A program made the position numbers and the translations under genes. Positions 1 through 64,000 of a stretch of 64,000 nucleotides of DNA are shown here, piece after piece. The DNA is from Octopus vulgaris. Taxonomy: Eukaryota. Within the stretch, counting starts at the first letter, position 1; every line of letters begins with the position of its first letter. Below the pieces are notes generated by a model, which worked only from the letters and a program-made list of their open reading frames with translations, did not search any database and was not told the origin of the DNA. The stretch is taken from the NCBI GenBank assembly GCA_951406725.2, contig OX597824.1:54870001-54934000 (forward strand). The letters are read 5' to 3'.

Positions 1-88
1 ATCGTTTCGTACTACATCATTTTATTAAATGTTGTAAGTATACGTAGATTCATCAAGGGGCATATATATATATATATATATATATATG

Positions 89-120
<32 letters not shown>

Positions 121-124
<4 letters not shown>

Positions 125-2767
125 AATCAAGGAACGGCCATAATAGGCCATTCACCCACTAGAAATAACAGCCAAAGCTTTAACCGCAAAATAACATTAA
201 TTCCGTAAACCAGGAGAAAATTAAAAAAACATTTACCCTGTAATTTCTTATACGATGCACCGTTTCATCTACTGTTTAATGGTAAACTAACCTGATTAAA
301 TTAAATCAAGCCAATCTTCCATAGGCCCTTAGATTCCTCAGTAAGAAATAGCCAGAACGGAACAGATATTTTCACGAGGCATTTCCGTCCCTGCCTCGGC
401 AATATCTGACCTAAAATTTTCAAATCATCGCACGCACCAAATTTATCGGCAGCAAATAAATATAAGCCGCCGATTCCATTACGGAATCAACCAGAAAATT
501 CATAATTAATCAATATAGGGTGGCAAAAAATTTTGTAGAATTTTTTTGCCACCAGCGGCCTAGTGGGAAAAAATTAAATAGTCATAGACCATTTATAAGT
601 TCAACATCACAATCAAGGAACGGCCAAAATAGGCCATTCACCCACTAGAAATAACAGCCAAAGCTTTAACCGCAAAATAACATTAATTCCGTAAACCAGG
701 AGAAAATTAAAAAAACATTTACCCTGTAATTTCTTATACGATGCACCGTTTCATCTACTGTTTAATGGTAAACTAACCTGATTAAATTAAATCAAGCCAA
801 TCTTCCATAGGCCCTTAGATTCCTCAGTAAGAAATAGCCAGAACGGAACAGATATTTTCACGAGGCATTTCCGTCCCTGCCTCGGCAATATCTGACCTAA
901 AATTTTCAAATCATCGCACGCACCAAATTTATCGGCAGCAAATAAATATAAGCCGCCGATTCCATTACGGAATCAACCAGAAAATTCATAATTAATCAAT
1001 ATAGGGTGGCAAAAAAAATTTTGTAGAATTTTTTTGCCACCAGCGGCCTAGTGGGAAAAAATTAAATAGTCATAGACCATTTATAAGTTCAACATCACAA
1101 TCAAGGAACGGCCAAAATAGGCCATTCACCCACTAGAAATAACAGCCAAAGCTTTAACCGCAAAATAACATTAATTCCGTAAACCAGGAGAAAATTAAAA
1201 AAACATTTACCCTGTAATTTCTTATACGATGCACCGTTTCATCTACTGTTTAATGGTAAACTAACCTGATTAAATTAAATCAAGCCAATCTTCCATAGGC
1301 CCTTAGATTCCTCAGTAAGAAATAGCCAGAACGGAACAGATATTTTCACGAGGCATTTCCGTCCCTGCCTCGGCAATATCTGACCTAAAATTTTCAAATC
1401 ATCGCACTCGCGCCAAATTTATCGGCAGCAAATAAATATAAGCCGCCGATTCCATTACGGAATCAACCAGAAAATTCATAATTAATCAATATAGGGTGGC
1501 AAAAAAAATTTTGTAGAATTTTTTTGCCACCAGCGGCCTAGTGGGAAAAAATTAAATAGTCATAGACCATTTATAAGTTCAACATCACAATCAAGGAACG
1601 GCCATAATAGGCCATTCACCCACTAGAAATAACAGCCAAAGCTTTAACCGCAAAATAACATTAATTCCGTAAACCAGGAGAAAATTAAAAAAACATTTAC
1701 CCTGTAATTTCTTATACGATGCACCGTTTCATCTACTGTTTAATGGTAAACTAACCTGATTAAATTAAATCAAGCCAATCTTCCATAGGCCCTTAGATTC
1801 CTCAGTAAGAAATAGCCAGAACGGAACAGATATTTTCACGAGGCATTTCCGTCCCTGCCTCGGCAATATCTGACCTAAAATTTTCAAATCATCGCACTCG
1901 CGCCAAATTTATCGGCAGCAAATAAATATAAGCCGCCGATTCCATTACGGAATCAACCAGAAAATTCATAATTAATCAATATAGGGTGGCAAAAAAAATT
2001 TTGTAGAATTTTTTTGCCACCAGCGGCCTAGTGGGAAAAAATTAAATAGTCATAGACCATTTATAAGTTCAACATCACAATCAAGGAACGGCCATAATAG
2101 GCCATTCACCCACTAGAAATAACAGCCAAAGCTTTAACCGCAAAATAACATTAATTCCGTAAACCAGGAGAAAATTAAAAAACATTTACCCTGTAATTTC
2201 TTATACGATGCACCGTTTCATCTACTGTTTAATGGTAAACTAACCTGATTAAATTAAATCAAGCCAATCTTCCATAGGCCCTTAGATTCCTCAGTAAGAA
2301 ATAGCCAGAACGGAACAGATATTTTCACGAGGCATTTCCGTCCCTGCCTCGGCAATATCTGACCTAAAATTTTCAAATCATCGCACTCGCGCCAAATTTA
2401 TCGGCAGCAAATAAATATAAGCCGCCGATTCCATTACGGAATCAACCAGAAAATTCATAATTAATCAATATAGGGTGGCAAAAAAAATTTTGTAGAATTT
2501 TTTTGCCACCAGCGGCCTAGTGGGAAAAAATTAAATAGTCATAGACCATTTATAAGTTCAACATCACAATCAAGGAACGGCCATAATAGGCCATTCACCC
2601 ACTAGAAATAACAGCCAAAGCTTTAACCGCAAAATAACATTAATTCCGTAAACCAGGAGAAAATTAAAAAAACATTTACCCTGTAATTTCTTAAACGATG
2701 CACCGTTTCATCTACTGTTTAATGGTAAACTAACCTGATTAAATTAAATCAAGCCAATCTTCCATAG
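121..2767 (-). repeat. Head-to-tail tandem array of a 486-490-bp unit (5 full + 1 partial), each full unit with a type I hammerhead ribozyme; retrozyme/PLE pseudo-LTR-like
   Basis: Units start with tcacaatcaagg at 121, 607, 1095, 1585, 2075 and 2564. Copies are near-identical, have no ORF >=60 aa, and follow a (TA)n tract. Confidence 0.93.
243..349 (-). ncRNA. Type I hammerhead ribozyme (also at 729-835, 1217-1323, 1707-1813, 2196-2302)
   Basis: Minus strand reads AUUUCUUA-CUGAGGA-AUCUA-(58-nt hairpin insert)-UAGAU-GAAA-CGGUGCAUCG-UA-UAAGAAAU: perfect 8-bp stem I, 5-bp stem II, near-palindromic stem III, GUA cleavage triplet. Confidence 0.9.
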
Positions 2768-2777
2768 AAATATCTTC

Positions 2778-3137
2778 CGTGAAAATATCTGTTCCGTTCT
2801 GGCTATTTCTTACTGAGGAATCTAAGGGCCTATGGAAGATTGGCTTGATTTAATTTAATCAGGTTAGTTTACCATTAAACAGTAGATGAAACAGTGCATC
2901 GTATAAGAAATTACAGGGTAAATGTTTTTTTAATTTTCTCCTGGTTTACGGAATTAATGTTATTTTGCGGTTAAAGCTTTGGCTGTTATTTCTAGTGGGT
3001 GAATGGCCTATTATGGCCGTTCCTTGATTGTGATGTTGAACTTATAAATGGTCTATGACTATTTAATTTTTTCCCACTAGGCCGCTGGTGGCAAAAAAAT
3101 TCTACAAAATTTTTTTTGCCACCCTATATTGATTAAT
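2778..3137 (+). repeat. Inverted partial copy of the array unit with HHR at 2805-2911
   Basis: Reverse complement of the unit, from cgtgaaaatatctg to accctatattgattaat, then (TA)n. HHR reads atttctta-ctgagga-atcta...tagat-gaaa-cagtgcatcg-ta-taagaaat with one stem III substitution. Confidence 0.92.
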
Positions 3138-3254
3138 ATATATATATATATATATTTATATACATATATATATATATATTTATATATTTATATATATACA
3201 TATTTATTTATATATATATATATTTATACATATTTATATATATATATTTATACC

Positions 3255-4350
3255 TATCACCAGCGAGGCAGTTACGATAGAATATATTGACATTAGTGAA
3301 GAAGATGTCCTACTAGCCATAGATGAAGTGGACACAAACTCAACTGCTGGTCCTGATGGTTTCCCAGCAATCCTCCTCAAAGTGTGTAAGCATGCCCTGG
3401 CAAAACTCCTCAAGATTCTCGTCCAGAGCTTTCTTACAAGTCTCACAGAAAATACAGAACCCCAGCGATGTTGCACACCTGCAGCAGAAGTTGGACTCAA
3501 TCTACAGATGGGCTGAGGATAATAATATACAGTTTAATGCTGAAAAATTCCAGGCCCTGCGCTACCAGCATCCCAAACTGAAAATTAAACTTACAGGGTA
3601 TACCGGTCCATAGGGAATTTCAATCCCAGAGCCTAAGTCTGTGAGGGACCTGGGTATCGACATGAGTGATGATTACCTCTTTCCAAGTGCACATTACCAG
3701 GATGGCGAAAAAGTGGAGACGACTGGCTTGATGGATCCTAAGAACATTCAGAACCAGAGATAAGGAAACCATGATTACTGCTCACAGCTATGGTCACCCA
3801 CCAGTGTGAAATTAACAGCGGACCTTGAAGCAATCCAGAGAAGATTCACAAAGAAGATCGTCTCTTTGCAACAGCTCAGCTACTGGGAAAGACTCTACTC
3901 TACTCTACTCCCTGGAGAGAAGACGGGAGAGGTATGCAGTAATATATATCTGGAAGGAATTGTGCCAAATTTTGGCATTGTAAGCTACACCAATGCTAGA
4001 ATGGGACGACACTGCATAGTGCCAAAGATCCCAGCAAAGCCATCACGCTTCAGGACCAGCTTCTGCAACAGCCTGGGTTTCAAGGACCCACAGCTTTTTA
4101 ATATTCTCCCAAAGAGTCTGAGGAACTCGCACAAAGTAGATGTAGCGGTTTTTAAATCAAAGCTGGACATCTTCCTGTTGAGAGTCCCAGATGAACCTAC
4201 CTCACGGTAAGAAGTGCAAATAAGGGTAGCTATATCAACTCCATTCTTCACCAAGTGCCACATATTTGAGGAGGCTCTTAGTAATAACAGTGTAGCACAA
4301 AACGGCGGTGCATCAGCATGGCCGTAGCACTGAGCTGAAACAAGAAAAAA
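3255..4350 (+). mobile_element. CR1-group LINE 3' fragment, internally deleted and frameshifted
   Basis: Peptides AGPDGFPAILLK, WAEDNNIQFNAEKFQAL and LEAIQRRFTKKI...VPDEP are colinear with the 48330-49985 copy. A jump near 3437 removes the RT core. Confidence 0.88.
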
Positions 4351-4373
4351 CAAAAATATTATTTATACATATA

Positions 4374-4459
<86 letters not shown>

Positions 4460-4464
4460 GTATA

Positions 4465-4842
4465 GGCGCAGGAGTGGCTGTGTGGTAAGTAGCTTGCTAA
4501 GCAACCACATGGTTCCGGGTTCAGTCCCACTGCGTGGCGTCTTGGGCAAGTGTCTTCTGCTATAGCCCCGGGCCGACCAATGCCTTGTGAGTGGATTTGG
4601 TAGACGGAAACTGAAAGAAGCCTGTCGTATATATGTATGCGTGTGTGTCTGTGTTTGTCCCCCTAGCATTGCTTGACAACCGATGCTGATGTGTTTACGT
4701 CCCCGTCACATAGCGGTTCGGCAAAAAGAGACCGATAGAATAAGTACTGGGCTTACAAAGAATAAGTCCCGGGGTCGATTTGCTCGACTAAAGGTGGTGC
4801 TCCAGCATGGCCGCAGTCAAATGACTGAAACAAGTGAAAGAA
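4465..4842 (+). mobile_element. tRNA-derived SINE (cephalopod-type family)
   Basis: A-box-like TGGCTGTGTGG, B-box-like GGTTCAGTCCC, and 3' tail ggtgctccagcatggccgcagtcaaatgactgaaacaagt. A second copy lies at 32291-32699. Confidence 0.9.
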
Positions 4843-4899
4843 TATATATATATATATATAGTAAATATAAAGTAAATAAATATATATATATATATAGTA

Positions 4900-5579
4900 A
4901 ATATAAAGTAAATAAATGGTACAACGATATTTACTGGAAAATAGCAATCGTAATAAATACGACGCTATTGTATATCTTCACTGCGTATATACTAGCAAAG
5001 ACGCGTGTGTGCAACAAACATGAAAAAATTTTCGTCTTACCTCTAGGAAGAACATCTGCAAAATGGAAAACCTAATGCTGTACCGGTTTCAGACTCTTCA
5101 AATACGTTTGACAACGTATATTTGATTTGTCCTCATCAGCTGCATATACCTAGACAAAATTTCATATGTTGCCACATCTATCCCAGTACACTCGACTGAA
5201 CGCCAAAACGTTAACAGAACGATAACAGTGAAGAAGTTTCAATGAAAATAATAATGCAATACGAAAGTATTGCTTTCCAGTAAAAGATAGCCCATAAGGG
5301 TAAAATTATACATATAAAAGTAAATAAATGGTACAACGAGGCACCGATATTTACTGGAAAATAGCAATCGTAATAAATACGACGCTATTGTATAGCTTCA
5401 CTGCGTATATACTAGCAAAGACGCGTGTGTACAAACATGAAAAAAAATTTTCTTACCTCTAGGAAGAACATCTGCAAAATGGAAAAACCTAGAATCGGAT
5501 AATGCAGTACCGGTTTCAGACTCTTCAAATACGTTTGACAACGTAGATTTGATTTGTCCTCATCAGCTGCATATACTTA

Positions 5580-5582
<3 letters not shown>
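4900..5582 (-). repeat. Tandem 1.6-copy ~420-bp non-coding unit carrying two hammerhead ribozymes (5075-5145, 5502-5572)
   Basis: aagtaaataaatggtacaacga...tagaca is repeated. Minus strand reads AUGCAG-CUGAUGA-GGAC..GUCU-GAAA-CCGG-UA-CUGCAU (perfect in the 5502 copy, one stem I mismatch in the 5075 copy). Confidence 0.85.
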
Positions 5583-5631
<49 letters not shown>

Positions 5632-5634
<3 letters not shown>

Positions 5635-6894
5635 GAGGGACGTTCAATAAGTAATGCCTCTGACCCACTTGCAGTTGTTTGATCTAGCTGAAATTTTGCA
5701 TGTGCAATCATTTATATCTCTATAGAGTAAGTGGCAAATTACAGCACTGAATTAATTGTGGTTTCAGGTTTACAGGTGTTTGAACCGAGTCAAGTGTTAA
5801 ATGGAGCCTGTTGAGTGTCGAGCAGTGATCCGGGAAACTTTTGATGAAATGAAAGTAACTTATGGTGATGATGCCCCATCATATGACCTTGCAAAACGCT
5901 GGCATCGTGAATTCAAACATGGTCGGAACTCTGTGGAAACAGCTCCCAGATCTGGTCGCCCCCTTCTGCCATTGATGAGGCATCTGTCCGTCAAGTTGAG
6001 GCTGCCATTTTGGAAGATCGACGCATAACTATTCGCCAAATAGCCCATGAGGTCAAGATTAGTACCGGGTCTGTGGAAACTATCATTCATGACCATTTGC
6101 ATATGCAAAAGGTATCTGCCAGATGGATTCCCAGGTTGCTCACGTCTTTCCAGAAGCAAGAACGCGTCGAGTGCTCGAGGGTGAATTTGGAGATGTGCCA
6201 AGAAGATGAATCAAAATTTTTCAAAAGACTGATTACACAGGATGAAACCTGGGTCCATCACGATGATCCAGAGACCAAAGCCCAGTCAATGCAGTGGAAG
6301 CACCGTGACTCACCCCCTCCAAAGAAGGCAAGGGTGCAGCCCTCCGCTGGCAAGGTCATGCTCACAGTCTTCTGGGACCAGGACGGAGTAGTGATGACAG
6401 ATTTCCTGGCAAAGGGTACCACAATTGCAGGAGCCTATTATGCTTCACTTTTGAGGAAATTAAGAGAAGTTATCAAAATGAAGAGGCGGGGCAAGATCAG
6501 CAAAGGCATCCTCCCCCTGCAGGACAACGCTCCGGTCCACAACTCGCTTGTCGCCAGATGAGAAGCACAGGCGTATGGCTATGAACTCCTCCCCATCCCC
6601 CCTACTTTCCTGACCTTGCACCCTCTGATTTTCACCTCTTCCCAGTCATGAAGTTGTTTTTGAAAGGAAAGCGTTTCCCAGATGATGCAGCCTTGATTTC
6701 TGAAGTCGCGTTCAGGTTGGAGGACCAAGCTGGGGTCTTCTATAAAAACGGTCTGCAGAGCTGCATCAAACAATGGGAGAAATGCGTAACTCTGGGTGGT
6801 TCCTATGTAGTAAAAAGACTAATAACTGTGCCAAGTTTCGTTGCTCTACTGCTATGGGAAGTGGGTCAGGGGCATTACTTATTGAACGCCCCTC

Positions 6895-6897
<3 letters not shown>
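5632..6897 (+). mobile_element. Full-length but decayed mariner (Tc1/mariner) DNA transposon
   Basis: TIRs tacgagggacgttcaataagtaatgcc / ggcattacttattgaacgcccctcgtg, inserted in (TA)n. Transposase motifs WIPRLL, TQDETWV, LQDNAP and PDLAPSDF are split by frameshifts and a stop at 6559. Confidence 0.95.
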
Positions 6898-6977
<80 letters not shown>

Positions 6978-7019
6978 TTTATATATATATTTATATATAT
7001 ATATAAACAAACATATATA

Positions 7020-7445
7020 TATAACAAACATCCTAAATTAAACACTACATGGATTTAATCACATGAATCTCAACCCTCCAAGGTAATTTTTCCAAAAACT
7101 ATCATTGAACTCCAGATACACAAAGACTTTACAATGTATCGGTGTACCTATTTTTTTATTTTTGTATATGTTTATTATTTTTTTGCAAAAAACAATGTAA
7201 TTTTCTTTTTTCCCCCTCCTCAATTATAAAAAAATTTTCTTTTCACCTTACGATTCTTGAAAAGTCGCATTGCGAGGAAAACCGGTTTGAATTAATATAT
7301 ATATGTATACTTTTTTTTTAATTTTTAAAATTTTCCATGCACCCATTTTCATTAAAATTTACCTTCAATTTAGCATTCTGCCTTTTTATAAGTTTTCCTT
7401 GCCTATCATTTCTCCACGTGCGGTCAACACAACCCCACCATTTAT
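7020..7445 (+). mobile_element. Possible Penelope 3' remnant with degenerate HHR (7252-7293)
   Basis: Begins with an NKHPKLN-like endonuclease C-terminus. GAUUC-UUGAAAA-GUCGCAUUGCGAG-GAAA-ACCGGU-UU-GAAUU resembles a U3:A8 HHR with a mismatched stem II base. Confidence 0.45.
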
Positions 7446-7447
7446 TG

Positions 7448-7501
<54 letters not shown>

Positions 7502-8220
7502 TAGAAGAAATGAGGTAATCAGAAGATCGGATGGTTTATATTTACAGATATTTATTTATATATTACATTTTATATATATATATCATATCACTTAGATCGT
7601 TAGCACTTTCTCCCATTCTAGTGGGGTTTTCAAATCAAAATAAGTTCCTTTGTGGGGAATTTTAATCATTTTATAGAGTTTCGTAGTGGTGGGGAGGAAT
7701 ATAAGACAGTACAAGAGGGTGAGGTGGATGAGGAGAAAGTGAGAGAGAGAACATGTGTGTATGTGTATGTGTGTGTGTGTGTGTGTTTGTTTGTATCTGA
7801 GGTAAGTGCTAAAGAGAAAGAGGGGAAGGGAGAGGGAAGAAGAAGGAAAGAATTTTTTGGTCTGCTGGACAGAATATTGACTCCAAGGGGGTTCTAAGAA
7901 TTTCAGCTTTGACCACTTCACAGTGTCACTGAGTGAGTGGTGGCGGGGAGGTAGGCCATAAATTATATTTCCTTTTATCATTGTGAGAATGGTCAAATGC
8001 ATTTTTGGGATTAAGAATTATTTCCACTTTTTATGATCGTTTTGTGGAGGTGTGTGTGTGTGTCTGTGTGTGTCCGTGTGTGTTTGTGTGTGTGTGTGTG
8101 TGTGCGCGTGTGTGTGTGCGTGTGCGTGTGTCTGTGTGTTTGGAGAAGGGGAGAGAGACAAAAAAAGAAAAAGAAAAAGAAAAATAAGGGAGGAAGGGGA
8201 AAAAATTGTGTTGATATTTT

Positions 8221-10045
<1,825 letters not shown>

Positions 10046-10079
10046 TATTTATATATATATATATTACTTATATATATAT

Positions 10080-11320
10080 TACTTCCGGTTTTCGTGGAGG
10101 AAAGACGCGTTTGCTTTTGCTCTGTGAAAAAACAAAAAGGTTTGCATAGATCGACGAAAGAATCTACTAAAACTAACAAAACGTAGAACTTGTTAACTCA
10201 TAACGATCTACTCAAACACATTAATTAAAAATATATTAATTAAAAACGTAATATATTTCGCTTGAAACCAAATATAATACATTAAAGTAAGTTACGCATG
10301 CTAGATTCTTCGCCGAAAAGCACGTGGTGGCAAGTCTTTAGTTTATCTCCAGCCAAATGTAAGAAGGAAAAAGAATTGTTGTCTTTTCTGTTTTGAAAGA
10401 AAACTTCTTCGTACAAGCACGAGGGTTTGGACTGTACCTTTTACGATAAGTATCGTTTCAAGTTGTTTGTTTATTATTCTTTTATTTTCCTTTAATATAA
10501 GCTAACATCTCAGTTACGATTTACGACGCCATCTTTATTTACACTCTGAGAATAACTTTCTGTCAATTTCTGTTTCGCTTTCAATCTATCTTTCATTTCA
10601 TCTCTATAAAACTAATGTTTAAAAATTATTTTCATATGTATTTTTCTAGTAATGTAAGTTAAAATTTGAGGTACAACTGAGCGAGAAATATAATCGTAAT
10701 TTTATCGTAATTTCATTTTATCGTAATTTCATTTTATCTCTATAAAACTAATATTTAAAAATCCTTTTCAATCGTTTATTTTCCTGTAATTTAAGCTAAC
10801 GACTGAGTTAGAAATATAATCGTAATTAGTTTAGAATTAAATATTTCTTTCATTTCCTCATTCTCTTCTACCTCCTCTCTCCTCCCTTACATATATTCCC
10901 CCACTTCCAGCTCCTTTCTCTTTTCCTTTATCTCTCTTTACGCTTACCCTTTCTCTCTCTCTTGCATATCTTACTCTTTTTCTCATCTCTCTCCCTCCCT
11001 TTCATATCCTCCTCTTCTCTCATTTCTCTTTCCTTTCCATCTCACATCTACCTCTCCTCTCGTCACCTCACCCTCTCTCTCATATACTTCTCATTCACCC
11101 ATTCTTCTCACTCCGTCTCTCCCTCTCTCTCACATCCCTCATCCTGTCTCTCCTTCACTCTGTCTCTCTTTCTCTTGCTATCCTCTTCCTCCCTCTGTTT
11201 CTCTTTCTCTTCCCCTCCTCTTCCCCTGCCTCTCTTTCTCCTTCACTCTGTCTCTCCTTCTATTCCCCTCATCTCCCCCTCCCCTACCTTCCTCTATCTC
11301 TTTAACACACCACACCCCCT
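10080..11320 (+). mobile_element. 5' UTR of the CR1-group LINE family (homolog of 41400-41905 minus)
   Basis: acttccggttttcgtggaggaaagacgcgtttgcttttgctctgtgaaaaaac aligns with the reverse complement of 41660-41905. Both copies are followed by a CT-rich tract. Confidence 0.7.
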
Positions 11321-11324
11321 TGCT

Positions 11325-14300
11325 TTCCTCCTATCACCCTCAATGGTTACGAGAAATTTATTTCTCCTAGCCGAGGGGGAGGTGCAGGCGTGGCAGTCCT
11401 TATCAGGAAGAACTTAGACTTACAGGTAAGTACTGTCTTTCTAGACCCAGAAGGTAGGCTGGTTGTCCTAGATGTGACTCACGTGAGTAAGCAGTCCTTC
11501 AGGTTGGTAGCTGTCTATGCTCCTAATGGTTGTGGGCAGACCGGTTTTTATCGGGACCTGGAGCACTTTTTAGTGACGTCTAAAACGGTAGTCTTGGTAG
11601 GGGACTTCAACACTATTCTCGATGCGCGGGTTGATAGTGTAGGCTCGAACGATAGAAAAGGGAATCCTTGCCTCAAGGCTCTACTAGCGAGCTTTAATCT
11701 AGTAGACCGTTTTTGACTGGAGGAGCCGAACGTTCCACAGTGGACGTGGAGTAACAACGACGGCTCACGCAGATCGTATATAGATACGGTATTTGTTAAG
11801 GAACGAGATAGGCATAGCGTTAGCTGTCCACAATTTTCTGTTGTGCCTTACACGGATCACAAACTTGTGACGTGTGAGGTACAGATAGATAAATGCCATA
11901 GACAGGGTCCCGGGTACTGGAAAATGAACAAGTCTATTTTGACTTGTGAAGCTTTCCGTACCCGGATAAAGGAATTAGTCCAGAGGGCATTAAGTGGCAC
12001 CATCATTAATAATAGATGGTGGCTCGCCCTCAAAAGAGCTATCCGCTTGGATTCCATTAGATTTAGCAAGCAGCTAAGTTAAGATAGGACTAGAATAGAG
12101 GGCGAATTAGTTAAGAACTTAGACGAGGCAATGGAATCTGGCTGTGCATCTGGAGTGTTAGCAGCGAGAACGGTCTTGTACCGTCACCTCAAAGCTAAGC
12201 ATGAGGGGTGTAGAGTCAGAGCTAAATTACGTGCAGGGAAACGAGAAGGTATTAATGTTGCCGGATGGGCCCGTCGTGAGGAGAGTCAGAAGGGCAAAAA
12301 GTCTTGTATTAAGTCTTTAACTGATGAGCAGGGTCGCAAGATCTATGGACAGGAGATGCAGAAGGTCCTTCACCAGCGTTTCGCCCGGTTGTTTGGGGAT
12401 GGCGGTCCGCTCGAGCGAGGGGAGGCCTTAAAGGTGGGCCGCGGCTCTCGACACGTGAGGCGGAATGCTGTGAAGGATCGATCTCTCCCGCGGAGGTAAG
12501 AGAGGTTATGGCCGGTTGCGCCGGGGTTAGAATTATGAGTTCTATTGTTGTATGCCGGACTTGTTCGGAGATATACTGGCGGGAGTCTATGCGAACTGGC
12601 AACAGAATGAGAGGATTCCCAATTCTGTGAGCCGGGGAGTTGTGACGCTGGTCCAGAAAGACCCGAACAAGGGGGATAGTATTAGTAATTATAGGCCCAT
12701 AACTCTACTTAATGTAGAGTTTAAGATTTTGGCCAACTTATCGGGAAGGCACAGACATGTGCAATCCCAGGCAGGTCGATCCAGGATAATCTTCACCTTC
12801 TCCGCTACACTATAGACAGGGTCGGGAAATTAGCCGGCAAAGGAGGGGCATTGGTCCATTTAGACCAAAGTAAAGAGTTCGATAGGGTAGACCATCGGTA
12901 CTTGGCGGCTGGGCTGGGCCCTGGCTTTTGCGTGTGAATCTCAGCTATGTACAGCGGCATCAAATCCATAGTCCAGATAAACGGTTACCTAACGGAGCCG
13001 TTTTCGATCAAGCGTTCAGTTCGTCAAGGGTGTCCCTTGTCCCCGCTCCTGTATGTTTTGGCTCTTGAGCCATTGCTGCGGAAGTTGGAGAAGTTGGGAG
13101 GCAACCCTAATGAAATCGGATGCGGTAAGTCTGTTTCTGCCTATGCGGATGACGTCACCCTCATCGTGTCCAACGAAGCACAGCTAACTCGTGTAGAAGG
13201 TGCTCTCCGAAGATACGAAGCTGTGGCAGGGGCAAAAGTTAACAAGGACAAGTCCACCGGTTTGCGCCTCGGCACCTGGAGGAACAAGCCGATATTGTCC
13301 AGTGTTGTTGGACACTGGACAGATGGTCCTGTTAAATTGCTCGGAGTTTGGTTTGGTCCAGACTCCCAGACGGAGAAGAATTGGAGCGAGGTAGCGAACA
13401 AGATAGAAGCTATAATACGGAAGTGGTCCGGAAAGCATCTTTCCTTGAAAGGGAGGGCGGAGGTGGTACAGATGTTTATAGCCTCTGTCATCACCTACCG
13501 CCTGACAGTCGTGCCCTGCCCCGATTCGTGGTTAAGCAAGTTAGAACGACTCCTTTTCCGCTTTTTGTGGAGGGGAGGAAAGCCCCTTGTGAGACGCTCC
13601 GTGTGTTGCCAGGAACCGCTAAAGGGAGGGCTGGGGGTGCCTTGGCTAATGATGCGCAGGCATGCGTTGAGGCTGAGACATCTCTGGTGTCACCTGGAGG
13701 GTGATAAGGTGTGGAGTCCGCTGGCAGAGGAATTCTTCCCGCGACCGGCCTCTAATGAAACCCGGTTTCATTAAAAGACGTAATCTGACTTTATGGCAGA
13801 AGGAGCGCCGACAGGCACTCTGGCTGATCCACAAGGTGGGCAAGGCCGGCAGCGAGAATACCACCTCGGTGTTCTATAGAGGGCTGGTTGAGGCAAAAAA
13901 TGACGACGTCCTAGGAGGGGCTCTGGGGTTCGATGAGAATCAACTCTCCAACCTGTTTAAGAAGACTTTCAGGCCGGGGTATTTGGACAATTACTAAAAA
14001 TCCCTGACCTGGCAGTGCTATAGGAATGCATTACCTGTTCGCGATAAGTTATCCAGGCACGGAATGTCAGTGCCACCGACGTGTCCAAGATGTGGGTTGG
14101 ACGATGAAACCGTTCAACACGCTTTTGTACAATGTTGGGAGCTGTCAAGCTTGATAAGTTACGTTGAACACGTGTTGTCGCATCTGGGACGAGTACAGCT
14201 GTCAGCTGGATCTATGATAAAGATGATACCGCCAACTGGACTCTCAAAGGAAGGTAGGGCTTGTTTTTACTGTACGGTGGCAGTTCTGAAAGAGTGTGAG

Positions 14301-14790
14301 TGGAGAACCAGAATGGAAGGTTTAGTGACAGGGTCCTTTGTCTCTGGCCCCGGTTTGTTAAAATACTTCAGATATCATCTGAAGAGCAAGATGGGGTTGG
14401 AGAAGAGGAGCCTGCCACAGAAAGAGTATATGAAACATTGGAAGGGTGTGATGAGAAAGGTGGGTGTTAGTAACCCAGCTTAATCATCGAAAAAAGGAAA
14501 AATTAGTTGCTGGGCCTTATAGGCTGCCGGGTTCAAAATTCGAAACCGGCACTTCCCATTCCTTTTCATTTTACATATGTTATAACGTCTAATGATTTTT
14601 TTGTTTTTTTTAAAAATAAAACAACACGCACTAAAGTTCTCTTTATAAAGGCAAAAGTAAACCAAGTTTTCGTTCATGTTACATTATAATTAAATTTTTA
14701 TAATTTTTAAGTATCATTCGAACTCTCATAACATTCTTTGTAATTGTTTGTCTTGTGATGTCGCACGATTTTAATAAAGATTTCATCTTC
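11325..14790 (+). mobile_element. L1/Tx1-clade LINE ORF2 (APE-RT-Zn knuckle), 5'-truncated pseudogene
   Basis: APE motifs GVAVL, VYAPN, GDFN, TDHK and GPGYWKMN; RT motifs YRPITLLN, VRQGCPLSPLLY and AYADD; C-terminal CPRC...ETVQHAFVQC; AATAAA near 14773; several stops and frameshifts. Confidence 0.93.
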
Positions 14791-14810
14791 ATCTAGCAGG
14801 CCTCTGCTAC

Positions 14811-14857
14811 TCTAGACCGATGATGGGCAAAGACCCAGAAACATGCGTGTCTCTAGA
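14811..14857 (+). ncRNA. Type I hammerhead ribozyme motif (U4C variant) in a PLE pseudo-LTR-like repeat spanning 14795-15015
   Basis: UCUAGA-CCGAUGA-UGGG(caaaga)CCCA-GAAA-CAUGCGUG-UC-UCUAGA. A related repeat fragment lies at 42743-42950. Confidence 0.72.
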
Positions 14858-15013
14858 TGCAGGCCTAGCTGTTGGGGGTATTTGTCTCCCCTTCGTAAAT
14901 ATATAAGGACACAGGAAATGTGTTGAGGCCGACAGGAAGCGTCGATGCTTCCTAGGGCTAAACAGCGGTGGTGTAATTCCCTTACTGTCACGTTAAGTTG
15001 ACAGTATACAACC

Positions 15014-19254
<4,241 letters not shown>

Positions 19255-19256
<2 letters not shown>

Positions 19257-19445
19257 ACGGGAAGCTTTATGAAAATAAACAAAAGACGAAGGCAGGTGGA
19301 ATACAAACAAACAATTGTATTAGTATGGCGGTCAGGAATATAAATAAAACAAGTCTTTTACGTTTCGAGCCTACGCTCTTCAACAGAAAGATACACAGAA
19401 AAGAAACACAGAAAGAAACAAGGAGAGAAAAAAATGCGTGCAGAG
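19255..19445 (-). mobile_element. PLE pseudo-LTR fragment with minimal degenerate HHR (19354-19391)
   Basis: UCUUU-CUGUUGA-A-GAGC(guag)GCUC-GAAA-CG-UA-AAAGA; the core has A6U. Confidence 0.55.
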
Positions 19446-19454
19446 GCTAATATA

Positions 19455-19637
19455 TATTGTTATATTTCGGAATGGTCATTTTGCCAGTTTAGAGACTAAA
19501 AAACACACGCACTATATATTTGATGTTATTTTGCTTCAGTGTTATTTATTTTTTATATTAATCTTAATCTTATTTCCGCCAGAGTTCTTTCGTCACACTC
19601 CTGTGACCGCATCAGTGGTCCTTTGTTTTCTTCTTTC

Positions 19638-19702
<65 letters not shown>

Positions 19703-19750
19703 ATGTGGTCACAGGAGTGTGACGAAAGAACTCTGGCGGAAATAAGATTA
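19455..19750 (-). mobile_element. PLE pseudo-LTR fragment with HHR-like motif (19579-19618) plus short inverted copy (19701-19750)
   Basis: CCA-CUGAUGC-G-GUCACA(ggag)UGUGAC-GAAA-GAAC-UC-UGG. The reverse-complement copy lies across the TA/TG microsatellite. Confidence 0.55.
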
Positions 19751-19770
19751 TATATTTATTTATATATATA

Positions 19771-19807
<37 letters not shown>

Positions 19808-19843
19808 TTATATATTTCTATATATATATCTATATATATATAT

Positions 19844-22800
19844 TGTTACACATTCATATTCATATCTATGTGTATACGTGCATAGAATACATCCCCACTC
19901 TTGGCACTATTTTGTTAGTGAATAGTAAAAACTGTGTGTAAAGTATATAATGTATTACTACGCTGGAATGTTGAGAAGTTCGTGTAACATGAATAGTAAA
20001 TAAACACGTTAAACAATAACAATGGCTTTCATTTGGTTGTCTATCCCATTAAAACCCAAACTACACATAACATGGTGGCAGCGGTAAATAATTAATCGGA
20101 AACTGTGCCTTTACAACAAAACAGAAACACAACGAACCAGAAATTTAACAAACAAAACATCGCTTCGTCTTCGGACAACACGACGATCCAAGATGGCGAC
20201 CCCCGTCGCCGTACAGATGAATCTACATCCGATTATGAATTGGGATTCCGTTGATGTCGTAGAAGCATTTAAAAAATTCAAACAGAAAACTCAACTAGCT
20301 TTCAAAAGTTTCCTGAAAGACACAACTGACGATGAGAAGGTAAGCTATATCCTTTTATGGACGGGCAATAAAGGTATAGACCTATTCAATAGCTGGGATA
20401 TGTCAGAATCGGACTGCAATAACCCAGACACACTTTTAGAGAAATTTGAAAGGCACCTAGAGCCCAGATCGAACCATAGAATTCACAGATTCGAATTCCA
20501 GGGCTTGAAACAAGACCCACAAGAAACGATTGACAATTTTCTGTCCAGACTAAAGAATGTTGCCGAAAAATGCAAATTCAAAGATAAGGACGAAAGAATC
20601 GTTGATCAATTAATATAGGGGTGTGCTCATAAGGAAGTTCAGAAATCCCTCATAGGTAAGGACGCTCTCCAGTTGATAGAAGCAGTAGACACTGCAAGAG
20701 CATTCGAAGCTACTACCAAACAAATGGCCTCACTTAGCTTACAAACAAGCTCACTAGGCAGCAGTGTAGATATTGTATCTAGGCACAGGACACATACCCG
20801 CAAACAAAGAACATGCCAGTACTGTGATATGGAGCATGAATTCAATAACCGAAAGAAATGTCCTGCATTCGGTACACACTACAAAGCATGTGGAAAACTT
20901 AACCACTGGGAAAAAAATGTGTAGGTTAACAAAATCCCAGAAAAACAAGCCCCAATTTTCAAAGAGGAGCGGAAATAGAAGAAGAGATATACATGCCCAA
21001 TAACAAGAACAAAACACCTCAGAGGAGGAATTCTTGGCAGTCGGCACAATAAATGTGCATGAGATGGGAAATGACGACCAGAGAAAAAATGAGGCATACA
21101 CAACAATAAGAATACAGAAGAAGTCTGGCAGGAAACGAATAAACATAGACTTAAGGCTAAAGATTGACACTGGAGCCCAGAGTGATATCTTACCTGTCAA
21201 CCTCAACAAAAAGATGTTCCTAGAACACATAACACAAGAGGTACGGAGGTACCAGGATTCCACAACTGGGCAAAACAACTATCACAGGGACACACAAAGG
21301 AAAAACAATCAAGTGTTCTTTTTATGTCACAAGAACAGAAGGCCCAGCAATTCTTGGACTCAATACCTGCAAAAAGCTTAATATTGTGTCAATCAATGCT
21401 GAAGTGAAAGCAGCTCCAAGCAGGATTGACAGTGATATGCCTATCAAAGATCGACCACAAATCACAAACAAAGAAGAACTGATAAGCATATACCCTGAAT
21501 GCTTTGACGATACAGTCGGGTGCTTTGTGAAACGTCGATATCATATAACAGTCGACTCCAATATCAAACCAATTGTTCACCCACCTCGCCGCGTCCCACT
21601 AGAACTAAAAGAGAAGCTGAAGACAGAGTTGGACAGAATGGAAAGAAAAGAAATAATCACCAAAGTGACACAACCAACAGACTGGGTAAATTCAATTGTA
21701 ATCAAGGAAAAACCCAATGGTACCCTACGGATATGCTTCGACTCAAGGGACCTGAACAAAGCATTAAAAAGAGAGCACCATCGAATTCCAACCCTTGAAG
21801 AAATCACACCATCATTAGCTGGATCCAAATTATTCAGCAAACTGGATGCCAGCAATGGGTACTGGAATATAAATATAGACAAAGAGTCATCCATGCTCAC
21901 TACCTTCAACACACCATTTGGTAGATATCGATTCAACCGACTCCCATTTGGATTGAAGGTGAGCCAAGATGTTTTCCAGCGCCAAATAGATGAGGCCTAT
22001 CAAAGCTGGAAGGGAGCAATTGGAATAGCAGATGACATCCAAGTGCATGGCAAGGATGAAACCACACATGACTTCAATTTACATGAAGCTATGGAGAAAA
22101 CCCGACAAGCAGGCATCAAACTCAATGCAGACAAGTGTGTGATAAAAGAAAAGGAGTGCAAATTCTTTGGAGTTATATACTCTGCAGAGGGAGTTAAACC
22201 AGACCCCGCTAAAGTGGAAGCCATCTGAGACATTAAAGAACCCAAAGACAAGAAGGAACTCAGGAGCTTCATGGGACTCATCCACTACATGGGAGCCTTC
22301 ATACCCAAGCTGGCCGATCACACTGCAAATCTCCGAGAACTAAACAAAGATGACGTAGAGTTTGATTGGTGTGCTTCACACACACAGGATTTCAAAGCAA
22401 TCAAAAAGCTCATCAGTAAGGAGACAACTCTGCAATATTATGACAGACGTAAGCCAGTAACACTCCAAGTCGATGCTTCTGTGAGAGGAGTTGGCGCAGC
22501 ACTGATACAAGAAGGTAAACCCATTGCATATGCCTCGAAAGCTCTCTCACCCACAGAGACAAGGTACGCGAATATTGAAAGGGAACTCCAGGCAGTAGTA
22601 TATGGATGCGAAAAGTTCCATACATACCTGTATGGCGGACATTTCAATATAGAAACAGACCATCGCCCGCTAGAACAAATACATAGAAAAAACCTGACAA
22701 AAGCACCAGCCAAACTGCAAAGATTACTGTTAAGGCTTCAAACATACGACTATGATATCAGGTACAAGCCAGGAAAAGACCTGATATTGGCGGATGCTCT

Positions 22801-24584
22801 TTCCAGACTATCCTCACATGATAAGCAGGAGATGGAAGGACTAAGCATAAAGGTCCACCACATTGTAAATGTGACAACCACAAAGCTAGCGGAAATCAAA
22901 GAGGAGACCAGCAAAGATGAAGAACTTCAGCTCCTCACTCAGATGGTGATTCAGGGGTGGCCAGAAAAGAGACATCAGGTGCAGCCCCTAATTCGTGAAT
23001 ATTGGGCCATCCATGATGATATATCAGTGGAGAATGGAATCCTGATGGCTGGATCCCGGAATAATTATACCCAAGTCAATGCAAAAAGAGATTCTTGACA
23101 AGATCCACCAAGGGCATCTAGGAATGGAGAAATGCAAGCTCCGAGCCAAGTCAGCAGTATATTGGGTAGGCATGTACAAAGACATAGAAAAGACAGTTTC
23201 TACATGCCACATCTGTCAAAAGTACAGAAACTCACAACAAAAGGAGGAAATGATATCTAGTGACATCCCAAGAAGGCCATGGCAAACTATTGGAGTAGAT
23301 CTGTTCACAGAGGGCTAAGAATGATATTTGATAATGGCCTGCTACTACTCCAAATTTCCATTTGTGAGAAAAGTGAAAGACCTGACAGCCAAAACAATCA
23401 CTACAGTGGCTCGAGGACTTCTAGCAGAGCAAGGAATACCAGAGCAGATCATATGTGACAATGGAACCCAGTTCACATCACAAGAATTCAAAAAGCTAGC
23501 CGATGAGTATGGGTTCAATATCACAACCTCATCTCCACACTACCCCAAAAGTCATGGGTTTATAGAAAGACAGGTACAGACAGTGAGGAGAACACTTGTC
23601 AAATGCCGAGAGACTAAGGAAGATCCACACCTGGCACTTCTGTCCCTACGAGCGACACCACTGAGAGCTGACATGAAATCCCCAGCAGAATTGCTGAATG
23701 GCAGTAAGTACAAAACTACCCTACCAACTAAGATCCAACCTCCTATTGACCAGGAAGAGACAAGGGCAAAGTTAGCAGCCACTCAAGAACAATCACAGAG
23801 GTATTACAACAAACACGCACAATATTTACCTGAGATACTTGGAGGACAACATGTGCCTACTCAAGATCCCATAACTAAAACATGGATCCCAGCACAGGTT
23901 GTCAGTAGAGCTGAAACTCCAAGATCATATATAATAGAAACGGAATCTGGTGGGCAGCTGAGACGTAACAGAGCCCACATCCGCCCAACACCAAAGCTGT
24001 CGAGGACAACGTGTACAACACCTGCTGCATCCGTGACAACACCCACAGAATCATCACCCCAACGGGCACAAACCGCCTATCAGCAGCCCAACAACACACT
24101 TCAGACACCGGTGCGAAGCACAAGATCCACCAGATGGAGAAAGAACATTCTGCCACCGGTTCGATACCGTTAAGGGAAAAAAAAGCCAAAATGAAAAGAT
24201 AAGTAACAAATTCAGCTAGACTACAAAGCAGAGGCAGAATAATCTCACGATTTCTGCTGTAGGATTGCCACCTCAGGCTGACAATCCATTAGAGTAAGGG
24301 AGACTACTCATAATTGTCTTCACTGCCAGAAGACCCCTTTATTTTTTTCAAGAAGAAGGGATGTTACACATTCATATCTATGTGTATACGTGCATAGAAT
24401 ACATCCACACTCTAGGCACTATTTTGTTAGTGAATAGTAAAAATTGTGTGTAAAGTATATAATGTATTACTACGCTGGAATGTTGACAAGTCCGTGTAAC
24501 ATGAATAGTAAATAAACACGTTAAACAATAACAATGGCTTTCATTTGGTTGTCTATCCCATTAAAACCCAAACTACACATAACA
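19844..24584 (+). mobile_element. Full-length decayed Ty3/Gypsy LTR retrotransposon (gag-PR-RT-RH-IN)
   Basis: LTRs 19844-20072 and 24362-24584; PBS TGGTGGCAGCGG (tRNA-Leu-like); PPT agaagaaggga; protease IDTGA; RT LPFGL and IADD; RH VDAS and TDHRPL; integrase HHCC and CDNG..F. Many stops and frameshifts. Confidence 0.96.
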
Positions 24585-24585
24585 A

Positions 24586-24630
<45 letters not shown>

Positions 24631-24670
24631 GATATTTATATATATATTTATTTATATATATATATATTTA

Positions 24671-26200
24671 TAGAAGCAACAAGAATGGATTAGTTTTTAG
24701 TACAATTGTTTCATACAAAGACAGGCTTTATTAAAATTTGCAAAAATTGCAGCAGATAAAAGTGTCCCGTACTCATCAGCTAAAATACATATGAGTTCTC
24801 CAAACATCTTAGTGGGTGAGGCTATACTCATGAAGTATTGGAGATAATTTCATTATTTTCAATATAATAGACAATTCCATCACACCTTGTTAACTAAATT
24901 CTAAGTTTTGACCGGTAGTCTGTCAATGTATGGATAGTAACGGCAACAATTTAAGACAGTAACAGGAATAAATAAATAAATAAATTTAAATTACCTCTTG
25001 TTAAGGTTGCACTTAGATTTTTTCTCTTAATGTATTCCCTTTGATGATAGCTTTTGATCCCTCTACCCCTGACCTTGTTATCTCTTTAGATTCTCTTTAG
25101 ATTCATATCTGCTTTCAACTACGTCAGGTTGGCAATAAATAGCTGTTTTACTGGTCAAAAATAATTTTCTCCTCATAGTTCCTGGATTCTTACAAATTCA
25201 AGCTAGCCAGGCCGTCTACAAATTCTTCTGTAGTTGGTCACTTTAGAACCCCCTTTCCCTCTAAGTTGTCACAGTATACTCTATGTGGGCGTTTTTTCTT
25301 TTCTCCCTTCTTCCCCTTTTTTCTTTTTTCTTTTTCTTTTCTTCTCCCCGTTTTTCTTTTTTCTTTTTCTTTTCCTTTTTTCTTTTTCTTTTCCTTTTTT
25401 CTTCTTCTTTTCCTTTTTCTTTTTCTTTTTTCCTTGTCTCTTTTTTTTCCTTGTCTCTTTTCTCCTTTTTCCTTTCTTTTCTTTTCTTTGCTCCACAAAA
25501 AATTCCTTCAGCCTTTAGAAGTCATAACATAGCAGTTTTGCGTAGAGAACAGTAATGTGGCAAATACCTTATCATATAGCATGAAATGATTGTGGATTAA
25601 CCATGGATAAATTCATCGTCTGTGAGTATGAAATTCCTCCTCATATCTCTGGAAATTTAAATCTACACTACGGATTAATTCACCTTCTCTGTGAAGCTAA
25701 TAAGCTTTTAAAAACCTGTGATAAGTCTGTGTATCATCCTCCTCATATCTCTGGAAATTTACATCTACACTACGGATTAATTCACCTTCTCTGTGAAGCT
25801 AATAAGCTTTTAAGAACCTGTGATAAGACTGTGCATCATCATTAAAGAACTTTGGAAATCTGTTTGCAACCGAAATCTGCCTTTAATGAAATTATCTCCA
25901 ATACTTCATGAGTATAGCCTCACCCACTAAGATGTTTGGAGAACTCATATGTATTTTAGCTGATGAGTACGGGACACTTTTATCTGCTGCAATTTTTGCA
26001 ACTTTTAATAAAGCCTGTCTTTGTATGAAACAATTGTACTAAAAACTAATCCATTCTTATTGCTTCTTTCTCGTTTATAATCACCCCACATTACTGTATG
26101 GTTAACACCATATAGTTTTCTGGTGCATCTAAGTTAAGTACCATATTCAAGTAAATTCATTGGAATTGACTTGAATCTTAATTGCTTTTATATATATTTA
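24671..26200. mobile_element. PLE remnant bounded by ~185-bp inverted repeats, each with an intact HHR (24695-24785 minus; 25954-26044 plus)
   Basis: UUUUAG-CUGAUGA-GUAC...GUAU-GAAA-CAAUUG-UA-CUAAAA occurs in both arms (24672-24855 and 25884-26067). There is an internal ~100-bp tandem duplication at about 25635-25840. Confidence 0.85.
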
Positions 26201-26229
26201 TATATATATATTTATATAGATGAGTGTAT

Positions 26230-27122
26230 TTTTACCTTGTTAACAATTAACACGGAAAAAAAAATAGTTACCGGGGTTGCAAAAATCTCACAAGTAAAGA
26301 GGTTGTAACTCCTTGTTTATAAAGGTAGAAACTTCGGGTTTACGTGGAATATTTTGAATAATATATGAATAAATATATGGAGTTTAACGCAGGTGTAAAC
26401 CAAATATTTTTACTTTCGACACATGTTTCGAAAATTCCACTGATACTATTCAAAAGAATAAATGGTATAAACAATGCAATCTTCTCTTCAGGAAAGTGAA
26501 AAAAACGAAACTCGTCAGTAAGACATTTTAGCAAAAAATGATGGATTTGTATAGCGATTGACTGAACGCTATTAATATTGTTTAAAAAAAACGTTATATG
26601 ATATAACGTCATAGGTAGCTTATAGAAAGAGTAGGGATATTAATAGTGAATGTAAATATAAAGGAAATTAAAGTTTAAATTATATATAATGATAGAGACT
26701 ACTTATATGCACTAAATGTGTGTTTTTGCCAATGTTTACATTGCTCGCTCTATAACCGTGTTTACTAGGGGATTTTTAGAAAAAATAATGAAAAATAGCT
26801 CAGAATTGCAGAGAAGACAGAATTCCTTGCCAAATCAGTTTGCTGAGACCGGTGGATAGAGATAACTCTAACGATGTGCTTCCAATTTAAAATCGTACTT
26901 TATTACGATTTAAGATTTATGGAAGGTTTATGGTATGGGAAGTACGAGTTATTTTGTAAATTGAGAGTAATGTCTAAGAAGTTGGCTTTAGTTAACTCAT
27001 CGTCAAAAACGATGTGCAATCCCATTCTACTAAAAAACCTAACTAATCTACTCTTAACCTTCTGTATTTTTTGATTTGAAATGTTTTGGTGGTACAGCAG
27101 ACAATCGTCATGACAAAGCCCT

Positions 27123-27125
<3 letters not shown>
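26230..27125 (-). mobile_element. Internally deleted relative of the 51985-55620 PLE, with intact HHR (26407-26502)
   Basis: Minus translation gives GGLCHDDCL..KSRLVRFFSRMG..KANFLDITLNL..YHKP and TGLSKLIW..CLLCNSELF..CKHW, matching ORF 52758-54632. HHR reads ACUUUC-CUGAAGA-GAAGAUU..AAUUUUC-GAAA-CAUGUG-UC-GAAAGU. Confidence 0.85.
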
Positions 27126-27168
<43 letters not shown>

Positions 27169-27214
27169 AAACAAGTCAAAAATAGAAAATGCTAAAATAA
27201 TTTTATAGTGAACA

Positions 27215-27258
27215 TTTCAGTACCGGTTTCGGTCATTTTGAGACCTTTTCAACTGTAA
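27215..27258 (-). ncRNA. Minimal HHR, U3:A8 covariant (second copy at 31533-31576)
   Basis: UUACAG-UUGAAAA-GGUC(ucaaaau)GACC-GAAA-CCGG-UA-CUGAAA, with palindromic ACCGGU stem III. Confidence 0.8.
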
Positions 27259-27900
27259 CGATTAAATAATTAAATTTAGAAAAATTAGAAGAAAAGTTTT
27301 TTTAAAAGAATATTTCTATAGTAGTGTTCAGATTTAAGTGGCATTCTGCCTTTCTCTGACTCCCTTGTTTGCACTTGTGCGTTGGAGGTCGTTGTGAGTT
27401 CTTGGTAGGGTAGTAGAGGAAGAAGGCTGGTGAGGAAAGGGGGGTGGAAGAATCTGGGAGTGCCCTGATGGTCGTATTTTGAATGGTCAGTGGCGGCTGG
27501 CAGTCTCAGTTCAATTCAGGAGAATATTTATATTGACAGGCTTGTTTATAGAATTAGCGTAGGTGTTATACTAAAAAACATTAGTGACAAAGTTAAGGGG
27601 TAGGGGGTGGAGAAGTAGAAGAAGAAGGAGAAGAAGAAGAAGAAGAAGAAGAAGAAGAAGAAGAAGGAGAAGGAGAAGATGACGATGATGGTGATGGTGG
27701 TGATGATTATGACGACGATGATGATGATAATAATGATGATGAAGAAGAAGAAGAAGGAGTAGAAGGAGAAAAAAACAGAGAAGGGAGAATATGAATGGGT
27801 GTAAGTATAGCTATGAAGGGGCTGATTAGTAATGGATTCTATGGAGTGTAATATTTGTGTGTGTATATATATTTTTCTTTTATTCTAAAGTTGAGGTATA

Positions 27901-30219
27901 TTAATTGTTTATCGTAGACCCGTTAAGAAGTGGCTTGTATTTTGTAATAAAGAGATTTTCTTTACTTATTCGTTGTCTCGAGGTTGTATCGTCCCTAAAT
28001 TGGTAGAGGGGGAAAATTCTGAAGTTTGGTGTTTTTTTGTTGGCGCAAGTATCTATGTGTTGGCTAAAAGCTATTTTTCTGTTTTGGGGAATTTTTATCT
28101 GGGATCTGTGCAGGGCCATTCGTTTACGCAAACCATTTTTTGTTTGGCCTATGTACTGCTCTTGACACCCGGAGCAGGTTAGTGAGTATATTAGGTTCTC
28201 CGAAGCACATGTGAAGTTGCTTTTCACTGTAAACCGTTGTCCCTGTTTGAAGGAGAACTCTGATCCCTCAATTAGATAGTCGCATATCCCGCAATTGGGT
28301 CTTCCACATTTTTTTACTGTCGGCTTCTGTGTTGAAGAGTGAATTCGGGCTTGTGTAAGGAGACTTTTCATGGATCTAGGCTGTCTTTTGCTTTTTATGA
28401 TCGTGTGTGTTTGGAGGATTGTGTTCATTCTGTGGTCTTTTTTTAGGAGGGGTATGTTGTGGAGGATGGTGTCGACGGCTTCGTTATTGAGAGGGTTGTG
28501 TGTGGAGATGTATGGTAAGGCTTTTGGTTGTAAGTTTTTCTTTGATTTGGGATGTCTCAGTTCCTTGATGTTAAGTTGAAGGGCACGTTGAATGCACTTG
28601 TCAATAAGTGAAGGTGCATAGTTCCTGGTGATAAGGGTATCTTTTAGTTCTTGTAGTCGTGTGTCTCTGGTGTTTGCGTTAGAGACTATAGTGCATATCC
28701 TTTTTGCTAGATTGAAGGGGATATTCATCCTGGTGTGTCTGGGGTGGCATGAATTGAATGGAAGATATTGCTTAGAGTCTGTAGGCTTATAGTATATGTC
28801 TGTTTCTATTATATTATTAGCTTTCTTAATGAGGATATCGAGGAAGGGGAGTTGTTGTTGGCTATATTCCATCGTGAATTGGATATTTACGTCCAGTCCG
28901 TTTAAAATTTTCTGGAATTCTATGAGTTTTTCTATATTTTTATGCCAAAGGATGAAACAGTCATCTAGATATCTCTTCCAGTTGTTTTCTATGTAGATGG
29001 AGAAAGGGCTGCCATATCTTTCTAGAACCTTACGATACAGACTGATCTCTAGGTATCCTATGACTAGGTTGGCAAAGGAGGGGGCCATTCGTGTACCCAT
29101 CGCCGTCCCCGATTTTTGTCGGTAGAAGTTGTCATTGAAGGCGAAGAAGTTATTTTCCAGGATGAATTTAACCCCTTCTATCACAAATTCTTTTTTGATG
29201 CGGTGTGGTAGTTCGTTGGCGTGATTCTCTAGCCAGAATTGGATTGCCTCTAGTCCTAGGTTGTGGGGGATATTGGAGTAGAGGTTGACTACATCGAAGG
29301 ATACCAGTATGGTGTTTTTGTTTATAGTATTCGGCATATCTAAGTCGTCCCTTATATAGCTTTTGACATGTTTGAGGAGTGGTTTTAACAGGGTGTCTAA
29401 AAAGTTACTGAGGCGGTGGGTTTCGCATGCGGGACCTGCTATTATGGGTCTCAATTTGAGGTCATTAGGATTAGGGACTTTAATTATTTTGTCTGTAGCT
29501 ATCTTGCATGCGCTGCTTATTTTTTCACTTTTGTGGATCTTAGGTATACCGTAGAATTGGCTAGTTTTACTTGTGAAATTGGTCATATAATCATATTCTT
29601 TGTCGGTGAGCCCTGCTTTGTATGGGTTTAATATGGATTTTAGTTCCCTCATTATTTTTTGTTGACTGTAGTTTTGTGCCTTTTCATAGTATGTTGTGTC
29701 TTCCAGCATAGAAAGTACCAAAGTTATGTAAAATGTCGTATCCATTAAGACAACAGCACTCCCTTTATCGGCCTCTTTGATTGTTATTGTTTTATCTTGT
29801 TTTAATTTGTTCAACTCAGCCCATTCTTTTTTGCTGAAGTTTGGTTTGTGTTTTTGTTTGTGCATATGTTGATATGGGTAATTTGATATGTGGTCACAGA
29901 AATCATCAAGTGTTTTATTCTTACCTTTCGAGGGGGTGTAGTTACTCCTATTTCTGGCTAACGATTCGTCCTCGTTGTATTTATCGTATAGCTCCTCAGT
30001 AAGTCTTAATTTTCTGCAGAATTCTGCGATGTCTTCTTTCATTTCATTGTAGTTGGGGTGTTGTGGGGTGGGTGTAAACTTGAGTCCTTTGGAAAGTATG
30101 TTTATTTGGTTTGCTGTTAGTTCCTTGTGAGTTAGATTAATAAATTTTATTACTTTTGGTTCCTCCTGCTTGTTTGGTGCTATCTTGTGTCTCTGTGTTT
30201 GCGTATTGGGTCTAAAAAA
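27901..30219 (-). CDS. PLE reverse transcriptase + GIY-YIG endonuclease; the reading frame is open well upstream of the first ATG at 30042
   Basis: LSKGLKFTPTP (upstream of the ATG), ADKG, PKIHK, RPII, SFDVVNLY, GTAMG, RYLDD, FLDI, CGRPNCGIC, LIYSLTCSGCQEQYIGQT and PLLN, with no internal stops. Confidence 0.93.
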   Translation of the reverse strand, partial: FFRPNTQTQRHKIAPNKQEEPKVIKFINLTHKELTANQINILSKGLKFTPTPQHPNYNEMKEDIAEFCRKLRLTEELYDKYNEDESLARNRSNYTPSKGKNKTLDDFCDHISNYPYQHMHKQKHKPNFSKKEWAELNKLKQDKTITIKEADKGSAVVLMDTTFYITLVLSMLEDTTYYEKAQNYSQQKIMRELKSILNPYKAGLTDKEYDYMTNFTSKTSQFYGIPKIHKSEKISSACKIATDKIIKVPNPNDLKLRPIIAGPACETHRLSNFLDTLLKPLLKHVKSYIRDDLDMPNTINKNTILVSFDVVNLYSNIPHNLGLEAIQFWLENHANELPHRIKKEFVIEGVKFILENNFFAFNDNFYRQKSGTAMGTRMAPSFANLVIGYLEISLYRKVLERYGSPFSIYIENNWKRYLDDCFILWHKNIEKLIEFQKILNGLDVNIQFTMEYSQQQLPFLDILIKKANNIIETDIYYKPTDSKQYLPFNSCHPRHTRMNIPFNLAKRICTIVSNANTRDTRLQELKDTLITRNYAPSLIDKCIQRALQLNIKELRHPKSKKNLQPKALPYISTHNPLNNEAVDTILHNIPLLKKDHRMNTILQTHTIIKSKRQPRSMKSLLTQARIHSSTQKPTVKKCGRPNCGICDYLIEGSEFSFKQGQRFTVKSNFTCASENLIYSLTCSGCQEQYIGQTKNGLRKRMALHRSQIKIPQNRKIAFSQHIDTCANKKTPNFRIFPLYQFRDDTTSRQRISKENLFITKYKPLLNGSTINN

Positions 30220-31466
30220 TGAATGCGGTGGTTGGGACGGTAGCTAGTATATAGTTGTTCTTTGTTGATTAGGGGTCTCCTGTTGTGATTTATGGTGTGT
30301 GTTCTTGGAGCAGTATTGAGGAGAGCATCCCGATATCCCATATTCGGGTGTGGTGTTCTAGGAGGCCTTCGTTGGTAATCATTGCAAGTGGTGTGGGTTT
30401 GTTGTGCATGGTTGTTTAACCGGTTAATGGGACGAAGATTTCGTTGGTAACTCCTTTGGGTGGGGATGAGGTTGCAGTGTCTATGCTGTGGGTGTTGATT
30501 TATCCTTTCTCTGCTTGAAGTGGGGGTATTCCTGATATTGTATCGCTGGCTGCTTACAGAGTTAGGGTTAGGTCCTGTATTCTTTTTTTGATAGTAGTGA
30601 AGGTTCCGATTTTTAGACAGGTGTGTATCGGTGTTTGGGTGTTGTTTTGGTTTTCTTATTTTCTGGAAAGGGTTGTTGGAGGCGTGCTCTGTTTGAAAGA
30701 CGGCTTCATAGTCTGAGAACCAAGTGGCGCTTTTCTCCCAGCGTTGGAGAGATTTTAGTTCTTCTTTTTCACAGTCCTCTTTCCATAGTTTGGAGAACTT
30801 CTCTTGATCTGGGCCTTGGGTCATTTTGCGAATTTCTTCGTTGATATCTTCATCGGTGGATTTTATTTTATCCTCATTCGTTTGGGCCCTCAATTTCAGA
30901 AGTTCTATTTCCATTTTCATTTTTTCCAGTGCCATTCTCTCCCTGAGGTGTCTTTGTGTTTCAGGTTCTTCTGTAATAGCTTTGAACTGGAATTTACGTG
31001 GGAGGATTAACGGGGTCCGGTTGAGCCATTTTTCGTATATATCCGCTTTGTTGTTGTTTTGGATCATCTTCCAAAAGGCGAACTTTCTATCTCTGAGTGA
31101 TTTGTTCCATTGTGGTATTATGTGGTGTTTCATTTGGTATGTTGTTAGAGTATTGATCCCATATATTGACGCGTTTGGAGGTCCTTGGTTAGCGTTGTTA
31201 GAGAAAAATGTTCTAATTGTTTCGCATAAGTTTCCAAGGTTTTCGACAATTTCGGAGGTTGTATTTTTCGTATCTGTTTCTTCATTGTTCTCTCGATTGG
31301 GTTGAAGTGTCGAGTCGAATTTGTTCAAAAAAGTTGACAAATTTGTGTTGATTTTCTTGAGTTCTTTCAGTATTTCTTCGTTTATGGAGGTGATTGTGTC
31401 TGTTTTTGTCGGCATTTTCTGTATCTCGTGTGGGTTAATGATATGTATAAGGGTGAAAAGGAACAC
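30180..31466 (-). CDS. PLE upstream ORF1 (428 aa; charged helical/coiled-coil middle, basic N/R/Q/H-rich tail); likely ATG start at MPTKTD
   Basis: Uninterrupted ORF between the 5' pLTR and RT. It overlaps the RT frame by ~40 nt after the slippery site. Function is inferred only. Confidence 0.8.
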   Translation of the reverse strand: MFLFTLIHIINPHEIQKMPTKTDTITSINEEILKELKKINTNLSTFLNKFDSTLQPNRENNEETDTKNTTSEIVENLGNLCETIRTFFSNNANQGPPNASIYGINTLTTYQMKHHIIPQWNKSLRDRKFAFWKMIQNNNKADIYEKWLNRTPLILPRKFQFKAITEEPETQRHLRERMALEKMKMEIELLKLRAQTNEDKIKSTDEDINEEIRKMTQGPDQEKFSKLWKEDCEKEELKSLQRWEKSATWFSDYEAVFQTEHASNNPFQKIRKPKQHPNTDTHLSKNRNLHYYQKKNTGPNPNSVSSQRYNIRNTPTSSRERINQHPQHRHCNLIPTQRSYQRNLRPINRLNNHAQQTHTTCNDYQRRPPRTPHPNMGYRDALLNTAPRTHTINHNRRPLINKEQLYTSYRPNHRIHFLDPIRKHRDTR

Positions 31467-32250
31467 ACGAGTTGATATATATGAAAAAACAAGTCAAAAA
31501 TAGAAAATGCTAAAATAATTTTATAGTGAACATTTCAGTACCGGTTTCGGTCATTTTGAGACCTTTTCAACTGTAACGATTAAATAATTAAATTTAGAAA
31601 AATTAGAAGAAAAGTTTTTTTAAAAGAATATTTCTATAGTAGTGTTCAGATTTAAGTGGCATTCTGCCTTTCTCTGACTCCCTTGTTTGCACTTGTGCGT
31701 TGGAGGTCGTTGTGAGTTCTTGGTAGGGTAGTAGAGGAAGAAGGCTGGTGAGGAAAGGGGGTGGAAGAATCTGGGAGTGCCCTGATGGTCGTATTTTGAA
31801 TGGTCAGTGGCGGCTGGCAGTCTCAGTTCAATTCAGGAGAATATTTATATTGACAGGCTTGTTTATAGAATTAGCGTAGGTGTTATACTAAAAAACATTA
31901 GTGACAAAGTTAAGGGGTAGGGGGTGGAGAAGTAGAAGAAGAAGAGAAGAAGAAGAAGAAGAAGAAGAAGAAGAAGAAGAAGGAGAAGGAGAAGGAGAAG
32001 ATGACGATGATGGTGATGGTGGTGATGATTATGACGACGATGATGATGATAATAATGATGATGATGAAGAAGAAGAAGAAGAAGAAGGAGGAGGAAGGAG
32101 GAGAAGGAGAAGATGGTGGTGATGATGGTGGTGATGATGATGACGACGATATTTATTTATTTATTTATTTATATTTATTTATTTATTTATATATATTTAT
32201 TTATTTATTTATATATATTTATTTATATATATATATAAATATATAAATAA

Positions 32251-32290
<40 letters not shown>

Positions 32291-32292
<2 letters not shown>

Positions 32293-32699
32293 CAGGAGTG
32301 GCTGTGTGGTAAGTAGCTTGTTTACCAACCACATGGTTCCGGGTTCATTCCCACTGTGTGGCACCTTGGGCAAGTGTCTTCTACTATAGCCTCGGGCCGA
32401 CCAAAGCCTTGTGAGTGGATTTGGTAGACGGAAACTGAAAGAAGCCCGTCGTATATATGTATATATATGCGTGTGTGTGTTTGTGTGTTTGTCCCCCTAG
32501 CATTGCTTGACAACTGATGCTGGTGTGTTTATGTCCCCGTTACTTAGCGGTTCGGCAAAAGAGACCGATAGAATAAGTACTGGGCTTACAAAAGAATAAG
32601 TCCCGGTGTCGAGTTGCTCGATTAAAGGCGGTGCTCCAGCATGGCCGCAGTCAAATGACTGAAACAAGTAAAAGAGTAAAAGAGTAAAGAGTAAAGAGT
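32291..32699 (+). mobile_element. tRNA-derived SINE, same family as 4465-4842
   Basis: Same head and body; (AAAGAGT)n tail. Confidence 0.9.
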
Positions 32700-32716
32700 A
32701 TATATATTTATTTATA

Positions 32717-34309
32717 TCTCTATATATATAAAACTGAGAATGTGTGTCTGTCTGTCTGTGTTTCCCTAAAACTTGAGAACTATACAACCAATTTCATTCA
32801 AATTTTACACATGCCTTACTTAGGGTCCATGTAGTTTCATGGGCAAAAAATGTTCAACTTCTTCCCTAGGGCGAGCCCATAGCAATATCATATCTTCTCC
32901 ACTATTTCAGTATTATGTGTTAAAAGTGAAACAAAAACATTTCTCTATTTTATGTCAGATACTTTCACTTTAACAATAAAAATTAGCGATAATAATAACA
33001 ATTGAATTATATGTAGTAAGTAATAATTAAAATCGAACTAAAGTATAATATAATCGTAACATAACAAAAGTAAAAATAGCAATTGGTATAAAATTGCATC
33101 AATGACTCGAACTTGAATAAGTGGTTTCACATGAATGGGAATAAATTAAAAATAAAATTAGTGTGCAGAAATGGAATAGTCCAGATGGAGCTGCGCACAT
33201 ACCTTTTACCACGGCTTTTACATTAGATTATCTGCTAATTAGCTAGCATTAAGTATCTATATGAAGTTTGGCTGTATGTAATGTCTGTTTTCTCGAACAG
33301 CTGCTTCTACTGAGTACTGCTGTTGGTTTATTTCTTATACATAAAGGACTATAGCTTCAACTGCGTACTGCTTTTTGATTCACCGTAAGGTTTGTTGTTA
33401 TTATTATTACTGTTTAACTATTGTTATCACGTTTGTTGGTTCCTCGAAAGGGAAACGTTGTTGTGTTGCATTTGTTAAATAATTGTAAACCGTAACCCTC
33501 CCCCTTTGTGAGAAGGAGCTTTGATTATTGTTTAAAAATTGAATTGTGTCCCTGTTTGGGGAAATTGACAATATTTTCACAATACGGAAGCATTTTTGTT
33601 AAAATGCCTTCGATAGAAGAAAGTCTAAAAATGAATTTCGCTGCAGCCGTCGGCGAGCGCAAACTCATTAAAATTAAAATAGAAGAAATACAAACTTATT
33701 TCGGATTGATCACCGACAAAGACGGTGAATCTAGGATAACACCACCAAACGAAATAAAAAATTAAATTAAAGAAAAGACTATTGTCTATAAAGTATACAA
33801 TGTAGAGAAAAAAACAAGATTTGAACACCTGGAGGAAAGCACCATCGAAAAGTATCTTGGTGCGACTATGAAAGATAGCAAGTATCTAACCAGAGGCGGT
33901 AAATTCACCACAATAGAAGCAAGGTTCGAGTCAACGGAGCGTGCAAGGAAGTACTCGACTTGAAACTTACAAAGTGGAAATATTTTACTTTTACCTTTAT
34001 ATCTGGGACGTAGGACGTCCCGGATAAAAATTAAAAATGTCCCCCCCAGAAGTAGAGGTAGGCTGGATTGTAGCCACACTTCTATACAAGAGGGAGGACA
34101 AGATACAATTGATCGAAATTGTAAGAGTCAGGCCTACAATTCCAGTCTGTTATATATTTTGAGTATTGTTATCACAAGATATAACTTTGTATTTTGTATT
34201 TTATGTGTAGATGTATATATATAGATGTACATGTAATATGTACACATATATATACACATATATATATGCACTAGCACTATGACCTGGCAACGACGGGTCA
34301 TAATGCTAG
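32717..34309 (+). mobile_element. Non-autonomous Helitron carrying a LINE ORF1-like fragment (33600-34130)
   Basis: 5' TC, 3' hairpin gacctggcaacgacgggtc followed by CTAG, inserted between A and T. The internal decayed frame reads KYLTRGGKFTTIEARFES..LLPLYLGRRTSRIKIKNVPP. Confidence 0.85.
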
Positions 34310-34369
34310 TATATATATATATATTTATTTATACATACACACACACACACACGCACACACACACACACC

Positions 34370-34632
34370 CAGAGTTCTACACATGTTTTGTTTTTTGAAA
34401 ATACAACATTGAACAAAGGCTATCCTAATATTTTAATGAAACCATTTCACTTTAATTTGTGGAACCAGTTGCTCCTGTATGATAAAACTTAATATTCATT
34501 TCACTGTCAATCTGTGAGATATTAGACTAAATCAATTGAAGATCAGACAACAGACTCAGTAGTTGTCAATTTGTATTCTATCATTTGTAAATTCAACACA
34601 AGAAAGTCTCTTTTTCAAGTATGGACTGTATT

Positions 34633-34666
<34 letters not shown>

Positions 34667-34900
34667 CTACACATATGCTTTGATTTTTGAAAAATACAAC
34701 ATTGAACAAAGGATATTCTAATATTTGAATGAAACCATTTTACTTTAATTTGTGGAAACATTTGCTCCTGTATGATAAAACTTAATATCTATATTAGACT
34801 AAATCAATTGAAGATCAGACAACAGACTCAGCAATTGTCAGTTTGTGTTCTGTCATTTGTAACTTCAACACAAGAGAGTCTCTTTTTCAAGTATGGACTT
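34370..34900. repeat. Tandem duplication of a ~270-290-bp unit separated by (CA)n
   Basis: agttctacacat...ctttttcaagtatggact occurs twice. Confidence 0.75.
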
Positions 34901-34982
34901 TATGAAAATTTACTCATCATACATTGAAGGACAAATCTTTCAATTTACAATTTAATATAGTGGAGCATTTAGTATATGTGTG

Positions 34983-35025
<43 letters not shown>

Positions 35026-35130
35026 TTCTTTCCTTCTTTCCTTCTTTCCTGACCGTCCAATAATACTATATTTGTTCCACGTCCTCGCGCTGTTGTGTTT
35101 TTTTTTGTGTTTTCTTGTTTGGATTAACTT

Positions 35131-35177
<47 letters not shown>

Positions 35178-35344
35178 CCTATTATATACATTATATTATT
35201 TTTGTAATTTAATCTTTACTTTTTAATTGTCATTTTAATTTTAACTTTTTTATGATATGTAATTTTCTAGATGGTGTAATTTAATTGTTCATTTTGAATA
35301 GATAAAAGGTGGTTTTTTTCTAATATTTTATGTATATTAATATA

Positions 35345-38300
35345 AATACATGAAAGTACATGAAGTTTGTTAAAAAAAGCGGATCATGTATATGTTCCTT
35401 GTTTTTCCTGGTGGAGCATATACAAAAAGGTTTCTTTTGGTTCCTACTCTTGAGCAGCCAACATACAGTTGCCCATGCGAGAAGTAGGGCTCTTCCAAGA
35501 GAAGACCAGCTACAGAGAGGGTTTGACCCTCAGATTTGTTAATGGACATGGCAAAGCTGCAGTCTTCTGAATGTAAATGGAATTTCTGCTCCTGATGGAG
35601 TAAGAGGAATTCTTGGAATAAAGACGTCATCACCTTTTCCACACCCGGAAAGAATGATCGCCTCGATAACGTGTGACATCATTTTCTTTATCAACAGTCG
35701 TGTTCCATTGCAAAGTCTTGGTGGTTCCAGATTGCGGAGTAGCATTACAGGAGTTCCAACTTTAAGTGCTAATATGTGAGCAGGTAGTCCAGGAGGCTCC
35801 AGTGAATTGAGAAATTCAGGAGGATAGTTCACAACATCATTTATATCTGGAATTGTATCAACAGACTTGTAAGTGTGTATAGTGCCGGGAAGAGAATGCA
35901 TTAGCTGTTGATTAATTTTGTTAACAGCGACGTTATTTGGAGCTAATATTGCTCTTTCACACAGCCAATTGTGATTTTGGTAGTTTTGTGTGAAGTTGAG
36001 GTCATCTACAGAATTAACAACAAAGGAAAATGACCACACTTCCATTTGTCCAGCAGCACCGAGACGCATCTTGCCTTTACCAAGTGTCAAAATGTCCTGT
36101 GCAAACTTTGTGGACATTTTGTCACCGTGTAGCTGAGCTCTCATGTTAGTGGTGAGACTGAGGATTGTAACATGATGCCACAGTCTCGGGTGTCTTTCAT
36201 GGTTCTATCTAATGCTTCCAAAGCTCCCATGTGAGCCATAGTGCACTCGTCCCAGACAATTAGATGACACATTTTAAGTACTTGTCCCTGATCTGAGCTT
36301 TTGATGATGTTGCATGAAGGCATTTCGGATGCTGCTAAATTGAGAGGGAGCTTAAAAGTTGAGTGTGCTGTCCTGCCACCGGGTAACAAAGTAGCTGCAA
36401 TGCCAGAGGAGGCTACAGCTACCGCAATGTCCTGATGCTGCCTAATTTCAGCAAAGAGAAGCTTTGTAATAAATGTTTTTCCTGTCCTTCCAGGAACATC
36501 GAGGAAGAAGATTCGTCCCTTGTGTTGGCGTACATTGTTAAGAATAGTTCTGTAGGCCTGCAGCTGGTCCGGAAGTAATTTAGGCTCATTTTCAACAATG
36601 TACTTTGAAAGCGCTTGAGTGTCGTAGGTTGTTTCACGAATGACAGCAGTGGAAAGGCTATTTGACCCTGACCTGAATGCTTGTGGCAGGCCATACGTCG
36701 ACAATTTATTTCCACCCAGTTTAGTAATTCTGTCTTCAATGTCAATGAGTGTTTTGTTATAGATTTCATTGCTGATACCCTCCATGTCCGGATAGAGCAG
36801 TTGAGGTTGGCGCTGAAAGTCTTCAGACAGGTTGTCTCTATATTTGAGCCATAAAGTGGCCGGATCACACAGTTCGCATGCCTGTAGTAATAATGCAAAT
36901 AGTGCCCTGAGACTTTTAAGTGATTGTGATAAAGCAGCCTCTCCTAAAGTTGTGTAACGGTAATGAGTCGCTGATTGCACTTTTTGGGTGCAATTGGTGC
37001 AATCACGATTTCCGTTGCTTTACTTTCCAGACTCTACCAGTCAGAAACAACAAGACGCAAACGTAAAAAATATATATACTCTTTATTGTCTTATCCAACA
37101 CGAAATAAGTGGTGTATCGGGTATCCCTTGGTTCTGGGCGTGCAAGGCTGAACTTTAACGCTGTAAGATTTTACAATGTTCAACTGCAAACAGAACTGGT
37201 CAAAATGGCGTCAGGAGAGAGCGAAGATAATACGCGTCTGCTTCAATGAAAGGCTTTCTGCTGTCTGCTGTCTGCCGTGTCTCTGGACGCTTAGTTGGTC
37301 AACGTTTTTACGCTCCCTTGCCTCTTTGTTATGGTTCGCTTTCCCCTGCCATTCAACTAATGCCACGACAGCAAATCCCTTCTTCCGGTCTTCGCGCATG
37401 CGTGAGAGGGCTCTTCCCCTCTGCCTTGGTGAAGGCACCAACCCCGCACGCGCGCGCACAGTTGTATAGGATCACTACAGTTGCATCTCATTGTGCACCA
37501 TCTTCTAACAGACCTTGTCGATAGCAGGCTTCTCTGTATGTTGTGCACAAATGTCCATGAACGGTTTTTAGGGCCTGGAAAGACGTTGGCCGGCTGACTT
37601 CATGCAGTAGTAGACGAAGGTAGAATCACTCTTGTTGAGTGGGATGCACTGTGTATACTCACCCAAGGCAAGTGTGAAACTTAATGCCAGGGTATCCATG
37701 AACATTTTGACCTGCTTTCCGTGGGGCCAATTTTTTCCATTCCAAGTGTTACACGATGGTATCTGTGGATACAGCAAGGTTTGAGCGAATGGATCCACTT
37801 GACAAAGCTTGAAGAATGCAGTGAGTGTGCTATCCCTTGGTTCATCTGCCAACAGAGAAGCATTAGCATCGGTGAAGTATGGGTAGATATATTATGCATG
37901 TATATATGTGTATATATATGTGTGTACATATTATATGTACATCTATATATATACATCTACACATAAAATACAAAATACAAAGTTATATCTCCATATCGCT
38001 AGTGATAACAATACTCAAAATATATAACAGACTGGAATTGTAGGCCCGTCTCTTGCAATTTCGATCAATTGGATCTTGTCCTCCCTCTTGTATAGAAGTG
38101 TACGACTGCAGCGAAATTCAATTTTGGACTTTCTTCTATCGAAGGCATTTTAACAAAAATGCTTTCGTAACGACGGTGAAAATATTGTCAATTTTCCCAA
38201 ACAGGGACACAATTCAATTTTTAAGCAATAACCAAAGCCCCTTCTCCGAAAGGGGGAGGGTTACGATTTACAATTATTTAACAAATGCAACACAACAACG

Positions 38301-38430
38301 TTTCCCTGACGAGGAACCAACAAACGTGATTACAATAGTCAAACTGTAATAATAATAACAACAAACCTTTTTAATGTATCCCCATTTATGTGAAACCACT
38401 TATTCAAGTTCAAGTCATTGATGCAATTTT
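35345..38430 (-). mobile_element. Decayed Helitron with PIF1-like helicase (Rep domain not seen)
   Basis: STLTAFFKLC, FLDVPGRTGKT, IVWDECTM, LKVGTPVMLLRNL..LCNGTRL, FAMSINKSEGQTL and SHGQLYVGCSRV. The upstream part 37900-38430 is homologous to the interior of the 32717 element. Confidence 0.92.
36953..37479 (-). mobile_element. Solo LTR inserted in the Helitron helicase ORF
   Basis: TG...CA ends and a 4-bp TSD GTTG on both sides. Removal restores ...EDGAQ*DAT|LGEAAL. Confidence 0.9.
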
Positions 38431-41400
38431 ATACGAATTTGTCTGCTTCTTTGTCTGCTCTTTCCTTTTCATGGGAGAGTTGCAGACATTTTTCAATTTC
38501 CAACAGTTTTATTTTCAGGCGGGACTTTTCACTGCTTTCAATTTGTTTGTTTAGGCGATTTGAAATTTTTGTACGCCGTCTCATTAAAATTTTCCTCTCT
38601 CTGGGGATTTTGTTCTTGTGTACAGTGGCCTTTCTCTCTGGGACACATTTGTAGCATATGGCTTGCATTACAGACATGAATTGTTGAAGTTTCACGTCGA
38701 TGTCTGGCGAGGAGAGACATTCAGGCCAGTTTTGTTTGAGGATCTCTTTCTCAATTTGTTTCCAGTTTGCCTTATGGAAGTTCAAGCTGGAAAGATTCTG
38801 AGGGTTTCTTGTAGGCTGCATGTCCATGCTTTCCTTTGGCCCGTACATGGTCAGCTCTACCATGTTGTGATCCGAGAGTAGTGTCGGTGTCACTTTCACA
38901 TTATGGATGAGATCCATATTATTTGTGAAGCAGAGATCCAGTGTGTTACCTGCTCTGGTTGGTTGGAGTATTACTTGCTCCATGTACAGGGTGTTGATGA
39001 GGTTCAGGAGGGACCTCGCCTGTCCTCGTTCACATCTTGTCATTCCTGGGAGAGAAAGGCCCTCGGGCCATCTGACATTGGGTAGATTGAAGTCTTCCAT
39101 AAGAAGTACATTTATGTGTTGTTCTAATGTGATTAGAACTTCTTCTATTTCTATAAGGCAGTCTTCAAACTTGCCTAAATGGCTTGGGGCATCTGGAGGG
39201 CGATATGTAGCACACACAACTACATCAAGTTGCCTTATATGTACAATTAGTGTGTCACACACCGAGTTTGAGTATGACAAAAGGACCTGGGGTGTGAGGT
39301 CCTCACGGGTGTACATAGCAACTCCTCCATGACTCCTTTCTTTTCTGTCGGTCCGTAGTACAACATACTGTGGTATGTGTAATTCCGCATCTGCTATGTC
39401 CGGTTTCAGGTGCGTTTCCGTAAGTGCTATGCATAAAGCTTGATTGCATGCAACAAAGTCTCTCAAGAACGGGATTTTTGTCCTGTTACTGAGTGTATGC
39501 AGTCCTCTGATGTTCAGTAGGAGCATCGAGGTGAGGTGTATGTTGTTGCCGGCGGTGTCCACCTTGGGTCTGTTTGCTGTGGTGGTGTTGTATATTGTGG
39601 GTAGTCCCATCTGCGAGCTTGGGTTTGAAGAAGCCAGGTTAGCTGCTGTACAATCTTTTGTGCCATGCACAAAAAAGATTCTTGCTCAGCAGCTGCCCTT
39701 TCAACAACATCATGTTGGCGGTTTGTGGCACGCACCACATCTGCGTACCTCCGTTTTGGGGCAGGTGGTGCCTGGTCCATCCCTTTTCCTTTTGTTGATG
39801 GTTTGTTTCTTATCTGTTTCGTGTCTCTGCGGCAGGGTTCCCGATGTTCGAAGCGGCAGCCTGCACCTTCCTCTCCATGCCAGCAGGTACCTCTCAGGTA
39901 GAACCTACACACCCGTGTGCGCTGTTTGTTTCCATCCTTTGTGGTTCCACTTTTATTCCTGGCTGTTTCACCCTTTGGTCCTGCTTGAGCTTTTCTTTTA
40001 GTCCTTCTTTTAGTTCTTCCTCCCTCTATTTCTTCCTTGGGTTCTTCATCTCCATGGCCTTTGTTGCTGGTAGGAGCACTTGCACTTGGGTTCACTTCCC
40101 GGGCAGGTTTCTCACTCAAAACCTCTTCCCGGGTGTCCACCAGGTGGGGGTGACTTCTTTCATCACCACCCGCGTCTCCATCCTTGCCATCTTTGCCCTG
40201 CTCGTTCTCAAAGATGGCATCAAGCGTGCCAATGTGCGATCGTACAAGCGCATAGGAGCGTATGAACTCCTGCTTCTTTCGCTCTATCTGAGCTATTGTC
40301 CTTTTATAACTGCCGCTCTTCAGCGCAGCCGTAATTACATTGTTAGGGTTATCGCATTTCCAGGCTCGTACGAACAACGCCAATTCGTCACGTCTCCAGG
40401 CTCTGGACATGTTGGATACTCTATCTATTTATCTATCTAATTATGTTCAAAATTCAATAGTGTGACAGAGGGCAGAGAAGAAGTAGAGAAAGAAAGTGAC
40501 TGTGTATTTAGAGAGATTGAGAGCTGAGAAAAGATAAGAAGATATCTTATTTATTTATCTACCTATTTATATCTGTCTAATTATATTTATTTATCTATCT
40601 AATTATATCTATCTATTATATCTAATTTATCTATCTAATTATATTTATTTATCTACCTAATTATACTTAAAATTTAATAGTGTGATGGAGGGTGGAGAAG
40701 AAATAGAGAAAGAAAGTGAGAAGGAAAGTGACTGTGTATTTAGAGAGATTGAGAGCTGTGCGACTATATATTTAGAGAAGTTGAGAAGGTGAGAGAGGAA
40801 AGATTGTGACAGAGAGAAGTGAAGAAGTGAAGAGACAAGTAAAGATTGAACGGCTGAAAGAAGAGAGATGGTGTGATAGAGAGAAGTAAAGAGACAGAGG
40901 GAGAAAGAGAAGAAAGAGAGGGGGTTACGAAGCTGCAATAAAAATGAAGGATTAAGAAAATGAAAGATTAAGAAAATGAAAGATTATTAAAGAGAGGAAA
41001 GAGAGGGGGTTACGAAACTGAGATAAAAATGAAAGATTAAGAAAAATGAGAGATTATTAACAGGAAAGCTGAAAATATACGCATATATATACACATATAC
41101 ACGTACACATACATATATACATATACACGTGCACATACATACACATATATACACAAGCGGAGAGAGAGAAATAGGAAATAATAGATTCTAAAATAAAGAC
41201 GGAAAGATTATTAAAGTTCGCGTCTATGCATATATACGTATACATATATACGTATACATATATACATACACGTGCACACACACACACACACATATATACA
41301 CAAACGGAGAGAGAGAGAAGGTGGAAGAAAAGAAAGTGAGGAAAATATATTAAAATATATTAAAGTGTGGAAAAGAAGGGGTTATTTAATCCTAAAGCTA

Positions 41401-41905
41401 ATTACAAGAAGATAGAGGTATGAAAACGAAGACAGAGATTGAAAGGGAGTTATTCTCCGAATGTAAACAAGGATGGCTTCGTAAATTTTAACGGAGATGC
41501 TAGCTTAAGTTAAGGGAGATAAAATAATAAATAAAATATGAAATAGAAGATGAAAGTGATACTTATCACAACGATGCAGTCTGAATCTTCGTGCTTTACG
41601 GAATTATTTTCCTTCACAGGAAAGATGTTTCTTTTTCTTTCTTACAGGAGATAAATTAATTTAATGAGTTGCCACCATGTGCGTTTTCGGCGAAATGAAA
41701 TTTACTGTATTACATTTGGCTTCAGGCAAAATATATTACGTTTTTGATTAATATATTTTTAACCAATGTGTTGTAGTAGACTTTATGAGTTAAAGTTTTA
41801 CGTTTTGTTACTTTCAGTAGATTATTTCGCCGATTTATGCAAACTTTTCTGTTTTTTTCACAGAGCAAAGGCAAAACACGTCTTTCTCTGCGAGAACCGG
41901 AACTA
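38430..41905 (-). mobile_element. CR1-group LINE 5' half: 5' UTR, ORF1 with CCCH finger (39514-40410), ORF2 APE domain (38429-39670), truncated before RT
   Basis: ORF1 has CRFYLRGTCWHGEEGAGCRFEH. APE motifs LNIRGL, LTETHL, GGVAMY, YRPP, EDFNLP, TLDL and SDH. Confidence 0.9.
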
Positions 41906-44855
41906 TATATATATAATATACATATATCAAATAATAGAGGTAAGTTTATATTTTATGAGATATAATATAAATATATTTATCTCATAATAGAGTTATGTTC
42001 ATATTTTATCTTATATAATATATATATATTTATCTCATATTAGAGTTGTGTATGATATATAATATAAACATATTTATCTCATAATAGTGTGAAGTTTATA
42101 TTTTTTGATATATAATATATATATATTTATCTCATCATATGATAAAATATGAACATAACTCTATTATGAGATAAATATATTTATCTTATATCTCATAAAA
42201 TATAAATTTGCCTCTCTATATATATATATTTATCTCATAATAGAGATAAGTTTATATATTTTGAGATATAATATAAATATATTTATCTCATAATAGAGTT
42301 ATGTTCATATTTTATCATATATAATATATATATATATTTATCTCATAATAGAGTTGTGTATGATATATATTATACACATATTTATCTCATAATGGTGTGA
42401 AGTTTATATTTTTTGATATATAATATATATATATTTATCTCAGCATAGAGTTAAGTTTATATTTTATGATAAATAATATATATATATATATTTATCTTAT
42501 AATATAGTTAAGTTTATATCTTTTGTAATATAATGTATAAATATAGATTTAGGTTTATATTTTACCATATATATTATATATATATTTATCTTATAATATA
42601 GTTAAGTTTATATTTTATGATATATAATATATATATATTAATCTTATAATAGCGTTAAGTTTATATATCAAATATAATATATATATATTTATCTTATAAT
42701 AGTGTTAAGTTTATATTTTATGATATATAATACATATATAGAATGGTTGTATACTGTCAATCAAACGTGAACGTGACAGTAGGGGATTACACCACCGCTG
42801 TTTAGCATCGACGCTTCCGGATGGCTTTGACACATTTTTTTATCTGTGTCCTTGCTGCAGGCGGTGTTTGTCTCCCCATCGTAAATATATAAGAACACAG
42901 GGGAAAAAATGTGTCGAAGCCATCAGGAAGCGTTCTATCGCCCCACCACCGTACATATCTCTATGAGATATTTAGAAATTATATATGATAAAATATAAAC
43001 TTAACTCTATTATAAGATAAATATATATATATTATATATCATAAAATATAAACTTAACACTATTATAAGATAATTATGTATATATTATATATCATACACA
43101 ACTCTATTATGAGATAAATATATATATATTATATATCAAAAAAATATAAACTCTATTATAAGATATATATATATATAGTATATATCATAAAATATAAACT
43201 TAACTCTGAGATTAATATATATATATTATATATAATAAAATACAAATTTAACTCTATGATGAGATAAATATATATGTTTATCTTATAATAGAGTTAAGTT
43301 TATATGTTATTATATATAATATATATATATATTTATCTTATAATATAGTTGTTTATATTTTTTGATAAATAATATATATATATATATATATCAGAATAGA
43401 GTTGTGTATGATATATAATATATACATATTTATCTCATAATAGTGTTAAGTTTCTATTTTATGATATATTATATATATATTTATAATATAATATATATAT
43501 ATAAATATACTTATCCCATAATAGAGTTGTGTATGATATATAATATATACATATTTATCTGACAATAGAGTTAAGTTTATATTTTATGATATATAATCTC
43601 TCTCTATATAAACGGCAGTTTGTCTGTGCGTTTTCTGTGTGTCTGTTTTCTCGTACCCTCACCCTGACCACGGCTTTCAACCGATTCTGATGAAACTTGA
43701 CACACACATAGCCCAATGTCATAATTCAAAACTAACGCAGCGAAAATTTTGAAAAGTTCCCCCAGTTCAGAAAAAGATCGATAAATTCGACATGGGGTCG
43801 ACAATCAGAAACACAAACCACAGATGGTGTAGGGGACGCAACTCGGCCTTTTTAACTATCAAAAAAAATTTACCATCATTTTTTCCCCATTTTTTTTGCT
43901 ATTTTTTGGCTATAACTCTCTAAAAGTGCTTTATAGTTATTTCCCTTACAAACCCGAGCAACGCCGGGCGATACTGCTAGTATATATATAATTATTCTAT
44001 ATTAGATTTGAGTTTATATTTTTTGATATATAATATATATATATTTATCACATAATAGAGTTAAGTTTATATTTAATCATATATAATATATATGTATTTA
44101 TCTCATAATAGAGTTGTCTATATTTTATGGTATAAAATATAAGCAACTCTACTATAAGATAAATATATATACTTAAAATTTTAGGAGATAAATATGTATA
44201 TATTATATATCATACACTATTATGGAATAAATATATATATATTATATATCATATAATATAAACTTAACTCTATTATAAGATAAATCGATATATACTATAT
44301 ATGATAAAATATAAACTTAACTCTTTTATGATAAATATATATATATTATATATCATACACAACTCTATATATATATTGTATATCATAAAATATAAACTTA
44401 ACACTATTCTGACATAAATATATATATATCATATATCAAAAAATATAAACTTAACTCTATTATGAGATTAATATAAAAATATTATATATAATAAAATACA
44501 AATTTAACTCTATGATGAGATAAATATATATATATATTATATATCATAAAATATATTAGATAAATATATATATATATGTTTATCTTATAATAGAGTTAAG
44601 TTAATATTTTATGATATATAATATATCTTTATCTTATAATAGAGTTGTTTATATTTTTGATCTATAATATATTGTATTTATCTTTTAAAAGAGTTTATAT
44701 TTTTTGTTATATAATATATAGATATTTATCTTATAATAGAGTTAGGTTTATATTTTATAATATATATTTTTCTCATCATAGAGTTTAGTTTATATTTTAT
44801 CATATATAATATATTTATCTTATAATATAGTTAAGTCAATATTTTATGATATATG

Positions 44856-44899
<44 letters not shown>

Positions 44900-45490
44900 T
44901 TATCTCAGAATAGAGTTGTGTATGAAATATAATATATACATATTTGTCCCATAATAGTGTAAAGTTTATATTTGATGATATATAATATATATATATTTAT
45001 AATATAATATATATGTAAAAACTTATTTCAAATTAGAATATGATATATAATATATTTAAATATTTATCTCATAATAGAGTTGTTTATGTTTTATGATATA
45101 TAATATATATATATTTATCTCATCATGGAGTTAAGCTTGTATTTTATGATATATAATGTATATATTTATCTCATAATAGAGTTAAGTTTATATTTTATCA
45201 TATATAATATATATATATGTTTGTCTTATAATGTAGTTCTTTATATTTTATGATTTATAATATATATATATTTATCTTATAATAGAGTTAAGTTTATATT
45301 ATTTGATATATATTATCTGCCATATAATTAAGTTTGTAATTTATGATATATAATATATATACATTTGTCTTACAATATAGATAAATATAAATATATTATA
45401 TATCATAAAATATAAACAACTCTGAGATAAATATATATATATTATATATCATTAAATATAAACTTAGCTCCATTATAAGATAAATATATA
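41905..45490. repeat. AT-rich ~45-50-bp minisatellite in alternating orientations (also 47966-48330 and 49990-50030)
   Basis: Unit approximately tatatttatctcataatagagttaagtttatattttatgatatataata, plus its reverse complement. Confidence 0.85.
43597..43980 (+). mobile_element. Non-autonomous Helitron
   Basis: 5' TC..TATATAAA; 3' cccgagcaacgccgggcgatactgCTAG; A|T insertion site. Confidence 0.85.
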
Positions 45491-45800
45491 TCTTTATATA
45501 TATAAAACTGAGCATGTGTGTCTGTCTGTCTGTCTGTGTGTTTCCTTAAAACTTGAGAACTACATAACCAATTTCATTCAAATTTTACATATCCCTTACA
45601 TAGGGAGTGTCATTGGCAAAAAAAAAATGTTCAACTTCTTGCCTAGAGCGAGCCCATAGCAATATCATATCTTCTCCACTATTTCAGTATTACGTGTTAA
45701 AAGTGAAACAAAAATATTTCTCTATTTTATGTCAGAGGCTTTCACTTTAACAATAAAAATTGAATTATATGTTGTAAGTAATAATTAAAATTGAATTATA

Positions 45801-45835
<35 letters not shown>

Positions 45836-47965
45836 GTTTAACGTCCGTTTTCCGCGCTAGCACGGGTTGGACGGTTTCGACCGGGGTCTGGGGAGCTCGG
45901 GACTGCCCCAGGCTCCAGTCTAGTCTGGCAGTGTTTCTACAGCTGGATGCCCTTCCTAACGCCAACCACTCCGCGAGTGTAGTGGGTGTTTTTTACGTGC
46001 CACCTGCACAGGTGCCAGAGGGGTCTGGCATCGGCCACGTTCGGATGGTGCTTTTTATGGGGGGGTGCAGAAATATAGGGGAGCACCAGTGGGAGGGGTG
46101 GTTCAGAGGACAGGTACTAGGCAAGTAGAACGTAGGATATCGAGAGAGGGGTAATGCATGGTGAAATAGCGTATTGAAGAGGGGGTTCAAAGAGTAGACA
46201 CCTATAATGGTGGTGGGGGGTGCAGAAATATAGGGGAGCACCAGTGGGAGGGGTGGTTCAGAGGACAGGTTCTAGGCAAGTAGAACGTAGGATATCGAGA
46301 GAGGGGTAATGCATGGTGAAATAGCGTATTGAAGAGGGGGGTTCAAAGAGTAGACACCTATAATGGTGGTGGGGGGTGCAGAAATATAGGGGAGCACCAG
46401 TGGGAGGGGTGGTTCAGAGGACAGGTTCTAGGTAAGTAGAACGTAGGATATCGAGAGAGGGGTAATGCATGGTGAAATAGCGTATTGAAGAGGGGGGTTC
46501 AAAGAGTAGACACCTATAATGGTGGTGGGGGGTGTGCAGAAATATAGGGGAGCACCAGTGGGAGGGGTGGTTCAGAGGACAGGTTCTAGGCAAGTAGAAC
46601 GTAGGATATCGAGAGAGGGGTAATGCATGGTGAAATAGCGTATTGAAGAGGGGGGTTCAAAGAGTAGACACCTATAATGGTGGTGGGAGAAACGACATCC
46701 GGTATAGTTGGAGCAAAATAGAGATATCCAGTATTGGTGGTGGGGGTGGGTAGGGCGGGCGCGCCGCGAAGAATCGGCAGCCAATTTCTAATCAGTCCTG
46801 TAAGGGAGATAGATCTTAAATATCTATAACGATAACTAGTGAATTATACAGAATACAGAATATGCAAAAACGAGGCGAGGCTGAAATAGTAAACAGAGTG
46901 GCGACTAGGGGGATCAGAATAATAATAATTAATAAATAATAATAATAAATAGAGATACGGATGAATTAAAGTTCAAAGATTTCTTATCTTGGGATCACTT
47001 CGTTTACGGACAGACTTGGCAAAAGGAATTCGGAATCAAGAATGAGGCAGGTTACTAGCTTAAGTATGCATAGCCATGGCGAGGGGTAGGAAGAGAGGAG
47101 TCCAGACAGACGACAATGTAAAAAGAGGGGGAGAGAAGGGAAGAGAAAAACCCCGCGAAGAATCGGCAGCCAATTTCTAATCAGTCCTGTAAGGGAGATA
47201 CATCTTAAATATCTATAACGATAACTAGTGAATTATACAGAATACAGAATATGCAAAAACGAGGCGAGGCTGAAATAGTAAACAGAGTGGCGACTAGGGG
47301 CATCAGTTGTAAGTAATAATTAAAATCAAACTAAAGTATAATATAATCGTAACATAACAAAAGTAAAAATAGCAATTGGTATAAAATTGCTTCAATGACT
47401 TGAACTTGAATAAGTAGTTTCACATGAAAGGGAATAAAAGATTAAGTTAAAGAAAAGACTATTGTCTATACAATGCTGAGAAAAAACATTTGAACACATG
47501 GAGGAACGCACCTTCGAAAAGTGTCTTGGTGCGACTATGAAAGATATCTAATCAGAGGCGGTAAATTCGCCACAATAGAAGCAAGGTTTGAGTCAACGGT
47601 GCGTGCAAGGGAGTACTCGACTCGAACTTGCAAAGTGAAAATATTTTATTTTTACCTTTGTAGGACGTCCTGGATAAAAATTAAAAATGCCCCCCTTCCG
47701 CCCCAGAAGTAGAGGTAGGCTGGATTGTAGCCACACTTCTATACAAGAGGGAGGACAAGATACAATTGATCGAAATTACAAGAGACGGGCTAACAATTCC
47801 TGTCTGTTATATATTTTGAATATTGTTATCACTAGCGATATCAAGATATAACTTTGTATTTTGTATTTTATGTGTAGATGTATATATATAGATGTACATG
47901 TAATACGTACACATATATATATGCACTAGCACTATGACCTGGCAACGACGGGTCTTTAATGCTAG
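45491..47965 (+). mobile_element. Non-autonomous Helitron (same family as 32717) interrupted by an RTE-type insert
   Basis: Same 5' tctttatatatataaaactgag, LINE-ORF1-like fragment at 47440-47790, and 3' hairpin + CTAG. Confidence 0.85.
45804..47306 (-). mobile_element. Non-coding RTE-type retroposon with (GAT)n tail and internal tandem repeats
   Basis: (cat)n followed by gtttaacgtccg...ctggatgcccttcctaacgccaacc. It contains about four ~160-bp units at 46058-46690 and a ~150-bp direct repeat (46763-46915 / 47153-47305). The RTE assignment comes from familiarity with the 3' end. Confidence 0.65.
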
Positions 47966-48329
47966 TATATCATAAAATATAAACTTAACTCTATAATAAG
48001 ATAAATATATATATATATTATATATCATAAAATATAAACTTAACTCTATTATAAGATAAATATATATGTATGATATATCATAAAATAAAAACTTAACCCT
48101 ATTATAAGATAAATATATATATATTATATATCATAAAGTATAAACTTAACTCTATTACAAGTTAAATGTATATATATTATATATCATAAAATATAAACTT
48201 AACTCTATTACAAGATAAATGTATATATATTATATATCATAAAAAATAAACAACTCTATTATAACATAGATATATATATATTATATATCATAAAATATAA
48301 GATATATATAAGATATATATATTATATAT

Positions 48330-49985
48330 ATCTAGCTACTGGCCCCGATGGATTCCCGGCAATCCTCCTAAAAGCATGTAAGAGAGTCCTAGCAAGACCA
48401 CTGCAGTTCCTCTTTCAGAGCTTCCTTGCAGCTGGCAAACTTCCAGGAAAACTGAAGGAAGGTAAAATATGCCCCATTCATAAAGGAGGTAGCAGAGCGG
48501 AAGCCAAGAACTATAGACCTATCTCTCTGACCTCACACATCAGCAAGGTCATGGAACGAATAGTCAGAAGGAAGCTGATCACCTTCCTTGAAGAGAATGA
48601 CTTGCTGCCCGACACCCAACATGGTTTCCGACCAGGGAGAAGCTGTTTAACTCAGCTCCTACAACACTATGACTGGGTGCTGAAACGGCTGCTCAACCAC
48701 TCAAATGTGGAAGTCATATATCTCGACTTTGCAAAGGCCTTTGATAAAGTCGATCATGGAATGATATGTCACAAACTGCGTGATCTCAACATAGTTGGAA
48801 AACTGGGAGAATGGCTTCATGACTTTCTGAAGGATAGAAGTCAGGTGGTAGTAGCCAATGGGGCCACCTCCATTAACACACAAATAGTGAGCGGTGTTCC
48901 GCAGGGCACTGTTCTGGGACCACTACTGTTCATAATGGCCCTCTCAGACATGCCCTCAGCCACGCAGAGAGCCACGATCACAAGTTATGCAGATGATACA
49001 AAAGTCTCACAGGCAATACAGAACCCTGAGGACACTAAACACCTGCAATGTGAGCTGGACGAAATATACAAGTGGGCTGAAAAGAATAGCATGCAGTTCA
49101 ATGCTGGAAAGTTTCAAGCTTTATACTATCAGCATGCAAAACTGAATGCAATACCCAATGAATACACTGGACCCGGAGGGATTGCAATCCCAGAGGCACA
49201 ATCAGTGCGTGACCTTGGTATTCACATGAGTGATGACGCGACCTTTCATGTACATGTTGCTAAACTGACAATGAAATGTAGACGGCTGGCTGGATGGATT
49301 CTTAGAACCTTTAGAACAAGAGAACAAGAAACCATGATGGTCCTCTGGAAGACACTTGTCCTAAGCCACTTTGACTATTGCTCTCAGCTATGGTCACCAT
49401 CCAGTGTCAAGTTGATCACAGAACTTGAGGCGATCCAACGAAGCTACACAAAGAAGATAGCCTCTATGCAGAATGTAAGCTACTGGGAAAGACTCAAGAG
49501 ATTAAAATTATATTCCCTGGAGCGTAGGCGGGAAAGATATGCCATAATATACATCTGGAAGATCCTGGAGGGAAGTGTCCTGAACTTTGGCATCGAGAGT
49601 TACGCAAATGCCAGAACTGGGCGCCATTGCGTGGTGCCTAGGATTCCAAACCTGCCATCAAGATGTAGGACAAGATTCTGTGATAGCCTGGGCTTCCGAG
49701 GCCCACAGCTCTTCAATATCCTCCCGAAGAACCTGAGAGACCTGCATGGGGTGGATACAGATGTCTTTAAAATGAAGCTGGATCTCTTCCTGTCAGGTGT
49801 CCCAGATGAACCAACTTCACGGCAGGAGGGGCAGATGAGGGCAGCTGCATCGAACTCTCTCATGCACCAAATAGCAGTTGCTAGAAAGCCTCCATGAAGT
49901 GAAACCAAGTAGCAACACCAAATGGCGGTGCCCCAGCATGGCCACAGCTCATAAGCTGAAACTAGAATCAATCAATCAATCAATC
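48330..49985 (+). mobile_element. CR1-group LINE 3' half with uninterrupted RT ORF
   Basis: GPDG, YRPISL, QHGFRPGRSC, YLDFAKAFDKV, SGVPQGTVLGP and YADD; stop at 49897; (ATCA)n tail. Confidence 0.94.
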
Positions 49986-50032
49986 ATATATTATAAAATA
50001 TAAACTTAACTCTATTATAAGATACATTTTAT

Positions 50033-50180
50033 ATCATCATCATCATCATCATCATTTAGCGTCCATTCTCCATGCTAGCATGGGTTGGACGGTTCAACTG
50101 GGGTCTGTGAAGCTGGAAGGCTTCATCAGGCCCAGTCAGATCTGGCAGTGTTTCTACGGCTGGATGCCCTTCCTAGCGCC
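50033..50180 (-). mobile_element. RTE-type 3' end fragment
   Basis: (cat)n plus homology to 45835-45965. Confidence 0.65.
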
Positions 50181-50296
50181 ATTTTTTATTAATTAGTTTT
50201 TTATTGATTAGTTTTATTTCTATGTATTGGTTTATCATTTTCACTGTTTGATTTGCCTAAAAGTGGTTTTATCTCTAATTTAATATATATATGTAA

Positions 50297-50335
<39 letters not shown>

Positions 50336-50343
50336 ATAGAAGG

Positions 50344-50394
50344 AGCTTCTACAGGACTAGAACTGTTTCATTCAAATGAAATCATCAGGAAGCC
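50344..50394 (-). ncRNA. Type I hammerhead ribozyme motif in a short PLE-like island (50335-50545)
   Basis: GGCUUC-CUGAUGA-UUUCAUUUGAAU-GAAA-CAG(uucuaguc)CUG-UA-GAAGCU; stem II is weak. Confidence 0.65.
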
Positions 50395-50547
50395 AATTGG
50401 TTTAAAGGAGTGGTGGTGGGGGACTTTTTGGGGGTAGACATGGCGCAAACTATCATTCTTAGGGGAGTGGTCAAAGGAATCAGTGATAAAGTAGATAAAA
50501 GAATAAATAGAATAATAGAGTTTTAGGTAAATAAGAAGACTCTCACT

Positions 50548-50581
<34 letters not shown>

Positions 50582-50648
50582 CACACACACATGTATATAT
50601 ATACACATACACACACACATACATATATATATATATACATATATATAC

Positions 50649-50679
<31 letters not shown>

Positions 50680-50831
50680 CATATACATATATACGCACAC
50701 ATACACACATACATCCATATACACATGTACATATGCACCCATTTACATACATCTACGTACACTCATATCTCTACACACATATATAAGAAAATATAAAGGA
50801 GGATATACACCCCCATACTCACACGCTCACA

Positions 50832-50902
<71 letters not shown>

Positions 50903-51777
50903 GCATACATATATGCATACACATATATATACATACACATACATACACACATACATACCCACACTTATACATATATATATATATATACACATATATATAC
51001 ACACACATATATATATATATACACATACATACATATATACATACACATACGTATGCATATACATGCACACACATACACACACGTTTCTTCCCTAATTTTA
51101 ATTTTATCTTTATCTTTATTTTTATTTTGACTTCGACTCACCAGGCCAGCTCTCCCAAGGGAGCAAGCCTGGTCGGCCTAAAGACACCATTTATTGCCCT
51201 TCTACCTTCCTTTCTATCTTTTTTCCACTGATACGAACACAAACACTCACACACGCACACACACACACACATGCACACTCATACACATACACAAACGCAC
51301 GTGTTATATTCATACATACATAAGTGTACCGACTTTCACATAAACGTACACATAACTATGTACACACAAAACCACATACACATATATATACATATACATA
51401 TATATACATATACATATATATACACATACATATACATACACATATATATATATATACACATACACGCACACACATGCGCATACCAATACACATACGCATA
51501 TTTACGCACATACACGCACACACATCTATCAACCAGTCCATACATATACACATACATACATACATATACATGTATATATACTCATACATATATACACATA
51601 TATACACATACACCTATATACACATATATATATATATATATATATATATGTATACACATATACCCATACATATACGTACACACACATCTACATACACATA
51701 CATATACATCCGTACGCACACCCTATTACATGCATACATCCACACGGAGGTATACAGGCATCTACACACATGCATAT

Positions 51778-51848
<71 letters not shown>

Positions 51849-51940
51849 GAAATATATATATATATATATATATAATGAAATAAAACGATTTCTGTTCAAT
51901 CTTCGTTCAGCTCCATTTCTTCAATTCACCAATAATATTT

Positions 51941-51984
<44 letters not shown>

Positions 51985-51988
<4 letters not shown>

Positions 51989-54900
51989 AAATATTATTGG
52001 TGAATTGAAGAAATGGAGCTGAACGAAGATTGAACAGAAATCGTTTTATTTCATTCTACACGTGTTTCGAAAGGCACAATTTACCAAAATCCGATTGAAT
52101 AATGAGACCATATTATGTCTTTCTCTTCAGGAAGAAATAGGAAATCCGTTGGAAAAAACAAAAACAGAACAGAGGCGGAGCAAAACAAATCGAACTAGGC
52201 TCCTAAGAGCCCATGGCAAAACTGTTTATCAGTGTATGTTGAGAACCGGTGGTTGAAGATTTTAACGGGTCAGGCAGCGGTCATTCCTGTGGGTGAGGGT
52301 GTGTAGATGTTCTTTGTGACCGAGAATAAAGTTCTGACTATTTAAGGAATATTGGATGTTTTATAAGGGGCGAGAAAAAATCTACTTAGAGACATGTGTG
52401 TGTTTACTGTTCTATATATGTGTGCTGGCGCAGGTTGGCAAGACCTCCGTCAAGGGGTAGAAAACATTTTTTGTGTACGTGTGTGCGTTTGATCGCTCGG
52501 CTGTCAGTGGTTAAGCCGCTCTACACAATGGCTACTGCAGTAAGAACCGTTGGGTGACAGAAAAAAATATATTATGTTTTATGTGTGCGTGTGTTCGTCT
52601 GAACCTGCCTTGTCAAGGAAACCCCCCGTCGTCAAAAAACATAGCCTCGTTTATCTTACAGGAGTAATTCCCCTTGCAGTGGTTAATCGTAATTATCTTA
52701 AAGGCTATTTCAGAATTTGTTACCAAGGGCTATGGGTGCAGGTATTATTTATAAACGCTATTTAAAAGCCAGATAAGTGTAACGCCGCCAGTGGGGGCAT
52801 CGAAAAGCCGACTGTAAAAGTCCGTTTACCATCCAGCCTCTGGCGAACAAAATATGGAAGAGTTCGGAGACACAAAGGTTGCACTTCCTTCTGCCCCTAT
52901 CAAATGGGAGGGCCACCGACAAAATTGACCATTCCAGCCTGTAGCTTGAGTTCGTATCCTTCAATCGCCATATTAGCTTGCTGAGTCCCGTGGTCTGGCG
53001 CTTGTTCATGTCCCGAAAAGTTGCGTAATGATTGGAGATTCGCAAAGCCAATCTTGACGATGAGGCCCCTACATAAGTGTAGACATCTGAGTCCGTGTAA
53101 ACCTTGCATTGGTAGACGGCGTTTCTGATCTTGGAGTTCGTCGACGTGAATCTTATTCTGCTAGGATTAGTTTCTGAAATTAGAACTGCGTTCCTGTCAC
53201 TATATTTGTTACGAGAACTGCAGCCGCTTACTACTTTATTTTCCACTACGTCACTATTAACTAACGGAATAACCCCTGATTCTCCACTATCTATCAGAAT
53301 GCTGTCATTGCTAGTGCCCGTGGTGCTGCTATTGCGGGAAATGATGCTGGGGTTGCTATTGGGGCTCTCTACCCTACTCCCATTGTTACCGTCAACCACA
53401 GCACCCCTATTTATAACTATACCCCTAGTGTGTACTCCCTGGCTGGAGCTGAGATTATGTGTCACTGTACTGGCTCTCATATCATTATTACTACTATAAT
53501 TATTCCTACTGAGCATTAAACCGGGAGCGGAAGAGGCTGTGCCTCTGGAAAAAGGTGATAGGGTCTTAGTAAGTAGCCTATTATTATGGGAGGCGATTAT
53601 CTGGGCGAGGTTTTTAGTGTTGGAGAAAGCTATCCTAACTTTATGCGAGTTAACCGTGGAGTAATATTTGGAATTTCTGGGGAAGTTATTGGCGATGGCT
53701 TGTCTAAACATGAGGGGGAGGTTAGTTCTAATCTGCTTACCAAAGGGAATTACAAACCATATATGCTTATTCCTATCTGTGTGATGGGTCGGGACGCCAG
53801 CTCTCGCGTTCGGGTGGGTGATTCTCGGATGAATAACGGGTTTTGGGTTAGTGTGAGATCTCCCGGACCGATAATTATCCTTGTTCGCTAAATTAAATGC
53901 GGGAGCGACTGCCTCAGCACCCGCCGCGCTCCCGTCCCTACTTAAATTGTTTATGTTATTATAGACGGCCCTATCCTGATGACCGAATGATGGCATCGGA
54001 AGGGCCGGATCAATATAAATTACCTTCTGCCTATAACCGGCCTTGGATAGTGCGGCGTTATAAAATTCCGCTTTCTGCATAAAAATATCGGCACTGGCGG
54101 ACAAGCCAGACAATCTTAGAGAGATGTTTTTAACCAAATTGTCTGTTACGGTTTTGGCATGATTTGAGAAGACACTGACATACTTCAAATTAGTGGAAGG
54201 CTTATGGTAAGGGCAGTATGAGTCGCTATTAAGGTTAAGTGTAACGTCTAGGAAATTAGCCTTGGTGAGTTCATTATCAAAAACTATACTCATGCCCATT
54301 CTATTAAAAAACCTAGCTAACCTGCTCTTAGTTTTCTGCACTATTCTGTTCGTGGTGTTTTGCAGGTAAAACAGACAATCGTCACGATACAGGCCGCCCG
54401 CGATCTCCGGGAATTGGTCGGACAATTCGTAGAGAATATATATTCCGACCAAATCGGCTATCTGCGCACTATCCGAACTACCCATAGGCACATCAAATTC
54501 ATTGGGAGTATCTTTACGGATCCACAACTCACTATCAAACTTAAACGATTTCCTGGCAACTAAAATGATATCTATCTCTTCTCTGGTGAGGCCAGCCTTG
54601 TTGTGAGCATGCCAAAGGGCCTTATTTAGCACACTAGGGTTAATCGAGGGGTAGAAGCTGGCGATATCAAACTGAATGAACCTAGTACGGTTCTTATTGG
54701 GGATGGAAGAGAATCACTTCACTACCTGCGAGGAGTTGGCCCAGAGGCTGAGCTTCAGCTTGTTTACTAAACTAGGGATATATTTATCTAAAATGTACTT
54801 ACTGATTATCCCGATATCAGAGCTAGCAGGGCATATGAGTCTTAGCGCTGGGTTGGTGTGGAAGTTCGGTTTATGGTCCTTCACTATAAATCTGGGTTGC

Positions 54901-55620
54901 TTAGGGCTAAGCGGCTGAGTTCTCATTTGAATTCGGTGTTTAAATATTATTTCCTTAATTTCCAAGTTTACCTTCCTCAGGGTACTCCAATTGGTTTTTC
55001 TATAATTTTTCTTGATCTCTTTACCGAGTAAATCTAGGTACTGCTTAATGGGTAGCTTGTATGTGTTCCTGGTCTTGTCGGACTGGACCAGGACTCCGTC
55101 CGTTCTATTAATGTCCTTGGTAATTTTATCTAGGTAACTGAGGTGGGCATTTCTCCTGGGTGACTTCCTGAACTTAATCTTTCTAACTATGTCCCACAAG
55201 TCGTCCTCAAACTTCTTCAGTCTTGGGTTAGGTGGCGGCGTATCCAATGTTTTAAAAGCCGGCCGTATTCGGACGATGCTGTTGTCCGGTTCGATTTTAG
55301 ATCTTCGTTCTCGTGGAAGAAAACGAGCCATCTTATCCGGTTTATGAATGCGTTGGTTTTACAAACCAACTCCTTAAGGAAGGCGTCCTTCGGTGGTATG
55401 TAGAATGAAATGAAATAAAACGATTTCTGTTCAATCTTCGTTCAGCTCCATTTCTTCAATTCACCAATAATATTTTAATTTCAATTATCCGCACCAACGC
55501 ACGGTTGCAACACCATATGGTTGTACCTCCAACCGTGCTGTCTTCTGCTGTGATTTTTGCTACCAAGGTATCGGTTAAACTTTTGATTAATCTGCTACAA
55601 GATTATTCATCTTCCTATTT
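51985..55620 (-). mobile_element. Penelope-like element (Naiad-like RT + C-terminal GIY-YIG) with 3' HHR and inverted 5' end; one nonsense codon and one frameshift
   Basis: FINRIRW, QSDKT, VKDHKPNF, RLICPA, FDIASFYPSI, FDVPMGS, LYRDD, VYQC..YVGAS, TGLSKLIWRLK, CNLC and CPH. TGA at 54714-54716 and a frameshift near 55260. Confidence 0.9.
52046..52140 (-). ncRNA. Type I hammerhead ribozyme in the PLE 3' region
   Basis: AUUUCUUC-CUGAAGA-GAAAG..CUUUC-GAAA-CACGUG-UA-GAAUGAAAU, with palindromic ACACGUGU stem III. Confidence 0.85.
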
Positions 55621-55626
55621 CACATA

Positions 55627-55661
<35 letters not shown>

Positions 55662-56028
55662 TATACACATATCCACACGAACGCACACAAATACACATAT
55701 ATACACGTATATACACTAATACACATACGCATACATAAATGTATACATATGTATATACATATGCATACACATACACACACACACGCGCATCTATATTTAC
55801 ATAAATACATGCATACAAACATATACATGTATACATACATGCATACTCAAATAATAAATATAAATATAAATATATATACATGCGATTACCTATCATACAG
55901 ACGGATGCATACATATAAACATATAAACATACACCTATATACCTATTTACACATATGTATATATACATACATACATACACATACACATAAAACTACATAC
56001 CTACATATACATAAACACACAGGCGTAC

Positions 56029-56074
<46 letters not shown>

Positions 56075-56196
56075 CCACATACACACACACACACATACAC
56101 ACACATATATACATACATATACATGTATGTAAATACACGCACACATACATATATACACATATATATATACACACACACATATATACACACATGTAC

Positions 56197-56229
<33 letters not shown>

Positions 56230-56416
56230 TATATACACACATGTACATATATATATATATATACATATACGCATACATATACATACACACACATCTACAT
56301 ACACATACATATACATCCATACGCACACACTTATACATACATCCACACAGAGGTATACAGGCATGTACACACATACACATACACACACATATACATGTAT
56401 ATATATATATATATAT

Positions 56417-56457
<41 letters not shown>

Positions 56458-56786
56458 CATATATATACATATATATACATACGAACACACACAAATACTC
56501 ATATATATATACACATATATTCACCAATACACATACGCATACATAAAAGTACACACACACACGCGTATCTATATATACATAAATACATACATGCATACAA
56601 ACATATACATATATACATACATGCATACTCAAATAATAAATAATAATAAATAATAAATAATAAATAATAAATATATACACGTGCAATTACCTATCATACA
56701 TACGGATGGATACATACATATAAACATACACATATATACCTATTTACACATATGTATATATGCATACATACATACACATACACATT

Positions 56787-58645
56787 GTAGCAATATCGTC
56801 TCTCATTACTATCTTCACTGTTGGAGGAAAGCAAAAAGAATGATCTCGTTTGAGATAACAAACATCTTCGGCTAGTTCAACATTGTTGTAAACACTAATT
56901 CGATTGGCTGGCACGTTGGTCTCTACTACGTTCGCACCGCTGGTTATCACTTGACGCGATTTCCTCCGCTTATTTTCGCGCCATAGTTCCAAGCAGCCAA
57001 TCACAGCTTCCCATTTCTGAAGTTCATTTGGAGCCGTATAAACCTTATATAAAGAAGGTTTTTCAGACAAATATTCGTCTTAGGCTTTTAGTTCTTTTCA
57101 GAGCTAAGTCTCTGACCACAGAGCTCGTCTGTCGGCTTAAGACCTTCTAAGGTCTTGGTCGGAGACCATATAACCAGACATAACGGCATCACCAACTCCG
57201 TCGCTACCTACGAAGATTTAGCTCGTACATAAGATGGCTACAAAACCAACTCATATTGTTTGCGTGAAATCTCACCACGGAAAAAACGGCTACAGTTAAC
57301 ATATCTGGAGTATATTCATATCAAGAGAAAGATAAACGCAACAAGCGATTCAACAGATGTCAGCTCCGAGACACATCTTGATATTGAACTTGAAACGAAC
57401 TTAGTGAGTGATGTGAATATCTGATCTTGTACTTTCGGGGTACAAGAAAGCAATCACTCACTAGCCGTTGCTTTACTGTCCAGAATTCTACTAGTCAGAA
57501 ACAACAAGACGCAGACGTGAAATATATATAACTACTTTATTCTCTTTCTTGGTAACAATAACAATAAGTGTGTTATCTGATGTCCTTGATTCTGGGCGCG
57601 CAAGGCTGAAAGTTAATAGATTGTAATATTTACAATGTCCAGCCGCTAAACCAGAAAGGGGTCAAGATGGCGTCGAACAGGGAAGTTGAATGTGGTCGGC
57701 AACAATTTGGTTAAAGGCATTCGGCCGACTGCTGCTATCAACCGGAGAGAATATATGCGTGACCGCCGCCTTCAATCGCTGGGTCCCAAGTCGCCGCTTG
57801 CTGCTGCTAGTGGTCAAACGTTCTACGATCCCCCTGCCTTGGCCAGGGTCGTGCTTCCGGTGGTTCGCGCATGCGCGAGAGGGCCCTTCCTTTCTGTGCC
57901 TTGGTGAAGGCACCAACACGCGCGAAATACAAATGGACGGTGCGCGAACGCGCGCCGTTGTAGGATCACTACAAACTATTACACCTCGTGTACCTCATAA
58001 ACAGTAAATCAATTACCTGTCTTTAGTTCTTGTAAGAACTAGCTTCAGAGACAGCGCTAAACAACAAAATGATACAAGGGTTCCTTAACCACTATGCCAA
58101 TGTACGCTCAACAACCAAAGACTGCTATCTTCCACCATCAGGTACTTTTCTATGTCAACCACATTCATTGTTCTGTCGCACACTAACACACAGACACAAA
58201 CACGTGTTGCATGCTCCCATACACTTCCAACCTTAACTTCATTGTAAATAAAATCTTATCTTGCCTCTCAAACAGTGACTTGTTGTCAATCCCTTATGTT
58301 CTATTGTGCCGCATGTATAAATGGTTTGTCTAACTCAACAAGAATGGGATCGCGTGCGATTGTATTATCTATATGATGCGACCACATGTGATCCCGTTTT
58401 ACTGGTGACCCCTCAAATACGCAGCCATTCTGATATACTATGCGGCCAATGATAACATAAGTTACGGATTGATTGACACAAGAACGCTGAGGAAGGAACT
58501 TTTTAAAGAAAAACAAAAAAAAAGAAAAAAAAAATATCATTTTTATCGTCGTTTTGTCTATGACAAAACGTCTGGCAAGAGGCTATAGGTAGCAATATCG
58601 TCTCTCATTACTATCTTCACTGTTGGAGGAAATCAAAAAGAATGT
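56787..58645 (+). mobile_element. Unclassified element bounded by 56-bp direct repeats, possibly a PLE remnant
   Basis: gtagcaatatcgtctctcattactatcttcactgttggaggaaa is at 56787 and 58589. There is a weak endonuclease-tail-like frame (LTYLEYIHIKRKIN) near 57290-57340. Confidence 0.4.
57391..57973 (-). mobile_element. Solo LTR, same family as 36953-37479
   Basis: Shared ccgttgctttact..agtcagaaacaacaagacgca and taggatcactaca end; 4-bp TSD AACT. Confidence 0.85.
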
Positions 58646-58783
58646 GTGTGCGTGTATGTGTATATATATATATGTGTATGTATATATATGTGTATATATA
58701 TGTATATGTATATATATGTGTATGTGGTTTTGTGTGTACATAGTTATGTGTAAATTTTATGTGAAAGTCGGTACACTTATGTA

Positions 58784-60153
58784 TCTCTTATTATAAAAGG
58801 CAGATTTTATCTGCCTCCCTTTGGGAGTTATACAAATCTACAATATAGGATTTCTTCAATTACAATTTACCTAGCAATTTTAAGAGTACAATGCATCGCG
58901 TCATGCCAGGTCCAGTTTTTAAAATTTAAACTCCAATTAAGCAAAATTTACAGAAAACTCACATTCTGGTGTGTGTGTCAAATGCTTTTCTTAGTCTGGT
59001 TTACACCACACGCAAAAGCACACACACACAAAGGGAGCGAATTGTTTCACTGACGCTATCACCCTTCTCCTCCTTTGTCTTTGCAAGTTGGCAGCTATTA
59101 AAGTGAAAACAGTGAATCCGACAGCGATAAAGAAAACGAATTGGTACCTGAATGGAGTGAAAATTTAAAAACCGTTTCTTTCGGTGAGTTTTCTGAAGAA
59201 ACTGGACCAAGCCACAGACTTTCCCAGAAGAGTAAAGCCTTAGACTATTTCTATTTACTTTTTCGAATGAGCCTATTTGAAATCATTACGCTAAACGTAA
59301 ACAAACCGAAAGAAAGGATAGTTTGTTATTTCCCACAATCTTAAATGAAATTAAGGCCTATTTTGCCATAAATATTATTATGGGTATCAGAAAGTTACCC
59401 AGAATAACAAATTCTATCGTAAAATTTTGTTGTATACCCAATTGAATATTAGCTAATAACCCATTTTCTATAGCGATGTTTGAACAAAATTTTAATAATT
59501 TTACAGAAAGTTACCCAGAATAACAAATTCTATCGTAAAATTTTGTTGTATACCCAATTGAATATTAGCTAATAATCCATTTTCTATAGCGATGTTTGAA
59601 CAAAATTTTAATAATTTTACAGAAAGTTACCCAGAATAACAAATTCTATCGTAAAATTTTGTTGTATACCCTATTGAATATTAGCTAATAACCCATTTTC
59701 TATAGCGATGTTTGAACAAAATTTTAATAATTTTACAGAAAGTTACTCAGAATAACAAATTCTATCGTAAAATTTTGTTGTATACCCAATTGAATATTAG
59801 CTAATAACCCATTTTCTATACCGATGTTTGAACAAAATTTTAATAATTTTACAGAAAGTTACCCAGAATAACAAACGAGCCCTTCTGGGTATTAGCGCGC
59901 GTCTACGATGAGTCTACGATTTAAAAAAAATTACCATCATATTTTTCCATTTTAATGCATTTTTTTCGCTTTTATATAAGGGAAGTAACTCTCTAAAAAT
60001 ATCTACGATGTGTCAACGATTTAAAGAAAAATTTACCTTAATTTTTTTTCAATTTTTAATGCATTTTTTTGCTACTTTTTGGCTATAACTCTCTAAAAAT
60101 GCTTATTTAGTTATTTCCCTTACAACCCGAGCAACGCCGGGCGATACTGCTAG
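58784..60153 (+). mobile_element. Non-autonomous Helitron with captured piggyBac-like fragment and 116-bp tandem repeat
   Basis: 5' TCTCTTATTATAAAAGGCAG and 3' hairpin + CTAG. It is followed directly by a second head at 60154. The 116-bp unit occurs about four times at 59388-59875. Confidence 0.85.
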
Positions 60154-60660
60154 TCTCTTATTATAAAAGGCAGATTTTATCTGCCTCCCTTTGGGAGTTA
60201 TACAAATCTACAATATAGGATTTCTTCAATTACAATTTACCTTGCATTTTTAAGAGTACAATGCATCGCGTCATGCCAGGTCCAGTTTTTAAAATTTAAA
60301 CTCCAATTAAGCAAAATTTACAGAAAACTCACATTCTGGTGTGTGTGTCAAATGCTTTTCTTAGTCTGGTTTACAGCACACGCAAACGCACACACACAGT
60401 GGGCAACGAATAAAATGAAAGTAATTGACTTACTGTAGTGAGTGATTCTTTCACTCTGCCTCCCACTTCCTCTTTCAACACATAGACACGCAAATATATA
60501 AATAAAATTGTAAGCTAACGTGCGTGTGTGTGAGTGCGTGTGGGTGTGCGCGTGTGTGTGTGTGTGTGAGGGTGCGTGTGTGTGTGTGTGTGTGTGTGTG
60601 CGTGTGCGTGAGTGTGTGATAGGAAAGTTTTTTACGACGAATATAACACCTATATCCAAG
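60154..60660 (+). mobile_element. Second, head-to-tail Helitron copy (3' end not seen)
   Basis: Near-identical to 58784-59030. Confidence 0.8.
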
Positions 60661-60667
60661 TAGCAGA

Positions 60668-61045
60668 AAGATAAGACAGTAAGGTGTGATTTGAGGGAGA
60701 TTTGGCTGCTATTTCTACCATGTCTGGCTGCCATGTAGGGGTCTCCCTCATAGGCTCATACATACATATATACATAGATAAGACAGTAAGGTGTGATTTG
60801 GGGGAAATTTGGCTGCTATTTCTACCAGGTCTAGCTGCCATGTAGGGGTCTCCCTCATAGGCTCATACATACATATATACATAGATAAGACAGTAAGGTG
60901 TGATTTGGGGGAAATTTGGCTGCTATTTCTACCAGGTCTAGCTACCATGTAGAGGTCCCCCTCATTGGCTCATATATATATACATACATAAGACAGTAAG
61001 GTGTGATTTGAGGGAGATTTGGCTGCTGTTTCTACCAGGTCTGTT
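60668..61045. repeat. ~110-bp tandem repeat (about 3.5 copies), probably a SINE 3' end
   Basis: ataagacagtaaggtgtgatttg(a/g)ggga(g/a)atttggctgctatttcta is repeated. Confidence 0.75.
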
Positions 61046-61114
61046 AGGCCTTCTCATGTAAACTCAAGCTTTCTCATGCCTTGAACATAAGACCAAAGCT
61101 GAGAATGTATTCTT

Positions 61115-61330
61115 TTATTCTTCTGCTTTTTCCAGCCATTGGTCTGTGGCCATGCTGGGGCAATGCCTTGAAGAATTGTAGTTTAATGAATCAACTCCAG
61201 TTTTATTTTTGTAAGCATTGTACTTATTCTATCTGTTTCCTTTGTCAAACCACTAGGTGACAGGGATGTAAACAAACCAACATTCGTTGTCAAGCAGTGG
61301 TGGAGGACAAGCACAGACACGCACACACAC
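61115..61330 (-). mobile_element. Old, 5'-truncated SINE of the 4465 superfamily
   Basis: Reverse complement matches gcttgacaac..gatagaataagtac..ccagcatggccacag. Confidence 0.7.
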
Positions 61331-61356
61331 ACACATACATGCATACACATATACAC

Positions 61357-61387
<31 letters not shown>

Positions 61388-61404
61388 TGTGTGTGTATAT
61401 ATAT

Positions 61405-61721
61405 ATTGCAGCCTGGAAGGTGTTTCTAAGCCATTTAAGAAACACACAAAAACCGTTACATTCACTTCAACATTTAAATTTAATTTGCCAAAATATTTTC
61501 GTCGCTTTGAGACCGCGACCTGTTCACTGACAAAAATATCGTGCTAACAGGTCGCGGTCTCAAAGCGATGAAAATATTTTGACAAATAAATTTAAATGTT
61601 GAAGTGAATCTAACGGTTTTTGTGTTTCTTAAATGGCTTATAAACACCTTCAACGCTGCAACTGTTTTCGTTCCAGCACATGATCTCAGATCAAGTCACT
61701 TGCTATGCAAGTACATCTCTG

Positions 61722-61725
<4 letters not shown>
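61405..61725. repeat. Fold-back (~120-bp arms) of a PLE pseudo-LTR with G3:C8-covariant HHR-like motif (61484-61534 minus)
   Basis: Arms 61405-61524 and 61546-61662. Minus strand reads UUUGUCA-GUGAACA-G-GUCGC(ggucucaaa)GCGAC-GAAA-AUAU-UU-UGGCAAA. Confidence 0.65.
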
Positions 61726-61764
<39 letters not shown>

Positions 61765-61827
61765 TGGTAAAAACAGTAAGATAACAAAAGAAAGAAAGAG
61801 ACCTCAATATTATGTAAATAGAGGAAA

Positions 61828-62222
61828 TCTTTATATATAAAAGTGAGGTTGTGTGTCTGTCTCCTACGATTTAGATTCCTAACTACTCCCACATTTTGCG
61901 GTGCAGTTTAACCAAAACCGGGTATCTTATAGTCGTGATTCATATCAAGACCGTCTGGGTATTAGCGCGCGTCTACGATGAGTATACGATTTTTAAAAAA
62001 ATTTACCATCAATTTTTCCCATTTTTAATCCATTTTTGACATATATAAGGGAAGTAACTCTCTAAAATTTATTATTAAATCTCAGAACGTAAAAAGCTAC
62101 AGTAACACCCCTCCCCCTTTGTGGTTAGCCATATTGAGATGGCTATTATACTTTACATCTCTAAAAATGCTTATATAATTATTTCCCTTACAAACCCGAG
62201 CAACGCCGGGCGATACTGCTAG
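61828..62222 (+). mobile_element. Non-autonomous Helitron
   Basis: 5' TC..TATATAAAA; 3' cccgagcaacgccgggcgatactgCTAG; A|T site. Confidence 0.85.
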
Positions 62223-63625
<1,403 letters not shown>

Positions 63626-63626
<1 letters not shown>

Positions 63627-64000
63627 CTCTTATTATAAAAGGCAGATTTTAGCTGCCTCCCTTTGGGAGTTATAGAAATCTACAATATAGGATTTCTTCA
63701 ATTACAATTTACCTAGCAGTTTTAGGAGTACAATGCATCGCGTCATGCCAGGTCCAGTTTTTAAAATTTAAACTCCAATTAAGCAAAATTTACAGAAAAC
63801 TCACATTCTGGTGTGTGTGTCAAATGCTTTTCTTAGTCTGGTTTACACTACACGCAAACGCACACACACAGTGGGCAACGAATAAAATGAAAGTAAATGT
63901 AATATTTGTTTCTGTCTATCACGCTGATAGATACATGAGTAAAATGTATGGGAAGCTAACAGATAACAGTGAGTGAAAATGTTCTTGGAAGAGAGTAAAT
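63626..64000 (+). mobile_element. Helitron 5' end (58784 family), runs off the window
   Basis: tctcttattataaaaggcagatttt..., near-identical to 60154-60425. Confidence 0.82.

Follow-up and report, generated by a model that had tools for sequence, protein, structure and literature searches.

A 490-bp hammerhead repeat of Octopus vulgaris as a non-LTR retrozyme family with signs of paired priming by a Penelope-like enzyme

Positions 121 to 3137 of the window, the 64,000-nucleotide stretch of Octopus vulgaris DNA analysed here, hold a tandem array of non-coding units that carry hammerhead motifs and end in an inverted copy. The locus poses two questions: to what class of element does the repeat belong, and what template and mode of priming gave it two orientations? 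The reading that we favour as probable is that of a non-LTR retrozyme for which the enzyme of a Penelope-like element (PLE) primes the two strands of the target on a single continuous RNA that is probably circular.

The array begins with five full units of 486, 488, 490, 490 and 489 bp (121-606, 607-1094, 1095-1584, 1585-2074 and 2075-2563), the fourth of which serves as the reference for unit coordinates, and continues into a 204-bp partial unit (2564-2767) that spans unit positions 1-204, lacks CUGAGGA and has GUU at the cleavage triplet. Together these form Arm A (121-2767), in which the ribozyme sense is the minus strand and the outer end is unit position 1, referred to below as start site A. 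Tandem Repeats Finder (TRF) describes the array with a period of 490, 5.4 copies and 99% matches. The GC content of the unit is 36.5%, and the longest stop-free frame of the entire array has 61 codons (34 when started by ATG). An insert of 10 nt (2768-2777) that resembles nearby unit sequence, and may represent a templated insertion, separates Arm A from Arm B. Arm B (2778-3137, plus strand) is inverted, measures 360 bp, and contains unit positions 387-490 followed by 1-256. Its outer end, start site B, thus lies at unit position 387 and not at 1, and the stretch between the two start sites remains at this end as a tail of 104 nt (3034-3137). Microsatellites of (TA)n flank the arms at 62-120 and 3138-3252 (repeat finding calls the tracts to 121 and from 3136, respectively). 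These results agree with an earlier note on this DNA, which had described a non-coding tandem array of ~488-bp units abutting (TA)n at both ends. The 360-bp inverted terminal copy that it reported is also present, with a complementarity to the array of 99-100%, but is better read as a regular second arm that was independently primed.

Each full unit contains a complete type I hammerhead on the minus strand (243-349, 729-835, 1217-1323, 1707-1813 and 2196-2302), with the cores that the same note had claimed. Stem I has 8 bp and is followed by CUGAGGA (plus-strand 335-341 in unit 1); stem II has a 5-bp base with an extension of ~60 nt and is followed by GAAA; stem III is closed by a UGCA loop; and the GUA triplet ends at plus-strand position 251 in unit 1, which places the predicted cut between 251 and 250. 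A sixth complete motif, with one mismatch in stem III, is found in Arm B (2805-2911, plus strand). An Rfam scan of 121-3137 returned no hammerhead match even at E<=1, likely a consequence of the long stem II extension, while conservation and covariation of the motif were evident in an alignment of 75 units (the reference plus a single unit per locus from 74 loci with a near-full unit, others being excluded) that were 83-100% identical. Eleven positions of the hammerhead core were 99-100% conserved and N17 was A in 70 units and C in 5; N7 was free to vary (U in 31, G in 26, C in 12 and A in 6). Changes on both sides of a pair were found in stem I (CG in 55 and UA in 17; UA in 51 and CG in 22), stem II (AU in 50 and GC in 16), and stem III (GC in 52 and AU in 5), in counts of sequences and not of independent events, as the changes are carried by a few subfamilies. 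The pair that opens stem II, which is usually G-C in hammerheads, was A-U in 63 and A-C in 12 of the 75 units. Since core and stems are conserved across subfamilies, cleavage is probably under selection.

Folding predictions add a qualification. The monomer that runs from cleavage site to cleavage site is predicted to fold much better than its shuffled versions (z = -6.8; 0 of 100 shuffles as good), and the active ribozyme fold, when constrained in isolation, lies 3.1 kcal/mol above the minimum. In the consensus fold a competing helix forms between the cleavage region and sequence upstream of it. The active ribozyme is consequently not favoured in the predicted folds. As judged from its sequence, the hammerhead of the 490-bp family is nevertheless very probably an active ribozyme. 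Note that eight of nine predicted frog retrozymes failed to cleave in the study of Li, Clavereau and Pollet (2026, 10.64898/2026.07.22.740005).

The repeat is dispersed, as the earlier note had anticipated. In the searched genome (2.80 Gb in 227 contigs) the unit had at least 204 matches at 95-100% identity when 40 of 1,419 candidates were scored, and the motif pattern had 2,151 matches genome-wide, while its reversed control had 0. Identity to the unit falls to 83-88% in an older subfamily, and several subfamilies, down to 83% identity, all occur as pure arrays. The unit sequence is also present in sequencing runs under four organism labels, none of which is recorded as RNA. All 29 bins of the unit are covered by contigs from eight runs (five presumed to be RNA runs), but strand, level and circularity are not readable from contigs, and coverage of the joint between units is uninformative about RNA because the joint also exists in DNA. 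A literature search, which left most subscription journals and Repbase outside its scope, found neither a report of the 490-bp family nor haplotypes used as evidence of paired priming. We conclude that the repeat is a new family of a known class, the non-LTR retrozymes. The claim of a retrozyme-type family with PLE-type insertion is upheld by dispersal and covariation, by insertion into (TA)n, by a tail confined to one end, and by an end rule that an autonomous PLE shares (see below). A plain satellite is ruled out by dispersal, fixed ends and covariation, and an assembly artefact by the same structure at about 100 independent loci.

The architecture of the insertions was studied in four sets of loci: 40 loci selected by likeness to the window unit (set 1), 37 from a position-ordered motif list of contig C1 covering its first 122 Mb (set 2), 27 selected by likeness to the old subfamily (set 3), and 20 loci with a B end and no other pattern matches (set 4). 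Start site A was taken to lie at unit position 1 or up to a few bases ahead of it, and start site B at positions 380-391. An automatic classifier applied to sets 1-3 (n = 104) gave 71 loci with an A end and a B end, one with two A ends and none with two B ends; one end was unclassified in 30 loci and neither end was classified in 2. In other words, 71 of the 72 retrozyme loci with both ends classified pair an A end with a B end, 104-111 nt apart, and inspection by eye showed that the sole exception, L041, has a stuttered B start. In set 4, read by eye, 13 of the 20 loci were A+B, 6 had a B end without an A arm, one was of another kind and none was B+B. Two-armed loci therefore pair A with B, and insertions with a single arm also occur. 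Genome-wide end patterns on the reverse strand gave 460 A and 790 B matches, figures that do not constitute a ratio because the A pattern is stricter and misses the starts of the old subfamily; these counts do not confirm a 1:1 relation of A to B.

Arms have median lengths of 634 and 538 bp, and the longer arm can be either one. Where the arms meet, 17 of the 32 junctions printed for set 1 overlap by 1-9 nt (one by 30), and the remaining junctions have inserts or short unaligned continuations. The family loci examined have (TA)n flanks, and target duplications of 11-16 nt were visible in 6 of 17 hand-picked loci. At the arm ends of three loci (L035, L041 and L276), short stretches of 7-17 nt occur in three or four copies, a pattern like that of re-priming by a reverse transcriptase.

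What was copied at these start sites? The arms cross the cleavage site 315 times, and in only one of these passages is there a deletion at the site. Arms end at unit positions 125-135 in 2 of 190 cases, with about 4 expected by chance. Because reverse transcription read through the cleavage site and ends do not accumulate there, the template was continuous, either a circle or an uncut multimer. The same figures (315 passages, one deletion, no accumulation of ends) rule out template jumping between cut linear monomers. The earlier note had interpreted the array as the imprint of rolling-circle-like copying of a circular RNA; this interpretation is favoured here, and a linear multimer would also provide a continuous template.

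The main competitor of the circle holds that PLE priming at two sites took place on an uncut linear transcript of an array, that later unequal exchange lengthened and homogenised the arrays, and that the ribozyme has a minor role in copying. The variants carried by the units bear on this proposal from both sides. Variant records of set 1 comprise 66 variants that every covering unit of a locus carries (7 of these private to one locus), 23 that are partly shared between units and 133 that occur singly. Partly shared variants, 36 across three sets, some of them alignment noise, are found mostly in neighbouring units. They are present in units 1-3 of the window array, and match across the two arms in L037 and L058, as copying from a linear multimer could leave them. 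One monomer circle would give rise to them only with the help of a later conversion. The lizard PLE tested in vitro in PMC11167929 furthermore worked mainly on uncut RNA, local amplification has been proposed by Li et al. (2026, 10.64898/2026.07.22.740005), and the competing helix of the predicted fold could slow cleavage. Against the linear transcript, an inherited variant is almost always carried by every unit of the two inverted arms, and 20 of the 23 partly shared variants of set 1 are confined to one locus. Loci with almost no internal divergence can moreover have long arms (3,523 bp at 0.1% and 2,956 bp at 0.13%), arms of the older subfamily are shorter, and loci with higher internal divergence do not have longer arms (rho -0.18, p 0.16, n 66), divergence being an imperfect clock in tandem arrays. 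The probable selection on cleavage speaks against it as well. We regard the linear transcript as unlikely, and the monomer circle as probably the main template.

The two arms of a locus share their haplotype. Among 453 marker comparisons in set 1 they differed once; permutation gave a mean of 65 and a minimum of 34. With wider markers, arms differed at 0.5%, 1.3% and 3.7% in the three sets (30, 21 and 15 loci), for which permuted rates were 2.6%, 19.2% and 18.5%, respectively. Agreement was not uniform; arms differed at 5 of 114 markers in L186 and at 5 of 48 in L165, and only 4 of 15 old-subfamily loci had identical arms. A shared haplotype by itself would also be expected if only one arm had been copied from RNA and the inverted arm were a self-primed fold-back of it, with the second end set by endonuclease resolution. 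We therefore examined loci with sequence private to each arm. In 12 of 76 two-armed loci, each arm has 15 nt or more that are absent from the other, which makes fold-back impossible. Seven of these loci had at least 8 markers, and in them the arms differed in 6 of 314 comparisons against 15.6% under permutation, with only 2 of 5000 shuffles as low. Since arms agree even where fold-back is impossible, both were copied from RNA of one haplotype, most simply from one RNA molecule, the alternative being two molecules from one source locus. Fold-back does explain shared haplotypes directly; self-priming is the origin put forward in PMC3846280 for PLE structures with inversions, and PMC8557442 puts forward endonuclease resolution as the source of the tail; mirror symmetry is seen at a few junctions (L020 and L023), and the locus in the window is itself compatible with it. 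However, either arm can be the longer one, and the tail has been mapped in vitro to two start sites of the reverse transcriptase (PMC11167929). With the arm-private sequences, this makes fold-back very improbable as the origin of the second arm.

The reading of two-strand priming on one continuous RNA can be laid out as a series of steps. An array would be transcribed on its ribozyme strand, and the hammerhead would cut the RNA into 490-nt monomers that a host ligase closes, a step suggested by conservation of the motif and by analogy to retrozymes of other animals. A PLE protein with RT and GIY-YIG domains would then nick both strands of a (TA)n tract and start two cDNAs on the RNA, one from site A (position 1), its partner from site B (380-391). 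That these sites exist and occur as a pair is observed; priming on both strands is very likely. Each cDNA would proceed across the cleavage site, a read-through that is observed, and through several units. The cDNA ends would be joined by microhomology, sometimes with a templated insert, as the observed junctions suggest for this repair route. Later slippage or conversion would add some of the variants that units have in common. A more specific version, in which a dimer of the PLE enzyme holds one circular RNA at two fixed sites ~107 nt apart and both cDNAs roll in a single event, is conceivable and to us a little short of an even call. Were it true, the family would be a genomic record of ribozyme-made circles as an actual intermediate of retrotransposition, and PLE integration would be obligately asymmetric, with one tailed and one untailed end.

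In twin priming of LINE-1 elements, two primers act on one RNA and produce an inversion joined by microhomology. The octopus family differs from this process in that its start sites are fixed and both arms re-copy the same sequence through several units. A further parallel is PAc, the Poseidon element of the green anole (Frangieh et al. 2024, PMC11167929), for which the in vitro work describes two internal start sites, extension of both strands and a predicted dimer. As in the octopus family, two start sites define the tail and the target is AT-rich. The PAc start site is strand-independent, however, and uncut linear RNA is used, whereas here A pairs with B with hardly an exception and both arms have one haplotype. 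For genomic PLEs, an inverted copy is described together with a tail that is often at one end (Craig et al. 2021, PMC8557442; Arkhipova et al. 2013, PMC3846280), and the origin of tandem and inverted PLE structures is named as an open point in PMC8557442. Elements of the Neptune/Nematis type described in these two papers resemble the octopus family in their head-to-head inversion, a tail at one end only, microsatellite targets and a hammerhead near the end, and the PLE in the window shares the end rule. The octopus arrays differ from them in having no ORF, a tail of 104-111 nt instead of 30-40, and no detectable likeness in sequence to the pLTRs sampled.

Animal retrozymes have been described as non-autonomous PLE derivatives of 51-972 bp (10.64898/2026.07.22.740005), and their RNA circles have been shown in coral, mussel and axolotl (Cervera and de la Peña 2020, PMC7229834). 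The octopus family shares with these metazoan non-LTR retrozymes the dispersed tandem non-coding units with one type I hammerhead each, a GC content of 37%, long target duplications where visible, the proposed PLE helper, and the proposal that tandem cDNA is made from a circle, which PMC7229834 puts forward for animal retrozymes without showing it. The 490-bp unit exceeds the RNAs of 170-400 nt of PMC7229834 and falls within the range of 10.64898/2026.07.22.740005. In contrast to the retrozymes compared, the octopus motif has a long stem II extension that probably defeats Rfam. The structure of two arms and two start sites is absent from the portions of those accounts drawn on here ('inverted' appears 0 times in the main text of PMC7229834). 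Given that the class is known, the family itself is a modest find, and its mechanistic footprint is the added value. It bears on the circle as a template of retrotransposition and on the origin of tandem and inverted structures in PLEs. Because the family is young, polymorphic and present in many copies, haplotypes can be compared within it, and these comparisons speak for priming of both strands on a single continuous RNA and against fold-back, which they exclude wherever a locus permits the test.

The window also contains a young, near-complete PLE (27157-32115, minus strand), with an upstream frame of 437 aa, an RT-GIY-YIG frame of 780 aa, and terminal repeats of ~640 bp that are 97% identical and bear a hammerhead-like motif of the U3-A8 type. 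The GIY-YIG match of the 780-aa frame is weak (21.2 bits, below the cut-off), and the atlas neighbours of this frame have RT and GIY-YIG families; a PDB sequence search with the ORF gave no match. A CxxxxCxxC motif before GIY-YIG in its predicted protein would fit the Neptune/Nematis type of PMC8557442. The PLE family has 104 scored copies at 98-100% identity, many with an open frame of 784 aa. Ends were read by eye at 18 of its loci, of which 5 were one-armed and 3 two-armed but cut off or unclear. In all ten two-armed loci that were readable at both ends, one end was at reference position 86 and the other at 120, so that this PLE follows the end rule of the retrozyme with a tail of 34 nt. 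One retrozyme locus, L165, offers a lead: its B arm contains a 50-nt piece (3883-3940 of the locus) that is 80% like the terminal repeat of the window PLE and begins exactly at the first base after the predicted hammerhead cut of that PLE. A pattern search for further chimeras of this kind found L165 alone; this one case, in an error-rich arm, suggests a template switch onto cut PLE RNA. A PLE of the Neptune/Nematis type is likely to act as the helper, and the young family with a copy in the window may, at somewhat less than even odds, be the one. The retrozyme family supplies a short RNA substrate, and the PLE a young and intact candidate enzyme.

A related possibility, that the unit serves as pLTR for an autonomous PLE and the arrays are amplified by-products of it, had been raised in the earlier note; the PLE would here be one outside our sample. 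Frog retrozymes resemble pLTRs (Li et al. 2026, 10.64898/2026.07.22.740005), and our PLE comparison covered some of the families of the genome. BLAST of the unit against 62 and 40 PLE loci revealed no likeness to their pLTRs, the exceptions among the 102 loci being one separate 53-nt insertion and one weak AT-rich match. In the loci sampled by tblastn and ORF scans, which covered the surroundings of family loci and the 20 loci of set 4, no unit runs into a PLE ORF, and the PLE ORFs near family loci are separate insertions. Several subfamilies that consist of pure arrays also speak against the by-product origin, which we consider the most remote of the explanations weighed here.

Other elements of the window deserve mention. 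An unrelated hammerhead repeat (4898-5583, minus strand) forms a partial dimer with a spacing of ~420 bp and 88% identity that ends in (TA)n and has a weak match to Rfam HH9 (20.3 bits). A third hammerhead-like element upstream of the array (690-960 of L016, reaching into window positions 1-61) lies, as read by eye, between (TA)n runs and has an inverted partial copy. A hammerhead motif at 26496 (minus strand) adjoins a 184-bp inverted repeat and a 102-bp dimer (24672-26067). PLE-like fragments of two more families occur on the minus strand, at 8779-9363, whose family has many identical copies with 775-aa frames, and at 52758-55358, a putative Naiad. Tandem repeats lie in the 3' region of a further PLE family, whose frames have 781 aa. 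Finally, broken frames of an LTR retrotransposon (20088-24173, plus strand) have RT, RNase H and integrase motifs that can be recognized by eye.

Follow-up and report, generated by a model that had tools for sequence, protein, structure and literature searches.

The repeat array and its ribozyme

The window analysed here, a stretch of 64,000 nucleotides from Octopus vulgaris (contig OX597824.1), carries a short tandem array arranged in two head-to-head arms. Arm 1 (positions 120..2767) consists of 5.4 tandem copies of a unit with a repeat period of 490 nt. Its RNA sense is the minus strand, and the RNA 3' end at position 120, termed site A, lies 131 nt past the ribozyme cut described below. 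A strandless junction of about 10 extra bases (2768..2777) joins it to the inverted arm 2 (2778..3137, plus strand), which comprises unit positions 365-490 followed by 1-234 and has its RNA 3' end at a second site, termed site B. An (AT)n microsatellite (62..121) adjoins the site A end on the left and an (AT)-rich microsatellite (3136..3252) the site B end on the right, neither with an assigned strand. Both flanks of the array are (TA)n, which masks any target-site duplication. Nothing LTR-like was seen in the layout around the array.

The unit is non-coding, the longest ATG frame on either strand being 26 amino acids, and an RT or GIY-YIG open reading frame is absent from its 490 nt. G or C accounts for 179 of the 490 bases, which places the GC content below 50%. 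Units 1 and 2 have three changes in common that are absent from the other units of the window. Elsewhere in the window lie an AT-rich 53-bp tandem repeat in several orientations (41904-45361 and 47966-48300) and a 156-bp tandem repeat (46060-46687).

The hammerhead core is present at six places in the window. In unit 1, a type I hammerhead occupies 243..348 of the minus strand, with stem I formed by 342-348 and 243-250, the core CUGAGGA at 335-341, stem II formed by 330-334 and 267-271, GAAA at 263-266 and a palindromic stem III at 251-262; the cut is predicted between 251 and 250. The hammerhead of arm 2 has one change in stem III. Across 17 units, 9 of the 11 core positions never vary, and all four bases occur at N7. 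In three subfamilies the sequences of stems I, II and III are altered yet re-paired, as read by eye since gap placement in stems I and II creates false mismatches. The opposite strand of the unit was searched for a hammerhead core and holds none. Rfam returned nothing at gathering score for the window and only chance-level hairpin matches for 100-800; its models probably miss this hammerhead because of the long insert in stem II. A U4C core change (L183, L229, L231 and L196-L225) is fixed in one older subfamily of the element and in the third of the Penelope-like element (PLE) families considered below.

Stem III is a 12-nt self-complementary segment with a folding energy of -0.2 kcal/mol as a hairpin and -17.5 kcal/mol as a self-duplex, and 4 of the 5 stem III variants are fully self-complementary. 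Because the segment is near-useless as a hairpin and strong as a self-duplex, cleavage is probably of the dimer type, by a double hammerhead. When the active hammerhead fold was forced in the circular unit, it cost 1.4 kcal/mol.

A search of the 2.8 Gb genome with the unit gave 206 matches from the best 40 of 1420 candidates. Exact motif counts amounted to 2245 plus 245 for the 5' part of the ribozyme, 255 for the older stem III and 3759 for the B-end motif, with at most 2 matches for each control motif. The family comprises several subfamilies, each internally young; the older ones share 73-85% and about 68% identity with the window unit. At many loci the arrays are short and dispersed, with 1 to about 9 units. 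Contigs of four runs labelled as four organisms cover 29 of 29 unit bins, and one of the four may be the source sample.

Fold of the unit and selection on RNA structure

The earlier note had described the unit as folded along its length, with G-U pairs that work only on the ribozyme strand. The folding itself was borne out: all four hairpins lie where the note placed them, within the first full unit of the repeat (251-736), and on the minus strand each outperformed its dinucleotide-shuffled controls, with z between -3.6 and -4.8 and no more than 1 of 300 controls equalling it. The strand-limited G-U pairing held for the stem II insert (272..329, minus strand). This insert consists of a 14-bp hairpin (304-318 with 284-297) with 5 G-U pairs, plus a short outer helix, and folds at -17.9 kcal/mol on the minus strand (z -3.68; 0 of 300 shuffles as good) versus -6.6 kcal/mol on the plus strand (z -0.24; 119 of 300). 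It did not hold for the hairpins 363-408, 445-474 and 519-553, which contain 0, 1 and 0 G-U pairs and in single-sequence folding gave z-scores of -4.0, -3.6 and -4.8 on the minus strand versus -4.2, -3.1 and -4.9 on the plus strand. Nor was the whole unit asymmetric, with linear z-scores of -5.71 (minus) and -5.90 (plus). The circular fold, proposed as a check against shuffles of both strands, beat the shuffles with z -5.35 (minus) and -4.91 (plus), so that the structure stood and the strand preference did not; 61% of the circular unit is paired. The raw energies of the whole unit, -149.7 (minus) versus -108.9 (plus), differ mostly because the minus strand is rich in G+U. Since the z-scores are alike for the whole unit and for the three other hairpins, the strand effect in one sequence is local to the ribozyme, namely its stem II insert.

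The hairpins differ in their surroundings and conservation (all minus strand). The strand-symmetric hairpin 363..408 has in its upper stem the least conserved helix among relatives. In the consensus fold of the family, an invariant upstream pentamer (unit positions 303-307, in window units 3-5) pairs with 362-367; this pairing uses the 3' arm of the 363-408 hairpin and is an alternative to its upper stem. In units 1-2 of the window it is gone through a small deletion. The 9-bp hairpin 445..474 has two pairs altered on both sides in relatives. Hairpin B (519..553, about 519-554) stands directly before end site B, and hairpin A (132..153, repeated at 618-639 and in later units) directly before end site A; both are predicted RT start signals. 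A domain at 479..694, closed by a long-range helix of 683-694 with 479-490 and with an inner helix of 641-648 and 560-567, contains hairpins A and B as well as both end sites, and its closing helix covaries.

The earlier note also claimed that selection acts on the RNA structure and suggested a covariation analysis over genomic copies. For this, 77 named pairs from the fold of the window unit were followed through 11 units of 68-100% identity. The pairing was kept in 95.6% of the pair cells, and the named helices covary, 14 of the 77 pairs being altered on both sides; this number was matched by 5 of 500 shuffles. The structure was taken from the window unit, and the relatedness of the rows inflates the shuffle controls. 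Slid controls were 26-44% paired and had at most 2 double-change pairs. In the 17-unit set, 8 pairs were changed on both sides, which is not above shuffles (71 of 500).

A strand preference emerged from the comparison of units. RNAalifold predicted 97 pairs at -81.9 kcal/mol for the ribozyme strand and 52 pairs at -39.9 kcal/mol for its opposite. When 8 regions were compared with 10 of the 17 rows as input, the ribozyme strand had the higher SCI in all 8 and the stronger z-score in 7, the hairpin 363-408 being the exception. The stem II domain prefers the ribozyme strand in 10 of 11 units. Within the young family, inherited variants (present in at least 3 loci) avoid pairs in comparison with single-copy decay (in pairs 11:47 versus 42:61, p=0.005), and those within pairs keep pairing oftener (8:3 versus 15:27, p=0.04). 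When G-U and A-C were counted at Watson-Crick pairs in a strand-neutral manner, the difference was not significant (28:20, p=0.31; 16:9, p=0.23), and an older subfamily has A-C in place of one G-U pair of the stem II insert. Overall, selection on the RNA fold is well supported by the near-invariant core with its free N7, the re-paired stems, the covarying helices and the consensus fold of the ribozyme strand; taken by itself, the G-U argument is a weak one except in stem II. A-to-G editing was considered as an origin of the G-U pairs and rejected, the array-wide variants having no A>G excess (6 A>G versus 10 T>C).

Insertion ends and the Penelope-like footprint

The ends of the arrays were analysed at 120 distinct loci, comprising 40 best matches, 35 loci collected consecutively on a single contig and 45 from an older subfamily, after five duplicate loci and one locus that overlaps the window had been left out. 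At 73 of the 120 loci the arms stand head to head, with one RNA 3' end lying at site A and its counterpart at site B; the combinations A+A or B+B occurred at none. The other 47 loci were not clean A+B, 39 being one-armed as scored and 8 having one irregular end. A further 28 loci, chosen by the B motif, yielded 10 scored as A+B and 0 as B+B. Site A lies about 131 nt and site B about 234-241 nt past the cut, which gives a spacing of about 105 nt, and a conserved hairpin precedes each site (132-153 for A, 519-554 for B). TA-rich DNA follows 180 of 201 outer 3' ends at the 120 loci. The inner breakpoints are scattered over the unit, only 1 of 144 falling at the ribozyme cut, and the arms measure up to 3.7 kb, reaching about 7.5 units at two-armed loci. 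These short, dispersed arrays with retrotransposition ends agree with the earlier view that the repeat is not an ordinary DNA satellite.

PLEs are described as leaving an inverted truncated copy and a 30-40 bp tail at one end, with a bias for microsatellites (Craig et al. 2021, PMC8557442). According to Frangieh et al. (2024, PMC11167929), the purified PLE protein Poseidon PAc nicks both strands of AT-rich DNA, and its RT starts at two internal sites which define the tail and lie downstream of the hammerhead; in vitro, unprocessed RNA was used and ribozyme mutants still inserted. In one autonomous PLE family of the octopus genome, most ends fall about 38 or 105 nt past the hammerhead of that family, and head-to-head loci combine one end of each kind, the far end being bounded by the query. 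The retrozyme thus carries the "inverted copy plus tail" footprint of PLEs. As far as these sources describe PLEs, both have an inverted 5'-truncated copy with a tail at one end, a microsatellite or AT-rich target and two internal start sites downstream of a hammerhead. Unlike PLEs, the retrozyme has no RT or GIY-YIG frame, and its tail measures about 105 nt instead of 30-40. Its ends are strictly one A and one B in the genome, whereas in the available part of the in vitro work the PLE start site was alike on both strands (PMC11167929).

A partner search covered a few PLE families. Neither the window nor the fetched loci revealed a PLE frame continuous with an array. Homology of terminal repeats to the unit was found in neither of the two window PLEs, nor in the loci analysed for one of these two and for a third family (30 each), and the 28 loci chosen by the B motif contained no autonomous element with a retrozyme tail. 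At L032:2988-4050, a retrozyme B arm stands head to head with the 3' end of the third PLE family at its near end site, so that co-insertion is possible; at L146, a B arm meets a different repeat at the latter's far end. Joins of this type may stem from deletions between nested insertions and do not name the partner.

Further repeats were observed in the course of this search. The first of the window PLEs (51900-55620, minus strand, frames 52758-54713 and 54714-55358) is a young autonomous element that bears a minimal hammerhead (near 52077-52130) as well as an inverted arm of its own plus longer tail in (TA)n. Its copies number at least 68, with protein identities of 92-100%, and in many of them an 899-aa frame is open. 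The second (27160-32150) has a GIY-YIG match and terminal repeats which contain triplet microsatellites. A hammerhead-like motif seen by eye near 27215-27255 has core positions 3 and 8 both changed, and these would pair. A different non-coding repeat, rich in hairpins and ending at two sites in (TA)n, occurs at L146:2764-3320 and L131:1800-2110 and may likewise be PLE-mobilised. A duplicated PLE 3' region at L056:2200-3060 is dotted with short pieces of the retrozyme unit and looks like an assembly or polishing artefact or extreme template switching. At L062:3035-3220, a short two-armed end of a fourth PLE-like repeat adjoins an array; the initial 45 nt of the unit resemble it weakly (E 0.23).

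Proposed mobilisation and relation to known systems

The unit is probably a hammerhead retrozyme that is encoded in the genome and has no coding capacity; its RNA is predicted to cleave itself to 490-nt monomers, which are likely to circularise and likely to be copied by a PLE protein into (TA)n. An array would be transcribed by read-through on the ribozyme strand, and the type I hammerhead would cleave the transcript, probably as a double hammerhead. Ligation by the host would yield a monomer circle which, judged from other retrozymes, would resist re-cleavage. A putative PLE endonuclease would nick both strands of a (TA)n target, and reverse transcription would begin at an internal site, which would be A for one strand and B for the other, in keeping with the observed end pattern. 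The cDNAs would pass the ribozyme junction and extend to up to about 7.5 units, and the 5'-truncated arms would join head to head. The hairpins of the earlier note would represent the conserved fold of this retrozyme RNA.

As the arms cross the ribozyme junction freely, the template would be either a re-ligated circle or an uncleaved multimer. Rare variants, here those confined to at most 2 of 75 loci, bear on this choice. At 30 of 73 multi-copy loci, a rare variant is present in every covering copy, at 17 loci on both arms. Such variants would indicate a one-unit template and favour rolling-circle copying of a monomer circle; the 75 arrays were sampled from probably many hundreds, so that a variant counted as rare may come from a source array outside the sample. 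Where at least 3 copies cover the position, 27 rare variants are in all copies, 38 in some and 167 in one. Because some rare variants are partial and window units 1-2 share changes absent from the others, multimeric templates or later DNA exchange contribute too. A narrower reading, which we put forward tentatively and regard as nearly an even call, is that one monomer circle is copied by a PLE enzyme dimer from two hairpin-marked sites, one per DNA strand. The hairpins 519-554 and 132-153 would then be cis signals for the hijack of a PLE, and the loci a record of rolling-circle target-primed reverse transcription.

The same PLE-mobilised element might instead be copied from an uncleaved linear multimer, with another role for the ribozyme, circles as by-products and arrays homogenised later as DNA. 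The use of unprocessed RNA by a PLE in vitro and the insertion of ribozyme mutants, as reported in PMC11167929, point in this direction, as do the partial sharing of variants and the repeated patterns inside arrays; both templates would lead to read-through of the cut. We nevertheless consider a multimeric template unlikely: the 17 loci with rare variants in all copies of both inverted arms call for a bottleneck of one unit, arms as long as about 7.5 units would become shorter in every round if no step re-amplified them, and the ribozyme is conserved over subfamilies that are about 30% diverged.

Hammerhead viroids and viroid-like RNAs are not known to have a DNA counterpart and generally carry ribozymes in both polarities. 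The unit resembles them in size, in its folded predicted circle and in its hammerhead, and differs in being genome-encoded, in having the motif on one strand only and in its retrotransposition ends. An autonomous viroid-like RNA with RNA-to-RNA replication, of which the genomic copies would be incidental retro-insertions, could account for the size, the 61% paired circular fold, the ribozyme, the structural selection and the internally young subfamilies. It is nonetheless very improbable, as the opposite strand has no hammerhead core, the insertion end sites are dedicated and conserved, and thousands of DNA motif matches suffice for persistence. The earlier description as a viroid-like circular RNA thus holds only in a loose sense: the element is genome-encoded, has a one-strand ribozyme motif, fits the non-LTR retrozymes and would be circular. 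A DNA satellite or fold-back DNA repeat, with hairpins that act or arose at the DNA level, would agree with the strand symmetry of the whole unit and of three of the four hairpins in single-sequence folding and with the non-significant G-U versus A-C count, but is the least probable explanation in view of the conserved one-strand ribozyme with its free N7, the preference of the stem II domain for the ribozyme strand (10 of 11 units) and the short dispersed arrays with fixed retrotransposition ends.

To the question of how animal retrozymes return to the genome, this family contributes a mechanistic footprint, in which each arm uses one of two fixed start sites and the target is (TA)n. The footprint points to exact hairpins and to a short list of PLE families as candidates. 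The strict A+B pairing predicts an asymmetric use of start sites, which is not seen in the available portion of the in vitro PLE work (PMC11167929). A 2020 review states that retrozyme repeats show no motif pointing to a helper element (PMC7761336); if the tentative reading of a monomer circle copied from two marked sites is correct, the hairpins 519-554 and 132-153 would be such a motif. Searches of full-text literature, mostly non-subscription, revealed neither a description of two-site, one-per-arm ends in retrozymes nor a paper on this 490-nt family; the supplements of PMC7229834 and of bioRxiv 10.64898/2026.07.22.740005 may contain the one or the other.

In Cervera and de la Peña (2020, PMC7229834), non-LTR retrozymes are described as tandem repeats with type I hammerheads and abundant circles in coral, mussel and axolotl, PLEs being proposed as helpers and the axolotl retrozymes having dimer-type cleavage. 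Non-LTR retrozymes are further characterised by the absence of LTRs, primer-binding sites and polypurine tracts and by target-site duplications which, where present, exceed 4 bp. A recent preprint argues for a PLE origin from co-occurrence and from trees and sequence kinship and reports cleavage of 1 of 9 elements in its tests (Li, Clavereau and Pollet 2026, bioRxiv 10.64898/2026.07.22.740005). The octopus element is a new member of this class. As far as these two sources characterise animal non-LTR retrozymes, it shares with them the tandem, non-coding organisation, a type I hammerhead in each unit, a GC content below 50%, a self-paired predicted circle, thousands of copies and the presence of PLEs in the same genome. 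With 490 nt, the unit lies just over the range of 150-450 given in PMC7229834 and inside the 51-972 of bioRxiv 10.64898/2026.07.22.740005. A sister PLE terminal repeat, reported for 21 of 22 matching elements in a frog study, was not found here in the families sampled. Like the amphibian satellite-type hammerheads described as cleaving as dimers in PMC7229834 and PMC7761336, the unit has a weak palindromic stem III and is predicted to cleave as a dimer; unlike them, its stem III is longer (12 nt) and its stem II carries a long insert. This 50-nt hairpin insert in stem II also distinguishes the unit from the non-LTR retrozymes described in the available literature.

Follow-up and report, generated by a model that had tools for sequence, protein, structure and literature searches.

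An endonuclease-bearing (EN+) Penelope-like retrotransposon (PLE) in the 64,000-nt stretch of Octopus vulgaris DNA analyzed here (the window) encodes its reverse transcriptase (RT) and endonuclease (EN) in the −1 frame relative to an upstream overlapping frame, ORF1, and this two-frame layout is a conserved design, neither a mutation nor a sequencing error. Its best reading, and on sequence grounds a probable one, is −1 ribosomal frameshifting at U_UUU_UUA, which would give an ORF1-RT-EN fusion; the slip product is computed at 1171 aa, close to the approximately 1170 aa given in the preliminary description.

Structure of the element

Judging by its sequence, the window element is a young, recently amplified Neptune-like EN+ PLE, where the Neptune label, proposed earlier, is assigned by motifs and supported by the linker motif, the spacing and the GIY-YIG domain. 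All features below lie on the minus strand, except the two microsatellites, which carry no strand. The 5' pseudo-LTR (31475-32115), with (GAA)n/(GAT)n tracts, is a direct repeat of the element 3' end, its template (27157-27793); about 640 aligned nucleotides are near-identical and lie 4317 nt apart, forming a partial tandem of the 3' end. Both repeats contain the same weak hammerhead-like match (27202-27266 and 31520-31584; HH9, 19.7 bits, E 0.31), the gathering score of 52 being far higher. A tRNA scan yielded none. A (TA)n microsatellite, the insertion target, forms the 3' junction (27127-27164), and an AT-rich microsatellite forms the 5' junction (32149-32290); copies of the element are found at interstitial sites in microsatellites on many contigs.

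ORF1 (30180-31415) encodes 411 aa from the ATG at 31415, its frame running from 31493 to the TAG at 30182-30180. The RT-linker-GIY-YIG frame (27901-30243) has 780 codons, 772 of them counted from the heptamer. The GIY-YIG endonuclease domain (27931-28194), separated from RT by a linker with a Cx4CxxC motif, scores 21.2 bits (E 3.7e-4), slightly below the cut-off of 22.6, while both RVT_1 and GIY-YIG pass the cut-off in a family B copy. RT homologues bear RVT_1 and GIY-YIG entries, and the CX2-5CxxC motif is present in all 120 best of them.

The TTTTTTA heptamer lies at plus coordinates 30213-30219, and the minus-strand reading CAT TTT TTA GAC (H-F-L-D) places T_TTT_TTA in the ORF1 phase at F400-L401, that is, in the X_XXY_YYZ phase originally proposed. 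Upstream of the heptamer the −1 frame has eight open codons and is shut at the ninth by a TAG (30244-30246); its first Met is at 30042, 59 codons past the heptamer, again as first described. The ORF1 stop (TAG, 30180-30182) is 10 codons past TTA and overlaps an ATA of the RT frame, which is ATG in families C and D. The further point made there, that RT synthesis cannot start independently at an ATG, stands for the window family but not for the lineage as a whole, where two of the eight families have an in-frame ATG at +29 nt.

Conservation of the heptamer

The T_TTT_TTA heptamer in the ORF1 phase, with RT in the −1 frame, was found in all six families of the Octopus vulgaris genome and at both related metagenome loci, while no related loci were found in prokaryote genomes or viral contigs. 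Thus, eight of eight families from three assemblies have the same arrangement of two overlapping ORFs, in contrast to the canonical single-ORF EN+ PLE, and all have the canonical −1 signal element X_XXY_YYZ in the 0-frame phase inside the overlap. RT N-terminal identity among them is 27-68%. The heptamer is conserved beyond chance, since the sense strand contains only 15-21% T, no TTTTTTA occurs upstream within at most 1.2 kb in any of the eight families, and the chance of an F-L pair being spelled T_TTT_TTA, given the codon usage, is 0-4% per family. Moreover, the −1 frame is open from the heptamer to the +29 position in all eight (approximately 0.01 at the upstream stop rate). At locus L052, where T follows the heptamer, the open stretch begins at the heptamer itself and contains no Met until 174 codons further on.

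The junction is also conserved among genomic copies, so that the alignment proposed earlier, as well as the T count in the family, speaks for the heptamer. In family A, six Ts are present in 98 of the 100 copies listed out of 131 pattern matches, and seven Ts, the length fusing both frames, in exactly 2 of the 131 copies genome-wide, both with 5'-truncated ORF1. In family D, the heptamer is retained in 56 of 68 copies, and the in-frame lengths of four or seven Ts occur in none of the 68. Ten copies have five Ts; they are spread over sub-lineages, falling into different SNP groups beside six-T copies, and a separate five-T sub-lineage was rejected. The recurrent 846-aa RT frames of this family were considered as spliced retrocopies and rejected as well, as they result from single-base losses in C or T runs with no missing intron (in the readable copies; L065-L079 are partly read). 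Two more copies (L056 and L088) are fused by an extra base near the T run. The fused copies are truncated or broken elsewhere.

The ORF1 family

ORF1 is predicted to form long helices (residues 9-243) and to end in a disordered tail rich in R, N and Q. The 411-aa protein matched no Pfam family, and among 20 of its homologues a single match exceeded the cut-off (DUF4292, 1/20). The Atlas search with ORF1 gave no usable match, Foldseek matched nothing at E 0.001, and the best VIA-align hits (Z 8.4) are generic helical bundles and hence uninformative.

ORF1 homologues stand alone in 536 clusters, none exceeding 609 aa among the best 150. No natural ORF1-RT fusion was found among the best 120 RT homologues (the longest having 803 aa, with lengths searched to 1311), nor in a longer-protein search with ORF1, which is weak evidence. 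The expected protein-level trace of the heptamer was counted in the 93 homologues with a length of 290 aa or more (59 shorter ones not included), ORF1-RT linkage being established at the loci with DNA only. FL or FF is found within the last 45 residues in 77 of the 93 (FL in 73, FF in 4), compared to 18 of 186 control windows, and is absent from the other 16. The residue preceding FL/FF is Lys, Glu, Gln, Met or Trp in none of the 77, against the local background of 19.4%, as expected if the codon before FL/FF has to end in T.

Alternative routes to RT

One alternative is termination-reinitiation or internal initiation, where ribosomes restart 29 nt past the T run and produce a free RT-EN protein. 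The RT-frame codon at +29 is ATG in families C and D, ATA in A and B, CTG in E and GTG at L051, and the ORF1 stop overlaps it in A, B and F; among the 23 proteins stopping at codon 11, 19 have a last residue that could be encoded by a codon ending in A. Called starts upstream of the INL motif are present in 54 of the 120 best RT homologues (at projected codons 12-13 in 11 cases), though the other 66 have none, and GTG or TTG may have been called as starts. On the other hand, the +29 codon is CTA in F and TCC at L052, where the first Met is far inside the frame, and ATG is missing here from A and B, which are young, well-copied families; a conserved ATG at +29, present in two of eight families only, was thus rejected. 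Neither does reinitiation explain the phased TTT TTA in the 54 of 77 proteins where the stop is 12-44 codons away. As the route to RT in general, it is therefore unlikely, while it may serve as a second route in families C and D.

Splicing is still less probable. According to this explanation, TTTTTTAG acts as a 3' splice site, and RT is translated from a message that has lost ORF1, wholly or in part, with an intron. Indeed, the base after the heptamer is G at seven of the eight DNA loci, where the T run consequently ends in AG. In 54 of the 77 proteins, against a background of 19%, the residue after FL has a codon starting with G. The same G also creates the TTTTTTAG acceptor, a point against the frameshift reading. 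PLE introns are on record (PMC3846280 and the Fig. 1 legend of PMC8557442, as far as these parts of the sources go), and in families C and D an ATG occurs 28 nt into the would-be exon. However, L052 reads TTTTTTAT, lacking AG after the pyrimidine run; in 23 of the 77 proteins TTA is not followed by G, nor can AG form one base later in 16 of these. A splice acceptor does not need the ORF1 phase, yet FL and FF keep it, and no donor-like site common to the families was found. Departures at position −3 are seen in only three genomic copies with no recurrent junction, which is a weak argument, because PLEs keep introns. Since one relative has neither the AG acceptor nor an early ATG, neither splicing nor reinitiation is the general route.

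Finally, the explanation that one long ORF was split by T loss in the window copy or by a homopolymer error of the assembly is practically excluded: length variants do exist (the two seven-T, ten five-T and two extra-base copies above), but the fusing T length is rare in A and absent from D, the layout recurs in all families and assemblies, ORF1 stands alone in its clusters, and most of its long homologues retain FL/FF.

Probable frameshifting and its possible stimulator

If −1 frameshifting operates here, the majority of ribosomes would complete ORF1. Their product would be abundant and helical, its disordered tail basic, and would probably serve as a scaffold that binds RNA. A minority, carrying tRNA-Phe and tRNA-Leu, would slip back by a single base and produce the enzyme, whose ratio to ORF1 would be low and fixed, as in gag-pol.

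The lack of an obvious downstream hairpin, remarked upon in the preliminary description, agrees with the folding z-scores in the window (+0.67, +0.96 and +0.54). No common RNA structure 3' of the heptamer was found across the eight families, and a conserved 3' hairpin was thus rejected; the z-scores range from −0.73 to +1.80 in seven families and reach −2.40 in L051. A canonical −1 signal would include a stem-loop or pseudoknot that begins 5-9 nt past the heptamer. With simple stems searched, none exceeds shuffled sequences in six of the eight families, including that of the window, and a stem better than shuffles is seen in two only (F, 3/300; L051, 9/300).

The position of the ORF1 stop hints, speculatively, at a terminating-ribosome roadblock. 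The stop is at least 10 codons past the heptamer in all 77 proteins and exactly 10 in 23 of them, and this exact spacing is found in only three of the eight DNA families. On a quick tree it clusters (6 changes, 0 of 500 shuffles as low), and therefore it is largely inherited. A regular spacing in steps of 10 codons, with stops at codons 11, 21 and 31, is not claimed: the codon-21 class comprises 6 of 77 proteins and three of eight loci, mostly mutual relatives. In E. coli reporters, a stop-stalled ribosome boosts −1 slips at 8-10 codons, according to the part of Smith et al. 2019 (PMC6815119) that covers them, while the portion of PMC8168617 on SARS-CoV-2 has a nearby stop acting via pseudoknot refolding instead. 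In the element, the ribosome behind one that pauses at the ORF1 stop, 10 codons further on, would be held up over the heptamer and thereby become more prone to slip. Provided that frameshifting holds, such promotion of the slip is a speculative, tentative possibility. The joint reading is more doubtful still, namely that a widespread animal EN+ PLE lineage with its own undescribed ORF1 family of more than 500 clusters uses a structure-free −1 shift, with the ribosome terminating one ribosome-length (10 codons) further on as the roadblock. If true, it would be a natural eukaryotic collision-driven frameshift, with the enzyme output tied to the ribosome load and the speed of termination.

The lineage offers many diverged natural variants of U_UUU_UUA without an obvious RNA stimulator, and the 10-codon spacing provides a specific and cheap test of collision-programmed frameshifting in animals, demonstrations of which, in the literature as partly consulted, come from bacterial reporters only. 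As EN+ PLEs are usually annotated as single-ORF elements, gene callers and curators would truncate RT at an internal Met or take the junction for an error. The gag-pol-like layout in an active EN+ lineage provides a candidate scaffold protein for RNA packaging by these telomerase-related elements.

Comparison with known systems

The window element shares with Neptune EN+ PLEs the RT, the CX2-5CxxC linker, the C-terminal GIY-YIG with internal cysteines, the pseudo-LTR and insertion at (TA)n. By eye, it is similar to the Neptune rows in Figs S1-S2 of PMC8557442 in RT3, RT4 and the linker spacing, and its linker-to-GIY spacer is long, as in Neptune and unlike Nematis (Fig. S2, also by eye). The CX2-5CxxC motif is not Neptune-specific, occurring in Nematis and Naiad as well, and the Neptune clade is itself paraphyletic (PMC8557442). 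Canonical EN+ PLEs are given as single-ORF in the accessible parts of PMC8557442 and PMC6431247. Extracts of other papers describe esterase ORFs in fish and mollusc Neptunes (PMC5408684) and a non-overlapping 419-nt ORF1 in a killifish Neptune (PMC12602865, whose excerpt mentions no frameshift). Compared to these Neptunes, the window element has an ORF1 that overlaps RT, with RT in the −1 frame, and whose 411-aa product is predicted to be helical and matches no Pfam family.

ORF1 with a frameshift is already in print for some PLEs: the legend of Fig. 1 in PMC8557442 states that a frameshift, accompanied by a pseudoknot, can split off PLE ORF1, for which a coiled coil is listed, and the figure itself may already depict an optional ORF1 and frameshift for Neptune. 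In the EN-deficient Athena/Terminon and Coprina elements, ORF1 precedes RT, as in the window element, and the gag-pol-like layout ties this EN+ lineage to two-ORF telomeric PLEs. Unlike Athena and Coprina, which lack an endonuclease, the window element has its own GIY-YIG, occupies interstitial microsatellite sites and has no common pseudoknot; its ORF1 is predicted to be helical, and theirs is described as a coiled coil. The Terminon frameshift site is reportedly a T6A heptamer in most cases.

The layout of HIV-1 gag-pol is alike, its structural ORF preceding a polymerase ORF that occupies the −1 frame, and the heptamer U_UUU_UUA, mostly with G as the next base, is identical to that of the window element. 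A stable stem-loop is located a few bases past the HIV-1 heptamer, whereas six of the eight families have no stem beyond shuffles, and no Gag motifs, protease or integrase are present in the element. Finally, the reporter system in the consulted part of Smith et al. 2019 (PMC6815119) has in common with the element a heptamer 8-10 codons before the 0-frame stop and the absence of RNA structure; it is an engineered E. coli construct, while the window element would be a natural eukaryotic case.

The ORF1/RT-EN junction and its conservation

The two-ORF design found here in an active Neptune-like lineage is real and conserved, and it is probably decoded by -1 frameshifting. In the window, the family A copy lies on the minus strand, with ORF1 (411 aa) running from ATG 31415 to TAG 30180 and the RT-EN frame (780 codons, -1 relative to ORF1) occupying 30243-27901. 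The heptamer TTTTTTA is read at 30219-30213 in the slippery phase at the ORF1 end (CAT TTT TTA GAC), as claimed in the preliminary description, all sequence statements of which were borne out on re-reading. Upstream of the heptamer the -1 frame is open for 8 codons; its first Met, at 30042, lies 59 codons past the heptamer, and the conserved N-terminal GLKF motif (codon 44) precedes this Met, in agreement with the claim that the motif has no upstream ATG. A slip at the heptamer is predicted to yield 1171 aa, matching the expected fusion of about 1170 aa.

ORF1 searches of the genome identified five families (B-F) beyond A, and one metagenome scan added two loci, L051 and L052. The RT N-terminal identity among these eight (one representative per family) is 27-68%, and all eight have T_TTT_TTA in the ORF1 phase with RT in the -1 frame. 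None of the eight has another heptamer in up to 1.2 kb upstream, and 4/8 have one occurrence downstream. The heptamer is present in 35/37 fetched loci of family A, 4/4 of B, 9/10 of C, 6/6 of E, 12/12 of F, and 13/17 of D, the latter set being enriched for odd frames. L052 is the most telling locus: a -1-frame stop immediately precedes its heptamer, a T directly follows the heptamer, and no Met occurs until 174 codons further on. ORF1 of L051 has a premature stop upstream.

At an E-value cut-off of 0.001, ORF1 homologues comprise 536 cluster representatives, and none of the 150 best exceeds 609 aa. Among 152 ORF1 proteins, 93 of at least 290 aa were analyzed and 59 shorter ones excluded. FL or FF occurs within the last 45 residues in 77/93 homologues vs 18/186 control windows (73 FL, 4 FF). 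The preceding residue is never Lys, Glu, Gln, Met or Trp (0/77, against 19.4% in the local background), suggesting a constraint at the nucleotide level, T before TTT; for these homologues, known as proteins, we infer the codon spelling and the linkage to an RT gene. None of the top 120 among 702 RT homologues exceeds 803 aa; those with names derive from assemblies of mollusc symbionts, where we read them as host DNA. The AlphaFold model of ORF1 has long helices at residues 9-243 (pLDDT >90 for 155 residues) and a disordered tail, and its fold comparison gave no informative match.

The number of Ts among copies

The genome search covered an assembly of 2.8 Gb (227 contigs) and gave 745 candidate places; the 40 best-matching ones are ~100% identical to the window junction, hence family A is young. 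Its copies include a head-to-tail triple ~4.4 kb apart and close inverted pairs (G000:C9:10672770-10685123; C9:40509314-40515150; L010).

All 30 best family A loci have six Ts, this set being biased, as it was picked by similarity. A free-gap pattern search found 131 family A copies; among the 100 listed, 98 have six Ts and two have seven, and thus a different family T count, named beforehand as a refutation, was not seen. By exact search, these two are the sole seven-T copies in the genome, and both lack most of ORF1. Family D (n=68) has the heptamer in 56 copies, five Ts in 10, three Ts in one and a substitution in one, while a fusing T length was found in 0/68. Among the 37 junctions examined, the five-T copies are scattered across SNP groups, and they have lost further single bases more often (mean 1.2 per copy vs 0.42), which suggests repeated slippage or sequencing errors. 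In L056 and L088 an extra nearby base fuses the frames, both copies being broken elsewhere. In L046 and L047 a 5'-truncated family A ORF1 continues in frame into upstream sequence that lacks stops in all three frames, and the resulting open frames are 668-681 codons long.

Splicing and reinitiation as less likely alternatives

It is possible, though unlikely, that the AG ending the T run is a splice acceptor in family A: the run terminates in AG in 7/8 loci, and a G-starting codon follows FL/FF in 54/77 proteins, far over background. However, the G is missing in L052 and in 23/77 proteins, an acceptor does not need the ORF1 phase, and no donor-like site common to the families was found in the eight loci. 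A search for genomic copies joined at the AG gave only three candidates, of which two differ by substitution and the third is a private rearrangement; this result is weak evidence against splicing, as PLEs keep introns, according to the accessible part of PMC3846280. In all seven junctions with that G, it creates a third-frame TAG stop that would immediately terminate a -2 or +1 slip, and this offers another explanation for its retention.

Reinitiation at the codon 29 nt past the heptamer (ATA, ATA, ATG, ATG, CTG, CTA, GTG and TCC in A, B, C, D, E, F, L051 and L052) may be a second route to RT in some families, as a called start lies upstream of the conserved motif in 54 of the best 120 RT homologues, but it is absent in the other 66, and the phased heptamer is left unexplained, as is L052.

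Downstream structure and stop spacing

If frameshifting operates, no RNA structure common to the eight loci accompanies it, by folding and stem search, consistent with the earlier remark that an obvious downstream hairpin is lacking. Folding z-scores are -0.73 to +1.80 in seven families and -2.40 in L051, and the stem search exceeded shuffles in F and L051 only, so some families may use RNA structure. Candidate long-range stems begin 5 nt (L064) and 9 nt (L051) past the heptamer, and 3 and 9 of 300 shuffles, respectively, were as good.

Counting codons after TTA, ORF1 terminates at the 11th in A, B and F, at the 12th in D, at the 16th in L051 and at the 21st in C, E and L052; in proteins the stop falls at the 11th in 23/77 and never nearer. 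This codon-11 class clusters on a quick tree (6 changes), and thus represents a trait kept within a deep group rather than 23 independent events. The 11th codon is TAG, TAA or TGG in 7/8 families (L032, L039, L053, L082 and L051 junctions), and Trp here may be a former stop. The spacing could be fixed by a C-terminal peptide requirement or start-stop overlap. Collided eukaryotic ribosomes are spaced by ~10 codons, and a ribosome at the ORF1 stop would block its follower on the slippery site, raising the -1 slip. In E. coli reporters, as far as described in the accessible part of PMC6815119, stalling a ribosome at a slow stop increased -1 slipping by its follower if the slippery site lay 8-10 codons upstream, and RNA structure was not involved. 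By this analogy a stop roadblock is a possible but rather doubtful mechanism, given frameshifting.

Element class and surroundings

A direct repeat of ~640 nt (27157-27793 and 31475-32115) frames the window element, which is surrounded by AT microsatellites; both repeats contain a weak hammerhead match. GIY-YIG of this copy scores slightly below the Pfam cut-off and an RVT_1 match was not reported in its Pfam search, while one family B copy has both above the cut-off. A Cx4CxxC linker precedes the nuclease; by eye, both the linker spacing and the RT3/RT4 motifs are similar to those in the Neptune rows of the PMC8557442 supplement.

The window also contains a broken LTR-retrotransposon pol region (21233-24173, plus) with an integrase core (rve, 23325-24170, plus, E 4.5e-10). 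Helicase-like ORF fragments (35542-37019, minus) resemble a Helitron, and fragments at 12938-13771 (plus), 38432-40428 (minus) and 48203-49894 (plus) look like pieces of non-LTR retrotransposon RT or endonuclease ORFs. A short repeat with an A-box/B-box-like head (32293-32680, plus), where ARAGORN found no tRNA, we take to be probably a tRNA-derived SINE. A second, broken RT ORF (52761-55358, minus) has the RT3 motif FDIASFYPSI, similar to the Hydra-clade rows seen in Fig. S1 of PMC8557442, and is possibly a Hydra-type element.

Comparison with known systems

The Fig. 1 legend of PMC8557442, in the part available, describes ORF1 as separable by a frameshift with a pseudoknot, with clades unnamed, and a Neptune frameshift may already be on record in that figure. 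A literature search, largely limited to open-access papers, found none on ribosomal or programmed frameshifting or a slippery site in Penelope-like elements, GIY-YIG-bearing ones included. The EN+ context, the breadth of the ORF1 family and the combination of no RNA stimulator with a fixed stop spacing were not found in print, including the accessible parts of PMC8557442 and its preprint, PMC3846280, PMC6431247, PMC12602865, PMC5408684, PMC8168617 and PMC6815119; the accessible part of PMC5718144 held nothing relevant. The component parts themselves have already been described in EN-deficient PLEs and in retroviruses.
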